NCBI GenBank assembly: GCA_004764695.1 | Contig: SMSO01000034.1 | Span: 4,650,001 to 4,714,000, forward strand | Origin: Schizochytrium sp. TIO01 | Lineage: Eukaryota; Protista; Bigyra: Labyrinthulomycetes | DNA length: 64,000 nt | Direction: 5' to 3' | Part shown: piece by piece, positions 1 to 64,000 of the stretch | Numbering within the stretch: position 1 is the first letter of the stretch | How the letters are laid out: each line of letters opens with the position of its first letter | Position numbers and translations under genes: made by a program | The notes under the pieces: generated by a model | Databases searched by the model: none | Told to the model about the DNA's origin: nothing | What the model saw: the letters and a program-made list of their open reading frames with translations, nothing else

Positions 1-86
1 GGGGAAAACATGAATATCTACCTCTATTTAATTCCTATTGGGGCTTGATCATATTTTCATATTCAATCCTTAGGTTAATCCCACTT

Positions 87-260
87 TGAATGAATGAATG
101 AATGAATGAATGAATGAATGAATGAATGAATGAATAAATGAATGAATGAATGAATGAATGAATGAACGAATGAATGAATGAATGAATGAATGAATGAATG
201 AATGAATGAATGAATGAATGAACGAATGAATGAATGAATGAATGAATGAATGAATGAATG
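87..260. repeat. (TGAA)n microsatellite with a few variant units
   Basis: Direct reading; interrupted by TAAA/GAAC units. Confidence 0.98.
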
Positions 261-487
261 GACCGATTCCTTCCTCATGCTTCTTGATACGATTCCTGAC
301 TTGGTCTGTCTGATCTCTCTATTTTGGTGTCAAAAGGAAAGCTCGAGTTCGTGTTCCTGGTTCCCCTTTTCAAGCAACACCAACTAACACATAGGCACCA
401 CCACTGCTGATTCCGTTTTTTCAATTATCTATTCTGCCGTTCATTCATGAGGCGTGAAAAAGGTTAGTTCGCATTTTCAAATATTCA

Positions 488-638
<151 letters not shown>

Positions 639-1811
639 ACTCACTCATTGATTCACTAATTCAAGTTATTTATGTTATGTTATCTTCAATTCTCCTTTTC
701 ATATCATAACTTTGTTACTTTCAATTAAAAAACAAACATGAAAAGGGTTTTTCTTCCCCAAAAGGACGACCCGGCCTTAAAGAATTGGTAATTCCATGCG
801 CAGGCAGTAGCGAATCAAAGAAACGAAGGCACTTCGAAGGAAGCCTTTTCAATACTGCACTTTTGACAACAACTGCTCTAATTAGCAAAATCTGTCTACT
901 CCACCTACGGCCTGAGCACTTTTCACGCCGCCTCCATCGCATGTCCTCTCAGAACTGATTATCGCCACGGCTCTCGCGCTGAAGGATCATGTAACAGTAC
1001 TTTGAAATATACCCTTTTGCAATGGCGGTGGTCTTTCATGCGAAGTTTTCCGAACTCAAGCATTCGCAATTCCATTTGTGATTGCTTTATTTCGTGGTTC
1101 TCAGAAGACCCTACACCACAGGGTTTCGCCAAGCGAGGCGCGGCCTTGAGCAGAAAGAATTGCCTTGCGAGGAGGTTCCATAGAGGAAGCTCCCGATTAA
1201 TTAATTGTCTAGTGCCGCTCGCCTGAAGACTATCTCGTAAGGGCGCTTTATGTCGCTTTATGTCCCATCCATGCGCACGGAAGAGTTCTACGGAGCGAGA
1301 TCTTTCCGTTTGTATTCGATGCTATGCTCGATCACTTTATGGGCTTTTCACCTTTACGTCAAATTCTTGCGACATTGAAGGAATCGTGATTCTTAACTTT
1401 CTTCTGTGTTCAATCGTGAAACTTGAATAGAAAAGGTGGTACTAGGTAGGAAGCAGGTACGTTCGTAGGTAGGTACGCAGGTAGGTAGGTAGTATAACCA
1501 TGTTTTTGCTTCTTCATCCCCATTTTACAGAAAATTGCTGTACGATCGCTTTGTTCAAAGTTGAGTTGCGAGGTATGTAAACTCCTGAACACCTCATTTC
1601 ATGTTATGAAAAGATGAAAGAACTCCTCTAATAACTCCTCCTCGAAGACCCGCCTGAATAAAGCAGTATTTCCTTTTTCCTGAGTTTCATTCTTTGGAAA
1701 ATACAAGCAAGAAAGGCCCTACCAAGCAGGATTTCAGAATCCCTCGTTTCAAGGAGATAAGAGGAAGGGAGGAGACCCATAGAAAGGCGCGCCGTTCCTA
1801 TTCCGCCTAGC

Positions 1812-1854
1812 CTTCTTCTTCTTCTTCTTCTTCTTCTTCTTCTTCTTCTTCTTC
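1812..1854. repeat. (CTT)n microsatellite
   Basis: Direct reading. Confidence 0.95.
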
Positions 1855-4800
1855 CCGTTTATGAGTTCTTCTTTCCAAGGTTCCTCTGTCAAGAATGAAA
1901 GAAAAGAATTATGGTTGTTTCTTTTATAAAATTGGTTTCTTAAAATTTTATTGTTTTATGCTTATTTTTAAACAGAGTAAAGTTGCAGCCCTCATAAACA
2001 ATCGGAGTATCATGGCACGTGCGAGCCACGGCCGAAAAGGAAGAAAGCAAGACACGCTGGCAAGCAGCACGAGCGAGCAGGGACCAGGATAAAGAATAAA
2101 ACAGATCCCATCACGAATTCGCCTGTTTGACCAGTGAGCAAAGACTCTTCGCGAAGAAGTATTTCTATTAATTAGTAAATAAAAGACTTCGACGTTCTCT
2201 GCCTTTGCTTTTTTACCAAAATATTTCGGAGAGAAATGCCTTTAGCATAAAAGTAAGAAACTTAGTTAGTTAGTTAGTTAGTTTCTTTCTTTCTTTTATT
2301 TCATTCGTTTTTAGTTTATTTGTTTTTAGTTTATTTGCTTGTTACTTCGTCCGTTCGTTGGTTGGTTCATCTGGACTTTCGTGCAATGATCAGAGGTGCC
2401 AGGCCTATCATGAGAACTGTATCTGGAATCTTCTGGGAGGGGAGTTCTCTCACGAGTTTCTGTTTTTCTCAGAGTCGTGATTCTGCGTTTATTCAAATTA
2501 TACGTTTTGGTTGTTTCAAGTGGGAAATATGTATATAGATCTTTGGTCGTCTTGGAGAAAAGGAAAAGGAAAAGCCAAGAAACAAACTAACAGAGACAGA
2601 CAGAATTAGAAACAAAACTACACTTGATAGAATGGGCTGTCTATCTTTGGGAAACTCCCTTTTTGGATGAAAACTCTTTTGAGCAAAATAGCCTTTTGGA
2701 AAGGAAGCTATTCTTACTAAAGCATGCACTTTAGCCATCGTTTAGTTGCTCTATTTTATGGTCTATTCATCTATAAGTATTGATAGGTATATCATAGAGT
2801 CACCTCAGGGATCTTAAGCTTTGAAACCTAACTTTTAGTTCAATTAAAAAACAAAACAAAAAAAACGCTAAATTGTAGTACCACGGATCCTTCGAATTCG
2901 TCATAACAAAAAAAAACTCGTACCAGAGAGTCCCCAAATCTGCCACTTCCCAGTCCTCTTGGTTTCAAGCGAGTCGACCCGCAATAAAAGCTCAGGGGTT
3001 GGTTGAACGCTAAACGATAACGAACCGAGACTTTTATGCTTCTTCGTTATCCCGTTTCCCGGCTTTGCATCCTATCGTATTACCCTTTGCGCTGCGCTGC
3101 ACTGCGCGATTCCCGTTCCCTTGCGCAGCATCTCTGGCCGCCCCTGGATGTCCAGCCACGCCATAGCCCTCAAGCAGCCGTGCGTGCACATAATTAACGA
3201 ATCAATGAATTGGCGCTTTTCTCGTGATACGCCCGCCCCAAAGAGCCACCGCATGCATTATCGCCGTCATCAGCATTCTGCTCCGGCAAATCTGGGCCGC
3301 TTCAAATTAATTCGTCGGCGGGATCGCAGAGCGCCCACGCGTGTGGCGTGTCTCTCAGCCAGTGCTCACGCTGAGCGCACGTGGCGCCATTCACCATCCA
3401 TTCACCGCCCCCACAACAACGCCAGCAATGTCGACTGCCCGTGTCGTCGCCAATGTCTGTCTCGCAAAGTCTGACCCTGAAATTCTTTCGGTACCAACGG
3501 CGAAGAAGTCAAAACCGCACGTTTTGGCGATGACTGATTGACTGATTGACTGATGATTGATTGATTGATTGACTGATTGCGATCGATCGATCGATCATCG
3601 TTCGTTGCCTGCATGCATGCCTGCTTCCCAGAATGCGAGTTGCACGCTCGAAGAACGGCGACGTCTTCCGGCAAAACAGAGAAACGAAGCTACCGTCCAG
3701 TGCCTCGAGGTCGCGCAGTAGGACGTTTCTTTCGCAGGCCCGTCAGTCAGTCATTCTCCTATTTGCAGCGTGGCCACGGACGCCTCGAAAGCTTCTTGAA
3801 GCTGGAGAATGGATGACTGAGCGACTGAGAACAGCATAAATGGGCTTTGGTTTTCAAGCAATCAAGCAATCAACGCTTCTGCTGCGGCACCGCATTTCAT
3901 CCCACTGCGACACGGTTCATCATCGCCTCGGGGCGGAATTTGCTATTGGATTGATTCTGTGAACCAAAGTCATTCGCCGTTCGGCAATCTGCCGTATGGA
4001 GAAGCATGCGAAGACATGGAATTGGTTATCAGTCCTCAGCTGAGGACGGGATGTTGGATGAAACTAAATCAACAACGCAAGCAATAGTTGTGTGTTATTT
4101 CTTTCGAGTCGCTGGTTTAAGCGCAGAATAGTTGTGTCAGAGCCGAGATGTCGGAGCAGGAAGGATCGCCAAGGTACCAGCCAGTTCAAGGAAGCACCAA
4201 AATGAAACTCCTGACTACGGTCCATCACGGATGCCTCCCAAAGCAAAGAAGTTTCCATGTTTGACTGCGCTTGCAAGCAAGCAAACAAGCAAACAAGAAA
4301 GCAATCAGGAGCACTTGCTTATGGCTTACTGCGGACGGCCAACCTCAACAGCGATAGCGATGCAGAGAGTTTATTCAGACAGTCTTTCGATTGAGAATGA
4401 GAAAATAAAATAAAACAAAACAAAATAAAAAAGTCTTTCGTTGCAGCTCCATGCGTTATTATTTAATGGATGTCTGTCCTCAGTTTTGTTTTTTTTGGTG
4501 AGAAACAAAGAATATTTAGTGCGTGCTACGTCTCCCTAAAAGAGGAATAAGGAGAGGGCTCCTATTTAGTTATTGCAAGAAAGTTGTTCTCCCACGAGAA
4601 CAATCCATTTCCAAGAACTCTCAGAGAATGCTCGTTCTGGTCCACCCACGGTAATAACGTGCACTGACTCCGAAGGGCGTTCTACCTTACGGTTCAAGCG
4701 CAATGCACCTCACGAAAAGGACGCGAGAGAATCGATCAACCTACTTGGAGAACCATGAATTCATGCATGCATGTTCTTTATTATTATACTGCTACGATCT

Positions 4801-6631
4801 TTCTCCGGTCAAACTAAGTGTTTTGTTTGCTTTTTTTTTGTTTTGTTTTTTTGGTTTAAAGGCGTATGGATGGTGGATGGAAGAAGATTGAGATAGGCCA
4901 ACTGAGCTGTCCCTGCTTATCAATGCAAACAGTATGAATTGGCGACATATACCAACTGACGGGGTCTATCTATCACGTTTTCGACTCAGGGTGTGTTAAT
5001 TACTCTTGGTCCGTTTCTGCCGTCATGGATCGATCAGTTTCGTGCTCGTTTGCATATTTCAATTTTTATTTTTTTGTTCAAAATTAATAAGCCTTGTTGC
5101 TCTTCTCTTTCTCTTATTATACCGAGTAGGTTTGTTATGCTCGCTCTTTGTTTTTCGATAGTTGTCAAAGAATTTATTTTAAAATAAACAATAAAAACGA
5201 GAATATGCAGAAATATTCTTTGAATGTTGACATGAAACACACCTTTGCAATTGATCGTTCATTAACTCTTTGAAGCGGAGAGAGCTCAATCATAGGGAGG
5301 CGCGTGCTTAATAAAAAAAATTAGAAAAAAACAAAAAACAAAAAAAAACTAAGGAGAGAGAGACGAGAGACCTTCTTTACTAACAGACTAACAGACAAAT
5401 AGACCGACTGTTGGGCATGCAAAAGATATGAATGAATGAATGAATGAATGAATAAACAATTAATCAAACAAAGAAGTCAATAAATGACGGATAAAAATCC
5501 AAGAGAGGGAGTGGTTTCAAAGAATAATATCTTCCCAAGATCTCGTCCTGTTGGCTGTCGGTCATTGAATAATAGGCATTTTCCTCAACAGAACAAGATC
5601 GATGAATCGAATCGTGGTCTGATCTTGACTTGAAAGATCCCGAACTTCACGATCTCTCCCACTCCGCTTGTTTGCGTGAACGGGGCGCCTTTTACTTTTG
5701 GGTTTCGATCTTGCGGGTCAGTTGAAAGGGCGTTTGTTTCCAAGCGTGGATCATTTTTCGATATCTCGTGTGTATGCTTCTACTCCTAGTACCTTGCTAC
5801 GAGTCCCTGTGCGCGAGGTGAAACTGAAGCATTATGCCTACGGCTGCTGAGTCCGTCTGTTCGTTTGCATCGTTTCATCTGTTGTTTCATTTTCGATTCT
5901 ACTTATTTATTTATACATTTATTTATTTGATTCTTTATTTAATTGAAAAAACAGATGAAGAAGGGGCTTTTCGTTGAACGGGGAAAGCAAAAGCAGAAAG
6001 CCAAAACAAAACATGGTCCTTAAACTTGGAGCCGTGGTAGTGCAATTATTGGGAGAGGGAGCCCTGTTATCTGGGGATGAGGCTTCGCCACAGATCGGAA
6101 CTGCATAATTTAGTTGTAGCCGTAGCAGGTTCTGGGATTTATTTTCTAACACGCACAGAGAGACAGACAGACACCTTGGTGGAAAAAGTAGAATCTCAAA
6201 ACTTCATTCCTTCAGCCTTTTTAATAATTGATGAATATGAATCACTCAGTTTTGGTGATAAAAGAAGAATGGCGTTGAACATGCATAAAAGAGATCGTAC
6301 CTACTCCTCCTTCATTATGGTTTCACAAGGACCATACTTCCCTATCGTGCCAAAAGAATAGAAGCACGAAAAATAGCCCATCTGCAGTACTCTGACTGAA
6401 AAGGCTGTATAGAAGATCCCAGAGCAGGCTCTTAGATTGTTGCCGTCACATGACATGACATGACATGACAAGGCAAGGCAAGACAAGTTAAGTTGTCTTT
6501 TGGAGATCGATCGACCACCTCCACACCCCAATGGACCCCCAAAAGTTCCCAGTGAAACAATCGAACACAGGGATTAATTACGTCCAAGCACAAGCTCATT
6601 GAACTGCCGTTTAATGAACCCCAATCAATGG

Positions 6632-6965
<334 letters not shown>

Positions 6966-8606
6966 TAAAACAATGTGTTATTACTTATCCTCCGATTCCC
7001 TGGAGATCTCAATCTTTTCCAAATCCTTCCTTTGAACCACCGTCGTGACAGTGAACTGACAAAAGGCATGCAAATAGATAAAGCTAATAAGCTCTGCTCC
7101 TCCTTCAAGATACTCAAGCAATCAATCAGTCCATAAGTGTATAAATAAACAATGTGTATAAAGCGACAGCGGCTTTCATTATTTCTGTTTATTCCCTCAC
7201 GATTGCGTGGCCCTGCGGATCGCGAATGTATTTTGCGATCAAGATTGATTGTCTATCACAGGAGCGACCACCAGCACCTTCGGACTTATGCATGTCCTTT
7301 TCTTTCCCCTTTGGTCTAAGTAAGTCAGTAGTCGCCGTTCTATAAGTAGACAGACAGCTTTAGAACGAATGCTGCGTAGTAAGGAGAGCAGGCATTGTTA
7401 GTAAAAGTCGAGAGAGAAGAATATACAGAAAGGCTGGAGAAATGCCACCAACCTCCAGAAGAGCCACGGTCGCGAACCTGCACGCTCCTCTCTGCTGATC
7501 GAGCCGTCGATGGCCTCCTTCCTTTGGGGCGATCCTGAGCAGCAGAGAGCGAGCTACATGCACCGGTTATTGATTGCCTCGTCCTCTCGTTTTGTCTAAA
7601 TCGATGACTGATAACTTCTCTGTTTGTTTTTTTGTAGATTTTTATTCATTTAAACAATATGTTTTTTTATGGATGAATGAATGTTCAGTTTCCACGACTG
7701 CAATTTTGGGGCCTCTCCTGCTGTGCGAAGCGGAGTAAAATGGGCGGTCTGCGAGGCGGGATGATTTATGGTCCGTGACCGTGCGAAGACAAGCAGGCGG
7801 AACAGCGGTGGCGAGCCTCGTCAGAAGCCTCTTAGCTTCTCGCAGCTTTGGTTTCGAGATCGCGTGAGCCTGGAGTGAAGAATGTTAAAACATTTTATGG
7901 AAGACTTCTCCCAAATTAATTTTTCCTCTAGCAGGCAGTACCTTTTTCTTTTGTTCTCTTTTCAGATTTAGTTATTCATTAGTTTTGGTTTTTTCCCTCT
8001 GGCGAGCGACTTTTATTGTATTTTTTAGTTCTTCTAATTTAAATTTAGAAAGAGCGAAGAGAGGGGTCTCCGATATTGGTGTGCTGCGAACCGAGGGCAA
8101 TATAAACTTGAAAGAAGAATAATCCGATCGCGAAGATTCGATCAATCTCAGGTGGGAGAACTTGACTCAAGACTTAGCAATTCTTCCGAGGTAGTGCTTT
8201 GCAGATTATTGTCTTTCTTACTTCCCGTGGTTTTGATATTCTTGTCTTTTTGTTTTGGGATGCTTTCAGAAGGTAACGAAGCTTGTCTGTTTAGTCGCCT
8301 GCTATTGTTTCTCTGATAAAATTAAAAACTAAGATAAAGGAATATTTAAATTTTTATATTAAAAAAAAAAACTACCAGAAATCCTCGCGCGAAAATTAGT
8401 TGTTTCTGTCGAAAAAAATAAGGCACAATGACAATTTATAATAATTCGCAGGGAAGGGAATTTCTTTTTTCTCTTATTGATGAGACCAATTCTTATAAAA
8501 AGAAAAAAGAAAAAACGCCAGGAAAACAGAGGTACTATGCACGAGCCATGGACGGAGCCGGTCCTAGCGCTTGAGTTAGAAAGGCTTGGTACGGCGATTT
8601 CACCTG

Positions 8607-8662
8607 TTTTGTTTGTTTGTTTGTTTGTTTGTTTGTTTGTTTGTTTGTTTGTTTGTTTGTTT
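8607..8662. repeat. (TTTG)n microsatellite
   Basis: Direct reading. Confidence 0.95.
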
Positions 8663-10113
8663 ATTTGTAGAGATGATAGGTGGTTCAAAATGAGCTGCAT
8701 TATTATTACACTGCGCGATTTTCTATGCAGGGATTAAAAATATTCAAGCAAAAGGCAGCAGAGTGTGCACTCACTCGTGTCGTCTTACCTGTTGAGGAAA
8801 AGCAGACTCTCAAGCTCGTGGGTCCTTTGTTATCCTTTGCCCCTTTCTCTTTCTTTGCAGTGTTGCGCTGAACTTGTCCTATAGGAGCATTCAAAGGCTG
8901 CACAACCACGGAGCTGTTTGGCTCTTCGCCCATTCATTCTTTGGGTACCCTGGATAGCTTTTAGTTTTCTGGGGTCTGTCTCTACAGCATTCAAGATCGC
9001 AGTCTTCGCCCATGTCTTTCAAACGTTTTTTTAACATAAATATATTTTTTAATTATAAAAATAAAGAATAGATCGCATTCACCTTTTCCTTTTGAGGGCT
9101 TCCCCCCTTCTCAGCAGGCTGCTGGAAAACAGGGAGTGACGCTGCTTAGTAAAGTATAAATCAGTTATGCTTTCCGCAATGAACAGAGCATACGTACGCC
9201 GTCCTAGCTGCGAGAAATGTATCCTCCTAAACTAAACGCGGTGCTTTTGGCTGGAATCTGCCCAGAAGGATTATGAATACAGTGGATCGATCGCCAATGC
9301 ATGGGAGGTATGAAAGCAAAAGGCGCTGACAAAAGGCGCTGATGAATATATTATTAATCAAGAGCGAGCTGTATTCTAAGGTCATAGTGGTCCTTTGCAG
9401 TTTCCTTCAATTCATATTATTTGAAGTGACTGAATGAAACTAAATTGAGAATTTAAAAGTGAATGAGATACACCTAGAATTGCAAGGAAGCAGGACGAGG
9501 AACATGTTCCCGCAGTTGTGGCGGGGGGCAGGAAAGCAATTAGGTGCGTACAATCGAGTCCCGCAGTGTGCAATAACGACCTGAAAACCGCGGAAAGGAT
9601 CATTGCTTTTTCTTCGCCTGCAATGTTGAAAGCGAATGGCGTCTACGTGAATGAATGAATAAATGCATGAATGCATGAATACTGATCGCGTAAATGCGCA
9701 ATGGCACAAGTAATTGTGAAAGCCCGCAAGCCTGCTCCGGATTTAACTTCTAGTGCCCATTTTGAGTTACTTTTTAGAATCATATATGTGCAATATAAAT
9801 GTATACGCTTATGAGAAACTGGAGCGCGCGCCACCTGCTCATTCAATTCCTGCTCTCTCACAAAGTACTTTAGAATCAATATTATTGCGACTGGAGTGAT
9901 GTTTGTTGACCAGGTGGCACGATGCTGAAAAGGGCGAAGATGATTACGCGTCGCTGGAGAGAAAGATCGACTCCGCGTGTGCATTTCGCGTGTGTATGTG
10001 TGGATGTTCTTCCCTTGGTGGAGTACAAGTAAGCCGGAGGCCATAAAGTATTAAGCTCTCGAGGGCTGGTTTTTGCCAAATCTTTGGCGATCTTTAAAAA
10101 TGAATCTGGTTCT

Positions 10114-10149
10114 CTTCTTCTTCTTCTTCTTCTTCTTCTTCTTCTTCTT
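10114..10149. repeat. (CTT)n microsatellite
   Basis: Direct reading. Confidence 0.93.
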
Positions 10150-13100
10150 TTTTTCTTTATAAAAATATTGTTGATTATAAATAGTAGACTACAACATACT
10201 ACACTACTTTATCATAAGCGCTATTCTTATTACATGTATATAGTATTTATTTCAATATTTTATGTGAAACATTGAGTGTTTGATCGAATGGCAGAGCAAG
10301 AAAGCTCAAACAGCACCTGAACGGACTCTCTAGACCCAAGACCACAAACGTGAAAAGATTGAAGGTAAACTGATTGCAGAGCGAAAAAGGATGTATTCTG
10401 CTCTCTCACAGATCGTTGTAGAGTTCGTTCGGTGTTTTTATCATCTGATTCAAACACAAAAAGGCATTAAAGAAATCAACAACGTAAATAAAATAACGTT
10501 GATGTTCATCTTCGCATTTCTCAACGCCTGGAATATATAGGTTCATCTGTGCAGCTTCGGTCATTCAAAGGCCTTCGCAAACCAAGAATCCTTCACTTCT
10601 CTCTATCGCCGGCTCTCTTGAACATTGCTGCAGTCCCATCTTGTTCGCTGCTTCGTGATATGTGCAACCGCTGCTGCCTTCTTGAAAAGTATGGGGATCG
10701 TTTTAAAAAATAAAAAAGGAAACAAATTGATGTTTTTTTGGGGTGACAGAGAGGAGCATTATTTTAAGAGTACCACATAAGAAAGCTATGTTGCACTCAG
10801 GTAGCTTCGAGACTTGTTGACGCAAGATTGAAGTCTTCAAAACGCAAATCTTTCACTAGCTCTTCTTCCTCGAGATGATAGTCGCAATACGTGCCAAACT
10901 TTAAAATGGTTATGTAAAGAAATGATATCTATGATAAAATATTTTAAACTAAAAAATAGAAAGTTCTGATTAATCGCTCCGATGACAGTTGAAATCTTCA
11001 GATCGACATAAGACATGCATTTCTTCGGGAACATAGACGCCTGGATAGAATAAAGCGCCACAATCAAGAATGAATGAAAATCAGTTGTCAACACCCGCTC
11101 AGTCACAAGCTGTCATTATGGTTTTCCTTTATCTTGGCGATAAAAACCATAATCTTGATGTCTTTTTCATCTCTTCACAAATTGCCGTTGTTAATGTATC
11201 TTTTTTATGGACTTCCTGGGCAAATAGTTCTTGTTGGTTGCAGACTACAGAAGTTCTCGTGTCTCGCTTTATGGAGATTGAACAAAGCCTGTATTATTGA
11301 TGTTCACGGTTGCAGTGTCCATGCATGCGGAGTCTAGTGCATGCGGGAACACAGTATCATCATCTTATTTTATGTGCATTTGTATGTGGTTAGATATGTA
11401 AAGGCAAAACTTCAGTATCAGACGCAGGTGCCGCAAATACTCAAACCTCCTGAACAACTAAAGAAATGTAAGTTTTCTTCTTCTTCTTCTTCTTCTACGT
11501 CAGTTGTTGCTGTTGGCTTCTCTGTCCCTCGGAGATACTTCCTCATTCGAGAAACAGGCCTTCCTTCGCCTGCAAGTGCAATGCAACTTCTCAAACTCCC
11601 TCACGAGCATAATTATGATCCTGCTAGCACCACTACAGCCTCTCATTTTTTAAGAAAATAGTATGGCAATAAGAGTATTTTAATATCATAAAACAAAGAG
11701 GGAGAAAGACCTAAAATTAAAATTGATTAAAAATGCTCAGACACATGCAATAGAGGTACTAACTGCTTTACCATATGAAGGACTATTCAGAGTTAGTTAG
11801 AAGAGGAATTCGTCCGTGCTGGGGACCCCAGAAGCCTCACAGCCAGCCAGATAGATATACAAAGACAGACAGTCAGTTAGTCAGACAAACGGACAGCCGA
11901 CCTCAAACAGAAGAAGGACGGCCCTGCTCTGGACGCAGGGACAACGGCCAATTTGGCGGCGCAGCTTGAGCGAAACACAACGAATGTCCTTCGGTCCAAT
12001 CAGTCAGAATCAATGAAATTGGTGCATCTCTCTCCTCGCAGCTTTCTTCTCAATGGCTTCTGCTTCTTCTTCTCTTCACATCAAATCGATTTGGCGGCCA
12101 TGAGAATGATTGAAAGTAGTGATGGAAACGATGGGGATCGTGGAGCCCTCCGTTTGATTCTTTTAATTCAGATCATGCTAACCTGAGAATATCGAATGCA
12201 GGACCTAGCAAGGGAAGCGAAGCCAACTGTTGACTCGAGTATGCAGTGCTCTAGAGGTCGAACTGCATAAACTTCAAGCCAAGGGCGTCTGTTTGTTATT
12301 CTGTGTATTTATTTATTCAATCCTTCTTTGTTTCTTTTGTTTATTTGTTTATTTGTATGACAGGTTCAATTTATCCAAACATCTAGACGAAGATAACGTC
12401 ACCGTTCTGCATGTATATACAAAGTAGTGTCGCGAGCAAAGCTCAGAAATTATCGACGCTCCTATGGGATAAGAAAGACCAAGGTCAAGCAAGCCGTGGA
12501 AGAAGAGAGCAACGCTGCTCTCCAAGAATTTGTTTCCCTTGCTTTGAGGTAGAGCTAGCTATGCAGCTGATTAGCGAGTCCTCTACTGATTACGTCTAGA
12601 GCTGCCTCCGAATTTTAAGTCACCACTGGCAAAACTATATAAATGTAGCAACTATATAAATGTAGCCGGAAATAGTTCTAAAGTGCTGTGGTAACGGAAG
12701 CGGAGCTCTGCTGTGGCAGGGCCGTAACCACGAATCAATCATCTCCCTGATAGGAAACTTTGCTGATCAACAGCTCATACACATGAGGTATCGTCATTTG
12801 CATGTCAAAAAGCACCTTTGACCCCAAATTGTGATCGATAGCGAGCCAATCTTCTCCCTTTTGCAAAGTGTTATTAATCAAGTCGACTAGAAGATAATAT
12901 ATGTAATTAAAAGAAAGAAAGAAGAAGAAAAGAATCATAATCACAGCATATGAGGTGCCAACATAGATTGTGCATGTTTAAAGAGACTCGCCAACTTAGA
13001 AGCTATTTTTAAAACCAACTTTGATTGTTTGTTTTCTTTTGAACTCGTAGCAGAACACCAAGACTAGTAGCATCTTTATTAACAGCCATGGTATTACTAA

Positions 13101-16100
13101 AGATAAGACATCATCAGGTTAGGTTAAAATAATTAAAAACTTCAATATAATAAGAACATAAATAAAAAGAATGTAGTCGTGCTACGAACAGGATGGTGCC
13201 TCGTAAGATGGATCTAAATTCGCGCTCGCACAAAGTAAATAGTGATTCTCAAATCCGCATTGCTGAAGAGAGGTACATTTAATCATAATGCATGGTTTCT
13301 TTTCTTTTCATCTTCTCCAACTTTTATAATTTATTTGATTACTTTTTTTCAAAGTTAATTCTCGTTCTTTTCAATTGTGCCTTTTTATCATTCGAAAATT
13401 CATGGAGACTAGTGAGACAGCCAAAGTGGGCAGCAACTATCACCTGCTGAAACTACTGCAAGATTTTGTTGCCTTTGCGCGTATATTCTTCTTGTCGTGT
13501 GCCAAACAAAATTGTAGAGCATGCACGTTTGATTTCAGGCCTATATGTGTCGGATTGCCGGTTTTCCATTTCTTTTCTTCTTTTCTTTTCCCCGTCCCCT
13601 TTTGAGTCAGAAATATACAAGCATCTATAATGGTTTCGTCTCACAGAACAGTTTCATAATAAATGATTTCCTACCCTATCGAAAACTCGTGAGTAGAAAA
13701 AATATAAAAAAAGTAGTGGAGCCCCACTTCGTTTGGTTTTTCTAATTGGTCGGCTGTTGTTGCAATGTGTGGTGTCGAGAGAACATGCTGAGCAATGCCA
13801 GGAATGACTTTCTCTATGTTACGAACCACAATTTTTTAATATAATACTGGCATTATGAGGGGCCTGCATGGCCTAATTTTTAGCACTCAGCTCACATCTT
13901 GAAGGTATTCCTTCATTTGGCTTTCTCCGCATCATTACCTACGACTCCAACTTAACTACCTAGTTCAACTATAGGGTGCAAAAGAAAGAAGTGATCGACT
14001 CACCAACTTATCACTTTTTACTCTTTTTTCTACTTTCACAGCTCTTTTCACCCTTCTGAAAGCGCATGCAAGTAACAATTGGGATTTGTTAACCTTCCGT
14101 GTGAACACCTTCCTCTTATTTTATTTCATTTAATAATTATTTTCTCTTTAGAATTATATATGTACTTCAACTATCACAGAAAAGGAGCTCGATCACAGTT
14201 GTAGTAGAATGGAGGAGACTGTGCACTCACCACGATCTCGATCTAGTGACCGTACTCTCTAATCACTCCGTACTGATCATTGCGAAAAACAACTCTAGAT
14301 AAAAGAGACACGAGCCCAAGTTTTGAGGTAACATTTCTTTCCATCTTTCAGGTTCCTTTTTTTAAATCAACTGAAAGGAAATTCACCTTTTCCACTTTTA
14401 TTAATTAGCCCTAATACTATCCTTAAGTCTTTTACGAACTTCCCTACTTTAAAATCAGAACCTACACTTTTCTGTTCTTGTTTCTTTTCTTTTGCTCGGT
14501 TTCCTTCGCCCACTTAAATTAAAATAAAACTATGTTTTTGGATAAATTAATTTATTTCATGCTTTAACTGATTCTTATACTTACTTTTTTTTTAAAGGAT
14601 GGAAACATTTTCTATGAAGAGTAACATTAAACTACAGTTTCAACTCCCACGTTTCTGCAAGGTCTCACATGTGGAGCTCATGTTTACTACCGTACCTGGC
14701 GATAACGCTAGATCCCACTTTCTTACATTTGAACAGGCGGATCATCCATTGTTTGGCAATAAATTTCGAAATATAATGGTTTTCTTATTTTCCCATGCTG
14801 TGGATAACAACAAAAACGACAAAGCGTCACGTCTTCAATGATGTAACTATGGAATCTCGTGCCTGATTGCTTTCCATACCTGAAAACTGGGTTTTTTCTT
14901 TCTTTTTATGAAATTCAATGATGATGTTGCTCCATACTTTGGCTCCTCTAACTTCTTCATCTTCTTCTCAATAATTCTTTGGTGTTTAAAATGAATTAAC
15001 TTCCTTGCTTCTTTCATGTATGTTTTTAATCTTTTTACCATTTTTCATGATTTTAACGATGAAAAAAAAATAAAAAACATAAAAAACAACAACTATAAAT
15101 TTGCTCACGATGAAGGAGTCCTGATTTTGACTCCCTCGCCCTGAATGCACAAAGTTGGTCCACGGACAAGCTCCAAAGCAGTAATGATATTCAGGCCCCT
15201 CGGGAGATAAACAACCGCTACCGCAAAAACAATAAAAATAAGAATCTGACCGCGGGATAGAGGGAACATGAGTCCTGTCGCTTAGCTTTATACTTTTGCT
15301 ATATCTTTTAAAAATAGTATTCCTATATGTCTTTTGAATTTCTATCAATTGATGTGATCTACGCGCGCACAAAATTAGGCTTCCACAAATTGAACTACTC
15401 TTATTACCAACTTGGTTTTTTCCTCTTTTGCTTTTAAAGAACCCTCTTGCCTAGCCAAAAGTAAGAAATTTAAAAAGAAAACTCACCCTTTCTGTTAGAA
15501 CATATGCCTCTTTCCCTGTAAGACAAAGGTTAGGTACCTCCCTTCCCCACCTGTTGCTTCCGATATCCTCTCTGCCTGTGATATTTCATGACAATAAAAG
15601 GAAATCCCTGCGTTTGCAATGTTACTATGTTGGAACCAATTTAAGCTGTAAAATAAATTAGAGATTCGCATACATGAACGTGATACAAATATTTTATTCT
15701 TTGCAGGGTTGGTTATTAAAACATGGAATGAGCATGGACTCTTACATATACCTAAATATATCCACCCAAGTTCCATCCGTCCTCTTTTCGTAGAGTCAGA
15801 TGAGCCTATGTGGGAGCGCTTATGTCGCTTGAGAATATATATTTTAACTTCTTAGATATTTTCAAAATAAAGAACTGAGGATGAATTTTACTTTAATTAA
15901 AACGTTTTTTTTACGCTGTCCTTCTTTTTCCCACATCCAAAAAGCATGATTTGTGATTAAGACATGGACATATAGTATAATTTATTTTACTCACTAACTT
16001 TGATGTGATAGTAGATGAAAGAGTTCTCCCATTCACCGGAGCAACTTCCATTCCACTGAATAGAGAGCATATCATACTCCTATTCGTTTTCAATTAAAGA

Positions 16101-19100
16101 GAAGCATCATGAAATTCAAAGAGAAAGAATGAATAAAAACCACTGAACTAAATACCTCCCTTAAAATCTAAAAAAAGTTGAAAAATAAACAAACTAATAG
16201 TAGATACCCCTCAAGCCATGAACTACCTTTTCTCATCTTCATCTATTAAACCCAAAGGCTAGAAGAAGTCTAAGCTTATAAAACTTTAAGGGCCTTTTTA
16301 TTAACGATCTACCTCGTACATTTTATTCTTTACTGTAATCATTTTTAAAAGTAAACGAGTTTTTCAAAAAGCATTTTTAAATCTCATTCTGACTTTTTCT
16401 TTTCTTCTTCAAGTGAATGAAGACAACCTCGAAAAGGAAACCTACAGAAATTGAAACGCTATAGTTAGAGTATGCCAACCACCACTGCTGCATTCGTACT
16501 GATTCACAGAATGAATTCATTTCCTTCATTTTCTTTATGTTTATTGTATTAAATTATGTAGGAAACAGAATGAAAGGAAACGAAAGAAGAAAGACAAAAG
16601 TAACAGGAGACAAAGCAAAACAAACAACAAAGAGAAACAAACAAACAAAGAAAAAGAAGAAACAAAGAGAAACAAACAAAGAGAAGAAAAAGAAGAAGAA
16701 AAAAGAAAAAGAAGAGGAGGCGGAGAAGACGAGAACTAGAACAAGAACTGCGCAAGCCAGGAGCGACACCAGCGCCTCGGCGCGTACGTACGCAGCCAGC
16801 AGCAGCAGGCTCGGCCCTTGCCTCGACGCGGGGGTCGCCGCAATCTCAGGTAAGTCAGCGGACGCACTAGCTCTGGCACGGCGCCACGAGCGACCAGGAT
16901 GACCCGGATGAGCGAATGAATCTAGGCAGGCAGGAAGGATGCTCCGGCGCCCTCCATTAAGAGTTGGCCATCGGTTGACGATCTACTTTGCCTGCCTGCT
17001 CTCGCCCACGCACGAGCGCAGCGGGACGGCCAGACAGTGACAACACACACGCGTCGCGGGGACACCGGAGGAGGACCGAGCCCACGCCGAGCTTTCCCAC
17101 GCCAACGCGACGGCCGAGCACGGCGAGCGAGCCCAAAGCGAGGCGGCGGCTGCTTCTTCTTCTATCTATCATCTTTTTTCTGCCTTTTGCCATCTCTATA
17201 TTACACATTGATCGATATGCCAATATGTGAATATTTACTTATTCATTCATTCACTCATTCATTCATTCATTCACTCATTCATGCGATGTGAAAGTTATAT
17301 GAAAATAAGGATGGAAATGCATTTTACGTGTGCAGCAGAAGAAGCTGTGGCTCGCTTATGGAGCGATGACGGGCAGCGAGAGAAGAAGACCAAGCAAACG
17401 GGCGGAGCTCGATCTCTGGCTGGGCCGACCTGCCTGCCTGCTGGCCAATGTGCTTTATTTGATCTCCACATGTGTATGTGTGCGGCTCTTGATTGTACTG
17501 TTGTTGTTGTTGGCTTTGGCTTTGTTCCTTTTTTTTACTTTCTCTTCCTTTTCATCATTGCGATGTGTGCCTGCCTCTCCACAGATGAGAACGCACGGCA
17601 GGCCGGCAGGAGCAGAGAACGAGACTCTCGAGGAGACAGCCATGCGATCATGAGCCAGTGAGTGAGTGAATGAATCAATCACTCCATCAATCCATTGATG
17701 AATAATTCACACGTCGATGAGGTCGATCGTTGTCTTTCGTGCCTGCCTCGTTCTTCCTATTGCCGTGTCTTTCGTTCTTTCCCCGTTCTTTCCGCCACAG
17801 TAACCCATGCCCTCTATCGCCCCCTCTTTCGCCGCCGTTCGTTCCCTCGCTGTTCTTTTACCCTCCTTGGAACTATGCAAGAAAGACACTCACCTCACTT
17901 TGGCACATCATACGAAGTGAGCGATGTGACGAAGCAGAAAGAACAGCGACCGGAATGGAACGCAAAGAGAACGCCTGCTTTTCTCTCTCTGTCTGTCTGT
18001 GTGATGCAGGAATGAAGGAGGCCGTGCCTGTACGCCGGACCGAAATGAGAGGCTGAGCAGCTTTGCAGAGGCGTTCGCAAGCCCAGTGGCTGGACTGCGA
18101 AGGGGCGTCCGCAGCGAGCGAACTTTGGATTCCCTGCAAAGATGACGTCGACATTCCGGCTGCAGCGCGGTTCAGACTTCCCTGACAGTCAGACTGTGAG
18201 TGAGTGAGTCAGTCAGTGAGTCGTCGATACATACATAGATGGATGTGTGCTGTTTAGGGCCGCTCATTCCTCGCAACTGGAACCCGGCCCGACAAACGCC
18301 GTCTCTGAGGAAGGAAGGAGATGTGGACAGGATAGAAAACAAGCAATGGCAGCAATGGCATCAGCTTCGGAGTTGGCGGATCTATAGAGAAAAAATCTGC
18401 GAGCGATGCGATGTACATGCAGATGCAGTGGTTCAGGAAACGACTTACTTGCCTTACGAAGTCGAGCCAGAACGGAAGAAGGACTTGAGCACTTGGCATC
18501 ATAGAAATGAGATCATCTCGAGTACAAACGGGGCGCTCGCTAGCAAAGAGGCATTACGGGGATGGGAAGGGAAAAGGATGGTAGAGAATTTGCATGCTAA
18601 GAAGAACACAAAAGTTGACTAACGAAGAATTGAATTCCTGACTCGACAACCAACCGCGAATGATTCACGAACACTTCTCAAACCGTGCGACCTCTGATGA
18701 TCAATCAATACTTTGCTGCGTATTAATTACCCCAATCTCACCTTTGGGTCATGCATGGACGCGCGTTTGTTGTTCACTAACCGCCTAACAACAACCAACG
18801 ATACTTTGTGGACAAAATCAACAACTTTCCCGCTGCTGGTCCCAACGCTGATTGATTGTTGCACACTTGCCCCGCTTCACAGCCAGCTTCACGACCTCCA
18901 CCTGTAAACCCGCCTTCCGCGAGGAAACGCGCGAGCACTGCCTTCCGCATCGCCAAGCATCCAGCTGTTGGCGCTGAGATCGTCCGAGTTCTTCGCAAGA
19001 CGCCATCCCGCTGGACCGCCAAGCCGCAAGTCCCACCCCGACTCCCGCCGCTCCCTTTTGCGTGCAGACCACCGTCGCACCGAGAGCCTGCGCGTGCGCT

Positions 19101-21846
19101 TGCTTTCTTGCCAAGCCAGCGAGCCAGCTAGCTCACAGGAACGAAGCGAGGCGAGGCAGACCTTGACGTCGGGCCCGCCAGCGAAGCAGGGAAACCCAGC
19201 GAAACAACAGCAGGAGCAGCATCGATCTAGCTTAGCCAGCTAGCTCTAGAGCAACAAGCCAGCCAGCCAGCCGCAGCCCCTTGGCAGCACAGCCGGTGGT
19301 GGCACGCTTTCCTGTCTTTGACTCGACTCGACTTGACACCAGAGCCGGCGTTCGCAGCAGAGTCGCTCACCGACGACACCCGAACGAAGAAAGCCCTCGG
19401 AAAAGAACTCGCACGAGCGGGTCAATCATCAGAGTTTAATTAACTCAAAAGAAATAGTCAGTCCCACGTGCGCGCAAAGAATTTGCACACAAGTAGGCAG
19501 GCAAGGGGCTCATTAGCATAATCAGTAGGGGAAGGAGCCTAGTGCTCGCAAGCTAGAAGTCTCGAGATATATATATATATATATCTCAAACGAGCGAGCT
19601 AGCTAGGTAGGTCGCAGGCAAGCAAGCAAGCAGCTTGCTCACTTGCCTGGGGTCGCTATTGTGCCGGCAACAAGGCCGACAGCCCGTGTCGGTAGCAGGC
19701 CCTGTCCGAGGGAGGACTAGGGCGGCCGTCTGCGCGAAGGGTCTGCGCAGGGTCCGCGAGGGTGCGCGCAGCGAGCGCACACCACTCACGAGCCCATCAG
19801 CGACAGCAAAACACTAGTTGGGTACTAGCGTTCTTCAGTGCATCTTCTTCTACTTTGTGTGCTAGAAAAGTAGGTTCTGCTCCTTTTGAACATTCACAAG
19901 CTCTTCGCTTTTCAAAGCAGCTAGTCAGGTAATCATACGAAAAGAAAGGAACAAGAAGGCGAAGACTCCTGCCTGATCGATTATATTTAGGACTTTGCGC
20001 TGTTGCGGATTGACCGTGAGAGGGTTCCTAAGATCCCTCGACCGGCGTAGAGCGGCGAAGAAACTCATCAAAGCTGAGGCGTGCTCCGTTGAGAGACGGG
20101 TTCGATCAGCCACGACGCGGTAGCAAGCTAGGCTAGCCAGGAGCCGCGCGAAGGGACGCACGGTTCTTGGGCTAGCCGGCATTTATTTCTGGTTTTAGTG
20201 TTTGCTGCAGGTGAAATCACAAGAACTTACGTGGAGGACGATAGAAAGGGAAAACGTACTCACTGACTCACTCAGAAATCGCATTTTGATTTCTCATTGG
20301 ATTTCGTATCGTGTGGTTCGCGTGTTATTCTTCGTACAAGCGAATCTATCTGAGAACGGCAAGAACGCAGCCTTTGATTGAGGAGAGAGAGACCCGTCGA
20401 CCAAGTCGAGTGATCTACCTCATTCGTCGCCATCGCTCACAGCTAGCTAGCTTGCTTACTTGTTTTAGGGCGAAACGAACTCGTTATATAGCGACTTCTT
20501 GAGCATACATTCCTTTTCGTGCCAAGCGACCCAGACCTCAACAACTGCTTAGAGTTGTACCTTGCTTTACAGAACATATCGAGTCTCATCAGTGAACAAG
20601 CGTCGGCACCAGGAGCAATAGCTTAATTTGACACATAGTGGTTTGACCTTGATTGACGAGATAGGCCGAAAGCTTTTGCCCTTTTCAACGTACACGCCCT
20701 GGATCGACCATTCATCCTTCCAGACGAGATCACATTTATATATACTTACATACATCTATTCTTACATTCACGCGAAGACCAAGTAAACCCAGACCTAAGC
20801 GAGAGTAAATCCCGACCAGCAAGCAAGAAGCTACTTTGAACAGCAAACGCAGAAGGCGGAAGAGTCTCTGCGGGACAGAAAGCAGTCGACCACCGGGCGG
20901 CATCCAGCCAGCCCGCCACTTAGCCAGCCCAGCTTTGCAGCGAGTCAGCCAACTCGCCAAGCTCCCCAAAACCCTTTCTTCTCACCTCCTGTCCAATCCA
21001 GGTCTCCCACGGGATCGGGTCAGACGTGCCGAGATTGACGAACGAGGCTGCTCTGTTGCATCGATCCGCCTTGCTCTCACCTTCGCGAGACCTCGCTGCT
21101 GCTACCTCAGGACCTGAGCTTTGTCCCCAAAGCTTTCTTCAGCCACGTTAAAGTACCCGGTTCTGCTCACGTGAGAAGAAGCCGCTCAAGACTGAGAACA
21201 CACATCGTTTTACGCACCGCCTGCCTGAGCATTGCCACTGCATACGTACGTGCATTCGCGGCACTCAGCGAGCTCGCAGATTTCGCGCAGCGGCGTAGTC
21301 CCACCTGGATAGGAAGCGCGTTTTCTGCCTGGTCCTTTAACTTAACTCCCTTGCGTGAACACGGGAGCAGAGGCTGCCCGCTCGCTCTGTGTACCTGAGC
21401 GTGTGCGGCATTGTCAGCAGAGACAGACGGGAATAAGCGGGCACTTTGCAAGCTTGTGTCAGAGACGTTCGTGCTCGAGATCTGGCATCTCAGATCGTAA
21501 CACTGCTGCTTCACTCGCACGGCTGACTGCTGTCCAAAGTATTCAGGTTCCGTGGCCGCGTTCCTCGAAAAGACAAGTTGGCTACTGGCAGACAAGGCTT
21601 GCTGCGTGTTCTCGCGTGTGCCTGCTTTGCTCTCCGCTCAGCCTGCGCCCCCTTGGTGGTGTTGATCTTCACGTACCTTGCCTGGCCTCATCTTGCTTGT
21701 CCTCTTCAAAGTTCCAAACGAAGAAGAAGAAGAAGAAAGAAAGGCGCAGAAAGGAAAACAATTTGAACAAAATACAATACAATACAAATACAATACAATA
21801 CAATACAGAACAAAAAAGGTACTAGAACGAATTGAAAGAAGCAAAT

Positions 21847-21885
<39 letters not shown>

Positions 21886-24582
21886 AAACCAAATCCTTCC
21901 TAAAGGGAAGAACTTCACATACCAAAAGAGAAAGGCCCTCTGCCCTTCTCTGGCGCGACCCCTCCTCACACCCTTCGGTTCTGTCTCCTCCTTCCCCCCC
22001 CTTTCTTTCTTCCTTTCTTCCTTTCCCTCTCTCTTTTCCTTCTCTCTCTCCTTACATATACATACTTACACAGGTATATAGATATAGAGAGGCAGAGAAG
22101 AGAAGAGAAGAGGAGCCTTCGTATACATAGCACAGTCTATACGGCGTGTACGCACACTATCAGGTCCTAGAGAATCCCCTAGAGAGCCGAGGCCTCTCTG
22201 TTTCTGCGAAGTTTAAGTTACCAAAACCGAAAAGTAATCCTCATCGCCGCACAGAACCGGTGCTCGAGCCCGCGTGCCTGCTCGCTGGCCAGCTGGCTAG
22301 GTAGCTAGCGAGCGCAGCAGCGGACGCGGAGGGCGTGGAGGCCCTGCAGGCGCCCAGGCAGGCAGGCAAGAAGAAGAAGCCTCGAAGGAGCGGAGCAGGT
22401 CGCTCCTTCGGTTCGTCTCTCTTCTATCCGTCTATCTATCTATCTATCTATCTTTGTGTTTTTTGGCCTCACATCGCGAGGACGGCAGTATTTCAAGGTA
22501 AGTTCAGGCAGGCAGGCAAGCCCTGGCCAGCCAGCCGCGTGCGGCAGGCGCGTTGGAGTCATCATCAATGCGGACCGCCCGAGAGGGAGGCGGTTCTTGG
22601 CGTGGAGCGGAGTGTTGGCGGTGTTGGTGACATTTTGAAATTCAAATGTTGAGTGTTGTTTTTGTTCCTTTTTTTTATTTTTTTATTATTCGTTCATTCA
22701 TTCATTCATTCATCGATTGATTTGATTGATAGATTGATCGATCGATCGCCCATCTCTCAATCAATCGATCGATCGATTCGTGGCGGCCGTACGCTTTCGA
22801 GCGGAGCGAAAGCGTCTGGGCAAGGCGGCGGGGCGGCGCGCGACCTCCTCCTCCTCCTCCTCCTCCTGAACGCAGGCGCCAGCGGCCGCGAACAGAGTCC
22901 CCGTGCGGCTCGCTTTCTCAGACAGACAGAGAGAGAGAGAAACAGAACAGAGGAAGAAAAGAGAGAACAGAACGCGGATCATCGATTGATGTTACATGTG
23001 TGAGCAATGGTAAAAGAACGGAGAAAGCGAAGAGGAACAGAACGCCTCTCTGTGTTCTTTTCTTCGCTGTTATGAGTGAGTTTACAGTGATTTACTCTTT
23101 CATTTTCATTCGCTTATTCTCTCTCTCGTTTGGTCGATGGATCGATTGATTGATTGATTCGCAGAGCCCTCCCGAAAGCGGCGCCGCGCTCGCCGAGGAG
23201 CCTGGCGTATGGGCGCTGCGGAGGATCAGGCAGAAGGAAGAGTAAGATGGTGCATGATTCGAAGAGGAGGAGAAAACGATGATTCATTCATTCATTCATT
23301 CATTCGTTCATTTGTTTCTTTGATTCTTTCTTCTTTTTTCTTTTTCTTTTTTTTTCAAAGAAAAATGGAGAATGAATGTCTTTCTTAGAAATGGAAAAAG
23401 GAAAACGAGAAAAAGAAGGGAAAGAAACAGACGAAGCGACCCTCGTTTTCTTGGTCTCCAAAGCTCGCCTCGGTTTTTGGACGGGCAGGAGCCAAGCAGC
23501 GAGCGGCATGACGGCTAGCTAGCTGCCAGGGCTGGGATTGGGAAGGCCGCGCCGGAGCTGGCTAGCTAGCGAGCCCGCGGGCGCCTCGGGAGGACGGAGC
23601 AGAGCGATGGGCAGACGAGCGAGCGAGCGAAATCGTGCGTGCGCAGCTTCGTCTCTCTTTCTTCTCTCTTTTCTTCTCTCTTTGTTTTCTTGTTCGTTCT
23701 TCTTTTGGAGACTCTTTCTTCTTCTTGACTTAGTTGGTGTTCTGTTTTCCTGTTCTTTTACTGCACAGGCAAAAGCAAGCAAGCGATCGATCCATCCATC
23801 CATCCATCAAAGAATGGAGAATCAATCCAGAGGCAGACGAGAAAGAAGAAGAGACCTTCAGCCCAGAATACCCGGTGCGTGAGGAGCAGCCACCCCTGAC
23901 AGCGGCATCGAGCTCTTGAACCCAGAAGAAAGACTGCCAGCAGAAGAAAGCAAGCAGACAAGCGAGCGGTGCGAAGGAATCCACGCAATAACCAGAAAGG
24001 AAGGAGAAAGGCAAGCAAAAGGCGCGAGAAAGAGGACAAGTGTCTCCTCTGATGATGTTTTTTTTTTCCCAGCGGTGCGTGCTTTCCTCTGTTCCCTCTG
24101 TTCTCTCTGTTCTCTTTTCTTTCCTGTGTCTCTCTCTCTTTCTAATGATCATTTTCAAAGGGGAAAGGAAAGGAAAGAGAAAGACATGAATGATGAATGA
24201 GAGATGGATTGTTTACATATTTCTTAGATGTCAGAGTCTTCCGCTCCTGCCTGCGTGCCGTGCGTACGGAAAGAGAGGGAAAGGAGCACAGCCCCTTCTT
24301 GAGCTGCATGCGCGCCCGCCTGGCACGATGCCCATCGAGAGCTTCCTGGCCACCTTCTGGCTGGCTGCTTGGCTGGCGGTTCGACCACAAGTTTCCTTAC
24401 CCCATCTTCGGTTTTCGAGCCTCGCCTGAAATGAAAGAAGAGTTAGGTTAGTTTAAAAGGGGAAAGAAAAGAGGATTTCTTTCTTTCCTTCCTTTCCTCT
24501 CCTTTTAATGAAAGAAGAAGGGATGAAAGAAGAAGCAGAGCGGACCAAAGCAGAGAGAAGAGAAACGAAGAACGAAAGACAC

Positions 24583-24583
<1 letters not shown>

Positions 24584-24640
<57 letters not shown>
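24584..24640. repeat. (TTTC)n microsatellite
   Basis: Direct reading. Confidence 0.95.
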
Positions 24641-24642
<2 letters not shown>

Positions 24643-27600
24643 TTTCTCTCTGTTTCTTTTTTAGTCGGGTCGAATGAATCTCACTCATTCCATTGCCGCT
24701 GCCGCTGATGACGATGACGGGTGGAGGCCGACTTGCTGCAGAGACCGTCGATCGGCCATATCTGCACGCACTCCTGCACGGTGGGTCGGCTGTGATGTGC
24801 GTTACTCGCCCCACTCTCTCTCTCTCCCTCTCTCTCTCTCTGTTGATCTCTTTCTTCTCTTTCTCAGTCTGTCTGTCTGTCTGTTTTCGAACCAAGTGCT
24901 CTCTCTTTTGTTTATTGCTTTATTTGGAGATATGAAGCAAACAAGCAAGCGAGCTTGCACAGCACAAAGACTGACGGGAGCACGGCATGCAGAAGAACCA
25001 GGAGGCTAGCCACAGCAAGCGAGATGAGAGACAGGTCTTGCTTGCTTTTGCTTTGGTTCTTTCTTGCTCCAAGCCTTTTGTTCGGTTTCTTCTTCCTCTC
25101 TTTTTCTTTCTCTCTTTTGCTGTTTTTTCTCCTTAGCTTTCATGAGCATTCGATGTCTTTGTTTGTTTGATTGATTGATTGACTGATTGTGATCGCTCCT
25201 CATCTTCGTGCCCGTGTACCACTGCCGAGACGTAGCTGTGCGGGTGGATGGGTGGATGGATGGATGGATGTGTACAGACCAAGGCCCTTCCTGGTGCTGC
25301 TGCCTAAACGCTGCCTATCTCTGGACGTCTGTGGCTGCGTTAATCAGGAGGAAGAAATCGAAATCCTGCTGAAGGAGGAGGATCAAATCGAAGCCCTGGG
25401 GAAAGAGACCATCAGTTAGTTAGTTGCACACGGGTGAGCTTGCGTGGTTTGTTTGTTGGTTTGTCTGTTTGCTATTGCGCGCGTGGAACTGATTGCGAAG
25501 AGTCGCCAAGTGCTTGAATCGCCAAGTGCCTGGCCTCGAGGATGCTCGAGCCGTGATGGGCAGGCAGGCAGTCAGGCACAGCAAGGAAAGAGCATACATA
25601 CACATCTTCTACATTTGTGCAGAAGCGGCGAATCCGAGGTCCTTTGCTGATCTTATCAGCCCAGGACGTACAAGGGAGACAGACGAAAGGTGCGATGATT
25701 GATTGAAGGAGAAGAATCCATTTTTCATCGCGTTCAGAGGCAGTTCCTCGCCGAACGAACGAAAGAATGGGAAGGACTTGGAGTGCAGAAGTAAGTGGCG
25801 AGAAGAGGAAATCAACGCATTGAAAGAGGGCTCCATCGAAAAAGCGCGACGGACTCGATCGATGGCAATCTAGCTGTAACACGCAAACAAGCACGCACGC
25901 ACGCACCAAAAAAAACAAAGCAGACGCTCACCAAAGCCTTCTTTGTTGCTTGCTTGCTTGCTTGCTTGCTGTACCCTAGTGCGAAGGAGCCGCCGACCTG
26001 AGAATGTGTCTGCGGGTAAACAGATACGCCTTAGTTCTCGAGGAGCGGCATTGATGCTGTCTCCTGGTCTCGAGTCTTTTTCCTTTCTTTCCTTCTTTCT
26101 TTCTTTTCCTTTTTCTTTTTCTTTTCCTTTCTTCCTTCCTTTCTTTTCTTTTCTCTGTGCTCGAGACTCGTGAGGAATTCATTATCTATCTATCTATCTT
26201 TCATCTCGTTCGAATCGCGAGCCAGTCTGCTGCCCTGAGGACCGCCCGTACCTCCTCGCTGATGCAGCAAGCCGACCGCGCTAGCCAGGCTCGGAGCCAT
26301 GACACCCTCCGAGTTGACCCTCATGTGATCTTTATTGACGATTTGAGGCAGGCTGATTGATGTAAGCTAGCTTTGAAGGTTTTAGCTATCTTTTCGAATG
26401 AATCAATGAATCAATGAATGAGTCAATGAGCGAATCAATCAATCATTCAAGGAATGGGAGTTCGCAAGCAGCGGATTCGGAACCCACCTACCACCCACGT
26501 TTGAAGCAGGAACATGGCGCTCAAGAACTGGATCCAGTTTTACAGACCCTTAGAGAAACAATCTATCTAAGCAGCGCACACTCAGAGACAGACTTGCCTG
26601 GTGTCGGTGATTAGTCATCGCAGCAGCACGCACGGAGGTAGGAGACTTGGTGACGGACAGGTCTTCGCAACGCGGGCCCACAAGACAGATATCTCTCCAG
26701 CTAGGGAGTGAGCTTTCCGGGCCCACGACTGCTGCAGACGGAAAGATCGAAACATTGCTTGCTAGCTAGCTTAGCTACACATGTATGCATGAATGAATAA
26801 ATGAATGCATATGCATGCATTCATGAATGCATGCATGCCAAGACCTGGTCCTTTCTGGAGCTTTTCACGCTGAGCTACTTTGAGCTGTCGGAACACTCGA
26901 TTCCCTCGCTGTCCACAAAAAGACAAATCAGAAAAAGCGAACGGACGCAAGTCTTCCTCTTCCCGCGCTGCACTGACTGGCGAGCTGGCTGGCTGGCTGG
27001 CTGGCTGCCCGCCATCTTGGTTTGCGCTGATCTTCGTGATTAATTGATCTAGGCGGCTGGCTGGCTATCGGCGTCGTTTGTTTGATGGGGAGCATTGGCT
27101 CAGGTGCTCTGTAGAAGCGGAGGAGGGGGCGTTTAGGACGAGGATAGAACAGAGAGAGCGGGCGGTCGCGTATTTCTTGGAATAGGGTGATGGTGATGAT
27201 GATGATTTCATGCGAATGGCCTTTTCTATATTTGTAACCTGGCGTCGAGCAAACTAACTGACAACGTTGGTCATCTTTCATGCTAATTCTGGTTTTTCTT
27301 GGTTGATTTACAAAGCAGCTAGCTCGACCTTGAGCGACTTTCCTCGCAACAACAACTACTGCTGAAGACAGCGTCGTTCGTCATCGCTAGCCAGCTCTTG
27401 TTGATAGCTAGTGTAGTGTGAGTGTGTGCTATCGCACATTTTATATTTTTTTGTTTCATTGATAGGCGCATCCAGCGTCAATTACTGCACATACAACCAG
27501 AGGTAAGTCCTACGAAGTAATATACAAGGTGCCCGTGTTTGCCTGCGTGCCTGCCTGCCTTCTCAAAATGCGAAGCGAGCGGGCCGCAAGCCATCAGCAG

Positions 27601-28506
27601 GCAAATGTGCTCACGAAGCGAGGCCGTCGGAGAAAGAGAGGCGTAGCAGACAGCAGAGGCTGTCTTGTCGCCCCTTTTCAACCTGATCGCTCTTTCTTTT
27701 CTTTCTTTTCTTTCTCTCTCTTTTCTTTTCTTTTCTTTTCTTTTCTTTCTGTTTGCTTTCTGCTTTATTCTTCGTTTCGTAGTTATATGCAGAATGTCGT
27801 AGGCAGCACGCGCTCAGCGTAGTATAACATTCGGAAACAAACGAGCAAAAGCTCGCGAATGTGCTCCTCTCCGAGTCCACTTTCCTCTCGCTAGGTCAGC
27901 AGCAGCCTGCCTGCCTGCCGCACGGCCATGCCCCACCTCACGACCTCCCCGCCGCAATAATAACGACCGCGGTGGACAGCGATAGATCATCAGTTCGAAG
28001 AAACATAAATTCGAGCGCCACGAATCTGTCCCCATTATGGCTAAAGAAGCTGTAGATAGCTAGCTACTGCATAAGTCAGACTCGCATTCTGAGATATGCA
28101 GAAACAGCCACGTTGTTATACGGCAGTCCTGCTCTCTCTGGCAGCGGCAGAGCTCGTGAAGGCGGAGGAGGCGCCGAGCTGAGCACAAGCGTGTGTTTGT
28201 TTGTTTGTTTGTCAATCTATCTTTGCGGGAGACGCTGCACAGTAGTAGGCAAAAGGCGATGAAAGAAAGAAAGAAAGAAAGAAAAGAACAAAAAGAAAAA
28301 GGGGGAAAGAAAGAAGAAAAAAAGAAAGAAAGAAGGTGTGTGCATGCGCGACCCGACGTGTCCATTTTAGCGAGAGAGGAAGTTAAGGCAAAAAGGAAAC
28401 AGAAGAAGAAATCAATTTTTCATCGAAGAAACAAAATTGAGAGGCAGGAAGAAAGGGAAAAAGAGAAAGAGGATAATGTGAGGGAATGGGAAGAATGAAT
28501 GGATTG

Positions 28507-28542
28507 ATTGATTGAACGATTGATTGAACAATTGATTGAACG
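28507..28542. repeat. 12-bp unit ATTGATTGAACR x3
   Basis: Direct reading. Confidence 0.9.
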
Positions 28543-31500
28543 AGGCTATAGTTCCTAGTTTCCCCTTCCTTCCTGCTTGGTTTGCGCTTTCTCCATAGCT
28601 TTGTGTCTGTCTGCCTATCTATGTGGATAGAGGGGCATCAAGCACTGTAGTGATGTGATGGTGTATGTAGGAATGCATGAATGCATGTATATTGGGGATT
28701 ATGGCGATGATGGATGATGGAGGAGGGGCTGGCACGTCGTGTGGGGCTTGGACAAGTTGGTAACTAACAAGATCACGGCCTCGGCCTCGATACTCATTCT
28801 GGTGATGATTTTCTATCGGCGCACGACCGCCAAATCGACCTTGAACTCACAGGAAACAGAAAAGCTTGCAGGTAGAAGACAGACAAAAGCATTATTCACA
28901 TTCACAGGGTCAGAAGCAGCAGCACCGGCAGAGTTTGCAGTAGGTCAGTTAGTTTGCGAGGTGTTCTTTCGAGACAAAGACAAACGAGGAAAGCAGCGGC
29001 ATTAAAAGAAGGAGATCTGAAGCGGGCTCAGGAAGCACCCTGAGGCGAACTTTGATTGGACTCTCCTCTCCTCCAGCACGCCCAAAGACTGCTTTAGAAG
29101 TTAACCAAGCAAGCATAGAAGGAAAGCGGCCTCTATATCAAGACCGACTTTGCTTGGCTCCTTACTTTGACTCTGTCAGGCAGAAGAACCGCCATATTCG
29201 CCAGAGGCAGGAGCGCCACATCGCCATCACTGATCTTATTTTCATAGCGGCAGCCAGCAGTAAGACTACTTTGCTGATTGCGAGCTCGCTTCTTCGCGTG
29301 GCGAATCTCCATCCGGCACTAGCTAGGCATTCATTCATACCTGCATAGGTAGGTAGGTAGGTAGGTACGCAGATAGCTAGCTGATAAGCAGCAGGCAAGC
29401 AAAGCGAGCGAGTGAGCGAGCTACGGAAGGAGGGAGACGACATTGTCATCATCAGTCAGGGTCTCTGTAAGCCTGTTCTTATCTCATTGGTCATAGATTG
29501 ACTCCCTGGAAAAAGTGCGACAAGGAGACGTATACTGTGGATCCGGAAGAGACTTAGTCTTCTCTCTCTCTCTCTTTCTTTTCCTTTCTTTTCCTTTCTT
29601 TTCTTTCTTCACTTTTCTTCCTTTTTTCTTTTTCGTTCCTTCTTTCTTTCTTTCTTTCTTTCTTTTCTTTTGCTTTATTTAAAAGAGCGGCGAAAGAAGA
29701 AGGAGGAGGAGCAAGCACAGGAAAAGGCGAACAAAGAGGCAACGACGGCCCATACCAGAGCGCAGGCAGAGCAAAGCGACCGCTCGGGAGCAATTGCGCG
29801 TTGACCATCACGCTCAGACAGCACCACCGAGGTTCCGAAGGCAAGACCAGGCATCCACCCCGATACCCGCACCGGAGGGGAGCGGAGTTGCCTTCTGTTG
29901 ATATATATACATATATATATATCGCCGCGGTGGCAAAGAAGCGGCTCTCCAAGTCCATTTTTTCTGGCCTGACAGCATATCCATTCTCTGTCAACTTATT
30001 GACACCGTGCACTGGGTCTCGCAGATTGCCATAAATATACTTTCAGGGAGGAGGTGGAGGAGGAGGAGGAGGAAAACGCAAGTGGCGGATTCATACAGAA
30101 AAGTTGATTCCATTGGGTGACGCATCTACTAGAACATTAACAAGACCGTCTCCAGTCTTGGACTTTCCCATCCATCACTAGGCGCATTCTCCGACCTTCA
30201 TCTCGCAAAGTTTTTTTGCCAATCAATCTTCTGACCAAATCACACCATCGATTGAAAATAGTATTCGTGAGCATTAAGGGCAGATTTGGTTGGATATACA
30301 GGACAAGAATTGACTTACGCGTTGCGCTTAAATATCCTTTCATCATCATTGCGAGAGTCCTGATCCTTCAAACTCATTCTCAAAGCCAAAGCTTTCTTCT
30401 TGGGTTCTGCACATAAAGAGACAGACATTATCACCTCACACTTTTCTCTTTATTCGCAGCAATAATCCTTCAATTAGGAAAAGAGGAATCCCACGACTTC
30501 TCCCATTCTCGCCCCATCTTTTGGTCAGCACATAGCAAACTAAAAGAGATTCAAAAGAACCCACCCAATCAAGGACGGCGCAGGCTATTTCTCAACAACG
30601 CTCTTTCCTATCCATTGATTGGAACATTACCTTTGTTATACTGGATTCTCGTCTGTGAGCTGATCCTGTCCATTCTGGGCTTACCAAGTCTCATCCTTGG
30701 TGGTCGACGCAGTACTTCGTAGGAAGATCGTCCAAGAAGCTAAAACACGAGCTGGATAGCTTTCAGTTCCTGTGGCCAGCGCTCACTTTTCTTATTCTGT
30801 GTCTTTTCTCTGTAGGTTTTCCTCTAGGTGTGACACCTCCCTCTTTCTTACCTCCTCCGGTCATTCATAAAATAGTGGGGGGAAACTTTGAAAGACTCGA
30901 CCTACCTACTAGTTAGCAGCGAAAGTCTTTTCACAAGTCACGCCAAAGTTGAATTCTTCAGCGATACCAGAACGCAACAACCAGAGCCGGTCAGTGGATT
31001 TCTTCTTCAGGGATCCTACCTGTCCTGTCCTCTTGTTGTCCTTTGTCTACGCGAGCCCATTCCTGCATCTTCCAATTCATTGTGAAACTCTCGCTCTTTT
31101 TAAAGTGGAGCCCTGTTTCTCTCTCATTCATTCATATATATATATATATATACATACACAAAACACAGTCAAATACATATATAATATACTAGCAGAAGGA
31201 ACAGCCCAGAGTCGGTTCGGCAAGAACATACGCCACCGAAGTGGAGGTGGAGAACCCCATATCTGATTCAACATAGAGCCGTATCTGCGACGCTCATTAG
31301 TGCCAGTGTTCATCACCGCGTCGAGACAAACCACGTACCCATCTGCTGGCAAAAAAGAGACGTTGCGTCTGTTCGCAAATCTCGTCTAGCATCATCTTCT
31401 AGACAGCCAAAAGTAGAAACGAAACAGCTCTCTTGGTTTCTCGGTGAACATTGGTAAACCGAGATCACAGAGCATCAGCAAACGTGAATCAAGAAAAACA

Positions 31501-32172
31501 TTCTTTCTGCCAAGTTAGTTAGAAGCTTTCACTCTAAGCAAGAGCTCATCCACTTACGACAACTGCGCAAGATCTATAACCTTGCTTCTCAACATCAGTT
31601 GTTGTTTACATCTTCGGTGTCTTGCAAACCCGCAATCACGAAGCGATATAGAAAAACACTCGCATACAGACTTTTTTTGAAGCGAAGGCCACTGTCTGTG
31701 CTTCCCCCCAAGCCTCCATTGATACGCACGAGCGTTGTCAGCGACCGAGGCCGTGGAGCATCCCCATTTCGAGGGTGTACCCGGCATCAACTGCGGCCAC
31801 TTCAAATCGCTTCCCAAGGTTCCTCGACCACCGCACTCACACATTCGCGAGTGCGTGGGCTGGCTGGCTGGTTGATCAAACTAGCTAGCTAGCCATCTGA
31901 GCGACACATAGACCTGACCTTGGCCACAGTAAGAGCAAACGTAGAAGGTGCTTTTACTTTTATATTCTACTGTGTAGACAGCCATTGTCATCGTCGTCGT
32001 CATCATCTTCGCGTTGACGTCTTTGTATTTTTCTTTCCCTGGGTTTCTAAATAGACAGCGGCGGATTGTGAGGTTTAGCCACCCCACCTGCCCCCCTTCT
32101 TATTTGCTTTATTGCCCTTGAGCTTATTGATAAGCCGTCGTCTCACAAATACACGTCTGTACCCCCCTGCAG

Positions 32173-34116
32173 ATGCTGTTGGCGGCAAACTATCCTTCCA
32201 CAAACTCACGAGAAAGCAACAACTTCGTCAATAGCCTGCGTTTCGTTAACGACACCATCGAAGAGCCGGATCACGTTGAGAGCGGCGGTGGGCGTCAATC
32301 AACGCCCATCGCCGCCTCAAGTGAAATTCTACCTCACGAGGAACATCACCAAAGGCAAGACCAGCAGCAAGTTTCTTTGCTTGCTCATCAGCAACACCAA
32401 CAATCTCACAATCTCCCGTTGCAGTGTCTTCCGCCTTTATCACACCAACACTTTGCACAGTCGCAACAACAACAGCGACAACAGTCATCACATCAACAAT
32501 ACATCCTTGAACACCAAGTACACTCTGCTACAGGCTCACGATCTCAACAGCACAGCTCCGCCGGCTTGGGTGCCAGGCCAGACTTTGCTGACACAGAGCA
32601 CGACCCTTCCATATGGGAAAGTGGGCAATCTCGAAGTGCAAACTTGAACATCATTTCGACGACCTCACCTGGCGGTGCGACCGGGGCAAGAGCCTCCGCG
32701 GCTGCGTCGGCAGCAGCAGCAGCGTCAGCGCTCGATAGTGCCTCGGGAGCCCCACCACCATGTCCAACAATCTCCTCAACTAGTGCTACGCCCAATCTGA
32801 TTTCTTCAGTATCAAGTCCTGGTCTGACAGGGGATTCTTCTGCTGCTGCTGTCGAACAGCATCAGGGCCTCCCAGAAGCAGAACTCCCGGATGAGGCAAG
32901 CTATGAGATTACTGTCAAGGATGCACATTGGTTTCTTGATGCTCTTGAGGGCTACCACAAAGTCCAGCTCTCTCAGGAGGAGCGAGACGAGCTCGAAGAA
33001 TCTGGTCTGCGTGAAAAGGCAAAACACCGTAACGCTGTGCTCTTCCAAGATGATCTCTCATTTCTCCTGCGAGGCACTGAGCGCCTTGTTTTTGACGCTC
33101 AAGCATTCTCACGCAGCTCAACCTGCAACGGCGATCGACGTGTCTTTATGCTTCATGAAGCAGCCAAAATTGTGCTCCGTGCTTACCGCCGGAGCCGAGA
33201 TAACGCGCCACCAAAGAGTTGCATCTGGTCTGCGCTCATGTACAGACTAGCCTATTTTATGCAAAAGTCCGGAATCCCGGGTGTGAGTATTGTTGAACAT
33301 GTCGAGGGTGTCCGTCATAAAGAGGCAACACTTGTGGTGCAAGGATATCACATCTCAAGAAGTAACTTCACAAAGCTCGCTCGTCAACTCCTGCGCCGCG
33401 AGGCTGACACTGATGCAGATGATGACATTGCACAGTCGCCACCACCGGGCGGTATTTCGGCCGACCAGGACGCAGTGGACGAAGCTTCTATTGCCGCGCC
33501 AACTGAGCACGACCAATCACATCTTGACGAAATGGACATGGCACATCATCACAGTGGTTCTCTTTATAGGCCTCCTCCTGGAGCTACGGGAGCTACAGGA
33601 GCTACAGCCTCCAGTAGGCGCCCTGCATCAGCAGTTGGGGCCTCCTCACGAGCATCTCCCAGGAACTCGTCTGCATCATCTCCGATGTCTGTCCAAAGCC
33701 GAAACTCGCCCCGTATGCGTCGCAGCAGCGCCCCGGAGCTTCTTAATACTTCCTCTTTCCGCCAAGCATCAAGAGAATCGATTCCTCCATCTGATATTCC
33801 TCTTGTCGAACATTCATACGGCGTTGGAGCATCATCTCATCACCACCATCATCAACAGCAGCAACAGCAAGCTGCTCGATCCCATGCACACATGCAGTCA
33901 CACCACCAACAGCAGCCTGCTACGCACGATGACGAACCCAAACGCAGCTATGGGGCAAGAGGCAACCAGGCAGACTCGCGTGCAGAAGCAGATGACTCCA
34001 AACCTGAAGAAATGGCTGTACCCAAGCACTCGCCATCTTCGCCGGCAGCGCCTCGCTCGCCTTCGAGTGCTCGCGTGCGCTCCGCGCACCCTGTTAGGCG
34101 GAACATTGATGATTGA
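32173..34116 (+). CDS. Hypothetical protein, 647 aa: Q/H/S/A-rich disordered arms around an unrecognised ~175-aa globular core
   Basis: Long ORF with coding-like composition. The ATG directly follows a pyrimidine-rich ...cccccctgcAG acceptor-like site (32171-32172), so upstream exon(s) are likely. Confidence 0.85.
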   Translation: MLLAANYPSTNSRESNNFVNSLRFVNDTIEEPDHVESGGGRQSTPIAASSEILPHEEHHQRQDQQQVSLLAHQQHQQSHNLPLQCLPPLSHQHFAQSQQQQRQQSSHQQYILEHQVHSATGSRSQQHSSAGLGARPDFADTEHDPSIWESGQSRSANLNIISTTSPGGATGARASAAASAAAAASALDSASGAPPPCPTISSTSATPNLISSVSSPGLTGDSSAAAVEQHQGLPEAELPDEASYEITVKDAHWFLDALEGYHKVQLSQEERDELEESGLREKAKHRNAVLFQDDLSFLLRGTERLVFDAQAFSRSSTCNGDRRVFMLHEAAKIVLRAYRRSRDNAPPKSCIWSALMYRLAYFMQKSGIPGVSIVEHVEGVRHKEATLVVQGYHISRSNFTKLARQLLRREADTDADDDIAQSPPPGGISADQDAVDEASIAAPTEHDQSHLDEMDMAHHHSGSLYRPPPGATGATGATASSRRPASAVGASSRASPRNSSASSPMSVQSRNSPRMRRSSAPELLNTSSFRQASRESIPPSDIPLVEHSYGVGASSHHHHHQQQQQQAARSHAHMQSHHQQQPATHDDEPKRSYGARGNQADSRAEADDSKPEEMAVPKHSPSSPAAPRSPSSARVRSAHPVRRNIDD

Positions 34117-34899
34117 CTGATCAAAAGCAATATAAATCTCATCTGACCAACTAAATACTAATTACACAGCTTTGAAGATCTTTTCCTTCGCGAACGTATT
34201 GTCTCCTCGTGATTATTCCGAGAATTTCATCCTTCTCCCTCCACTCCCAAAACTGATGTCATTTGCAGACGAAATTTAGTCTTGGTTTTTTGGTGTTTTG
34301 TTTTCAACGAAACAGGAGTATCTTACATAGAAGCCGAAGCATAAGCAGATCAAAACGTCCTTGCCTGACTTCATTATGCAACAAAAGACGGCCTGTGCAC
34401 CAGACTTGAGTACTTCGTAATCCCGCTGCAGTTTGAGGACGCAAATTTTACTGAACCCCTTTAGTCTCTCCAGAACATCTCACTTGACAGTGTCCTACCA
34501 AGTGAGATCAATGGTTTCTTTGCCTTTTCTCTGTGAATGCAGACTCGCCCACCCTTTCTGAGCTTGTTGTCTGACCAAGCCTTATCCCCTAACTAAAGCT
34601 AAGGGCAGTTAGGCTCTAAGTACTAGCACACAAATACTAGTCGCTACTAACTCCAAGCAAAGCTACTAGGAACCACCTTAAAAGTGGTTCTCATAACTAG
34701 GGTCTCAACGGTTGATGTTAGAAATAACCAACTCAGCATGATTTTATGAGCAAGACCTGGCTGCTCTTGCATCGCATGACAATTAAGACACCAGAATCAA
34801 AACGCTTGGGCTTGACAGGTGCTAGAGCACACGGCTTAGCAGGCGTACGGCCCAGTCTTGGAGTTGTCAGGGGCAAGCCCAAGTTGGACTGCGAAGGCG

Positions 34900-37086
34900 A
34901 TGCAAGTCGATGTGGACTACTTTACAAGGACACTCAAGCCTCGTCAAAGCACAGCAGGCGAGAATGAGGCAGGGAATGCCAAGGGAGTGAGAGCAAAGGT
35001 AAACAAACTACGACTGTGGAAAAAGATTGAGAGCATTCGCTATCAGCAAAAGAACAAGGCAAACGAACGGAAGCTTACTGCGATTGCTACCTGTCGCAAG
35101 TCTAAGCAAGCTCGAATTTATACTCTCTATGCTGCCACAGAATCTCTCAGTGTGGTACGTAAGAAAACAAAAATCCGCAAATGTTCATGCCTAGCGCTTT
35201 CAGACAATGGAAACTATGCGGCAGCAGCTTTGTCTGATCAGCGTGCAGTGCAGATTTTTGATTTGAGCGTTGCGGAGCATAAGTTGATTGCACGACTAGC
35301 ATTTCCGATGCACAACCCTCTTGCAAAGCTACAAGACCAGGTCCATGCAGTGAAAATTTCAATAGCAGACAATGGAAAAGCACTTCTTTTGTTTACTGAT
35401 AATAACCAAGTATGGTTATATGGTGTCGAGAGCCCGCTAGCATGGCACCTTGTTGCAGATTACCAAGCCGTGCCACAAGCTCTTCATGTACAATGGCTAT
35501 GTACCAAGTCCTCAGAACTCGCCTTTACACTTGCTATGGGCTTTGCGTCATTTGGTCGAGACCCAAAACGATCCATTCTGGCTTTTACTCAAGAAGTCGT
35601 TCGCTGGGATACCTGGTCTGCAAACCTCCAAAGATCTGACTACCATGGATCCCAAATGACAATACATCACGAGCCCATGGATGCATGCGCCGTCCGGGCG
35701 ATGTGCCTTGCCACTACAAACGACGAACACACTTTGAATTTATACGCTTACGCTATCAACTTCTATGCTTCTGCTCATAGGAATCCATTGCTTATTATCT
35801 CACCAAGTCATAGCGAGCAGGTGATTGTTGTTGACATATTTGATGCACTAGCAAATTCATCGGAAAGTAGCCAGCTCCTCCAAACATTTGTGTGTGATTT
35901 GTGCTGGATTACACGCCTTCGAATCCTAGCCATGACCCTCTCAGATGGCTCTCTATGCCTATTTTCCAGTGCAGGTGCACTTCTAAACATTAGTGCACTC
36001 TCAAGTGAATCTTCTTATGAACCACGGCTCACATTCAGAGATTTAGAACCATTTGAGTTGCTTGGTAAAGTAGAACCTCATTTTGCTATATGTCATCACC
36101 CTGAGGCATCAGAACTTACTTGGTGTGATGGACATCGCAACCTCGTCCATGTGAAGCTACCAAACTTAGAACAACAACCCAATACACAAGCAGATGCCTT
36201 TGTATCAGCATTAAGCTCACTTGTTCCACGCATAAGTGGAGCCTTCCCCTTGCTTAAGGGCCTGCATTGTAATATGCGTGTTTCAAATGTTGGAAGGACA
36301 GTTCAAGCCTGGAGAGCATGCATGTTTGCAAGCCCTGCTCCATGGACTGCTCTAGAGCGTGCATGTGTCCAGAACGTCGCAGATTTGCTCATTCAGTCTC
36401 TAACACCCCTTGTGGAGGAAGAACCCCTTGCAGCTTTAAAACTTGCAACACAATCAATTACTGCAGGGCGATTGCAAGTTCACGCACTTCGAGAAACAGC
36501 GTATATTGCATGCGCTCTTGTAGAAGCATTTATCCGCAATGAGGAATTCTATGCAGCGCTGCACACATTGCGTCATGCTGAGGTATCTCTTCGTCACTGC
36601 ACAACGCAAATTTCTGAAGAGTATGGTCCAACTCTTGATCGTCATTGGTGGATGCTCGGGAAAGCATGTAATCAGAAGCTTGAATCTCTTCAAAGTATGC
36701 GAGACCCATCCTCAGATACTGCTGCAGATACTCTGTTGTTGCTTCGAGCAGTGCAAAGCTATTCTTTTCAGCGTTATAACGTTTGGACTACTGAGCGTAC
36801 GAAAGCACTAGATCTGAACTTCAAGGACCTTCAACTCAGCTTACCTGACAATCATGACTCCAAGAGTCTATCAGCAGATATTAGACCGAAGCTTAGATAC
36901 AACAGCGTACCAAGAGGTGACGAGTATTTCTTGATGGGTTTGTATGATCAGGCAGAAGATGAATATGCCTCTCATCCACTTGGTGCATACCCTCTAATTT
37001 GTCTTTGCTTGCGGCGAATGCGGCTTGAAAAGGCGCTGGATTTGGCCGAAACGTGGTGGTCCCAACCTGTAAACGCGCAAAAGTAA
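34900..37086 (+). CDS. CPLANE1: CPLANE1/JBTS17 (C5orf42)-like protein, segment 1 (N-terminal beta-propeller region plus helical region)
   Basis: FVCDLCW..ILAMTLSDGSLCLFSSAGALL and HFAICHHPEASELTWCDGH resemble the CPLANE1 blocks WVGDISW..FLACMLKRGSLVLLTCQGELL and RFSIKAHSRLPYLVISDGY as I recall them. First in-frame ATG at 34900. Ends at a +1 frame break. Confidence 0.65.
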   Translation: MQVDVDYFTRTLKPRQSTAGENEAGNAKGVRAKVNKLRLWKKIESIRYQQKNKANERKLTAIATCRKSKQARIYTLYAATESLSVVRKKTKIRKCSCLALSDNGNYAAAALSDQRAVQIFDLSVAEHKLIARLAFPMHNPLAKLQDQVHAVKISIADNGKALLLFTDNNQVWLYGVESPLAWHLVADYQAVPQALHVQWLCTKSSELAFTLAMGFASFGRDPKRSILAFTQEVVRWDTWSANLQRSDYHGSQMTIHHEPMDACAVRAMCLATTNDEHTLNLYAYAINFYASAHRNPLLIISPSHSEQVIVVDIFDALANSSESSQLLQTFVCDLCWITRLRILAMTLSDGSLCLFSSAGALLNISALSSESSYEPRLTFRDLEPFELLGKVEPHFAICHHPEASELTWCDGHRNLVHVKLPNLEQQPNTQADAFVSALSSLVPRISGAFPLLKGLHCNMRVSNVGRTVQAWRACMFASPAPWTALERACVQNVADLLIQSLTPLVEEEPLAALKLATQSITAGRLQVHALRETAYIACALVEAFIRNEEFYAALHTLRHAEVSLRHCTTQISEEYGPTLDRHWWMLGKACNQKLESLQSMRDPSSDTAADTLLLLRAVQSYSFQRYNVWTTERTKALDLNFKDLQLSLPDNHDSKSLSADIRPKLRYNSVPRGDEYFLMGLYDQAEDEYASHPLGAYPLICLCLRRMRLEKALDLAETWWSQPVNAQK

Positions 37087-38659
37087 TCGCGCCGCACTAG
37101 GCTTACTCGGCACAATTATGGCAGCTGGATTCCTCAATGACCCCAAACTTGCAGCAGTTCCTAGCCCCTGTGCCGAACCTACTCGCCGATCCGTGCGCCA
37201 TCTTGACCTCAACCTCCTCGCCCGACAAAGCCGTAGAGTCGTTCGATGGGATGCCAGGTGGGCAGCATGCTTCCTACTTGCTGATGATAACCAGGTTCTA
37301 TCTTATCAAGTGATCATGAGGGCACGAGATCCACGCCAAGTCTTGCGAGTTTTTGAGACTGGCTTTGTTCGCGATTCATTCGAGATTGAGCAGCGATCAC
37401 AAATTCTTCAGCGGCAGCTAGTTGCTCAACTTGTTTTGAGAGATTTACGCATGTGTGCTCGAATTATCATATATAGTCGCAAGGTGAAGGAAAACTTGCA
37501 CGTGCGTCTTGCACTTTTGTGGATTCTACTGATTGATCTTGATATGGTAGACTTTGAAAACAAAGTGAATCATTTCGTTCTCTCCGTTGATAAGGTCCAA
37601 ATTGATGAATCACGAAGAGTGCATCACGCCCTATATATTGCAAAATTAGTGCTCTTAGTGGCATGGTCTTCAGGTTGTAACCTGACTTGGGAAAGTCCGT
37701 TACTACATGCATCAACTGAAAATGCTAGTGTTCTCCCCGCCCAAGCTGCATGGTTACAGCCTCTACGAGCATTGGTGATCGTGTTTTGGCGGATTACCAC
37801 TAATCAGCCGCGAAATAAGTTGCTCTCCGAGTTTCTGCGTTCCCACGGCAGGCTTGGAGATCTGCCTGGTAGGGAGTGTGAGTTTGATCTCTTTGCAGAA
37901 TGTAATACTCTTTTGGAAACTGCCGATGTTGATTTCACCGAAATTACACAAGTTCTACTGCGAGGCTCGCCCAATTTGGATGATGATGATAATATTGATC
38001 TGGGAAGTGTTGTTTCTCAACCTTTTGATGCTAATGACCCTGAAGGTGATGACTTTGAATGCCTTGAGGGAAAAGGCTCAGAGGATGAAAGTGAATTGCT
38101 TGATGATGAAAATCACACTCCTGGTACTGACTCGGTATCATGTTATACAGATGCTCATGCTGTAAACCAAAACAATCTCACACAAGACTTATTTCAGGAT
38201 GATAGCCAGAGCGCAGCTTCACGAGACAGTGTCCTCGTTCATGAGATCTCCTCTGACCATAGTTATTCTGGAGATGAAGAAGATATGAGTGAAAAATCAA
38301 TCCTTACCATACCCGAACAGAACGGCGAAAACGAAGATGGCGCAGACAATATTTTTGACGATGAACATAGTCAAAATACCAATGCTAAAAGTCACTCATC
38401 CATAAAACTCCCAGAATATGAGGAGTCAGATAGCGATTTAGCTAGCATATATTCTGAAGATAGTAGTGATGAAAGCGACTTTGAGGATCATAGTCTCCTT
38501 AGTAAAGACAATGAATCTCTCTCAATGCCCCTCTCTCCGCCAAGTATGTCAAGCAACAGTTCAGCTGATGGGGAAGTCGAAGGCCCGAGCCCATGGATAT
38601 TTAATACACAAAACCTCGCCTGTTCCTCCGCAGATTATTCACGTCTCCTCGCGAAGTGA
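37073..38659 (+). CDS. CPLANE1: CPLANE1-like protein, segment 2 (+1 frame; helical region then acidic low-complexity region)
   Basis: Frame opens at 37073, overlapping the segment 1 stop. IMAAGFLNDPKLAAVPSP resembles recalled CPLANE1 FMAAYFTNQQLCILPP, which argues for one gene. Confidence 0.6.
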   Translation, partial: TRKSNRAALGLLGTIMAAGFLNDPKLAAVPSPCAEPTRRSVRHLDLNLLARQSRRVVRWDARWAACFLLADDNQVLSYQVIMRARDPRQVLRVFETGFVRDSFEIEQRSQILQRQLVAQLVLRDLRMCARIIIYSRKVKENLHVRLALLWILLIDLDMVDFENKVNHFVLSVDKVQIDESRRVHHALYIAKLVLLVAWSSGCNLTWESPLLHASTENASVLPAQAAWLQPLRALVIVFWRITTNQPRNKLLSEFLRSHGRLGDLPGRECEFDLFAECNTLLETADVDFTEITQVLLRGSPNLDDDDNIDLGSVVSQPFDANDPEGDDFECLEGKGSEDESELLDDENHTPGTDSVSCYTDAHAVNQNNLTQDLFQDDSQSAASRDSVLVHEISSDHSYSGDEEDMSEKSILTIPEQNGENEDGADNIFDDEHSQNTNAKSHSSIKLPEYEESDSDLASIYSEDSSDESDFEDHSLLSKDNESLSMPLSPPSMSSNSSADGEVEGPSPWIFNTQNLACSSADYSRLLAK

Positions 38660-40040
38660 TGATGAAATGCATGCACTTAACCGCTTAAGGAGTCAATATG
38701 GGGAAATGAAACAAATTCTAGACCGACTTGGATCTGATCAACGGCATGCAGAAGAGCGCACAACAAAGCAACTACATGGAGCATTCGAAGCCTTGGCCAG
38801 TCGTCTTGAGCAGATCGCGGAATCAGTACAGATTCGACAAGTAGAATCTATAAGGAACCTAGAAGAAAAACTGCTTACACATCAAACTGCTTCTGGCCAG
38901 AGGCCCGAGGCTGTAACTGAGAATAAGCAATCCGATGAAGTATTGCAGAGCCCTGATAGCGCAAGTGACTCTTCAGAATTTGACCACTACTCACAGAGCT
39001 CGTCACAGCAAAGTGATGAAGAGGATGAAACAAACCTCCCTCATGGCCTCGCAGCCCAGCAATTTCTCCGTCACGTCCGCTATCGAGGCACACGAAGTCA
39101 TTTACGTGAGCCAACAGATAGACTTCCATCCACTAGCTTTGAAGCTGATAAGGAAGAGGCGCACCATTATATGTTTCCAGGTCTGACGACTTCACCAAAT
39201 CCGAGTCGCAAGAAGGCAACCCGTCGATACTGGCCTACGCAACTTGATGAAAACGTACCTCCGCTACTTATGGTCCATCCAACTACAAAACAAACCTCTC
39301 GAATGTATCGCCACAGACGCAATATGGCTCAACACGCTACTATGGCGACCCAGACGGACAATGTTAACGAACTTTCACCTGCTGTAATGAAACCAAAAGA
39401 TACTCTTGCACAGCTAAACACAAATCTCCCAGTAGCCTTGGAGGACTCTGCCCCAATTTCTCCCCCGCCTCCTCCTCCGCCTCCGCCTCGGTCCCTGGTA
39501 TTTCCTGAGCCAGTTTATCAATCGCCAAAGGACTTTGTGCCTTCACCTCCTCCATCACCCCCACCATCACCCCCACCATCATGTTTGCTCTTACAAGAGG
39601 AAGAGCAAATCGAGAGCAATGCTACATTGAGCTTCGATCCTCCTTTGGAAACGCTTGCTAAAAACCACAACTCCAAAGCTGTACAGACCGCTACCCCCCC
39701 GGGTGATCCGGTGTCCGGTGGTGTTGAGATGAGCGAAAGGCTGCGTAAGATTAATCTGCAATCCAAAGAGTTCTCTACACAAGTTTCATTCTTACGTCCT
39801 AGCGCGGAAGGGTATCCCCAAAGTATTCTACCACATGTACCTCCTGATCTTTACCTTCGGATGCGGGCCCATGGAGTTGCGAGCAAATACAACTCCCAAG
39901 AAGGTTTAGCATCCCGTAGTTATCTACATATTGCCCCTTTGAAAGCATCCTCTGTAGGTATTGCTCAACCTGCTCACGAGGAAGTATCGAGGCCTATTTT
40001 TCATAAATCTAAACGGCCTCGTTTCCGTGGAGTACTATAA
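38466..40040 (+). CDS. CPLANE1-like protein, segment 3 (+1 frame again; coiled coil and Pro-rich tail)
   Basis: Overlaps segment 2 by ~200 nt in the +1 frame with no intergenic space. Coding-like sequence starts near 38610 (TSPVPPQIIHVSSRSDDEM). The three segments joined give ~1712 aa. Confidence 0.55.
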   Translation: MMKATLRIIVSLVKTMNLSQCPSLRQVCQATVQLMGKSKARAHGYLIHKTSPVPPQIIHVSSRSDDEMHALNRLRSQYGEMKQILDRLGSDQRHAEERTTKQLHGAFEALASRLEQIAESVQIRQVESIRNLEEKLLTHQTASGQRPEAVTENKQSDEVLQSPDSASDSSEFDHYSQSSSQQSDEEDETNLPHGLAAQQFLRHVRYRGTRSHLREPTDRLPSTSFEADKEEAHHYMFPGLTTSPNPSRKKATRRYWPTQLDENVPPLLMVHPTTKQTSRMYRHRRNMAQHATMATQTDNVNELSPAVMKPKDTLAQLNTNLPVALEDSAPISPPPPPPPPPRSLVFPEPVYQSPKDFVPSPPPSPPPSPPPSCLLLQEEEQIESNATLSFDPPLETLAKNHNSKAVQTATPPGDPVSGGVEMSERLRKINLQSKEFSTQVSFLRPSAEGYPQSILPHVPPDLYLRMRAHGVASKYNSQEGLASRSYLHIAPLKASSVGIAQPAHEEVSRPIFHKSKRPRFRGVL

Positions 40041-40122
40041 GCATATGTAAAAAGAAGAAATTGTAAACTATAGGTTATGCTGTCTTTCATGTTTGCCCTT
40101 AAAATACAACCGAAATTCAATT

Positions 40123-40704
40123 TCATGGAGACTTGGGAGACTTTTGATGCTCATAGCACCAAATCCTGACGACTTGGCCATCTTCAAGAGTCTCTCTATG
40201 TTGAAAAATACCCATTTCACGACGAATCGCCTTTGCTTTGTCCCAGCTCCATCCATGATCTTGCACCGTATGCTTAATGTAACTAAGTCTAGATGGTCCA
40301 TGTGCAAGAGCTTGTTGGAGAAAAGTACGAATCCTAGCCGCGTCATCCTGCTTAATAGGCTCAATATCTGTTTTTGCTGCTCCTGTTGCTGTTCCTGTTG
40401 ATTCTGCTTGGGAAGAGAAAGCGGAAGATGAAGACTTTAATTGTTTGCTTTCCCGTGGTAAAGGCGGAGAAGCGGTAGTCAAACATGCACTGTTTTGGTT
40501 GTCCGCTAACTTATGATTATTGATCTCACGGTTTGATACAAGAGTTGCAGAAGAGGTCTTTTTTGCATCTTCAACATTATCATGAACTTGATCTTGAAAT
40601 GCAGAAGGACGTCGCAGAGCTAATTCTGACATAGCTATTGGTGATCTTGTTATGCTATCAGTTGTATCCATTCGACTTAAGACCGGCGCGTAACTTATTT
40701 TCAA
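40123..40704 (-). CDS. Probable C-terminal continuation (+1 frame) of the channel gene: S/T-rich linker plus small winged-helix-like domain
   Basis: 193-codon ORF overlapping the channel stop in the +1 frame (open from ~40749). Its stop lies ~80 bp from the convergent gene's stop. Confidence 0.6.
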   Translation of the reverse strand: MKISYAPVLSRMDTTDSITRSPIAMSELALRRPSAFQDQVHDNVEDAKKTSSATLVSNREINNHKLADNQNSACLTTASPPLPRESKQLKSSSSAFSSQAESTGTATGAAKTDIEPIKQDDAARIRTFLQQALAHGPSRLSYIKHTVQDHGWSWDKAKAIRREMGIFQHRETLEDGQVVRIWCYEHQKSPKSP

Positions 40705-43700
40705 GCTCTTGGAAACGAATAGATTGCTTATCCATGGCCTCGCTATAGTTTAGAAGAGCGGCATTGGCCATTGCGGGAGGATGTTGTGCTGGCAAGCTCG
40801 TATTATGACTACTTGGTTCAATAACTTCAAAAGCTTCCTCTTCACGCTTCTCGTAGATTGCTTCATTGCTCATGTTTGCAATAATTTTGCGCGAATCCCA
40901 ATAATTAATATCCAAGTCTCTGAATAGATGCTTATGTTTGCGATTTGTTCGCAATGACGATTCAATTTCCTCGGTAATAAATTGCTCCCACATTGAATCA
41001 CTTGCTTCTCTCTCCTTGGGATACACATCTGTAACAATAGCAATGAGTAAATTAATATTAATTGTTGCAAACATGATGAAGCTTGCTGCTGCCAGTAGCC
41101 CAGACCAAGAAGTTGACGCGATCAATTCAAGCCCATCCCAACTCTCTACAAATGGGGTATAGAATAACGAGTAAAATGTGCTCCCAAAAGTCATCCAAGG
41201 ACTTACACTTGATCCAAATCCCACATGAAAACAAAAAGCTAGTAAAAAGCATGCAGCGGCTACCACGAGTAGATAGATACCAACGGCAAGGTTAGTAATG
41301 GTATTGGTGAGTGCAACAATTACAGGACCAATATCTGGAATTGACCGTGCAGCACGTAATAGTGGAATCATGCTTAGCAGAAAGATCACAGCTACCGTTC
41401 GACGCTCGGTTTGTAAGAGGCGGTGATGTTCGCCCCAAGAAGAAAATTCACTACCTGAAACATTAGTTCGGATACCCCTGGTCTGAGCAAAAGCTTGATA
41501 ATCGATCACAAGAACCGTAAGCAAAAGTGCAAGCACAACAAAAACGACTGCTGGAGGCTTCCGAGAACGAATAATTTTTGAGTGCATAGCGTAAGAGAGT
41601 AACAGAAGTATCATCCCCGCAACTGTGCCTTCGAACTCCCTTGAGGGAGGAAACCGACGATAATCGACTCTAAACTCCTGGACACTCACGTCCAGACTTG
41701 GACCCGCATAGAACGAAGTTGACATAGTAGCTTGAACTATGCCATAGATGTTATGAAGTGGGTTATATAGGTTCATTTCGATCGAGAGGACTTGCATACC
41801 ACCAGTGTCATTGTGCCGTATAGTCGAGTTCATAACTGTTGAAATTTGTTCCGAAGTGCTTTGAGCCAGAATTGATACAAATGATTCACCTGTCTCTCTC
41901 AAAGACTCACTTGCGTCTTGCCAAACTAGGCCATGAGCAAGCAAAGGTAAGACAGTTTGCTCCAACTTTAATCCTCCAATTACACGATTGTATCCCATAT
42001 AGATGAGTGAATCATCTGTGATATTAAATCTAAATTGATTCGGGAACTCATTCACTAACCAATTCTCCATGTCCTCAAAGGACTTCACATCTTGTACGTT
42101 GTCCTCAATTTCTGCCTTCAAACTTTCTCGCCAGCTACGTTCTGCTGTAACATCATAATCAGGCGCAAGTTGAACCATCATTGCAAACCATACTAAAATT
42201 CCAATCAGAACTGTAGTTCGTCGAAAGAACTGCCACATTGCATGCCGGTTTCGCCAGCGACGTACGGAATGAGACAAGTTTAACACATCAATAAGCTCAG
42301 TCGATGCTACAAGCTGAAGTTCTAGCTCTTTGAGGATGTGCTGCAGCTCGCGAAGCGGCTTATTTGCAATCGACTCCGGAGTCAACTCGGAACGAGCATG
42401 TTGCAGAATGCCTCCTCTCTTGGAATCCTTTAGTAGTGAAGCGCGAGGTCCATATTGAAAAGGAGCTGATGGAAAGCCCCAGTGCATGGAGCGTTCTTGA
42501 ACCTCTGCTCGTAATCTTTCAACATCATCAGCAATATGAATGTGTTGGTATAATGCTCGGTAGTAAGGTGTGAGCGGCCCTGCATCCGTCCCAGGCTCCT
42601 CCATAATAGGATCCGCAGATAGCTCGATCAGACTTTTAACAACCTCGATCTTTTCATTCTGGACAGCCATAGACAGGGGCGAGTACATTGAAATGTGTTG
42701 CTTAGTTTCCTTAACGTTGGAGTGACTTACTCCAAGCGGTGCAACGGCTGTTGAGACGAGCTTAGGTACAACTAAACGTAAAACACTCCATCGTGTGCGA
42801 GCTTTAGCGCTTTGTGGGATTGGGCTATCTCCTTTCGTTTGTGAAACTGAAAAACTTACAGATTTGTTCATCTGCGGATCGTCCAATGACATGAGTTCTT
42901 CAATCTCCAAGCTCTTGTCAACCTTTGCCATTTCTGAAAGCTGAAGAGTTTCTACCCCCCGTAAGCTAAGATTGACAATTTCATCGACTTGATAAAGCTG
43001 CTGCAAATGACGAACAAGGTATTCACAGCATTTAGTATGCCCTTGATATGCAGCATGATGCAATGCAGTGAAACCAAGATTATCAGGGATGAGAACTTTT
43101 ACATCTACTTCTGACTCTACAAGTATCTTGCACATTTCAAGATCACCTATATACGCTGCAAGAGACACCGCTGTAAAGCCGTTTGTATCTCGCCGATTTG
43201 CATCAACATGGAGTGCCAACAAATGCCGTACAGTTGAATAGTGCCGACCAAGCACCGCAAGAGAAAGCGCTGTTCTTCCGTTCTTGTTCTTTACGTTAAG
43301 ATCGGCACTTGCATTCTGTACCGAATGAGATAGAATAATATTGATCGAATCAAGATGCCCACGGCGCACAGCTGCAAGCAAGTATGAGTTCAACAATTGC
43401 TGGCGCATTTGATGCACATTGTGAAACGTAAGTTTTTCACATGTCATGTCAACTGATTCTCGCCTTGCCCTCTCCTGTGTTCTCTTAAGGATATTTGCAG
43501 TTGCGTTTTCGCTTACAGGGCATATTTCCCAGCCCAAACACATGATTGCCTTGATCGTCTCTTCTACGCCTTGCACCAGATCAAACTTTTCAGTTTTGTT
43601 GAGTTTCGAGTAGGGTACTAAGGATGCGTTGAGTTTGAGGTTGCTTGCGATATTTCGGTGCGGAGCATATCGCCAACCCTGGGTGATTTTCTCACGAGCC

Positions 43701-46177
43701 CAGACTTCATGAGAATTGACTGAAATGCATCGGATTAGTTCCTCCAAGTGAATCGATAAGGTGCTCGATACCTTGCTAGTATCAATCGAAGCACAACCTG
43801 GCTTATCCTCATCCCATTCCTTATCAGCATAGCGAAGAGATTTTCGGTGATCACGTCCAGTTGGCGGAGACTTGCGCAACGGCTCCTGAGTGTCTTTAGA
43901 CGGTGGCTCCAACCTGAAACCCAACAAGAGGATAAGTTTCACCGTCTCAGAGGCCATGTGCATGTTATATTTCGCTTCTTCGGCTGTGAGATCTTCAAAA
44001 GGAACTAATAAGGGATGCAGCTTAGCATTGTCGTCGCGTGTTTTAGAATATGACCAACTATCTTTAATTTTCTGCATGCACCACACATTGTGCATATTTC
44101 TCGCAAGCCTTCTCGCAAGCGCCTTCGTTGTTGGGCTTAGGCGCACCACACTCGTGTCTAAAGGTTGAGGGTCGAATGTTTGAGCAGCGTGTTCCCTTGC
44201 ATCAAAAGGTTTAATTGCTTGACAAACCCAATGCGGTTTAGTGCTGCATTCACAAAGTGAAAGGCTAAAACCTTTTGCCACTAGAGGCCCTTCGCAGTTC
44301 TTATGGCATCTCTCACGGCACACAAGGCATACATCCATCTCACATTTCGAACAATAATACATGAATTGCAGCATATGTTTGAAATCGGCACATGAGGATG
44401 TACATGTCTCTGGGGACTCGATTCGTTTTGTTAGTGCAACGAGTGCGTGGTCAATACGTATGTCATTCTCTGGAGCAAAATTCAATATGCTTTCACATCC
44501 CTCGACATCTCCCATAAGCACAAGGCGATGTAAGAGCTCTTGCATTCGTCCACGTTCAGCTGATGCATAGCAACCCATCCGCAGTAACATCCGTACTGCT
44601 TCAAGGTTATCCTTTTCGATAGCAAGATCAAGTTCTGTAATTCCCTGCTCTCGAGAGGCCTCTGCAAGAGGAGGGTGTATGGCACGATTGATTTGGAAGA
44701 CATCTTCCACGCGTTCTGCATTTGCTTCGGCGTCTTGCCATAGCTCAACCAGCGTCCGAATGACTTCAACGTTTCCATTAGCAGTGGCCAAATGTGTAAA
44801 TGAGTAATGTGCTAAAGTAAGCTCATTAATTGGCAAAGGAGCTTCAAAAAATGGCTGCCCAAGTAGTTTGCTCCACGAAAGATGCGCAAAGGCCCCACTT
44901 CTTGCCGCGTAATGTAAAGCATTCCAACCGTCCTGGTCGACAGCTTGCAAAAGTCCTACAGGACTTAGACTGTATTCGAAAAGAAGCTTGGCACACCGCG
45001 CGTGGCCTTCACTTTCTTGGGATAAAGCAAGCATTAGAGCGGTTCGTCGGTACATGTCTATTGCTTCAATGTGGTTTGAGGCACTGTTTATTTGGAGAAG
45101 AATTTCTACAATCTCAGGTTCGCCTTGTTCGCAAGCTACAATCAAGGATGTCTGAGAGTTAGGTGGGTGCTGATGCATAGCGACAGAAGCTCTGAGTCGT
45201 TCGCTAGAAAGCATCAAGAGACGCACGCATTCTGTGCGGTAAGTGCGCGGAGCAAAATATAATGCTAAGCCCAACGGGGTAAGTCTCTGATCGTCCTGGA
45301 CTCTAGGATCGATGTCAGGACACATTCGTAAAAGAGTCTCTAGCGCTTGAATATTCCCTGAAAGGCAGCACGCATGCAGAATTGTCCTTTGACAGTAGCT
45401 CGAACGTGCATTGATATCCACAATCTTGTTAAGGCGGTCCTCAGTAAGAACCCAGTGCTCTGACTGAGCAAGAAGCAACACGGTTTCATCAATAATATTT
45501 CCTGGAATCCTATCGTACAGAGAACTTTCAATCGTAGCAACAATGTCTGTAGTTTGTACATAATGAATTTTATTTTGTGAGTTTTGCATGTGTACCTCTT
45601 CATCACCAGTATCATTTAAGGTTGCCTCTCGAAAGCAGGCGTCCTGAACAATATAGATTCGTGCATCTTGCACATGGACGCATGCATCAATCGCAGTATA
45701 TCGTGTTGCATCCCCTGCACCACAAATATAAAGATCGTCGACTGCACCAGAGCGATGCAAAATTGTTTTCATAGCCGTAAGTGTTTCTGAACCATAGTCT
45801 CGAAATGCAGAGTACGTGTCACGTTGAGGGTCTGTGCCCGTGAAGATAATATGGTTATCGATGGCAAGACGCAAAGGTGTTGCTCCACTGGTCCCCGCAA
45901 CACATTCTTCATTACGAAGACGTTGGGTGTCCCCAAGTTGTAAAATATAGCGAACTTCTCCCTTTTGCGCACCGGGGTGGTTTTCTACAAATGAACAATG
46001 CGTACATGGATGATACTTCAGGCAAATAAAGACCTCATCGAAGAATCCATCAGTCTGAAGGTGTTCGATATTTGCAAGGACCAAGTCCGGGTTGTCTGAT
46101 CGCTTATAAATATCTTCTTGCACGTGCATGAGGACCAAGCCTCGTTTCCTTCTCGGCTTTCGAGGTGTTTGGCTCAT
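40658..46177 (-). CDS. Multidomain TRP/polycystin-like cation channel: nicotinamidase-fold domain + ankyrin repeats + UBR-box-like Zn finger + 2 RyR repeats + ankyrin repeats + 6-TM PKD-type channel
   Basis: 1839-aa ORF. Ankyrin motifs (GWNALHYAARSG, GRTALSLAVLGRH, GFTALHHAAYQGH). RyR motifs (LARNMHNVW..WSYSKTRDDNAKLHPLLVPFEDL; NSHEVW..GWRY..LVPYSKL). Polycystin-like extracellular motifs (NRVIGGLKLEQ, EMNLYNPLHNIY). S6 motif INLLIAIVTDVY. Confidence 0.88.
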   Translation of the reverse strand: MSQTPRKPRRKRGLVLMHVQEDIYKRSDNPDLVLANIEHLQTDGFFDEVFICLKYHPCTHCSFVENHPGAQKGEVRYILQLGDTQRLRNEECVAGTSGATPLRLAIDNHIIFTGTDPQRDTYSAFRDYGSETLTAMKTILHRSGAVDDLYICGAGDATRYTAIDACVHVQDARIYIVQDACFREATLNDTGDEEVHMQNSQNKIHYVQTTDIVATIESSLYDRIPGNIIDETVLLLAQSEHWVLTEDRLNKIVDINARSSYCQRTILHACCLSGNIQALETLLRMCPDIDPRVQDDQRLTPLGLALYFAPRTYRTECVRLLMLSSERLRASVAMHQHPPNSQTSLIVACEQGEPEIVEILLQINSASNHIEAIDMYRRTALMLALSQESEGHARCAKLLFEYSLSPVGLLQAVDQDGWNALHYAARSGAFAHLSWSKLLGQPFFEAPLPINELTLAHYSFTHLATANGNVEVIRTLVELWQDAEANAERVEDVFQINRAIHPPLAEASREQGITELDLAIEKDNLEAVRMLLRMGCYASAERGRMQELLHRLVLMGDVEGCESILNFAPENDIRIDHALVALTKRIESPETCTSSCADFKHMLQFMYYCSKCEMDVCLVCRERCHKNCEGPLVAKGFSLSLCECSTKPHWVCQAIKPFDAREHAAQTFDPQPLDTSVVRLSPTTKALARRLARNMHNVWCMQKIKDSWSYSKTRDDNAKLHPLLVPFEDLTAEEAKYNMHMASETVKLILLLGFRLEPPSKDTQEPLRKSPPTGRDHRKSLRYADKEWDEDKPGCASIDTSKVSSTLSIHLEELIRCISVNSHEVWAREKITQGWRYAPHRNIASNLKLNASLVPYSKLNKTEKFDLVQGVEETIKAIMCLGWEICPVSENATANILKRTQERARRESVDMTCEKLTFHNVHQMRQQLLNSYLLAAVRRGHLDSINIILSHSVQNASADLNVKNKNGRTALSLAVLGRHYSTVRHLLALHVDANRRDTNGFTAVSLAAYIGDLEMCKILVESEVDVKVLIPDNLGFTALHHAAYQGHTKCCEYLVRHLQQLYQVDEIVNLSLRGVETLQLSEMAKVDKSLEIEELMSLDDPQMNKSVSFSVSQTKGDSPIPQSAKARTRWSVLRLVVPKLVSTAVAPLGVSHSNVKETKQHISMYSPLSMAVQNEKIEVVKSLIELSADPIMEEPGTDAGPLTPYYRALYQHIHIADDVERLRAEVQERSMHWGFPSAPFQYGPRASLLKDSKRGGILQHARSELTPESIANKPLRELQHILKELELQLVASTELIDVLNLSHSVRRWRNRHAMWQFFRRTTVLIGILVWFAMMVQLAPDYDVTAERSWRESLKAEIEDNVQDVKSFEDMENWLVNEFPNQFRFNITDDSLIYMGYNRVIGGLKLEQTVLPLLAHGLVWQDASESLRETGESFVSILAQSTSEQISTVMNSTIRHNDTGGMQVLSIEMNLYNPLHNIYGIVQATMSTSFYAGPSLDVSVQEFRVDYRRFPPSREFEGTVAGMILLLLSYAMHSKIIRSRKPPAVVFVVLALLLTVLVIDYQAFAQTRGIRTNVSGSEFSSWGEHHRLLQTERRTVAVIFLLSMIPLLRAARSIPDIGPVIVALTNTITNLAVGIYLLVVAAACFLLAFCFHVGFGSSVSPWMTFGSTFYSLFYTPFVESWDGLELIASTSWSGLLAAASFIMFATININLLIAIVTDVYPKEREASDSMWEQFITEEIESSLRTNRKHKHLFRDLDINYWDSRKIIANMSNEAIYEKREEEAFEVIEPSSHNTSLPAQHPPAMANAALLNYSEAMDKQSIRFQELENKLRAGLKSNGYN

Positions 46178-47605
46178 GTTGATAGCCTCCGGAAATACCT
46201 TCCCACCACCAAATTTCTGCGTGTCAAACTTTTCGCAATACCACCCGGCCGCCTTACATATGGTCCCGATCTGCCGTGCGAAGTCTCTACCAGCTTATTT
46301 GCTGCTTTGTCTGAGGTCCGCAAACACTTTTGATAGAAATATTCCTCTTCCAAACGTTGTTGCTGTCGCTGTCGCTGTCCCTCTGAACTCTGTATTGTTT
46401 TGCTGCAGCCAATACTTTAGTCTGCACACATTTCTATACCATTTGCTTCTCAAAGAGCCCAAGCTACAGCCACTTAAAGGTTGTCTCTGTAACAACCTGA
46501 TCAGTCTTGGGACTTCCTTGCACTTCTCGTATTACCATCTCATTTGTCCGTTTCTAAAGGATACTCCTTATGGGTCCCCCATTTCTTTCTACAATATTCA
46601 TTTCGTCACAAAGGCATTATGACATAAAACATCTTCCCATATTTGGTTCTGAAGAATGTCAATAGGCGATGCATTGCTCGAATTGCAGGATAATCACGTG
46701 GGTATGTATGTGCCTCATCCGTACTTAGCTATTGCACTTCAGATGGAAAGCCTGTACTACTAGGTGTATTTAGCACTACCAAGGCATCTACTAGGTACTA
46801 CCTACCGGTATCAGTAATTGGTAAATAGGCCACTACTACCGCAGGGTTAATTGATTGAACATTATATTATTCAATTTATTTGACCAACAACTTAAACTCC
46901 AAGTTGGTTGGCGAATTAATATAAAACAATCATGCGTTGCTATTCCCTACCCGGCAGAGCATTTCTGCCATTAGGTCCTTTTTTCTACCAGCAACCGTAC
47001 TTCTTCTTGGAGATGTAATAGCCTGAGTGATCGACAGCTGCAAGCTTGGCATCTGTATTTCGTGAAGCCCTCATTCATAGTCTCCTTTTGCAATTAAGGC
47101 ACCTATGTTGGATCTCAGTTAGTTCTTCTTGACGATAAAACATTTGCACTAGCGAACTAAAGTTTACGATGTGTACGAGATATTGATAAGAGTCATTTAC
47201 AAGAAATAATAATAGTCCCATTCGGCCCTTGTGGTATCTTTGATGTTTTGGACCCTTCTTCCGTCCGATCCGCTAATGAACTATCATTTCAAGGTTAAGC
47301 AAGAATGACTTCGGCACCGATCCAAGGAGGCAACAATACCGATTCCTAGACCGCGGGGTGTATTCACGTTTCGTGTACCTTGTCTTGAGTAAAGCACGCA
47401 AAAGGTTCGTGGGTTGTAGCAGGATCCGGTGCGCACTTTTACAGTCTTGAGCTCATCTCAACAACTTCTCTGAGCATACGAAATACCTGCGAAAGTCGCG
47501 CCCAAAATTGAAATACCGAAAGTTCTAACGCAAGAGCATAAGTGCACCTCCCAAGTTGAAAATCAAGGCTCGCGGGAGTGTTTGGAAAAACTAGCACAAC
47601 CAAGG

Positions 47606-48538
47606 ATGACAAGTGCTCCTTTGATGCTTGGCCCTGAGCCAATTGAGATTGATGGGAAAGAGTATGTGGTTCGATCTGATATGGTTCGCAGGCGCAAGCC
47701 TCCGACTGTGCAGGCAAGAACGCAAAAGATGCTCGCGTATCTGGGGGTGTTAGCTGGATTGGCAGCGTCAAGACGGCTTCGTTTGTTTTTTGCTGCCGGA
47801 TTTGCTGGATCAGGTGTGGCAATGGCTTTGCTCTACACCATCATGCGCTCCTCAAAATCATTGAGTGAAGCAATTACTTCACGCCTACTTCCTCAAATGA
47901 TGGCGGGACTTGACATTGCAATGGGCAAAGTGAAGAAGGAGCTACTCAAGGACTTGAAAGGAGATGTTCTCGATTTTGGTGCAGGCGATGGACAGTACTT
48001 AAAATACGTTGCGAGCCAAGTAGATAAGATCAAATCTGTGACTAGCCTTGAGCCCTTGCAAAAGTTTCATACGAAGATTGAAGAGCGCGCGAAAGCACTC
48101 GGTGTGCCTTTCAAGGGCGTTTATAAGAAGTATTCCGCAGACTTGCTTCGCGAGCGTGGTCCAGAGCAATTCGACACCATTATTGTTGGTTGTGTTCTTT
48201 GCGAAGTACCAGATCAACACGCTGCAGTCAAGGATCTGTATCAGTTACTTCGTCCTGGAGGAAAGCTTTTCTACATAGAACACGTTGCTTACGAGGAAGG
48301 AACCTTGCTCAATTACCTTCAACAATTTATCAATCCTTTCTGGAGAGTTGTGAGTGGCGGTTGCAATTGCAATCGCCATACTCTGCGTGCAATTCGATCC
48401 GCTCCCTGGAATGTGTTTACTTGGGAGCTACTGACCGATGTTCCTCTACTAAATCGCATGCAAACAGGCCTCGCTGTCAAGGAAGACCTCGCTAATCCTG
48501 ATATCCATACGCCTACGAACAACAATGCACGTCTTTAA
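47606..48538 (+). CDS. Class I SAM-dependent methyltransferase, METTL7/TMT1-like
   Basis: Motif I VLDFGAGDG, FDTII..VLCEV, LLRPGGKLFYIEH, GCNCNR, N-terminal hydrophobic segment. First ATG at 47606. Confidence 0.88.
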   Translation: MTSAPLMLGPEPIEIDGKEYVVRSDMVRRRKPPTVQARTQKMLAYLGVLAGLAASRRLRLFFAAGFAGSGVAMALLYTIMRSSKSLSEAITSRLLPQMMAGLDIAMGKVKKELLKDLKGDVLDFGAGDGQYLKYVASQVDKIKSVTSLEPLQKFHTKIEERAKALGVPFKGVYKKYSADLLRERGPEQFDTIIVGCVLCEVPDQHAAVKDLYQLLRPGGKLFYIEHVAYEEGTLLNYLQQFINPFWRVVSGGCNCNRHTLRAIRSAPWNVFTWELLTDVPLLNRMQTGLAVKEDLANPDIHTPTNNNARL

Positions 48539-49345
48539 AATCTCACGTAAGGCATTCAAGCAGTTCTGGGTATTTGATACTCGTACGCCTTGGTTTTTTA
48601 CCTATGCGATGAAAAGACGTATCATAGTGCTGCTCAATAGGGGTTCTCCGCGCCAAGCAAAAAAAGAAAAGAAAAACTTATCATCTATCATCTCCAAGCA
48701 CCAACAAATGTTTAAGCTAAGGATATAACTTGTAGAGTTTATTTACTACATACCAACTGCTGCTTATTCTCATCCTGCAACCATGGGGTGCCGTGTATGC
48801 CACTCATGATACCACTAACAAGATGGGCAATTATGCAGAGGTAGGTAGTACTCTGCTTGCTAGTCTGGTTCTGACCCGCCGTCACGAAGGTTGCAGAAGG
48901 ATAGCACAGTCGAGCAAGGAATTCAATTGTTAACATTGCTCTCGCTTCTGAACTTGATGATCCTGTCTTTGGATTTCACTCACAGAAAGAAAAGTGTCAA
49001 ATGCCAGTAGACGCACATAGGTGCTATGTTTTTTACGCATGTTAGAACTGCAGTCAATAATGTCCTCTGATGAAATCACTTGCTTAAACGCAAAGAAGGA
49101 AGTTGTTGTTTACTTAAATCTAGGGCTCCACGAGCCATTCTGCGAGCGGTCTTTGCATGAAGGCAAAAAAAATGTGACATTTATTATTATCTATATTTGA
49201 TTCTATAAATGCTGAGTTGCCACCTTTGTGTATATAACTCCAATAAATCGATACAGGAAAACGTGGGAAAAACAATTTCATTTAAAAAAGAGTGATGCAT
49301 GCAAAGAAAATCATCAAACATTCGTAGCTTAGTAGTCTATCAAAT

Positions 49346-51163
49346 TTAGGTGATCACAGTGGGACCCTCACGCCCGGTAATGGCGTGAATGTCAGAAAAG
49401 TCAAGGGCCAGCTGTACAAGGGACTCGAGCGCCGTAGCGGTCTCCTGGTTCGTGTCTTCCTTGCTGTATTTCTCAATGTACAGGCGGATTGTGGCGCCAA
49501 CGGAGCCAGTTCCGGAGAGGCGAAAGACGAAACGAGAACCGTCGCCCATAAGGAAACGCCAACCCTGGTTCGGGGAGATGGAGCCGTCAACCTCATCGTG
49601 AAATTCGAATTCATCGCATTTCACGAGCGTGAAGCCACCTCCGACCTCGAGAGGCTTCTCGCCCGTGAGCTGGAACATGAAGATGATGCCATTAAGGCGG
49701 GCCATGACCTTTTGTGCGAGGTCTGCCTCAACATTCTCATAATCATACCGCGTGTAGTAGTTACGGCCAAAGTTCTCCCAATGCTCACGGACCACATCTT
49801 CGACAGATACAAGCGGCTTGGACTTATCGGTATTCTTGGCTGCAAGGATGTTAAGCCAGCAAAGTACTGCGAAAATACCGTCCTTCTCGCGAATGTGGTT
49901 GGACCCCGTACCGAAGGACTCTTCTCCACAGAGCACGGGGTTGAAGTCCTTTTCACCGCCGGTGAGCTCCTTGGCGTCCATGAGGTTTCCAAAATACTTC
50001 CAGCCTGTAGGTGTCTCGAAAAACTTCATATCCTTATCCTCTGCCACGCGATCTGCCGCTCCAGATGTCGGCATACTGCGAGCCACCGTCTTGAGACCGT
50101 CCTTGAAAAACTTGATACACTCTGCATTGTTGGCAATCACTGCGAGTGAGTCCGAAGGAGTCACAAAGAACTGTTTTCCGAGAATCATGTTACGATCAGC
50201 ATCACCGTCTGCGGCAGCTCCGAAGTCTGGGAGACTGTCAGGATCTACGTCGGCGAGAGCGCATCCCTTGGAGTCCAAGCCCATGCTCTTGACCAGGTCA
50301 TGAGCGTAAGTGAGGTTGGGATCCGGGTGGCCTCCGCCAAAATCCTCGAGAGGCTCGCAGTTCTGAAGCTGCTCCAGAGGCACGCCGAGTTCCTGGTGGA
50401 AGATGCGCTTGGCAAAAGGACCGGCCACACCGCTCATGGCGTCGTAGGTGAAGGTGAAATCATCGCGTTCCAGGAAGGCCTTAATTTCCCCGAGGTCAAA
50501 GACTTCATCCATGAGCTGCGCATATGTTTCAGTAGAGTCAATGACTTCGACGCTAAAGTTGTCTCCAAAGGAGGTCTCACCAACGGTGGCAAGGTCTACT
50601 TCGGGAAGGTCGGCGATCTTATACTCAGAGATCGTCTGGGAGATCTTGAAGATGGCGTCAGTAATGGCCTCGTTTGCAGGGCCACCGTTGCGGGAGTTGT
50701 ACTTGAGACCGCAATCTTCGTTAGGGCCGGCAGGGTTGTGGCTGGCAGTCATGATAAAGCCTCCGGCAGCGCCAAGGGACCGGATGAGGTGGCTCACAGC
50801 AGGCGTGGAGATGAGACCCTCAAGACCGACCACGACCTTTGCAACGCCGTTGGCACAGGCCATGCGGATGATGGTCTGAGCCATTTCTTTGTTGTAGTAG
50901 CGGCCATCACCGCCAAGAATCAACAGATCTCCCTCGGGATTGGCGTCGCCTTTAAGAGAGTCAAAGGTGGCCTGGACGAAGTTCTCAACGTAGTTTTCCT
51001 GCATGAAGACCTTGGCTTTCTTGCGAAGACCCGAGGTGCCAGGCTTCTGGCCCTCATAGGGCTTCGTGCTCACTGTCTGGATCTTGGGGCTGCTCATCGT
51101 GGCAAAAGGCACTTGCTGCCTCGCTCTCAATCGGATTTGCGTTCGGATTTGCTGTACCAACAT
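49346..51163 (-). CDS. PGM: Phosphoglucomutase (eukaryotic PGM1 family)
   Basis: QKPGTSGLRKK, phosphoserine loop TASHNP, metal loop DGDADR, GEESFG, RLSGTG, C-terminal PTVIT. Candidate ATGs at 51163 and 51097. Confidence 0.97.
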   Translation of the reverse strand: MLVQQIRTQIRLRARQQVPFATMSSPKIQTVSTKPYEGQKPGTSGLRKKAKVFMQENYVENFVQATFDSLKGDANPEGDLLILGGDGRYYNKEMAQTIIRMACANGVAKVVVGLEGLISTPAVSHLIRSLGAAGGFIMTASHNPAGPNEDCGLKYNSRNGGPANEAITDAIFKISQTISEYKIADLPEVDLATVGETSFGDNFSVEVIDSTETYAQLMDEVFDLGEIKAFLERDDFTFTYDAMSGVAGPFAKRIFHQELGVPLEQLQNCEPLEDFGGGHPDPNLTYAHDLVKSMGLDSKGCALADVDPDSLPDFGAAADGDADRNMILGKQFFVTPSDSLAVIANNAECIKFFKDGLKTVARSMPTSGAADRVAEDKDMKFFETPTGWKYFGNLMDAKELTGGEKDFNPVLCGEESFGTGSNHIREKDGIFAVLCWLNILAAKNTDKSKPLVSVEDVVREHWENFGRNYYTRYDYENVEADLAQKVMARLNGIIFMFQLTGEKPLEVGGGFTLVKCDEFEFHDEVDGSISPNQGWRFLMGDGSRFVFRLSGTGSVGATIRLYIEKYSKEDTNQETATALESLVQLALDFSDIHAITGREGPTVIT

Positions 51164-51272
51164 CGCCTCGGCGAGGCTGAAGCAACGACGACTATAGTAA
51201 TTGGAAAGAGCACTAAAAAATATCATTCCTCCTTATAATCACCCATCTACCATTAACCATAACAGTATTCAT

Positions 51273-51354
51273 TAAAAAAAGAAAAAAGAAAAAAGAAAAA
51301 AGAAAAAAGAAAAAAGAAAAAAGAAAAAAGAAAAAAGAAAAAAGAAAAAAGAAA
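51273..51354. repeat. (GAAAAAA)n heptamer repeat just upstream of PGM
   Basis: Direct reading. Confidence 0.93.
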
Positions 51355-51663
51355 GTCAGGACACAGAAGATGAACAGAATATCGATCGCTTCCTATCTGC
51401 ATACTGTACCGTCCTTTGACAAACAGCTCAAGGTTCCCGGGATGGTGCTCAGACATGGAGAAACAGCGAACGCTTCTATGCTAGACGAAGCCGCTAGATG
51501 CGACGGCTCTGCGCCTCTGGCTGCTCTTTCCTCGGCTTGGCTTCGGGCTCCTCGGAGTCTTCGCGGTGCTTTTTTGTGGGGATATCATTCTTTAGTTTTT
51601 AAAGTTTTTTTTTTAAAGTTTTTTTTTGTAACTTTCTCAAACTTTTTTACCTCATTTTTTTCC

Positions 51664-51755
51664 CATCATCATTATTATACTATCATTATCATCATTATCA
51701 TCGTTATTATCATTATCATCTTTATTATCATTATCATCATTACTACCATTATTAT
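51664..51755. repeat. Imperfect (ATC/ATT)n trinucleotide repeat
   Basis: Direct reading. Confidence 0.9.
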
Positions 51756-52935
51756 TAAAATAAAATAAAATAAAAAGTTTTGCCATTTTTTTAATCATTA
51801 TCTGTCGCTCATGTGCAGAATGAGAGCCCGAAAAGCTCAAGCTCAGGTTTGCACGAGTGCAATCCATCAGCAGCCTCACAGCGCTGGCAATGCCTGCTGC
51901 GAAACCTGGTCAGACCCTCGGGCAGGCCGTTCCGTCTGCCTGCATGCACGCCTATCGTGCACCAGCGCTTGCTCCAAGTGAGCGGGGTGCCAGCTGTCGT
52001 GCGGCAGAATCGGTGACGTGTGCGATCTGAAGAAGAAGCACTGCGCACCTCTTCGTCCGAACCCACGAGCAAACTCGTGGATCCTTTCTTTGCCTCAGTC
52101 GAGCATCGCTTAGCTTCCTCGCGAGCGCTCGAAGAAAGAAGCGAATGCTGCCGGCTGAGTCCTGGCTGCTAGCTCGAATCTCTCTGTGAAAAGCGAAAAG
52201 CAAGAGGGTTTCTTCCACTCCGAAGAAGCCCCTGCGTAGTGCTTGCTCCTCGAGGCACAAGTTACAGGTAAAGCAGCAGCACATGAGCAGGGTCACCGAA
52301 ATCTCGCTCTTCTTACAAGTATGCTCAGGTTTATCGGGTTCGCGAGGGATCTTCACCCGAGGCTATCGATTCGTGGACCCTCCTCGCTTCCTTGTGCAGG
52401 CAGGAGTCGGCATCATCTTCATCACTCGCCACCGACTCCAGCCAAGTCGCGAAGGCGATGCCGGCTGACGGAATCTGTGGCCGCGGCGTGAGGAAGAGCC
52501 CTCACGGTGCAGGACCGAGGCGAGTCTGGGATATTGAGCATCGTGAACGCGGTGGAGATGTGGCTCATGCTTCGTTTGTGGAGAATACAGCAAGCTCACG
52601 ATTCGGGAGATTGCGAATTGGGTTGGGCAATGCGAAGTTTGCTTTGTTTGCTCAGGCGACCGCGGCTTTGCGGGGCATCTCGAGGGCAGAAGATGACCGT
52701 CGGTCGCGCGAATTTGCTGAGCAGCTCAAGCGCCAGAATGCAGCCAACTTCTGTGGGTGGTTCGTAGAAACAAAGGAAACCCGCACAGTCAGCTTCCTGA
52801 CTGGACCATAGTCTGAGCAGCTCGCTCGCCACGGTGCGCGTACCGTGGAAAGTCGGCTAAGAGATGCAGATGCACAATGCACATATTCCATGTACGCTGC
52901 GCCTCGTGCTCAGCTGCGATCATGTCTTCTTCGCT

Positions 52936-52941
<6 letters not shown>

Positions 52942-52967
<26 letters not shown>

Positions 52968-52982
52968 CATACATATATATAT
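52942..52982. repeat. (TA)n / (TACA)n microsatellite
   Basis: Direct reading. Confidence 0.9.
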
Positions 52983-54865
52983 TGTATTGCAATCATCGCC
53001 TGAAGCAGGAGGTGGTGCCCGTCTACCCACGGCCTCGCAGCCTCTAAATGATTAGCTAGCTGCCGCCGGGGCTGCCGTAGCTCAACTTTGAGGGCTGTCG
53101 AAGTACTGTTATTCAATTCAAGTTATGAGTTAGTTATGTTATATGTAAATATGTGTTTTGAGCTGAGTTTCTACCCAAGTTGTTAGGAGTAGCTAGCCCC
53201 TGACTCAGCTACGCGATTTTGATAACTCCTTGACGATACCTACATCCAGAGTATGTGCCAAATAGATTCATGGGTGTTTGCATTCATGCGAGCTCTACCC
53301 AAGTCAAAGGATTGGTCGGAGTAGCATTTGACCAGCGAGAGCGGCAAAACCACAGGAAAGCACGTCTTCCAGAAATACTAATGCATTTACATTAATGGCA
53401 TACTAGCCCCCAAGATAGAGTATATTTTTGAGAGAAAGCATTGACGTGGCAGTATCTAAATTATCCTAGAGAGAGCGGTGTTTTGATGTGCCGCATGACA
53501 ATCGAAGAAACAAATTATTAGATGGTGGAAACTCGCCAAAGACTTCGTGGGGGAGTTCTCTCGTCATCGTATATTTTAAAACATTGCTAATAGGTCGTCT
53601 TAGTTCTTTTATAATTATGGCCAACGAAATCTGAATTGTGACATTGAGAAGAAAGGATCGGGTCTCAAATATACTTCGAGGTGTATGACCTTTTCAGCTC
53701 TTCCCTGGCATGTATAATCCTCCAAAACCTATCACAGCGGCATCTCTGGCACAATTTCATTAATCATCTGCACGTCTTCATCAACTGGATAAACCTTCGT
53801 GCCTCTTTTGAGACGTGGTACCTGTGGTTACTTGTGTAGTCTTTTGTCTTTGAGGCGACTAAACACTCCGGCTACGTGGCTTTGCTTTGCTCTTCCCCAA
53901 ACTATGATGGTGTGAGGCAACGAAAGCACGTTCCCGTAAAGCTGCTTCTATTTCTGCAAGGTCTAGCGCAGAAATATGAGTTTGATTTTGATCTCACCAT
54001 CAGATAGGCTACAGATTCCCTTTCCAAATCGAGTGTCGAGCGAGGGTGAGTAGAAGCTAGAGTATGCACACACGCACACACCCTTGTGACATCGCTGTAC
54101 TATTGTAGTAGAAGTAGTAGTAGGGGTAGTAGCAGTATTATGAGGCAGTAGTAAGCACTAGGTATCGTTGTACGGTATTCCACCAAAGCAGTAACTTAGC
54201 ATACTAATACACACTCTTGTGCGACCAAGTGAGCATTACAAATAATGAGAGAGAAAGAGAGCAAGCAAGTAAAAAAGGTAGTGATCGAAGACTCGATCAA
54301 ACGCAGATTGGGCCCGCGTCGAGGCCCTTGCTCTAAGGAAGATTGCTCTAGCGACAGGTCAGGGGGTCGCTGGACTCTGGTGGGCCCTTGCTTTGACCTG
54401 GGTCTGAGTGAGGAAGTGTATCTCAGCTAGGTGCGGCGGAAACGGCGGCTGACGTGGCCTCAGATTCGTTCGTTCGATTGTTGTTTATTTGTTTGTCCAC
54501 TTCCTTTCTTTCCTGGTTTCTTACCGTCGACCTTTCTGCCAACCTTAAACATCTTGACTCTGCGGCATTACATTGGATATTGGACCTTGGAGAAGAACGC
54601 AAAGGTCTCGTCAAGAAATCTGCAAGCTGTACAGTGGTGTATCTTGGGCAGGTAACGTTCGCAACAACCTTGTCCCGAATTACAAAAGATAGTGCAGCAA
54701 GGTATCTTTACCGCGCTCATTAAAAAAAAAGGAATTCTTTAGCTGGTGTGGACCTTTGACAACGTGGCCAATTTCGCTCGTAGACCCCGAAACCCAATAC
54801 CAAGTTCATCTTTGTGAAGAAAATACAAGCTCACGCAAGATATTGGAAACGGAATAGTTGGCACG

Positions 54866-57800
54866 ATGGACGGCGCACAGATCCTGAACTGCGTGCGCAG
54901 TGAAATTCACAATGTACTATCCACAATGAGACGCAACGGAAGGTGGGCTAGCGAAGAGAGATTTATGCGTGAGATCCCAAGCGATTTTGAGAATCCAATG
55001 ATTCGCTCATTACGCACCTTGCACGATTACCTGCAACCTTTTGACGATATCAGCGACGTGGATGCGGTTGCTTACCTGAAGCCATTTCTAGATGTAGTAG
55101 CTTTTCCAAATACAAACGGTGCAATGACTGGCCGTGCGCTCTCAAGCGTAAACAAGTTCTTGCTTTATGGCGCAGTGACAAAAGAGTCGCCACGGGGCCG
55201 CGAGGCTATCAACCTGGCCGTGGCAAGTGTTGTTGAATGCAAGTTCGAAGCAACTAATTCGTACAGCGATGAAGTAGTTCTCATGCAGCTCTTGGAGGTT
55301 CTTGTAAATCTTCTAAGATGTCAAGCAGGAAGTTATATTAGTGACCTTAATGTCTGGAAAATGGTGGAAACTTGTTACCGACTTAAGAACGAGAGCGGTA
55401 CAAGTCAGTTGCTTCGAAGTACGGCAGCTAACAGCCTTACTCACCTTGTATTGACGCTATTTTCAAGATCTTCAGAACTCATCACGGTCGAAGCCGTGAC
55501 AGAAATGGAGCAGCGCATGAAATCCTTTTCAGGAACTCGAGAAGAGTACTTGGAGGATATTTTACGTTCCGGTCGTGCTCGTCGAAGAAGCGAAACTGGC
55601 GAGGAGTTCTTTGATGACGACGTTTCAGATGAAAATGAAGATAATGCCATAGCAAGTACAACTGACGGGGAGGGAGAAGACTTTGATGACGTCGATGAAG
55701 ATGGTGAAGCTGGGAGCGAGGATGACGACGGCGATGCCGACACAACTGCGACCCAAAGTCTTGGTCAAAGGCCAAGTGAAGAAGATCTCAATGACGCAAA
55801 GGCCAGCGGGGTGGTCTCTGCAAATGTACAGTCCGCAAAACCACGACCTGGGCGCTCCTCGTCGAGAGGAGGTCGTGAAGTGGTATTGTCTGCTATCCCG
55901 ACGAGCGCCACTGGCGACTATGACTCCACCCTCTCAATGCAAGCAGAACGTTCAGGTCAACTTTCACCTCTTGCGGCATCTGCTCGGGGCTCATATGTGG
56001 AGCATTCGCCATCTCAAACGCCACCATTAGAGGCTATGGTACACTTGCAACGGCCTGGGTCTCGTGGTTTGGACAAAGAGGACCCTGATGAGGTGCTCTA
56101 CAGAATGTTACAGCCCATTCGCTTCGGCAATTCGTCTTCGGCCCCGGCACGATCCCCAACAACACCATTGCAGATCAACGGATCTGCAGATTCCTATGGA
56201 TTGGCTGTGCTTGTAAAAGTACTTGACTTCTTAGCACAATTAATGGATCCATTGTATAACAGTGAGTCGGCGCGTGTCTTTGCTCTACAACTTATTAATA
56301 TTGTTCTAGAGAGTGGCGGCGAAACGTTGGCAATTTCTTCGCCTCCGATTGAATCTTCACCTATTATTTCAGTATTGCAAGGGGATATGTGCAAGCATTT
56401 GTTACAAAATTCACAGTCTGGAGATCTTTCTGTTTTGTCACTCACATTGCGTGTAATCTTTAATCTCTTCAATGCCATGAAGGGTCATCTCAAGGTACAA
56501 CTCGAGGTGTTTTTAACCAGCGTACATTTGAGAATTGCGGAGTCCCCATCTGCTACCTATGAGCGTAAGGAGCTTGCGCTGGAGTCTTTGCTAGACTTCT
56601 GTCGCGAACCAGCTCTTATGCTTGACCTGTACACGAACTATGATTGCGACTTTCGTTGCACCAACTTATTTGAGACCTTATGCAAGTGCTTGTGTCGATG
56701 CTCTATCCCAGTTCATATTTTGGCAAGCAACTCAAGAATAGCTTATATTACCGGTCTTGACACCGATGAAGATATGGGTCCAGAATCCGCTGTGATTTCT
56801 GCGGAGGAATTTGCGTCAAGTTTAGACTCTATTATGGAACTAGGTAATCATTTGGACCCAGACGATGACAGCACCGGCATCACAGTTCTTGAGTGTAACT
56901 CGCTGGAGGGTGTCTTAGCTGTCATTGATTCTATTGCGCGCCGGTGTGTGGATGCTCCATCAGAAGAGGCCATTGTGAGTGCAGCTGAGCGGGAGCGCGA
57001 AAGGCAGGCATCACCAGTGGACTGGTCTAGTTTTCTCGATAGCGATGCCGGTGGTGCAGGGGAGGATTTGCAGTGGCTTGCAAATGCCCGCGAGCGTCGA
57101 GCTGAAATGCTTCGCGAGCGCAAGCAAATGAAGCGACGACTAATGCTCGCTGCCCGTCAGTTCAATAAGAAGCCAAACAAGATGTACTGGCTTGAGTATG
57201 CTCAAGATTTGGGTATCTTACCAACCCCTGTCATGCCAAAGGATGTCGCTGCATTCTTCCTCAACACCCCAGGTCTCGACAAGGCTGCTGTAGGCGAATA
57301 TCTTTCTGAAGATCCTAGCTACAAGCCTTTCAACCATGAGGTCATGCAAGCTTACCTTGCTAGCTTCAGCTTTGCAGGTGTGCGTATTGATCGTGCTTTG
57401 CGTATGTTTCTCGCAAGCTTCCGCCTTCCTGGAGAAGCGCAGCGTGTTGATCGAGTTATGGAAGCATTTGGAAAACACCTCTATGCACAGAACATTGTTT
57501 CCCTCGAGGAAGATGGGGAGCATAATGAAAGTAAATCTTTGGGTGAGGATGCAGATGCGCGGGGCGTGTTCAAGTCTGCTGACGCAGCATTCATCTTTGC
57601 TTTCTCAATCATCATGCTCCACACTGACTTGCACAACCCGGTGATTGCTCCTGAAAAGAAGATGAAATTGCAAGAGTTTATCCGGAACAATCGCAACATT
57701 AATGCTGGAGAAAACCTGCCTGAGTCTCTCCTGGTGAACGTTTACGAGGCAATTCGTGATGAGGAAATGCGCATGCTGTATGACCCACACTCCCATTCGT

Positions 57801-60691
57801 CAACCTTACATTTAGATGCAGGAGGTAACAACAGCAGCAATAGCACTGCAGGTCCACGGAACTCGTTGACTGCTGGAGGCACAACGTGGGATACTGTTCT
57901 ACGCCATTCCCAAGTAGTTGACAAAGCCTTATTCACTCCGCGTGGATTAGGTCGCCTTGGCCTCCTCAGGGCTGGGGTTCACGAGCGAGACATGTACATG
58001 ATCCTTTTTGATTCGTCTATGCAGGCAATCTCAGTTATGTTTGAAATGACGCGAGATGGTAAAATGGCAGCACGAGCACTTGAAGGATTCCGTAACCTCG
58101 GCAAAATTGCTGTTTTCTTTGGTCTCTCTGACCACTACAATCGTATTATGATTACCCTTTGCAAATACTTTGTTCGATTTTTCCCCGCGCTTCAGGAGGG
58201 TGCACAGACCCAGCTTGACCTCGATGGGCTCGAGGCACTCCGGGATGCAACCGTCTACTCGACTCAGGGAAGCCGCAAACGACACAAGCTGGCTGCTTCA
58301 CTTGCCAAAGCTGAACGCTATGCAGCTTATCCTGCGTGTCGTGCACTGCTCACGTTTCGCGCTCTTTTGTCTTTAACAAAGCAGTATGGTAACTTGATGC
58401 GTGAGTCTTGGCGGAATTTCGTCCAAACGTTACTTGTCTTACACGAGCTAGATATGCTACCATCATCTTTCGTTGAGGTGGATGATGTCGTGGACCAGCA
58501 TGGGCAGCGTCTACCTACAAGCGCATCTTTGCTAGCCCCGAGGAGCGAACCCAACAGCGCCAGCTCTGGGGAGCGCTCGCGAAGTTCTGGGGGGCACCAT
58601 GGCCATCACAGCTTACAACAGCAGCGGCAGCAGCAGCAGCAATCTAACAATATCCATACTGAATCTCGAGGTGGTTTCTTCAGTGCTCTGACTTCACTTA
58701 TTTGGTCTGAAGACGATGCTGTAGATGAAAGGTTTCTGGAATGTCGTGAACTCGTGCGAGAAACCCTTACGGCTTGCCGCTTGAGCACGGTGTTTTCCAA
58801 GTCAAAGGGGCTTTCGCAGACCTCCTTGTTGCTTCTTATTGATGCCTTGCTTGTGCCCTTGGAGGACCCGAGTTTGAGCGAGGAAGCAGCTCTTGCAGCT
58901 GGTATTGGACTGGATGAATCAGAATCTTCATTCGAACAAAACACCATTTTGTGTGTTGAACTTCTGACGGAGGTCGGTTTGGCGAATAAAGACTCTATTG
59001 CTGTTTTCTGGCCGCTCTTGCATCGTGCTTACCGCCAGGTTTTAGTAAACGCCGGTGCTCTTGTAGAAGGTGACGACGAAGTTACTGCCAATTGGTCAAC
59101 TCCTGAGCCATTGCGCCCACGCCCGCAACGTGTACGTCGTGCCGGACAATGTTCGTTGTTTGTTGTCGAGCGTGTTGTTGTAAACTTGCTGCGTATTAGC
59201 GTCCAGGTTCTTGATAAGCCCGAAATGATGCCCTACCTTCTTTCTGCGTTGAGCTGGCTTGGGGATTTTTCTGATGACCTCTGTGAGCCTCTTGCTGCTC
59301 GGATTGGCTCTGGTTTATCAACAGTCTTAAGGTTCCACGCTGGAAATGTTCGCGAGGCCCAAGACTGGCGTATCGTGTGTCGGCTTCTTGACAGATTCGC
59401 TCATTTCCATGACTCTGTAGATGATACTTGGGGAATTGTGGAGACCCTGGTGCGGAGTGGGCATGTAACTCGCATCAACATGAATGCAATCGTTGACACC
59501 ATCTGCCTTTTTATTCGTAATGATGATCGAGCAGCTCTCCCTAACGTGGAGCCTGCAACTACGGCTTCCACACGCGCTGCTGAGGCGGTAAACCTGATTT
59601 ATGAGATCTCACAGCAAGTTTATTCTAGGGACCCCGATTTCTGCGACGAGAGACCTAGTAACTCAGAGTCAACGCCAAATTCAGGGAATACCTCCAAACC
59701 TGTGATTGCAGCTTCTCCAGCAGGAGTTTCTAGTAGAGAAATCCAAGAGGACCTGCATCGAGTGGGTAAAGAAGAGCTGAACCGCACGATGGCTCCGTCG
59801 TTTTCCTCAACGGCGAGTGGATCAGACTTGGAGGACTTTGCTACAAGTCCATTGCACAAAACAGTGAATGGCAGCTATGTAGTGGAGGGTCCTGACGCAT
59901 CGCTTCTACCGAACCGAGACCAGTGCTGGATGCTACTGGTTTTGCAACTACGCTATTGGTTTGGGGACAAACGGGTCGAAGTTGCTGCAGCTGCTACACG
60001 GGGTCTACAATCCTCGTTGTGGTCCCCACCTGAGAAGATTACACCTCGTCGGTGGCCCGAGATCTTTAGCAAGATCTTGTTCCCTCTGGTGGAGGATACA
60101 ACTCGCGAGGGGTGCAGTGAACAGCTAAGTATTCGTGCTATCAATCTTCTTATGCGGACTTTCCTTCACAATGTCGGTCTACTGAGTCAAACACCTGACT
60201 TTCACATGCTTTGGTTACGTACGGTCACTATCATGAGCAAGGCACTTACTCGTACCGAGAATATTCGTGAGAGCACACTAGAAAGCTTGCGGAACCTTAT
60301 CATGGTAATGCAAGCTGAAGACCTTTTTGCCAAGGTGTCAGAACAGGCTGGGGAGAACATGTGGGAGCTTACCTGGTCTGTAATTGAGTCCCAAGCACCA
60401 GGCGTCCGAGAGCTCATTGAAGAGTCTCTTGCAGCGTTCCATGATGTGGAAAATTACCACACTACAGGGGCGCAGGGGGGAACTCATGAGCCAACTGCTG
60501 AAGGTCATCCTAGCAAGACTGTGCCAACGGGGCAAGCGGTGCCTGCACATACACAATACCTCCAGCAAGCAGTCCAACCTGAATTCTCTCTACAACAAAC
60601 TAGATCGCATTCGATTGATGCCCAAGATGAGACAAACTCTGAGAATGAGCAATATGAGTATGAAGAGGGCACATCTCTCCAAGTTGTGTGA
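54866..60691 (+). CDS. GBF1: Large Sec7-domain ARF guanine-nucleotide exchange factor, GBF1/GNOM/Gea subfamily
   Basis: N-terminal DCB region (YLKPFLDV, ALSSVNKFL, DEVVLMQLL), HUS box LYTNYDCD, Sec7 glutamic finger FRLPGEAQRVDR, IIMLHTDLHN, C-terminal ESLRNLIMVM. Uninterrupted 1941-aa ORF. Confidence 0.95.
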   Translation: MDGAQILNCVRSEIHNVLSTMRRNGRWASEERFMREIPSDFENPMIRSLRTLHDYLQPFDDISDVDAVAYLKPFLDVVAFPNTNGAMTGRALSSVNKFLLYGAVTKESPRGREAINLAVASVVECKFEATNSYSDEVVLMQLLEVLVNLLRCQAGSYISDLNVWKMVETCYRLKNESGTSQLLRSTAANSLTHLVLTLFSRSSELITVEAVTEMEQRMKSFSGTREEYLEDILRSGRARRRSETGEEFFDDDVSDENEDNAIASTTDGEGEDFDDVDEDGEAGSEDDDGDADTTATQSLGQRPSEEDLNDAKASGVVSANVQSAKPRPGRSSSRGGREVVLSAIPTSATGDYDSTLSMQAERSGQLSPLAASARGSYVEHSPSQTPPLEAMVHLQRPGSRGLDKEDPDEVLYRMLQPIRFGNSSSAPARSPTTPLQINGSADSYGLAVLVKVLDFLAQLMDPLYNSESARVFALQLINIVLESGGETLAISSPPIESSPIISVLQGDMCKHLLQNSQSGDLSVLSLTLRVIFNLFNAMKGHLKVQLEVFLTSVHLRIAESPSATYERKELALESLLDFCREPALMLDLYTNYDCDFRCTNLFETLCKCLCRCSIPVHILASNSRIAYITGLDTDEDMGPESAVISAEEFASSLDSIMELGNHLDPDDDSTGITVLECNSLEGVLAVIDSIARRCVDAPSEEAIVSAAERERERQASPVDWSSFLDSDAGGAGEDLQWLANARERRAEMLRERKQMKRRLMLAARQFNKKPNKMYWLEYAQDLGILPTPVMPKDVAAFFLNTPGLDKAAVGEYLSEDPSYKPFNHEVMQAYLASFSFAGVRIDRALRMFLASFRLPGEAQRVDRVMEAFGKHLYAQNIVSLEEDGEHNESKSLGEDADARGVFKSADAAFIFAFSIIMLHTDLHNPVIAPEKKMKLQEFIRNNRNINAGENLPESLLVNVYEAIRDEEMRMLYDPHSHSSTLHLDAGGNNSSNSTAGPRNSLTAGGTTWDTVLRHSQVVDKALFTPRGLGRLGLLRAGVHERDMYMILFDSSMQAISVMFEMTRDGKMAARALEGFRNLGKIAVFFGLSDHYNRIMITLCKYFVRFFPALQEGAQTQLDLDGLEALRDATVYSTQGSRKRHKLAASLAKAERYAAYPACRALLTFRALLSLTKQYGNLMRESWRNFVQTLLVLHELDMLPSSFVEVDDVVDQHGQRLPTSASLLAPRSEPNSASSGERSRSSGGHHGHHSLQQQRQQQQQSNNIHTESRGGFFSALTSLIWSEDDAVDERFLECRELVRETLTACRLSTVFSKSKGLSQTSLLLLIDALLVPLEDPSLSEEAALAAGIGLDESESSFEQNTILCVELLTEVGLANKDSIAVFWPLLHRAYRQVLVNAGALVEGDDEVTANWSTPEPLRPRPQRVRRAGQCSLFVVERVVVNLLRISVQVLDKPEMMPYLLSALSWLGDFSDDLCEPLAARIGSGLSTVLRFHAGNVREAQDWRIVCRLLDRFAHFHDSVDDTWGIVETLVRSGHVTRINMNAIVDTICLFIRNDDRAALPNVEPATTASTRAAEAVNLIYEISQQVYSRDPDFCDERPSNSESTPNSGNTSKPVIAASPAGVSSREIQEDLHRVGKEELNRTMAPSFSSTASGSDLEDFATSPLHKTVNGSYVVEGPDASLLPNRDQCWMLLVLQLRYWFGDKRVEVAAAATRGLQSSLWSPPEKITPRRWPEIFSKILFPLVEDTTREGCSEQLSIRAINLLMRTFLHNVGLLSQTPDFHMLWLRTVTIMSKALTRTENIRESTLESLRNLIMVMQAEDLFAKVSEQAGENMWELTWSVIESQAPGVRELIEESLAAFHDVENYHTTGAQGGTHEPTAEGHPSKTVPTGQAVPAHTQYLQQAVQPEFSLQQTRSHSIDAQDETNSENEQYEYEEGTSLQVV

Positions 60692-61167
60692 TGAAAAAAC
60701 TTTGATAGGATTTAATAAGCATAACCAGACATGATAAATAACCATGTTTTTGCGTTTCGTTAGGTGATTTTTAGTACAATCCTCAAAGCAACAAAAAGTT
60801 TGCTGTCTTATTTGCTATTATCACACATCTAATGACAAGGACATGGAAGAAAATGCTCTTTTTGCTGCCCTTTCTTCTAAATGATTTTTTATTATTATAA
60901 TGATGTGCTCTTGGTTTGTTATCCTAAATCACTTTGCATTTACTGCCTACTGCCCTTATTGATACAAGGGGACTCGTTCTGTACAGAAGAATTGATCTGG
61001 TTCAGGCCAGGGTAATATCATGGCAGTCAATCAATAGTGTTCCCCGCTTATTGATTCCACGCAGCCTCGATAGCTGCAGCAACTGAATTGATTAATGAGG
61101 TGGAGGATGAGGACAAGAAGATCGCCAAGGCAGAAATAATATAAACTACAGCCCTGAGATTATAATT

Positions 61168-61644
61168 TTATGAGGCCGCACTGAGATACAAGACGTTGTT
61201 GCCACGCAAAAAGCACTCGTTGTAATGCTGCTCCTTCTTGCCATCGACAATTTCGTCAGCCTGTTCCAATGCAATGTTCATGTAGCCGTCAAGGCAGCTA
61301 AGGATACCATGGTACTCAACGCCCGAGTTGAGCTTGACTACAACAGGAAGGCCAATAACCTGTAGACACACAACAATAAGATGATATATCATATAATTTC
61401 AACGCGTCAGTTCACATGCCGCATGCATGCGTGTGCTGTCGCACTCTCTCCTGTAATGCCAAGCTCTCGAAGTGACAAAAGGTCTCGAGCTTCGTCGATT
61501 TCCTTCCTTTGTCTCGCTTCATTTCCTCAACTTGGTTGAGGTGGCGTATAACCTTGGCATAGCATATAAACTTACCTGCTTAAGGAAATCCGAGGGCGAG
61601 CGCTTCGTCTGCGGCGCCTCGGCGGCGGCTTCGGTAGTGGACAT
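61168..61644 (-). CDS. LSM6: U6 snRNA-associated Sm-like protein LSm6; exons 61576-61644 and 61168-61359 (86 aa)
   Basis: Spliced product MSTTEAAAEAPQTKRSPSDFLKQ|VIGLPVVVKLNSGVEYHGILSCLDGYMNIALEQ...FLRGNNVLYLS. CAG|GTAAGT donor, CTGAC branch-like site, TACAG acceptor, phase-0 intron. LDGYMNIALEQ and RGNNVLY favour LSm6 over SmF. Confidence 0.92.
61360..61575 (-). other. GT-AG spliceosomal intron of LSM6 (216 nt)
   Basis: Canonical donor and acceptor; removal restores the Sm fold in frame. Confidence 0.9.
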
Positions 61645-62153
61645 CTTGGCGGCTGGTGGAGGATTGCGAACTGCCGCCAACTGAGAAAGTCCAAGCGCCG
61701 CTTTGAAATGAAGAAATTACTCTACTTTAGCCCCCTCTTCACAATGACTTATAGTTGCAATTCTTCATTCTATATACTTTTTATACACTAGACTATCCTC
61801 CTTATAACTCACTTGTGAAGTGGCGCTCCGGTGCAAGTCGGTTATAGCTTGAAAATCAACTTCTACAGTATAGTGGGTTATAGAATACTCTATTATAAAA
61901 TAGATAACGTTCTAAATGATAAGGCACTTGCTCTATTTTAGGGCTGGAGTGCCGAGTTGGCGGGGTTGTCAAAGTAGAAAAAAGCGAGGCTGCAAAATCA
62001 GAACCTGGGCAAGTGCAGGTTGTCTTGGAGACGCTATCGCTCCAGGAATCGCTTGCTGACGGTGTTTGGTCTTGGGACACAGCTCAATAAGGGTCGAGGA
62101 CCACAGCTTTGCTGATTGTGTGGGGAGTCCTCGGTCTGCGGTCTTGTAAAAGA

Positions 62154-63077
62154 ATGAGGAAGTCAGGCAAGTCTGGTGGCACGCTGTCAACGGCCTATGC
62201 GGTCGTAGGGTACATGGCGTGCTCTGCTGGCATGCTCTTGGTGAATAAACTTGCCGTGCATCACCTTCCGACGCCAGGATTCGTGCTCTTGTGTCAACTC
62301 GCGGCTTCTGCGGTCTTCACATGGGGTGCTGGAAAGTTGGGCTACATTGAGGTTGATCCACTGTCCATGGAAAAGGTCAGACAATTCTGGCTTGTACCTG
62401 TCGCGTTTCTGCTCACTGTCTTTGCAAACATCAAGATCCTGCAGTATTCCAATGTGGAGACCTTCATCACCTTTCGTGCCTCAACGCCCCTCATTATTTC
62501 CGTTTTGGACTGGCTTCTACTGGGCCGGGAACTGCCATCGCGCAAGTCCCTTGTTTGCTTACTTGGCCTCTTGGTGGGCGCATTGCTTTACTTGAACTTT
62601 GAGAAGGGTCAAATGACTGCGAACTCCTACTTTTGGGTTATCGTGTGGTACTGTGTATTTGTGTTTGACCAAATTTTTATCAAGCACGTTACCAACACCG
62701 TGGAAATGACTACTTGGGGCCGTGTATACTACACGAATGCTCTGCCAGTGATCCCACTGTTTTTTATTATGTACTATACCGGGGAATTCGAGAAGCTTTC
62801 CTCTATGGAGCTTGGTTTTGTGTCACAATTCTGGCTGTTCCTAAGTTGCGCGTGCGGAGTGGCCATCTCTTACTATGCATTTCTGTGTCGTGCCGCTGTC
62901 TCTGCAACTTCTTTTACTGTGTTAGGCAACACTTGCAAGGTCATTACTGTTACGCTCAATATCCTAGTATGGGACAACCATGCTACCCCGGAAGGTGTCA
63001 TGTCACTTTTCATGTGCCTTGTGTGCGCATATTTCTACGACCAGGCTCCTATCCGCCAACGAGGTTTGCCAGAATAA
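62154..63077 (+). CDS. Golgi nucleotide-sugar transporter, GDP-fucose/GDP-mannose type (GONST3/4-like)
   Basis: About 10 hydrophobic segments; LLVNK, NVETFITFR, WGRVYYTN, and SATSFTVLGNTCKVITVTLNILVWDNHA, which resembles the plant GONST3/4 C-terminal block. First ATG at 62154. Confidence 0.88.
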   Translation: MRKSGKSGGTLSTAYAVVGYMACSAGMLLVNKLAVHHLPTPGFVLLCQLAASAVFTWGAGKLGYIEVDPLSMEKVRQFWLVPVAFLLTVFANIKILQYSNVETFITFRASTPLIISVLDWLLLGRELPSRKSLVCLLGLLVGALLYLNFEKGQMTANSYFWVIVWYCVFVFDQIFIKHVTNTVEMTTWGRVYYTNALPVIPLFFIMYYTGEFEKLSSMELGFVSQFWLFLSCACGVAISYYAFLCRAAVSATSFTVLGNTCKVITVTLNILVWDNHATPEGVMSLFMCLVCAYFYDQAPIRQRGLPE

Positions 63078-63665
63078 ATAAATGAAAAAAGACTTCAGGT
63101 CACCCCTACAACCCTTTATAGACTTCATTCAACACAAATGCTGCATATCGTGCTGCAAGCAACATTCAAGAACACATTCTTCCCAAGAAAAGACTGATAC
63201 AACTTGTGTTGTCATACCGAAATTACAATTCTTCATCTGCAACGGTCCATTTAACCGTGAGCTCTCCAAATTATGAACTGTTTTACAGAGTCTTTGTTGT
63301 GTTTGGGCTACGTCAGTGGGCAGTGTTCAACATTAGAAATTAAGAAAAGAAATTATCTTGCATGAAATCATATTTTTATGGTGTAACTTTGGTAGTATAG
63401 ATGAGCCGCAGATGCGTAGCATCTCTTTATCTTGAAATATTCGTCACCTTTTTGCTTGATGCCGCCCTAGTAACATCTGCAGTATGCCTTACTGTGAAAC
63501 AAATGCGAGTTATATCAGTCGTAGCTAGAGAAGTTTACTTGCCTAAATTAGGTCGAGTCATTGATAGATATAATACTCTTGAATGGATTTTTCCCTCTAG
63601 ATGCAACTATACGAGTGGTCACTTTTTTCCATGAATTTGATTGACATATATCGACTATGAAAGCA

Positions 63666-64000
63666 TTACACAACGCGAATGATACCTGTTCGTGAATCAA
63701 AGAGAACTTGGTCGTCCTCGAGAAGTCCATGCACAGCGTTCATGACTTGCTCTTGGGTTACACGTGTGGAGCTCTGTGCGTTTACAGCTGCAGTAAGTGC
63801 GTACGCACGAATGCCTTCGCGAGGAATCAGAGGTAGCACTTCTTGCGCAAGAGCCTCATTCATGGCACGGTCAGTTGCGGCAACACCTGTGGTAATAGCG
63901 TCCATGTCAATGGTACCAGTACGAGGATCGACAGCTGCAGTTTGGGTTGCTACGTGCATAAGACGGAGGGCTTCGTCGACGTTTGCCTCAGTCACAACAT
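63666..64000 (-). CDS. MCM4: DNA replication licensing factor MCM4, C-terminal part (gene continues beyond the window)
   Basis: VDEALRLM..AAVDPRTGTIDMDAITTG matches the MCM4-type DPRTG.ID...TTG motif, followed by a winged-helix-sized tail. Confidence 0.85.
   Translation of the reverse strand, partial: VVTEANVDEALRLMHVATQTAAVDPRTGTIDMDAITTGVAATDRAMNEALAQEVLPLIPREGIRAYALTAAVNAQSSTRVTQEQVMNAVHGLLEDDQVLFDSRTGIIRVV

What the first reader, a model, noticed from the sequence alone, without database searches (positions are those of the whole stretch)
40123..46177. TRP-type channel with an architecture I do not recognise: pseudo-nicotinamidase / ankyrin / UBR-box / RyR-RyR / ankyrin / polycystin channel / winged helix
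Seen, approximate order on the minus strand: nicotinamidase-fold domain (46141-45535), ankyrin block 1 (45420-44480), Cys-rich Zn finger (44405-44215), two RyR repeats (44180-43520), ankyrin block 2 (43380-42610), six-TM channel with a large S1-S2 loop (42230-41020), and a +1-frame tail. Established: each module is known separately, and enzyme-fold ligand sensors on TRP channels exist (TRPM2 NUDT9-H, TRPM6/7 kinase). Inference: this is a metabolite-gated cation/Ca2+ channel integrating several inputs. I know of no described family with this combination.
Basis: partly seen in the sequence, partly recalled or inferred. Interest (0 to 1): 0.92.

Follow-up and report, generated by a model that had tools for sequence, protein, structure and literature searches.

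The report
Polycystin channel with RyR and pseudo-nicotinamidase
A marine protist (thraustochytrid) gene encodes one ~2,000-residue polycystin-type cation channel with an unusual cytosolic arm (a dead nicotinamidase domain, ankyrin repeats, a UBR-like zinc finger and two ryanodine-receptor repeats); I found no paper describing this family, and its trigger is unknown.

Summary
Window 40123-46177 (minus strand) is one intronless gene.
- a nicotinamidase-fold domain without its catalytic residues (PDB 2wt9, E 1.5e-13)
- two ankyrin blocks
- a Cys-rich finger most like the UBR4 UBR box (E 1.6e-3, weak)
- two RyR repeats (Pfam E 2.7e-47)
- a 6-TM channel whose AlphaFold model matches polycystin-2 over about 500 columns, S1-S2 domain included (Foldseek E 4e-13)
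- a C-terminal winged-helix-like domain (weak fold support)

The "+1 tail" is not recoding. Four other assemblies lack one base at 40683-40686 and read straight through.

The gene is not an orphan. The same genome has a paralogue on another contig, Hondaea has both types, and complete transcripts exist in other protists. At least 16 sequence clusters share the domain order. The nearest described family, oomycete PKDRR, has its RyR domains after the channel and lacks the other modules.

None of 22 channel-linked nicotinamidase domains keeps the catalytic lysine. This copy has also lost the Asp, the Cys and two of the four metal ligands, so metabolite gating is unlikely here. It remains plausible for the paralogue.

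Verdict: a real, apparently undescribed variant of a polycystin/TRPP channel, gating unknown.

The parts
40123..46177 (-). Whole gene: a 1839-codon ORF plus a 193-codon tail in the +1 frame. It would be about 2015 aa with the extra base removed. No introns.
   Evidence: No joints in contigs from 4 runs. Collinear with the Hondaea orthologue P0002 (52% identity, 96% coverage).
45533..46144 (-). Nicotinamidase-fold pseudo-enzyme domain (residues 12-215). Catalytic Asp->His, Lys->Thr, Cys->Ala; metal ligands Asp->Lys and His->Glu.
   Evidence: PDB 2wt9 at E 1.5e-13. BLASTP to the paralogue's domain at 4e-31. Residue table; alignment.
44498..45415 (-). Ankyrin block 1 (residues ~255-560), ending in a highly conserved linker (LHRLVLMGDVEGCESILNF).
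   Evidence: Pfam Ank families. Linker HMM conserved across the family.
44204..44410 (-). Cys-rich zinc finger, UBR-box-like of the UBR4 type (residues 590-658). Nine Cys and one His are invariant in 8 family members.
   Evidence: PDB 8j9q at E 1.6e-3 over the full domain. Pfam zf-UBR E 0.13, below cutoff. Invariant columns.
43907..44176 (-). RyR repeat 1 (residues 668-757).
   Evidence: Pfam PF02026 positions 1-90 of 91. The family profile hits RyR1 residues 849-946.
43520..43801 (-). RyR repeat 2 (residues 793-886).
   Evidence: Second PF02026 stretch. Local HMM.
42593..43405 (-). Ankyrin block 2 (residues ~925-1066), a variable low-complexity linker, and a last ankyrin-like repeat (1166-1190).
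   Evidence: Pfam Ank_2 best stretch 979-1057. Linker only 37% identical to Hondaea.
40916..42271 (-). Polycystin-type channel module (residues 1303-1754): pre-S1/S1, the S1-S2 polycystin (TOP) domain, S2-S6, and a long post-S6 helix with a conserved WE..IT motif.
   Evidence: AF2 model, pLDDT 83.7. Foldseek to PKD2 6t9n at E 4.2e-13 over 514 columns, then PKD2L1 and TRPML1. Pfam near threshold.
41642..42172 (-). S1-S2 extracellular/luminal polycystin (TOP) domain (residues 1336-1512), with three N-x-S/T sequons.
   Evidence: Beta-sheet plus helices in the model. Covered by the PKD2 alignments. Pfam Polycystin_dom found in relatives. Sequons.
41135..41152 (-). Pore filter FVESWD (residues 1676-1681). 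E1678-S-W are the only non-helical residues between the two pore helices of the model.
   Evidence: DSSP of the model. Aligns to NavAb TLESWS and to the LGD-type filters of distant polycystin-like relatives.
40683..40686 (.). Site of the frame break. The plus strand reads CCGG and carries one base too many.
   Evidence: X1 and X3 lack one C; X15 and X17 lack one G. Sequence. P0001 reads ...KLRAVLSRMD... straight through.
40685..40756 (-). Predicted C-terminal helix, possibly a coiled coil (residues 1808-1831), running into the frame break.
   Evidence: Helix 527-560 of the model slice. 'Coiled coil' is my inference.
40153..40350 (-). C-terminal winged-helix-like domain in the +1-frame tail.
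   Evidence: AF2 pLDDT 82.5, H-H-H-hairpin topology. Foldseek top hits are PadR/MarR-type wHTH at E 0.011-0.2. Conserved in P0002, P0003, P0005 and P0030.

Best explanation
The gene encodes one subunit of a tetrameric polycystin-type (TRPP-like, group 2 TRP) cation channel of a thraustochytrid.

Shown:
- One uninterrupted gene carries, in order: a nicotinamidase-derived pseudo-enzyme domain, ankyrin repeats, a UBR-like zinc finger, a pair of RyR repeats, more ankyrin repeats, a PKD2-like 6-TM channel with its S1-S2 polycystin domain, a long post-S6 helix, and a small winged-helix-like end domain.
- The order is conserved in an ancient paralogue, in Hondaea, and in at least 16 clusters of unnamed or protist sequences.
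- Strain variants in the gene are mostly synonymous.
- The nicotinamidase domain cannot be an enzyme.

Inferred:
- The roughly 1,300-residue N-terminal arm is cytosolic. It acts as a regulatory and protein-docking scaffold that couples to the gate through the pre-S1 and post-S6 helices, as ankyrin and RyR-repeat assemblies do in other TRP and RyR channels.
- The pore has a ring of four glutamates (E1678) where PKD2 has D643, so it conducts cations and probably Ca2+.
- In this copy the nicotinamidase domain is a structural relic, or has been re-purposed as a surface, rather than a nicotinamide sensor.

The frame change before the tail is an assembly or consensus artefact.
For: Domains:
- Pfam RyR 2.7e-47 and Ank 4.8e-48.
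- Nicotinamidase 2wt9 at E 1.5e-13.
- UBR4 box at E 1.6e-3.
- Channel model pLDDT 83.7. PKD2 is the top fold match at E 4e-13 over about 500 columns.
- Relatives of the channel exceed the Pfam cutoffs for Polycystin_dom and PKD_channel.

One gene:
- Continuous ORF. No joints in 4 assemblies, and all 4 lack the extra base.
- P0001 reads through the break.
- The MMETSP transcript P0005 is a complete ORF with every module from nicotinamidase to tail.

Conservation:
- The paralogue L011:1657-7983 is 34-36% identical over the whole length.
- The domain order recurs in P0001-8, P0014, P0021, P0022, P0025, P0033, P0040, P0046 and P0065.
- Strain variants are 24 synonymous against 16 non-synonymous.
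- Folded domains are 53-73% identical to Hondaea (the extracellular TOP domain 39%), against 30-37% for the linkers.

Dead enzyme:
- 0 of 22 domains keep the catalytic Lys. This copy keeps 2 of 7 key residues.

Tetramer:
- Four copies of the S4-S5-to-S6 segment scored ipSAE 0.42, against 0.00 for the best of 3 controls.
- That mark was reached by 21 of 30 proteins solved as pairs of one chain and by 0 of 23 solved as single chains.
- The runs agree in at least 93% of contacts, and partner pLDDT is at least 66.
- The calibration used two copies, not four, and a pass may come from memory of solved channels.
Against: - No measurement of conduction, localisation or expression exists for this gene. 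The only possible RNA run (X17) is a guess and could be DNA.
- Pfam PKD_channel and Ion_trans are below their cutoffs for this copy.
- The filter sequence (VESW) is unlike PKD2's LGD and looks more like BacNav TLESW. Ion selectivity therefore cannot be read off.
- If the extra base is real in this strain, the protein would lack its last ~180 residues, including the winged-helix domain.
- The UBR-box and winged-helix assignments are statistically weak.
Confidence: 0.78

Rival explanations
1. It is a metabolite-gated channel. The nicotinamidase-derived domain binds nicotinamide or an NAD-derived messenger without turnover and opens the pore, in the way the NUDT9-H domain does in TRPM2.
For: - The catalytic Lys is lost in all 22 channel-linked domains, while Asp, Cys and all four metal ligands are kept in a subset (P0004-7, P0025).
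- In the paralogue type this domain is the most conserved part of the protein: 90% identity between the own-genome copy and Hondaea, against 76-89% for the other folded domains.
I did not check that note.
Against: - In the window's copy and its Hondaea orthologue, 5 of the 7 key pocket residues are replaced, and there is a 2-residue deletion at the Cys loop.
- No binding data exist for any member.
Confidence: 0.1
2. It is simply a member of the oomycete-type PKDRR family, so the architecture is already described.
For: Both combine a PKD-type channel with two RyR domains, and both occur in stramenopiles (PMC7399828, PMC4820453). A protein with the PKDRR order (P0133: channel, then two C-terminal RyR domains) is a distant hit of the channel profile at E 1.3e-6.
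Against: [quoted passage not shown] Here they lie about 500 residues before S1, between ankyrin blocks.
- PKDRR lacks the nicotinamidase, UBR-like and ankyrin modules.
- In a quick tree, P0133 sits far from this clade, among channel-only proteins. That tree is low-confidence because of long branches.
Confidence: 0.05
3. The architecture is an artefact (a chimeric assembly or fused gene models), or the gene is a decaying pseudogene, as the frame break would suggest.
For: There is a frame break at 40683-40686 in the window.
Against: - Contigs from four independent studies cover the region collinearly and lack the extra base.
- The two groups of runs differ there by a synonymous GCC/GCG. The window's GCCGGTC therefore looks like both alleles merged.
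- Orthologues, paralogues and complete transcripts share the order.
- Strain variants are mostly synonymous.
Confidence: 0.04

Closest known systems
Polycystin-2 / PKD2 and PKD2L1 (TRPP, group 2 TRP channels)
   Same: Both have the 6-TM fold with an S1-S2 polycystin (TOP) domain, two pore helices and a tetrameric pore. PKD2 is the best structural match. The model's C-terminal helix after S6 may correspond to the cytosolic coiled coil of PKD2 (my knowledge of PKD2; inference).
   Different: Only 12-13% sequence identity. The filter is VESW, not LGD. There is no EF hand. The cytosolic N-terminus of about 1,300 residues is built of modules that PKD2 lacks.
Oomycete PKDRR channels (Zheng et al. 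2020, PMC7399828; Zheng & Mackrill 2016, PMC4820453)
   Same: Both are stramenopile PKD-type channels combined with a tandem pair of RyR domains, and in both the function is untested.
   Different: In PKDRR the RyR pair is at the C-terminus, after the channel. PKDRR has no nicotinamidase-fold domain, UBR-like finger, ankyrin blocks or winged-helix end. The channel domains are only distantly related.
TRPM2 (NUDT9-H domain) and the TRPM6/7 chanzymes
   Same: A TRP-superfamily channel fused to an enzyme-fold domain that has lost, or need not use, catalysis. This is an analogy of design.
   Different: The enzyme fold differs (cysteine-hydrolase/isochorismatase-like, not Nudix or kinase). It sits at the N-terminus. 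The channel belongs to a different TRP group. No ligand is known, and the pocket has decayed in this copy.
Ryanodine receptors (Repeat1-2 / Repeat3-4 domains)
   Same: The two RyR repeats match RyR1 residues ~849-946 and their partner repeat at E about 1e-77 for the family profile.
   Different: No RIH, SPRY, MIR or RyR/IP3R-type pore was found. The database names 'Ryanodine receptor 3' (P0003) and 'Ankyrin repeat domain-containing protein 1' (Hondaea) are annotation by partial similarity.
Nicotinamidase PncA/Pnc1 (isochorismatase-like cysteine hydrolases)
   Same: Homologous fold. The paralogue matches 2wt9 at E 5e-47, and this copy at 1.5e-13.
   Different: The catalytic Lys is absent family-wide. 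This copy also lacks the Asp, the Cys and two metal ligands.

Membership tests
Polycystin-type (TRPP / group 2 TRP) channel | Six TM helices with a re-entrant pore loop between S5 and S6 | tested here: met
   AF2 model helices. Foldseek to PKD2 at E 4e-13, TM 0.5-0.65.
Polycystin-type (TRPP / group 2 TRP) channel | Large folded S1-S2 polycystin/TOP domain | tested here: met
   A 177-residue beta/alpha domain lies between S1 and S2 in the model and falls inside the 480-514-column PKD2 alignments. Pfam Polycystin_dom is detected only in relatives.
Polycystin-type (TRPP / group 2 TRP) channel | Pfam PKD_channel at or above the gathering score | tested here: not met
   17.6-20.5 bits against a cutoff of 22.4 for this copy. 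The paralogue reaches 28.7 bits.
Polycystin-type (TRPP / group 2 TRP) channel | Homotetramer that conducts cations | tested here: inconclusive
   Tetramer model: ipSAE 0.42, best of 3 controls 0.00; mark reached by 21 of 30 proteins solved as pairs of one chain and 0 of 23 solved as single chains; runs agree in >=93% of contacts, partner pLDDT >=66. The pass may come from memory of solved channels. Conduction cannot be tested here.
PKDRR (oomycete PKD-RyR-RyR channels) | PKD channel domain plus two RyR domains in one protein | tested here: met
PKDRR (oomycete PKD-RyR-RyR channels) | [quoted passage not shown] | tested here: not met
   The RyR repeats are at residues 668-886 and the channel at 1303-1754. 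Definition from PMC4820453 and PMC7399828.
Ryanodine/IP3 receptor superfamily | RIH, MIR/SPRY domains and a RyR/IP3R-type pore | tested here: not met
   Pfam lists none of them for this protein or for 8 family members.
Nicotinamidase (active enzyme) | Isochorismatase-like fold homologous to PncA | tested here: met
   2wt9 at E 1.5e-13.
Nicotinamidase (active enzyme) | Catalytic triad Asp-Lys-Cys | tested here: not met
   His/Thr/Ala at the three positions.
Nicotinamidase (active enzyme) | Metal-binding Asp and His ligands | tested here: not met
   Lys-His-His-Glu in place of Asp-His-His-His.
UBR box zinc finger | Match to the zf-UBR profile or to a solved UBR box over the whole domain | tested here: inconclusive
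   Pfam 12.8 bits against a cutoff of 25.2. UBR4 box 8j9q at E 1.6e-3, residues 5-71 of 73.
UBR box zinc finger | Conserved Cys/His zinc ligands | tested here: met
   9 Cys and 1 His are invariant in 8 members at 27-54% identity.
UBR box zinc finger | Binds N-degron peptides | not testable with these tools
Winged helix | H1-H2-H3 followed by a beta-hairpin wing, and structural neighbours of that fold | tested here: inconclusive
   The topology is present at pLDDT 82.5. All top Foldseek hits are wHTH proteins, but the best E is 0.011 and TM is 0.5-0.6.

The most novel reading that the evidence does not exclude
The family descends from a fusion in which a lysine-less nicotinamidase became a non-hydrolysing sensor of nicotinamide or an NAD-derived messenger on a polycystin channel. 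That would be an independent invention of the TRPM2 principle, linking NAD turnover to Ca2+ entry in heterotrophic stramenopiles. The paralogue type (L011, P0004-7, P0025) would still work this way. The window's type would have lost ligand binding and be gated through its UBR-like, RyR-repeat or winged-helix modules.
Probability: 0.18. Interest if true: 0.85.

Novelty: new variant of a known kind. Interest (0 to 1): 0.62.

Why it matters
- Polycystin channels are usually small-armed. Their gating is poorly understood, and their protist relatives are almost unstudied.
- This protein joins a PKD2-like pore to modules otherwise known from RyRs (the RyR repeat pair), from N-degron ligases (the UBR box) and from NAD salvage (nicotinamidase).
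- It shows that eukaryotic RyR domains outside RyRs are not confined to oomycete PKDRR and CaMK proteins, as was stated in 2016-2020.
- A pair of ancient paralogues in one tractable industrial protist group (thraustochytrids) differ in whether the nicotinamidase pocket is preserved. That is a natural experiment for asking whether an enzyme-derived domain gates a TRP channel.
- The practical consequence is modest: the database names ('Ryanodine receptor 3', 'Ankyrin repeat domain-containing protein 1') should be corrected.

Tried and rejected
I therefore have no genomic context for the homologues, and domain slices of database proteins could not be handed to the tools. I worked with slices of the window and of the own-genome paralogue, and with local HMMs.
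- A profile search with the whole-family alignment was swamped by unrelated ankyrin proteins and added almost nothing. The whole-length PDB profile search was swamped in the same way.
- The atlas look-up of the tail gave only unnamed phage clusters at chance-level scores.
- Pfam on the N-terminal domain and on the tail alone found nothing.
- The VIA-align wide search of the tail model had not finished after seven collection attempts and is not used.
- The tree is only the quick version and has long branches. I use it only as weak support.
- Programmed +1 recoding at the tail is rejected: four other assemblies simply lack one base.
- RyR/IP3R membership is rejected: no RIH, SPRY or MIR domain.
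- An active chanzyme is rejected for this copy.
- No run is on record as RNA, so expression of this very gene remains unshown.
- Because of the frame break, the main ORF and the tail were searched and folded apart. The uninterrupted natural protein P0001 from another assembly was used where a continuous sequence was needed.


Full report
**What is in the sequence**

The minus strand holds an ATG-initiated ORF of 1839 codons at 40658-46177. A 193-codon open frame in the +1 register at 40123-40704 overlaps its end. G+C is about 45%, like the rest of the window. The neighbours are ordinary eukaryotic genes: a GBF1-like Sec7 exchange factor, a phosphoglucomutase and a methyltransferase. The window is contig C33:4650001-4714000 of a 64-Mb, 37-contig assembly. 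The nearest named relative of the protein is from Hondaea fermentalgiana (52% identity), so the organism is a thraustochytrid. An earlier follow-up note on the same genome says the same.

**The frame break**

The minus strand reads aag tta cgc gcc ggt ctt aag ... tga. A 1999-aa protein from another assembly, P0001, is about 99.5% identical and reads ...KLRAVLSRMDTTDS... straight into the tail.

I laid contigs from four runs of four different studies on 40101-46100. All four lack one base in the plus-strand CCGG at 40683-40686. Two lack a C and two lack a G, and no joints were seen (sequence). Both versions restore the same reading (Arg-Ala-Val-Leu-Ser) and differ only by a synonymous GCC/GCG alanine codon. 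The window's GCCGGTC looks like the two alleles merged into one consensus. I read that as an assembly artefact. This is an inference, because none of the runs is demonstrably the source strain. The real product is then about 2015 aa. There is no need for recoding and there are no introns.

**Modules (window-protein numbering)**

- **Residues 12-215, nicotinamidase fold.** This segment alone hits the Acinetobacter baumannii nicotinamidase 2wt9 at E 1.5e-13 and a second nicotinamidase, 9u8m, at 7e-9. Pfam's Isochorismatase model misses it. It aligns to the paralogue's domain at 4e-31, and that domain hits 2wt9 at 5e-47. Read against those alignments:
  - the catalytic Asp is His, the Lys is Thr and the Cys is Ala, with a two-residue deletion in the Cys loop;
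  - two of the four metal ligands are replaced, Asp by Lys and His by Glu.
- **Residues ~255-560 and ~925-1066, plus a last repeat at 1166-1190: ankyrin repeats**.
- **Residues 590-658, Cys-rich finger.** Nine Cys and one His are invariant in eight family members. Its best and only significant PDB match is the UBR box of UBR4, over the whole 73-residue domain, at E 1.6e-3. Pfam zf-UBR gives E 0.13. 'UBR-like' is reasonable but not proven.
- **Residues 668-757 and 793-886, two RyR repeats.** Pfam E 2.7e-47. The family profile matches the Repeat1-2 region of RyR1-3 at about 1e-77.
- **Residues 1303-1754, the channel.**
  - Sequence alone gives only sub-threshold Ion_trans and PKD_channel hits, plus a pore alignment to NavAb at E 5e-5.
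  - I built a 37-sequence alignment from a full-library profile search. The AlphaFold model from it has mean pLDDT 83.7.
  - Its best structural matches are about 30 polycystin-2 and PKD2L1 structures, at E 4e-13 to 1e-9 over 470-514 columns, followed by TRPML1. The S1-S2 beta/alpha domain is therefore included.
  - Relatives found with the channel profile exceed the Pfam cutoffs for Polycystin_dom and PKD_channel, for example P0031 of Pterocystis at 2e-17 and 2e-15.
  - In the model, the only non-helical residues between the two pore helices are E1678-S-W. In the alignment this Glu falls where distant polycystin-like relatives have the Asp of LGD-type filters.
  - Four copies of the S4-S5-to-S6 segment gave ipSAE 0.42, against 0.00 for the best of three controls. 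That mark was reached by 21 of 30 proteins solved as pairs of one chain and by 0 of 23 solved as single chains. The runs agree in at least 93% of contacts, partner pLDDT is at least 66, and contacts run along S6. The tool warns that its calibration used two copies rather than four, and that a pass may reflect memory of solved channels.
- **The tail.** The last ~70 residues are conserved in P0002, P0003, P0005 and P0030. They fold at pLDDT 82.5 as three helices and a beta hairpin. Every top Foldseek neighbour is a winged-helix protein (PadR, MarR/ArsR-like, FOX, RPC62), but the best E is 0.011. The fold is plausible. A function such as DNA binding is not implied.

**Is it one real gene?**

Yes, on several lines of evidence:

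- The own genome has a paralogue at L011:1657-7983 (2108 aa, 34-36% identity end to end) with the same order.
- Hondaea has one of each type.
- An MMETSP transcript (P0005, annotated as a complete ORF) contains every module from nicotinamidase to tail. A TRINITY transcript of the bigyran Cantina marsupialis (P0020) has finger-RyR-RyR-channel.
- I built local HMMs from family slices and ran them over the 156 proteins collected. The order nicotinamidase - finger - RyR(-RyR) - channel appears in P0001-8, P0014, P0021, P0022, P0025, P0033, P0040, P0046 and P0065. The same order without the first domain appears in P0016, P0020, P0028, P0034 and P0103.
- The channel profile has only 247 hits at E <= 1e-3 among 1.84 billion representatives, so this is a small, lineage-restricted group.
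- Among strain variants inside the gene, 24 are synonymous and 16 are not. That is roughly a dN/dS of 0.2 by a crude 3:1 site count.
- Folded domains are 53-73% identical to Hondaea (the extracellular TOP domain 39%), while the linkers are 30-37%.

**The pseudo-enzyme**

None of 22 channel-linked nicotinamidase domains has the catalytic lysine. The commonest replacement is Ala. One subset (P0004-7, P0025) keeps the Asp, the Cys and all four metal ligands. Others, including the window's type, have lost most of them.

In the paralogue type this domain is the most conserved part of the protein: 90% identity between the own-genome copy and Hondaea, against 76-89% for the other folded domains. In the window's type it is average, at 56%.

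My reading is that the fused domain was already non-catalytic at the origin of the family. It is under strong constraint in one paralogue line, which is compatible with ligand sensing. In the window's line it has relaxed to a structural domain. Loss of activity on removal of this lysine is established for PncA and Pnc1 (my knowledge, not tested here).

**How it probably works**

- Shown: the fold and the architecture.
- Inferred: a tetrameric cation channel with a glutamate ring in the filter, probably Ca2+-permeable. The polycystin domain would face outside or into a lumen; it has three N-glycosylation sequons. A cytosolic N-terminal arm of ~1,300 residues would transmit protein or ligand inputs to the gate through the conserved pre-S1 helices and the long post-S6 helix with its conserved WE..IT motif.
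- What opens it is unknown. For this copy I put metabolite gating by the nicotinamidase domain at about 0.1.

**Comparison with what is known**

[quoted passage not shown] That defining order is not met here, and PKDRR lacks the other modules. A protein with the PKDRR order (P0133) is only a distant hit (E 1.3e-6). It lies far from this clade in a quick tree that has long branches.

Those papers state that eukaryotic RyR domains occur only in RyRs, PKDRRs and oomycete CaM kinases. This family, and a stand-alone RyR-domain protein in the same genome (L005), extend that list.

Full-text searches for the combination found nothing: RyR domain + ankyrin + isochorismatase; thraustochytrid + ryanodine; PKDRR; nicotinamidase + ion channel + ankyrin + stramenopile. 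TRPM2 with its NUDT9-H domain is a functional analogy only.

**Verdict**

This is a new variant of a known kind (polycystin/TRPP channels). It is not an orphan, and it is apparently undescribed. The scan's earlier notes cover only this same window, apart from a separate Nudix-TRP fusion elsewhere in the genome.

**Limits**

- No RNA run is on record.
- The broken gene was handled in two pieces throughout.

Noticed in passing
L011:1657-7983 (+) = G000:C13:~1778156-1784482: Paralogue of 2108 aa with the same domain order. Its nicotinamidase domain keeps the Asp, the Cys and all four metal ligands and lacks only the Lys (Ala). It is 90% identical to its Hondaea orthologue in that domain. It has no winged-helix tail.
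   Followed up: partly
L005:1237-1965 (+) = G000:C30, around 3265249-3265710: Small 242-aa protein that is essentially one stand-alone RyR domain (Pfam 1.6e-35) after a helical N-terminus. Eukaryotic RyR domains outside channels are said to be rare.
   Followed up: partly
P0133 (MMETSP0308 / EukProt, Gloeochaete wittrockiana): A 1194-aa transcript-derived protein with a polycystin-like channel followed by two C-terminal RyR domains. This is the PKDRR order outside oomycetes, contrary to the published claim of oomycete restriction, unless it is a contaminant of that transcriptome.
   Followed up: no
window 34858-40040 (+): Three overlapping or abutting long ORFs (742, 513 and 524 aa) in different frames with no Pfam match. 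They look like one gene broken by frame shifts. This fits small indel errors in this assembly.
   Followed up: no
window 40409-40959 and 41450-41685 (-): Strain variants are mostly non-synonymous in the C-terminal third (10 of 13 from residue 1498 to the tail) and mostly synonymous upstream (21 of 27). The C-terminal linker evolves fast.
   Followed up: partly
P0003 (NCBI CAK9073272.1) and P0002/P0006 (Hondaea fermentalgiana): Family members are named 'Ryanodine receptor 3' and 'Ankyrin repeat domain-containing protein 1' in public databases. Both names come from partial domain similarity and mislead.
   Followed up: partly
window 54866-60691 (+), 49346-51226 (-), 47582-48538 (+): Ordinary neighbours: a GBF1-like Sec7 ArfGEF (1941 aa), a phosphoglucomutase, and a class I methyltransferase. 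All are long intronless ORFs.
   Followed up: partly

Follow-up and report, generated by a model that had tools for sequence, protein, structure and literature searches.

A nicotinamidase-like domain lacking the catalytic triad is fused to a polycystin-like channel in Schizochytrium

Gene and domain architecture

The analyzed window, a 64,000-nt stretch of contig SMSO01000034.1 from the thraustochytrid Schizochytrium sp. TIO01, contains on its minus strand a long ORF that encodes, from the N terminus, a pseudo-nicotinamidase domain, ankyrin repeats, a Cys-rich finger, two RyR domains, further ankyrin repeats and a six-TM PKD-like pore module. Its main features are as follows:

40658..46177, minus strand: whole ORF, intronless and uninterrupted, at least 1839 aa (1839 aa as read in the window)
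45536..46141, minus strand: pseudo-nicotinamidase domain, aa 13-214 of the ORF
43907..44176, minus strand: first RyR domain, aa 668-757 (PF02026, 159 bits, two stretches), with a second copy downstream
41003..41545, minus strand: pore or ion-transport region, aa 1545-1725, with PF00520 and PF08016 just under cut-off

The RyR pair spans aa 668 to about 900, N-terminal of the pore and flanked on both sides by ankyrin arrays. A sequence-only reading of the locus had proposed that a nicotinamidase-like domain and a channel are fused in one ORF, and the frame is indeed continuous over 1839 codons, with no frameshifts or stops in the domain. The product is near-identical to the Logan protein P0001 and has an orthologue, P0002, in Hondaea. 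The P0001 gene call begins 18 codons inside the start of the window ORF, but the first strand of the domain, located upstream of that start, is conserved between Hondaea (ALVIVHAQED) and the window (GLVLMHVQED). The stretch was absent from every run recorded as RNA. In the low-depth run X5, the ORF is covered in pieces and coverage ends at 46413, ~236 nt upstream of the ATG; because the RNA status of this run is a guess, it was left out of the expression evidence.

Homology and fold of the N-terminal domain

Using phmmer against PDB sequences, aa 13-214 matched Acinetobacter baumannii nicotinamidase (2wt9, E 1.5e-13) and Drosophila nicotinamidase (9u8m, E 7e-9), with weaker matches to the Pyrococcus horikoshii and Leishmania nicotinamidases and to yeast Pnc1. 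The NCBIfam model NF008623 (nicotinamidase/pyrazinamidase, PncA) was also detected (E 2.1e-10), at 40.8 bits and, hence, below its 174-bit cut-off. A Pfam search with a 233-aa piece gave no match of the domain to PF00857 (cut-off 27 bits) even at E 10, a miss that we do not hold against homology since phmmer, NCBIfam and the fold search concur. Of the suggested membership in the PncA/Pnc1 family, homology, thus, stands while detection by the Pfam model fails.

An AlphaFold2 model computed from a 103-sequence alignment reached a pLDDT of 89.9 and a pTM of 0.86; it depends on this alignment of real enzymes, and single-sequence prediction of the domain gave a pLDDT of only 36. In a Foldseek search of the model against the PDB, the best eleven matches were all nicotinamidases or pyrazinamidases; 2wt9 scored E 6e-17 with TM 0.73/0.81. 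The modeled domain, therefore, would adopt the isochorismatase-like alpha/beta cysteine-hydrolase fold, on the presence of which the initial proposal had been made to depend. Together, these data confirm the domain as a genuine nicotinamidase homologue, with a resemblance far beyond chance.

Loss of catalytic and binding residues

Residues were compared in an alignment with 101 stand-alone relatives. The five PncA/Pnc1 blocks noted by the sequence-only reading were all found in the given order and place, with key residues replaced:

46109-46132, minus strand: block LMHVQEDI, aa 16-23
46124..46126, minus strand: H18 in place of the catalytic Asp (Asp in 89 of 101 relatives; His also in Hondaea P0002)
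45989-46018, minus strand: block KYHPCTHCSF, aa 54-63
46016..46018, minus strand: K54 in place of a metal-binding Asp (Asp in 94 of 101; aligned to D54 of 2wt9; Arg in Hondaea)
46010-46012, minus strand: H56, second metal ligand, kept (aligned to H56 of 2wt9)
45881-45916, minus strand: block RNEECVAGTSGA, aa 88-99
45905..45916, minus strand: R88-N89-E90-E91 in place of W-P-x-H, which holds the clamp Trp and the third metal ligand, His
45803-45841, minus strand: block TGTDPQRDTYSAF, aa 113-125
45839..45841, minus strand: T113 in place of the catalytic Lys (Lys in 94 of 101; Thr in Hondaea)
45683-45721, minus strand: block GAGDATRYTAIDA, aa 153-165
45707..45709, minus strand: A157 at the nucleophile Cys column (Cys in 85 of 101), with a two-residue deletion just before it

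The deletion removes D-[YF] of the TDYCV motif (GAGD--ATRY versus GLATDYCVQY). Nicotinamidase catalysis requires the Asp-Lys-Cys triad, and these enzymes hold nicotinamide through its pyridine nitrogen, which is coordinated to the active-site metal (PMC6271260). With H18, T113, A157 and the deletion, the claimed loss of the triad is borne out. The accompanying list of replaced residues was incomplete, as it missed the replacements of two metal ligands and of the clamp. Of the Asp-His-His metal site, the window copy has K54, H56 and E91, retaining one of three ligands, and both residues of the aromatic clamp are gone (Phe to I23, Trp to R88); the metal His is otherwise present in 100 and the Trp in 89 of the 101 stand-alone relatives. 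Kept residues comprise H56, H60, C92, G114, D120, Y122, S123 and F125. In homology, predicted fold and motif order, the domain, thus, resembles the nicotinamidases and pyrazinamidases (PncA, Pnc1, Naam; EC 3.5.1.19; 2wt9, 9u8m, 2h0r), but it has lost the triad, two of three metal ligands, the Phe/Trp clamp and two residues and, unlike these soluble enzymes, is part of a channel polypeptide.

Channel class

The window pore scored just below threshold with PF00520 (Ion_trans; 24.2 versus 25 bits) and below it with PF08016 (PKD_channel; 17.6 versus 22.4 bits). Related proteins gave higher PF08016 scores (P0005, 28.7; P0017, 51.8; P0123, 53.4 bits), and P0017 and P0123 also match PF20519 (Polycystin_dom). 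As judged by sequence, the channel core appears polycystin/PKD-like, a class assigned through these relatives; direct phmmer matches of the pore region to PDB sequences were weak (for example, PKD1L3, E 0.42). Up to E 1, the same search gave no match to a TRPV chain. As a control, the Rigifila transcript P0105 matched TRPV6 (E 2.4e-70) and Nanchung (E 3.5e-58), and a TRPV-type core for the window channel was rejected. P0105 encodes a true TRPV channel with an intact nicotinamidase fused C-terminally. Its architecture is unrelated to that of the thraustochytrid PKD-type fusion, and the two fusions are independent.

A site-preserving paralogue and a wider fusion family

The same genome encodes a second protein of identical domain order:

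G000:C13, L007:1156-7482: subfamily A paralogue P0005, 2108 aa

P0005 shares 35% identity with the window protein overall and 41% in the pore region, and it has subfamily A orthologues in P0155 (Hondaea), P0156, P0003 and P0010. In its nicotinamidase domain, Ala replaces the catalytic Lys, while Asp and Cys of the triad, the complete three-ligand metal site and the clamp are preserved. It passes PF00857 and nearly attains the PncA equivalog cut-off of NF008623 (169.3 versus 174 bits). Between the two genera, Schizochytrium and Hondaea, this domain is 92% identical, compared to 69% for the whole protein, of which it is the best-conserved part.

At least 12 proteins share this domain order, among them P0003 (MMETSP) and P0017 (EukProt), which are single ORFs from transcriptomes. 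The catalytic Lys is missing in all 12 channel-linked domains examined, being Thr in the window and Hondaea proteins and Ala, Ser, Ile or Leu in the other ten. The site is also degenerate in P0042, P0123 and P0010, with the domain still present, which argues for a noncatalytic role. The data show descent of the window domain from a nicotinamidase domain that was itself linked to a channel. A search of the available literature for a nicotinamidase-channel fusion or chanzyme returned no such description, and we regard these fusions as a family for which we found no prior description.

Conservation and selection in subfamily B

In the phylogenetic tree, subfamily B forms the clade (P0006,(window,P0002)) with support of 100/99 on a long stem of 0.73, separate from subfamily A. 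Evidence on this subfamily comprises two close B-type sequences and P0006; whether started from the window or from the Hondaea domain, word-index searches gave just the same two B-type proteins, and metagenome contigs searched with alignment-derived patterns and with a degenerate pattern for QRLRNEECVAGT yielded no B-type orthologue DNA.

Hondaea P0002 carries the same catalytic, metal-site and clamp changes, with Arg at the K54 position. Window and Hondaea proteins are 55% identical in the domain, 53% overall and 52% in the channel part, compared to 33-45% in unconstrained linkers of the same two genera. Strain SNPs across the whole ORF comprised 23 synonymous and 11 nonsynonymous changes (pN/pS about 0.14), of which three synonymous and no nonsynonymous ones fell inside the domain. 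The sequence-only reading had asked whether orthologues share the triad loss without decay of the domain, and P0002, the identity values and the 3:0 SNP ratio agree with this. Identity is unevenly distributed, with one stretch standing out:

45785..46009, minus strand: aa 57-131, former active-site loops, the best-conserved part of the domain between genera

In 15-aa windows, identity is mostly 60-100% across aa 57-131 and 20-50% at the domain periphery; aa 82-96, around R88-E91, are identical at 15 of 15 positions in Hondaea. Seven of nine replaced positions are identical between the two genera and the remaining two are conservative, as compared to 91 of 182 identical positions elsewhere, a difference that is not significant (Fisher P 0.098). 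P0006, the sister in the B clade, has different residues (N, D, K, V and S) at replaced positions.

Interpretation of the window domain

We hold with middling confidence that the nicotinamidase-fold pseudoenzyme serves as an N-terminal cytosolic regulatory or structural module of a PKD/polycystin-type cation-channel subunit. Most likely, the window copy has been retained for regulation, as a pseudoenzyme module and not as a nicotinamide sensor. Judging from its residues, the subfamily B domain would not hydrolyze nicotinamide and would have lost the canonical metal-coordinated hold on it. The replacements seem to introduce paired opposite charges (Asp to Lys/Arg, His to Glu, Trp to Arg and Asn to Glu), which suggests a metal-free, salt-bridged and largely filled pocket. 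Apparently under purifying selection, the domain may touch the ankyrin/RyR cytosolic assembly and thereby influence gating. The window B subunit may be a nonsensing partner of a site-preserving A subunit, by analogy to the heteromeric Nan/Iav and OSM-9/OCR-4 channels, and nicotinamide sensing, if any occurs in the family, would most plausibly reside in subfamily A. As a separate observation that runs against this reading, the well-conserved active-site loops and six of the kept residues would fit a remodeled ligand-binding pocket.

Such a pocket is the basis of an alternative that we consider rather unlikely but still worth weighing, in which H18, K54, H56, H60, R88, E90 and E91 form a neofunctionalized, more highly charged site that binds another small molecule and regulates gating. 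Candidate ligands would be an anionic NAD-derived metabolite (nicotinate, NaMN, ADP-ribose or NAADP) or a lipid head group. The replaced residues are nearly invariant between genera, within the fully identical block, and the long stem of the B clade followed by conservation is what one would expect had the function changed. An anion would be suited by the two basic residues gained, but the equal number of acidic gains (E21 and E91) is just as compatible with internal salt bridges, the sequence does not point to any particular ligand and the divergent residues of P0006 indicate that subfamily B as a whole does not share one fixed site.

More doubtful is the proposal of the sequence-only reading that the dead domain has kept the ability to bind nicotinamide or nicotinate and, as a nonhydrolyzing sensor, controls channel gating. 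The fold is kept, as are H56, H60, D120, Y122, S123 and F125; conservation peaks in the former active-site loops; nicotinamidase domains associate with TRP-superfamily channels at the family level; and invertebrate TRPV channels are known to respond to nicotinamide as an agonist (PMC5064019). However, the pyridine nitrogen binds the active-site metal (PMC6271260), yet two of three ligands are now Lys and Glu; Ile and Arg have taken the place of the clamp Phe and Trp; and the two-residue deletion takes out the pre-Cys loop that helps form the oxyanion hole. Moreover, domain conservation falls from 92% in paralogue A to 55% in the window copy, as expected if an ancestral ligand constraint was lost. 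With two metal ligands and both clamp aromatics replaced, canonical binding of nicotinamide or nicotinate by the window copy is unlikely, and the proposal was not borne out for this domain, in which K54, E91, I23 and R88 replace binding residues.

We give still less credence to the domain being an evolutionary relic, itself functionless and surviving only as an aid to folding or trafficking or because its loss is yet to come. All catalytic residues and most of those for binding are gone, and the domain is conserved no better than the protein as a whole. Yet it matches the pore module and exceeds the linkers in identity, shows neither disruptions nor nonsynonymous strain SNPs and persists throughout the family, although the site has degenerated repeatedly. 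A gene-model artefact, with a separate upstream gene and a fusion that is apparent through ORF read-through, is hardly credible: the lack of the stretch in RNA runs and the shorter P0001 gene call are outweighed by the continuous ORF, the at least 12 proteins of the same domain order, including transcript-derived P0003 and P0017, and the strand conserved in Hondaea upstream of the P0001 start.

Wider context

Nicotinamide activates invertebrate TRPV channels as an endogenous agonist, which is why nicotinamidase is an insecticide target. The fusions described here bear on where nicotinamide acts and on the age of the nicotinamide-channel link. The data show that nicotinamidase domains and TRP-superfamily pores were fused on at least two independent occasions, N-terminally in the PKD-type channels of thraustochytrids and other protists and C-terminally in the TRPV of the Rigifila transcript. 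By classic gene-fusion logic, this points to an ancient link in function between NAD salvage and cation-channel gating. The suggested Rosetta-stone fusion, thus, finds support at the family level, from paralogue A in the same genome and the independent Rigifila TRPV-nicotinamidase, but not in the window copy, where the binding residues are gone. Two paralogues in one genome, A with its binding site kept and B fully dead, constitute a natural experiment on the role of a channel-borne pseudoenzyme domain. As thraustochytrids are cultivable and genetically tractable, this question is directly testable.

Animals offer a functional parallel, as a nicotinamidase is likewise paired with ankyrin-bearing TRP-superfamily channels. 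Nicotinamide acts as an agonist of invertebrate TRPV channels, and OSM-9/OCR-4 and Nan/Iav are heteromers of two paralogous subunits (PMC5064019); the background on these channels and PNC-1 given in the sequence-only reading was correct (PMC5064019, PMC9683716). In contrast to the window protein, with its PKD-like pore and fused dead domain, animals have PNC-1 or Naam as a separate gene and a TRPV channel. A joint reading, which we offer tentatively and with low confidence, is that TRP-superfamily channels have, from ancient times, carried nicotinamidase domains as their own nicotinamide sensors or signal terminators. Both subfamily A and the TRPV fusion of Rigifila would then be nicotinamide-regulated channel-enzymes and the dead B protein a pseudoenzyme partner subunit, animals would keep the same circuit with enzyme and channel encoded apart (Naam/PNC-1 plus Nan/Iav or OSM-9/OCR-4) and the thraustochytrid A domain would be the only nicotinamidase feeding NAPRT.

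The coupling of NAD salvage to a channel parallels TRPM2 and ADP-ribose. TRPM2 is a channel-enzyme in early-branching lineages, and its NUDT9-homology domain is catalytically dead in vertebrates (PMC6461439, PMC4974056). Like TRPM2, the window ORF places a homologue of an NAD-metabolite hydrolase and a TRP-superfamily pore on one polypeptide, and both TRPM2 lineages and the nicotinamidase-channel family include active-looking and dead versions. The two differ in that TRPM2 carries a C-terminal Nudix domain on a TRPM channel and the window protein an N-terminal cysteine-hydrolase homologue on a PKD-like one; ligand binding is demonstrated for TRPM2, whereas the window domain is known from sequence and a model.

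Closer in lineage, the stramenopile PKDRR of oomycetes combines a PKD-type pore with two RyR domains, as does the window protein; the text of the PKDRR paper contains neither 'nicotinamid-' nor 'isochorismatase' (PMC7399828). The order of a PKD channel followed by two C-terminal RyR domains is not that of the window protein, in which the RyR pair precedes the pore and lies between ankyrin arrays.

Architecture of the channel ORF and its N-terminal domain

Two features of the window define the gene under study:

40658-46177, minus strand: channel ORF, a single uninterrupted frame of 1839 codons
45535-46141, minus strand: nicotinamidase-like domain, residues 13-214, at the extreme N-terminus of the ORF

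Pfam models placed two arrays of ankyrin repeats along the ORF, with a pair of RyR domains (PF02026, 159 bits) between them, with an ion-transport/PKD-channel region near the C-terminus that scored slightly under the Pfam cut-offs. TRPV identity was rejected for this channel by a phmmer search of the pore region against the PDB. The ORF ends in ...ELENKLRA GLKSNGYN and stops earlier than P0001, a near-identical Logan protein (1999 aa, 99% identical), and P0002, the orthologue from Hondaea, both of which extend into a conserved C-terminal domain (...GPSRLSYIKHTVQDHGWSWDKAKAIRREMG...). This early stop, with the 3′ end at window 40123-40749, is due to an intron, to a break in the frame or to faulty assembly and leaves the nicotinamidase finding unaffected. 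Small indels among four strains (+C, +CTAC, -4, -12) occurred in the upstream intergenic region at 46734-46883, with none of them inside the ORF between 41200 and 46177. Among the sequencing runs recorded as RNA, none contained the stretch.

All five motif blocks from which the sequence-only reading had recognized a nicotinamidase-derived domain are present within residues 13-214. The Pfam Isochorismatase model (PF00857) did not match this N-terminal piece. The resemblance proved genuine by phmmer, NCBIfam and fold search. Using phmmer against all PDB sequences, we recovered 2wt9, the nicotinamidase of A. baumannii, at E 1.5e-13 and 9u8m, its Drosophila counterpart, at E 7e-9, with weaker matches to P. 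horikoshii, Leishmania and yeast Pnc1 proteins. The NCBIfam nicotinamidase/pyrazinamidase equivalog model matched at E 2.1e-10 with 40.8 bits, far under its 174-bit cut-off. A wide phmmer protein search returned 350 matches at E ≤ 0.001, and the roughly 40 of these that were scanned were Isochorismatase-domain proteins, P0038 excepted. An AlphaFold2 model built with a 103-sequence alignment (pLDDT 89.9, pTM 0.86) was submitted to Foldseek, where the best eleven PDB matches were all nicotinamidases/pyrazinamidases (2wt9: E 6e-17, TM 0.73/0.81).

Loss of the catalytic and metal sites

Site residues were compared in an alignment with 101 stand-alone and 12 fused relatives.

Active-site positions of the window domain; counts refer to the stand-alone set (n=101)
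Catalytic Asp (89/101): H18
Catalytic Lys (94/101): T113
Nucleophile Cys (85/101): A157, preceded by a 2-residue deletion
Metal ligand Asp (94/101): K54
Metal ligand His (96/101): H56, retained
Metal ligand His (100/101): E91
Clamp Phe (91/101): I23
Clamp Trp (89/101): R88
Other position, Asn (75/101): E21
Other position, Pro (92/101): N89

The loss of the Asp-Lys-Cys triad was thus borne out and, because nicotinamidase activity needs the triad (PMC6271260), the domain is predicted to be catalytically dead. In these enzymes, the pyridine nitrogen of the substrate is coordinated to the metal (PMC6271260); as metal ligands are replaced here, the canonical mode of holding nicotinamide also appears to be lost, a point absent from the sequence-only reading. 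With neither the triad nor the metal site preserved, the domain would not count functionally as a nicotinamidase.

Conservation of the degenerate domain

The closest named protein, P0002 from Hondaea fermentalgiana (2017 aa), shares the architecture of the window ORF and carries the same replacements, with H, E, V, R, H, R, N, E and T at the site positions, followed by Ala with the same deletion; this relationship suggests that the source organism is a thraustochytrid-like protist. Identity between the two genera was 55% for the domain, 53% for the whole protein, 52% for the pore region, 71-72% for the RyR domains and 33-45% for the linkers. The most conserved part of the domain comprised the former active-site loops (aa 57-131), including a block identical at 15/15 positions, GDTQRLRNEECVAGT. 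Contigs from four strains differed from the ORF at 23 synonymous and 11 non-synonymous sites (pN/pS ~0.14), with three synonymous and zero non-synonymous differences inside the domain. Judged from these sequence comparisons, the domain is not decaying. Only two close subfamily B-type sequences exist (subfamily B being the clade of P0006, the window ORF and P0002), and two scans of metagenome contigs found no further DNA of this type.

A site-preserving paralogue and NAD salvage

A six-frame search located a second copy on another contig of the same genome (G000:C13:1778156-1784482, plus strand; L007:1156-7482), encoding 2108 aa identical to P0005. Its domain order is that of the window ORF: nicotinamidase, ankyrin, Zn finger, two RyR domains, ankyrin and PKD channel. 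The N-terminal domain of P0005 scores above the PF00857 cut-off (76 bits at genome level, 72 bits for the protein), nearly reaches the PncA equivalog cut-off (169.3 versus 174 bits) and retains Asp, Cys, three metal ligands and the clamp, with Ala at the catalytic Lys position. Between this genome and Hondaea (P0155), this subfamily A domain is 92% identical, compared to 69% for the protein overall, and is the best-conserved part of its protein. It is a better candidate than the window domain for a nicotinamide-binding module.

Trees of full-length proteins and of N-terminal halves separated subfamily A (P0005, P0155, P0156, P0003, P0010 and P0009) from subfamily B, resolved as (P0006,(window,P0002)) with support of 100/99 and a long stem. 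P0006 is intermediate, retaining the first metal Asp and His, with Asp replaced by Asn, the second metal His by Val and Lys by Ser, and Cys lost. These data show that the window domain arose when a channel-borne domain with a preserved site was duplicated.

The genome encodes a clear nicotinate phosphoribosyltransferase (G000:C30, L008:499-2175; TIGR01513, 517.6 bits), which was the sole PF04095 (NAPRTase-family) match; six-frame searches, which give lower bounds, revealed no second match of NAMPT type and no stand-alone nicotinamidase. PF00857 matched only the subfamily A paralogue and a short, 168-aa YcaC/ISOC-like protein (G000:C24, L006:3328-3834). It may be that the cell has no protein of nicotinamidase type besides the A domain on the channel, a lead rather than proof since such searches set lower bounds.

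Proposed role of the window domain

Our analysis shows a nicotinamidase-fold pseudoenzyme that is retained under purifying selection and makes up the cytosolic N-terminus of a channel subunit, probably of PKD type. From its residues, we infer that nicotinamide is neither hydrolysed nor held in the canonical way. Among the replacements, gains of positive charge (Asp to Lys/Arg, Trp to Arg) are paired with gains of negative charge (His to Glu, Asn to Glu), and this opposite-charge pairing suggests salt bridges that would stand in place of the metal and fill the predicted pocket. The domain might then have a regulatory or structural part in the cytosolic assembly and, by analogy to heteromeric Nan/Iav and OSM-9/OCR-4, may be a non-sensing partner of subfamily A. 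We give an even chance to the whole reading of a retained regulatory or structural module without canonical nicotinamide binding. A pocket remodelled for another, perhaps anionic, ligand is a tentative alternative. The sensor for nicotinamide or nicotinate proposed in the sequence-only reading is unlikely: the dead enzyme stands, with the triad replaced, while K54, E91, I23 and R88 speak against canonical nicotinamide binding. A relic is improbable, as identity between genera is not lower in the domain than in the pore region, and a gene-model artefact is hardly credible.

The window domain can be likened to NUDT9-H of TRPM2, which works as an enzyme in early-branching lineages but has no catalytic activity in vertebrates (PMC6461439, PMC4974056). 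Oomycete PKDRR channels share the combination of pore and RyR domains but differ in domain order (PMC7399828); the text of that paper contains neither ‘nicotinamid-’ nor ‘isochorismatase’. In the literature searched, we found no description of a nicotinamidase-channel fusion; TRP-superfamily channels to which a domain of enzyme origin is fused are a known kind.

Repeated site loss and related fusions

Across NCBI, JGI, MMETSP, EukProt, ENA and Logan, at least 12 proteins combine a nicotinamidase-like domain with ankyrin repeats and, as a rule, RyR repeats as well; the majority are full length and have a PKD-type pore, and a few are fragments or had no pore detected. The catalytic Lys occurred in 0/12 channel-linked domains examined (nine Ala, the rest Thr, Ser, Ile or Leu), compared to 94/101 stand-alone proteins. 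Further degeneration arose several times, with the domain retained in every case: in subfamily B, in P0042 (sister of the intact P0016; Asp, both metal ligands, Trp and Cys lost), in P0123 (Asn, Ile and Ala) and in P0010 (Cys to Thr). Such repeated site loss with domain retention is the pattern expected if the worth of the domain on the channel is non-catalytic.

P0105, an 848-aa transcript ORF labelled Rigifila ramosa (EukProt EP00004_Rigifila_ramosa_P007689), joins a true TRPV channel (residues 14-571; TRPV6 E 2.4e-70, Nanchung 3.5e-58, Inactive 1.7e-54) to a nicotinamidase (residues 644-847; 2wt9 E 1.7e-54) in which the Asp-Lys-Cys triad and every metal ligand are preserved. It appears to be a second, independent and differently ordered TRP-channel/nicotinamidase fusion, although its source, one transcriptome assembly, could be chimeric or contaminated. 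TRPV channels are activated by nicotinamide in animals (PMC5064019, PMC9683716), so that P0105 would place an intact-site enzyme on this channel class.

Nicotinamidase-type domains also occurred in many other eukaryotic signalling architectures (P0027, P0075, P0041, P0092, P0032, P0037/P0109, P0157 and P0004), with cNMP-binding, PP2C phosphatase, PH, FYVE, EF-hand and NUDIX partners; further forms comprised a SMODS-associated NUDIX plus ankyrin protein (3051 aa) and four tandem nicotinamidase-type copies. This variety of partners hints at a wider use of nicotinamidase-type domains as a metabolite-linked signalling module.
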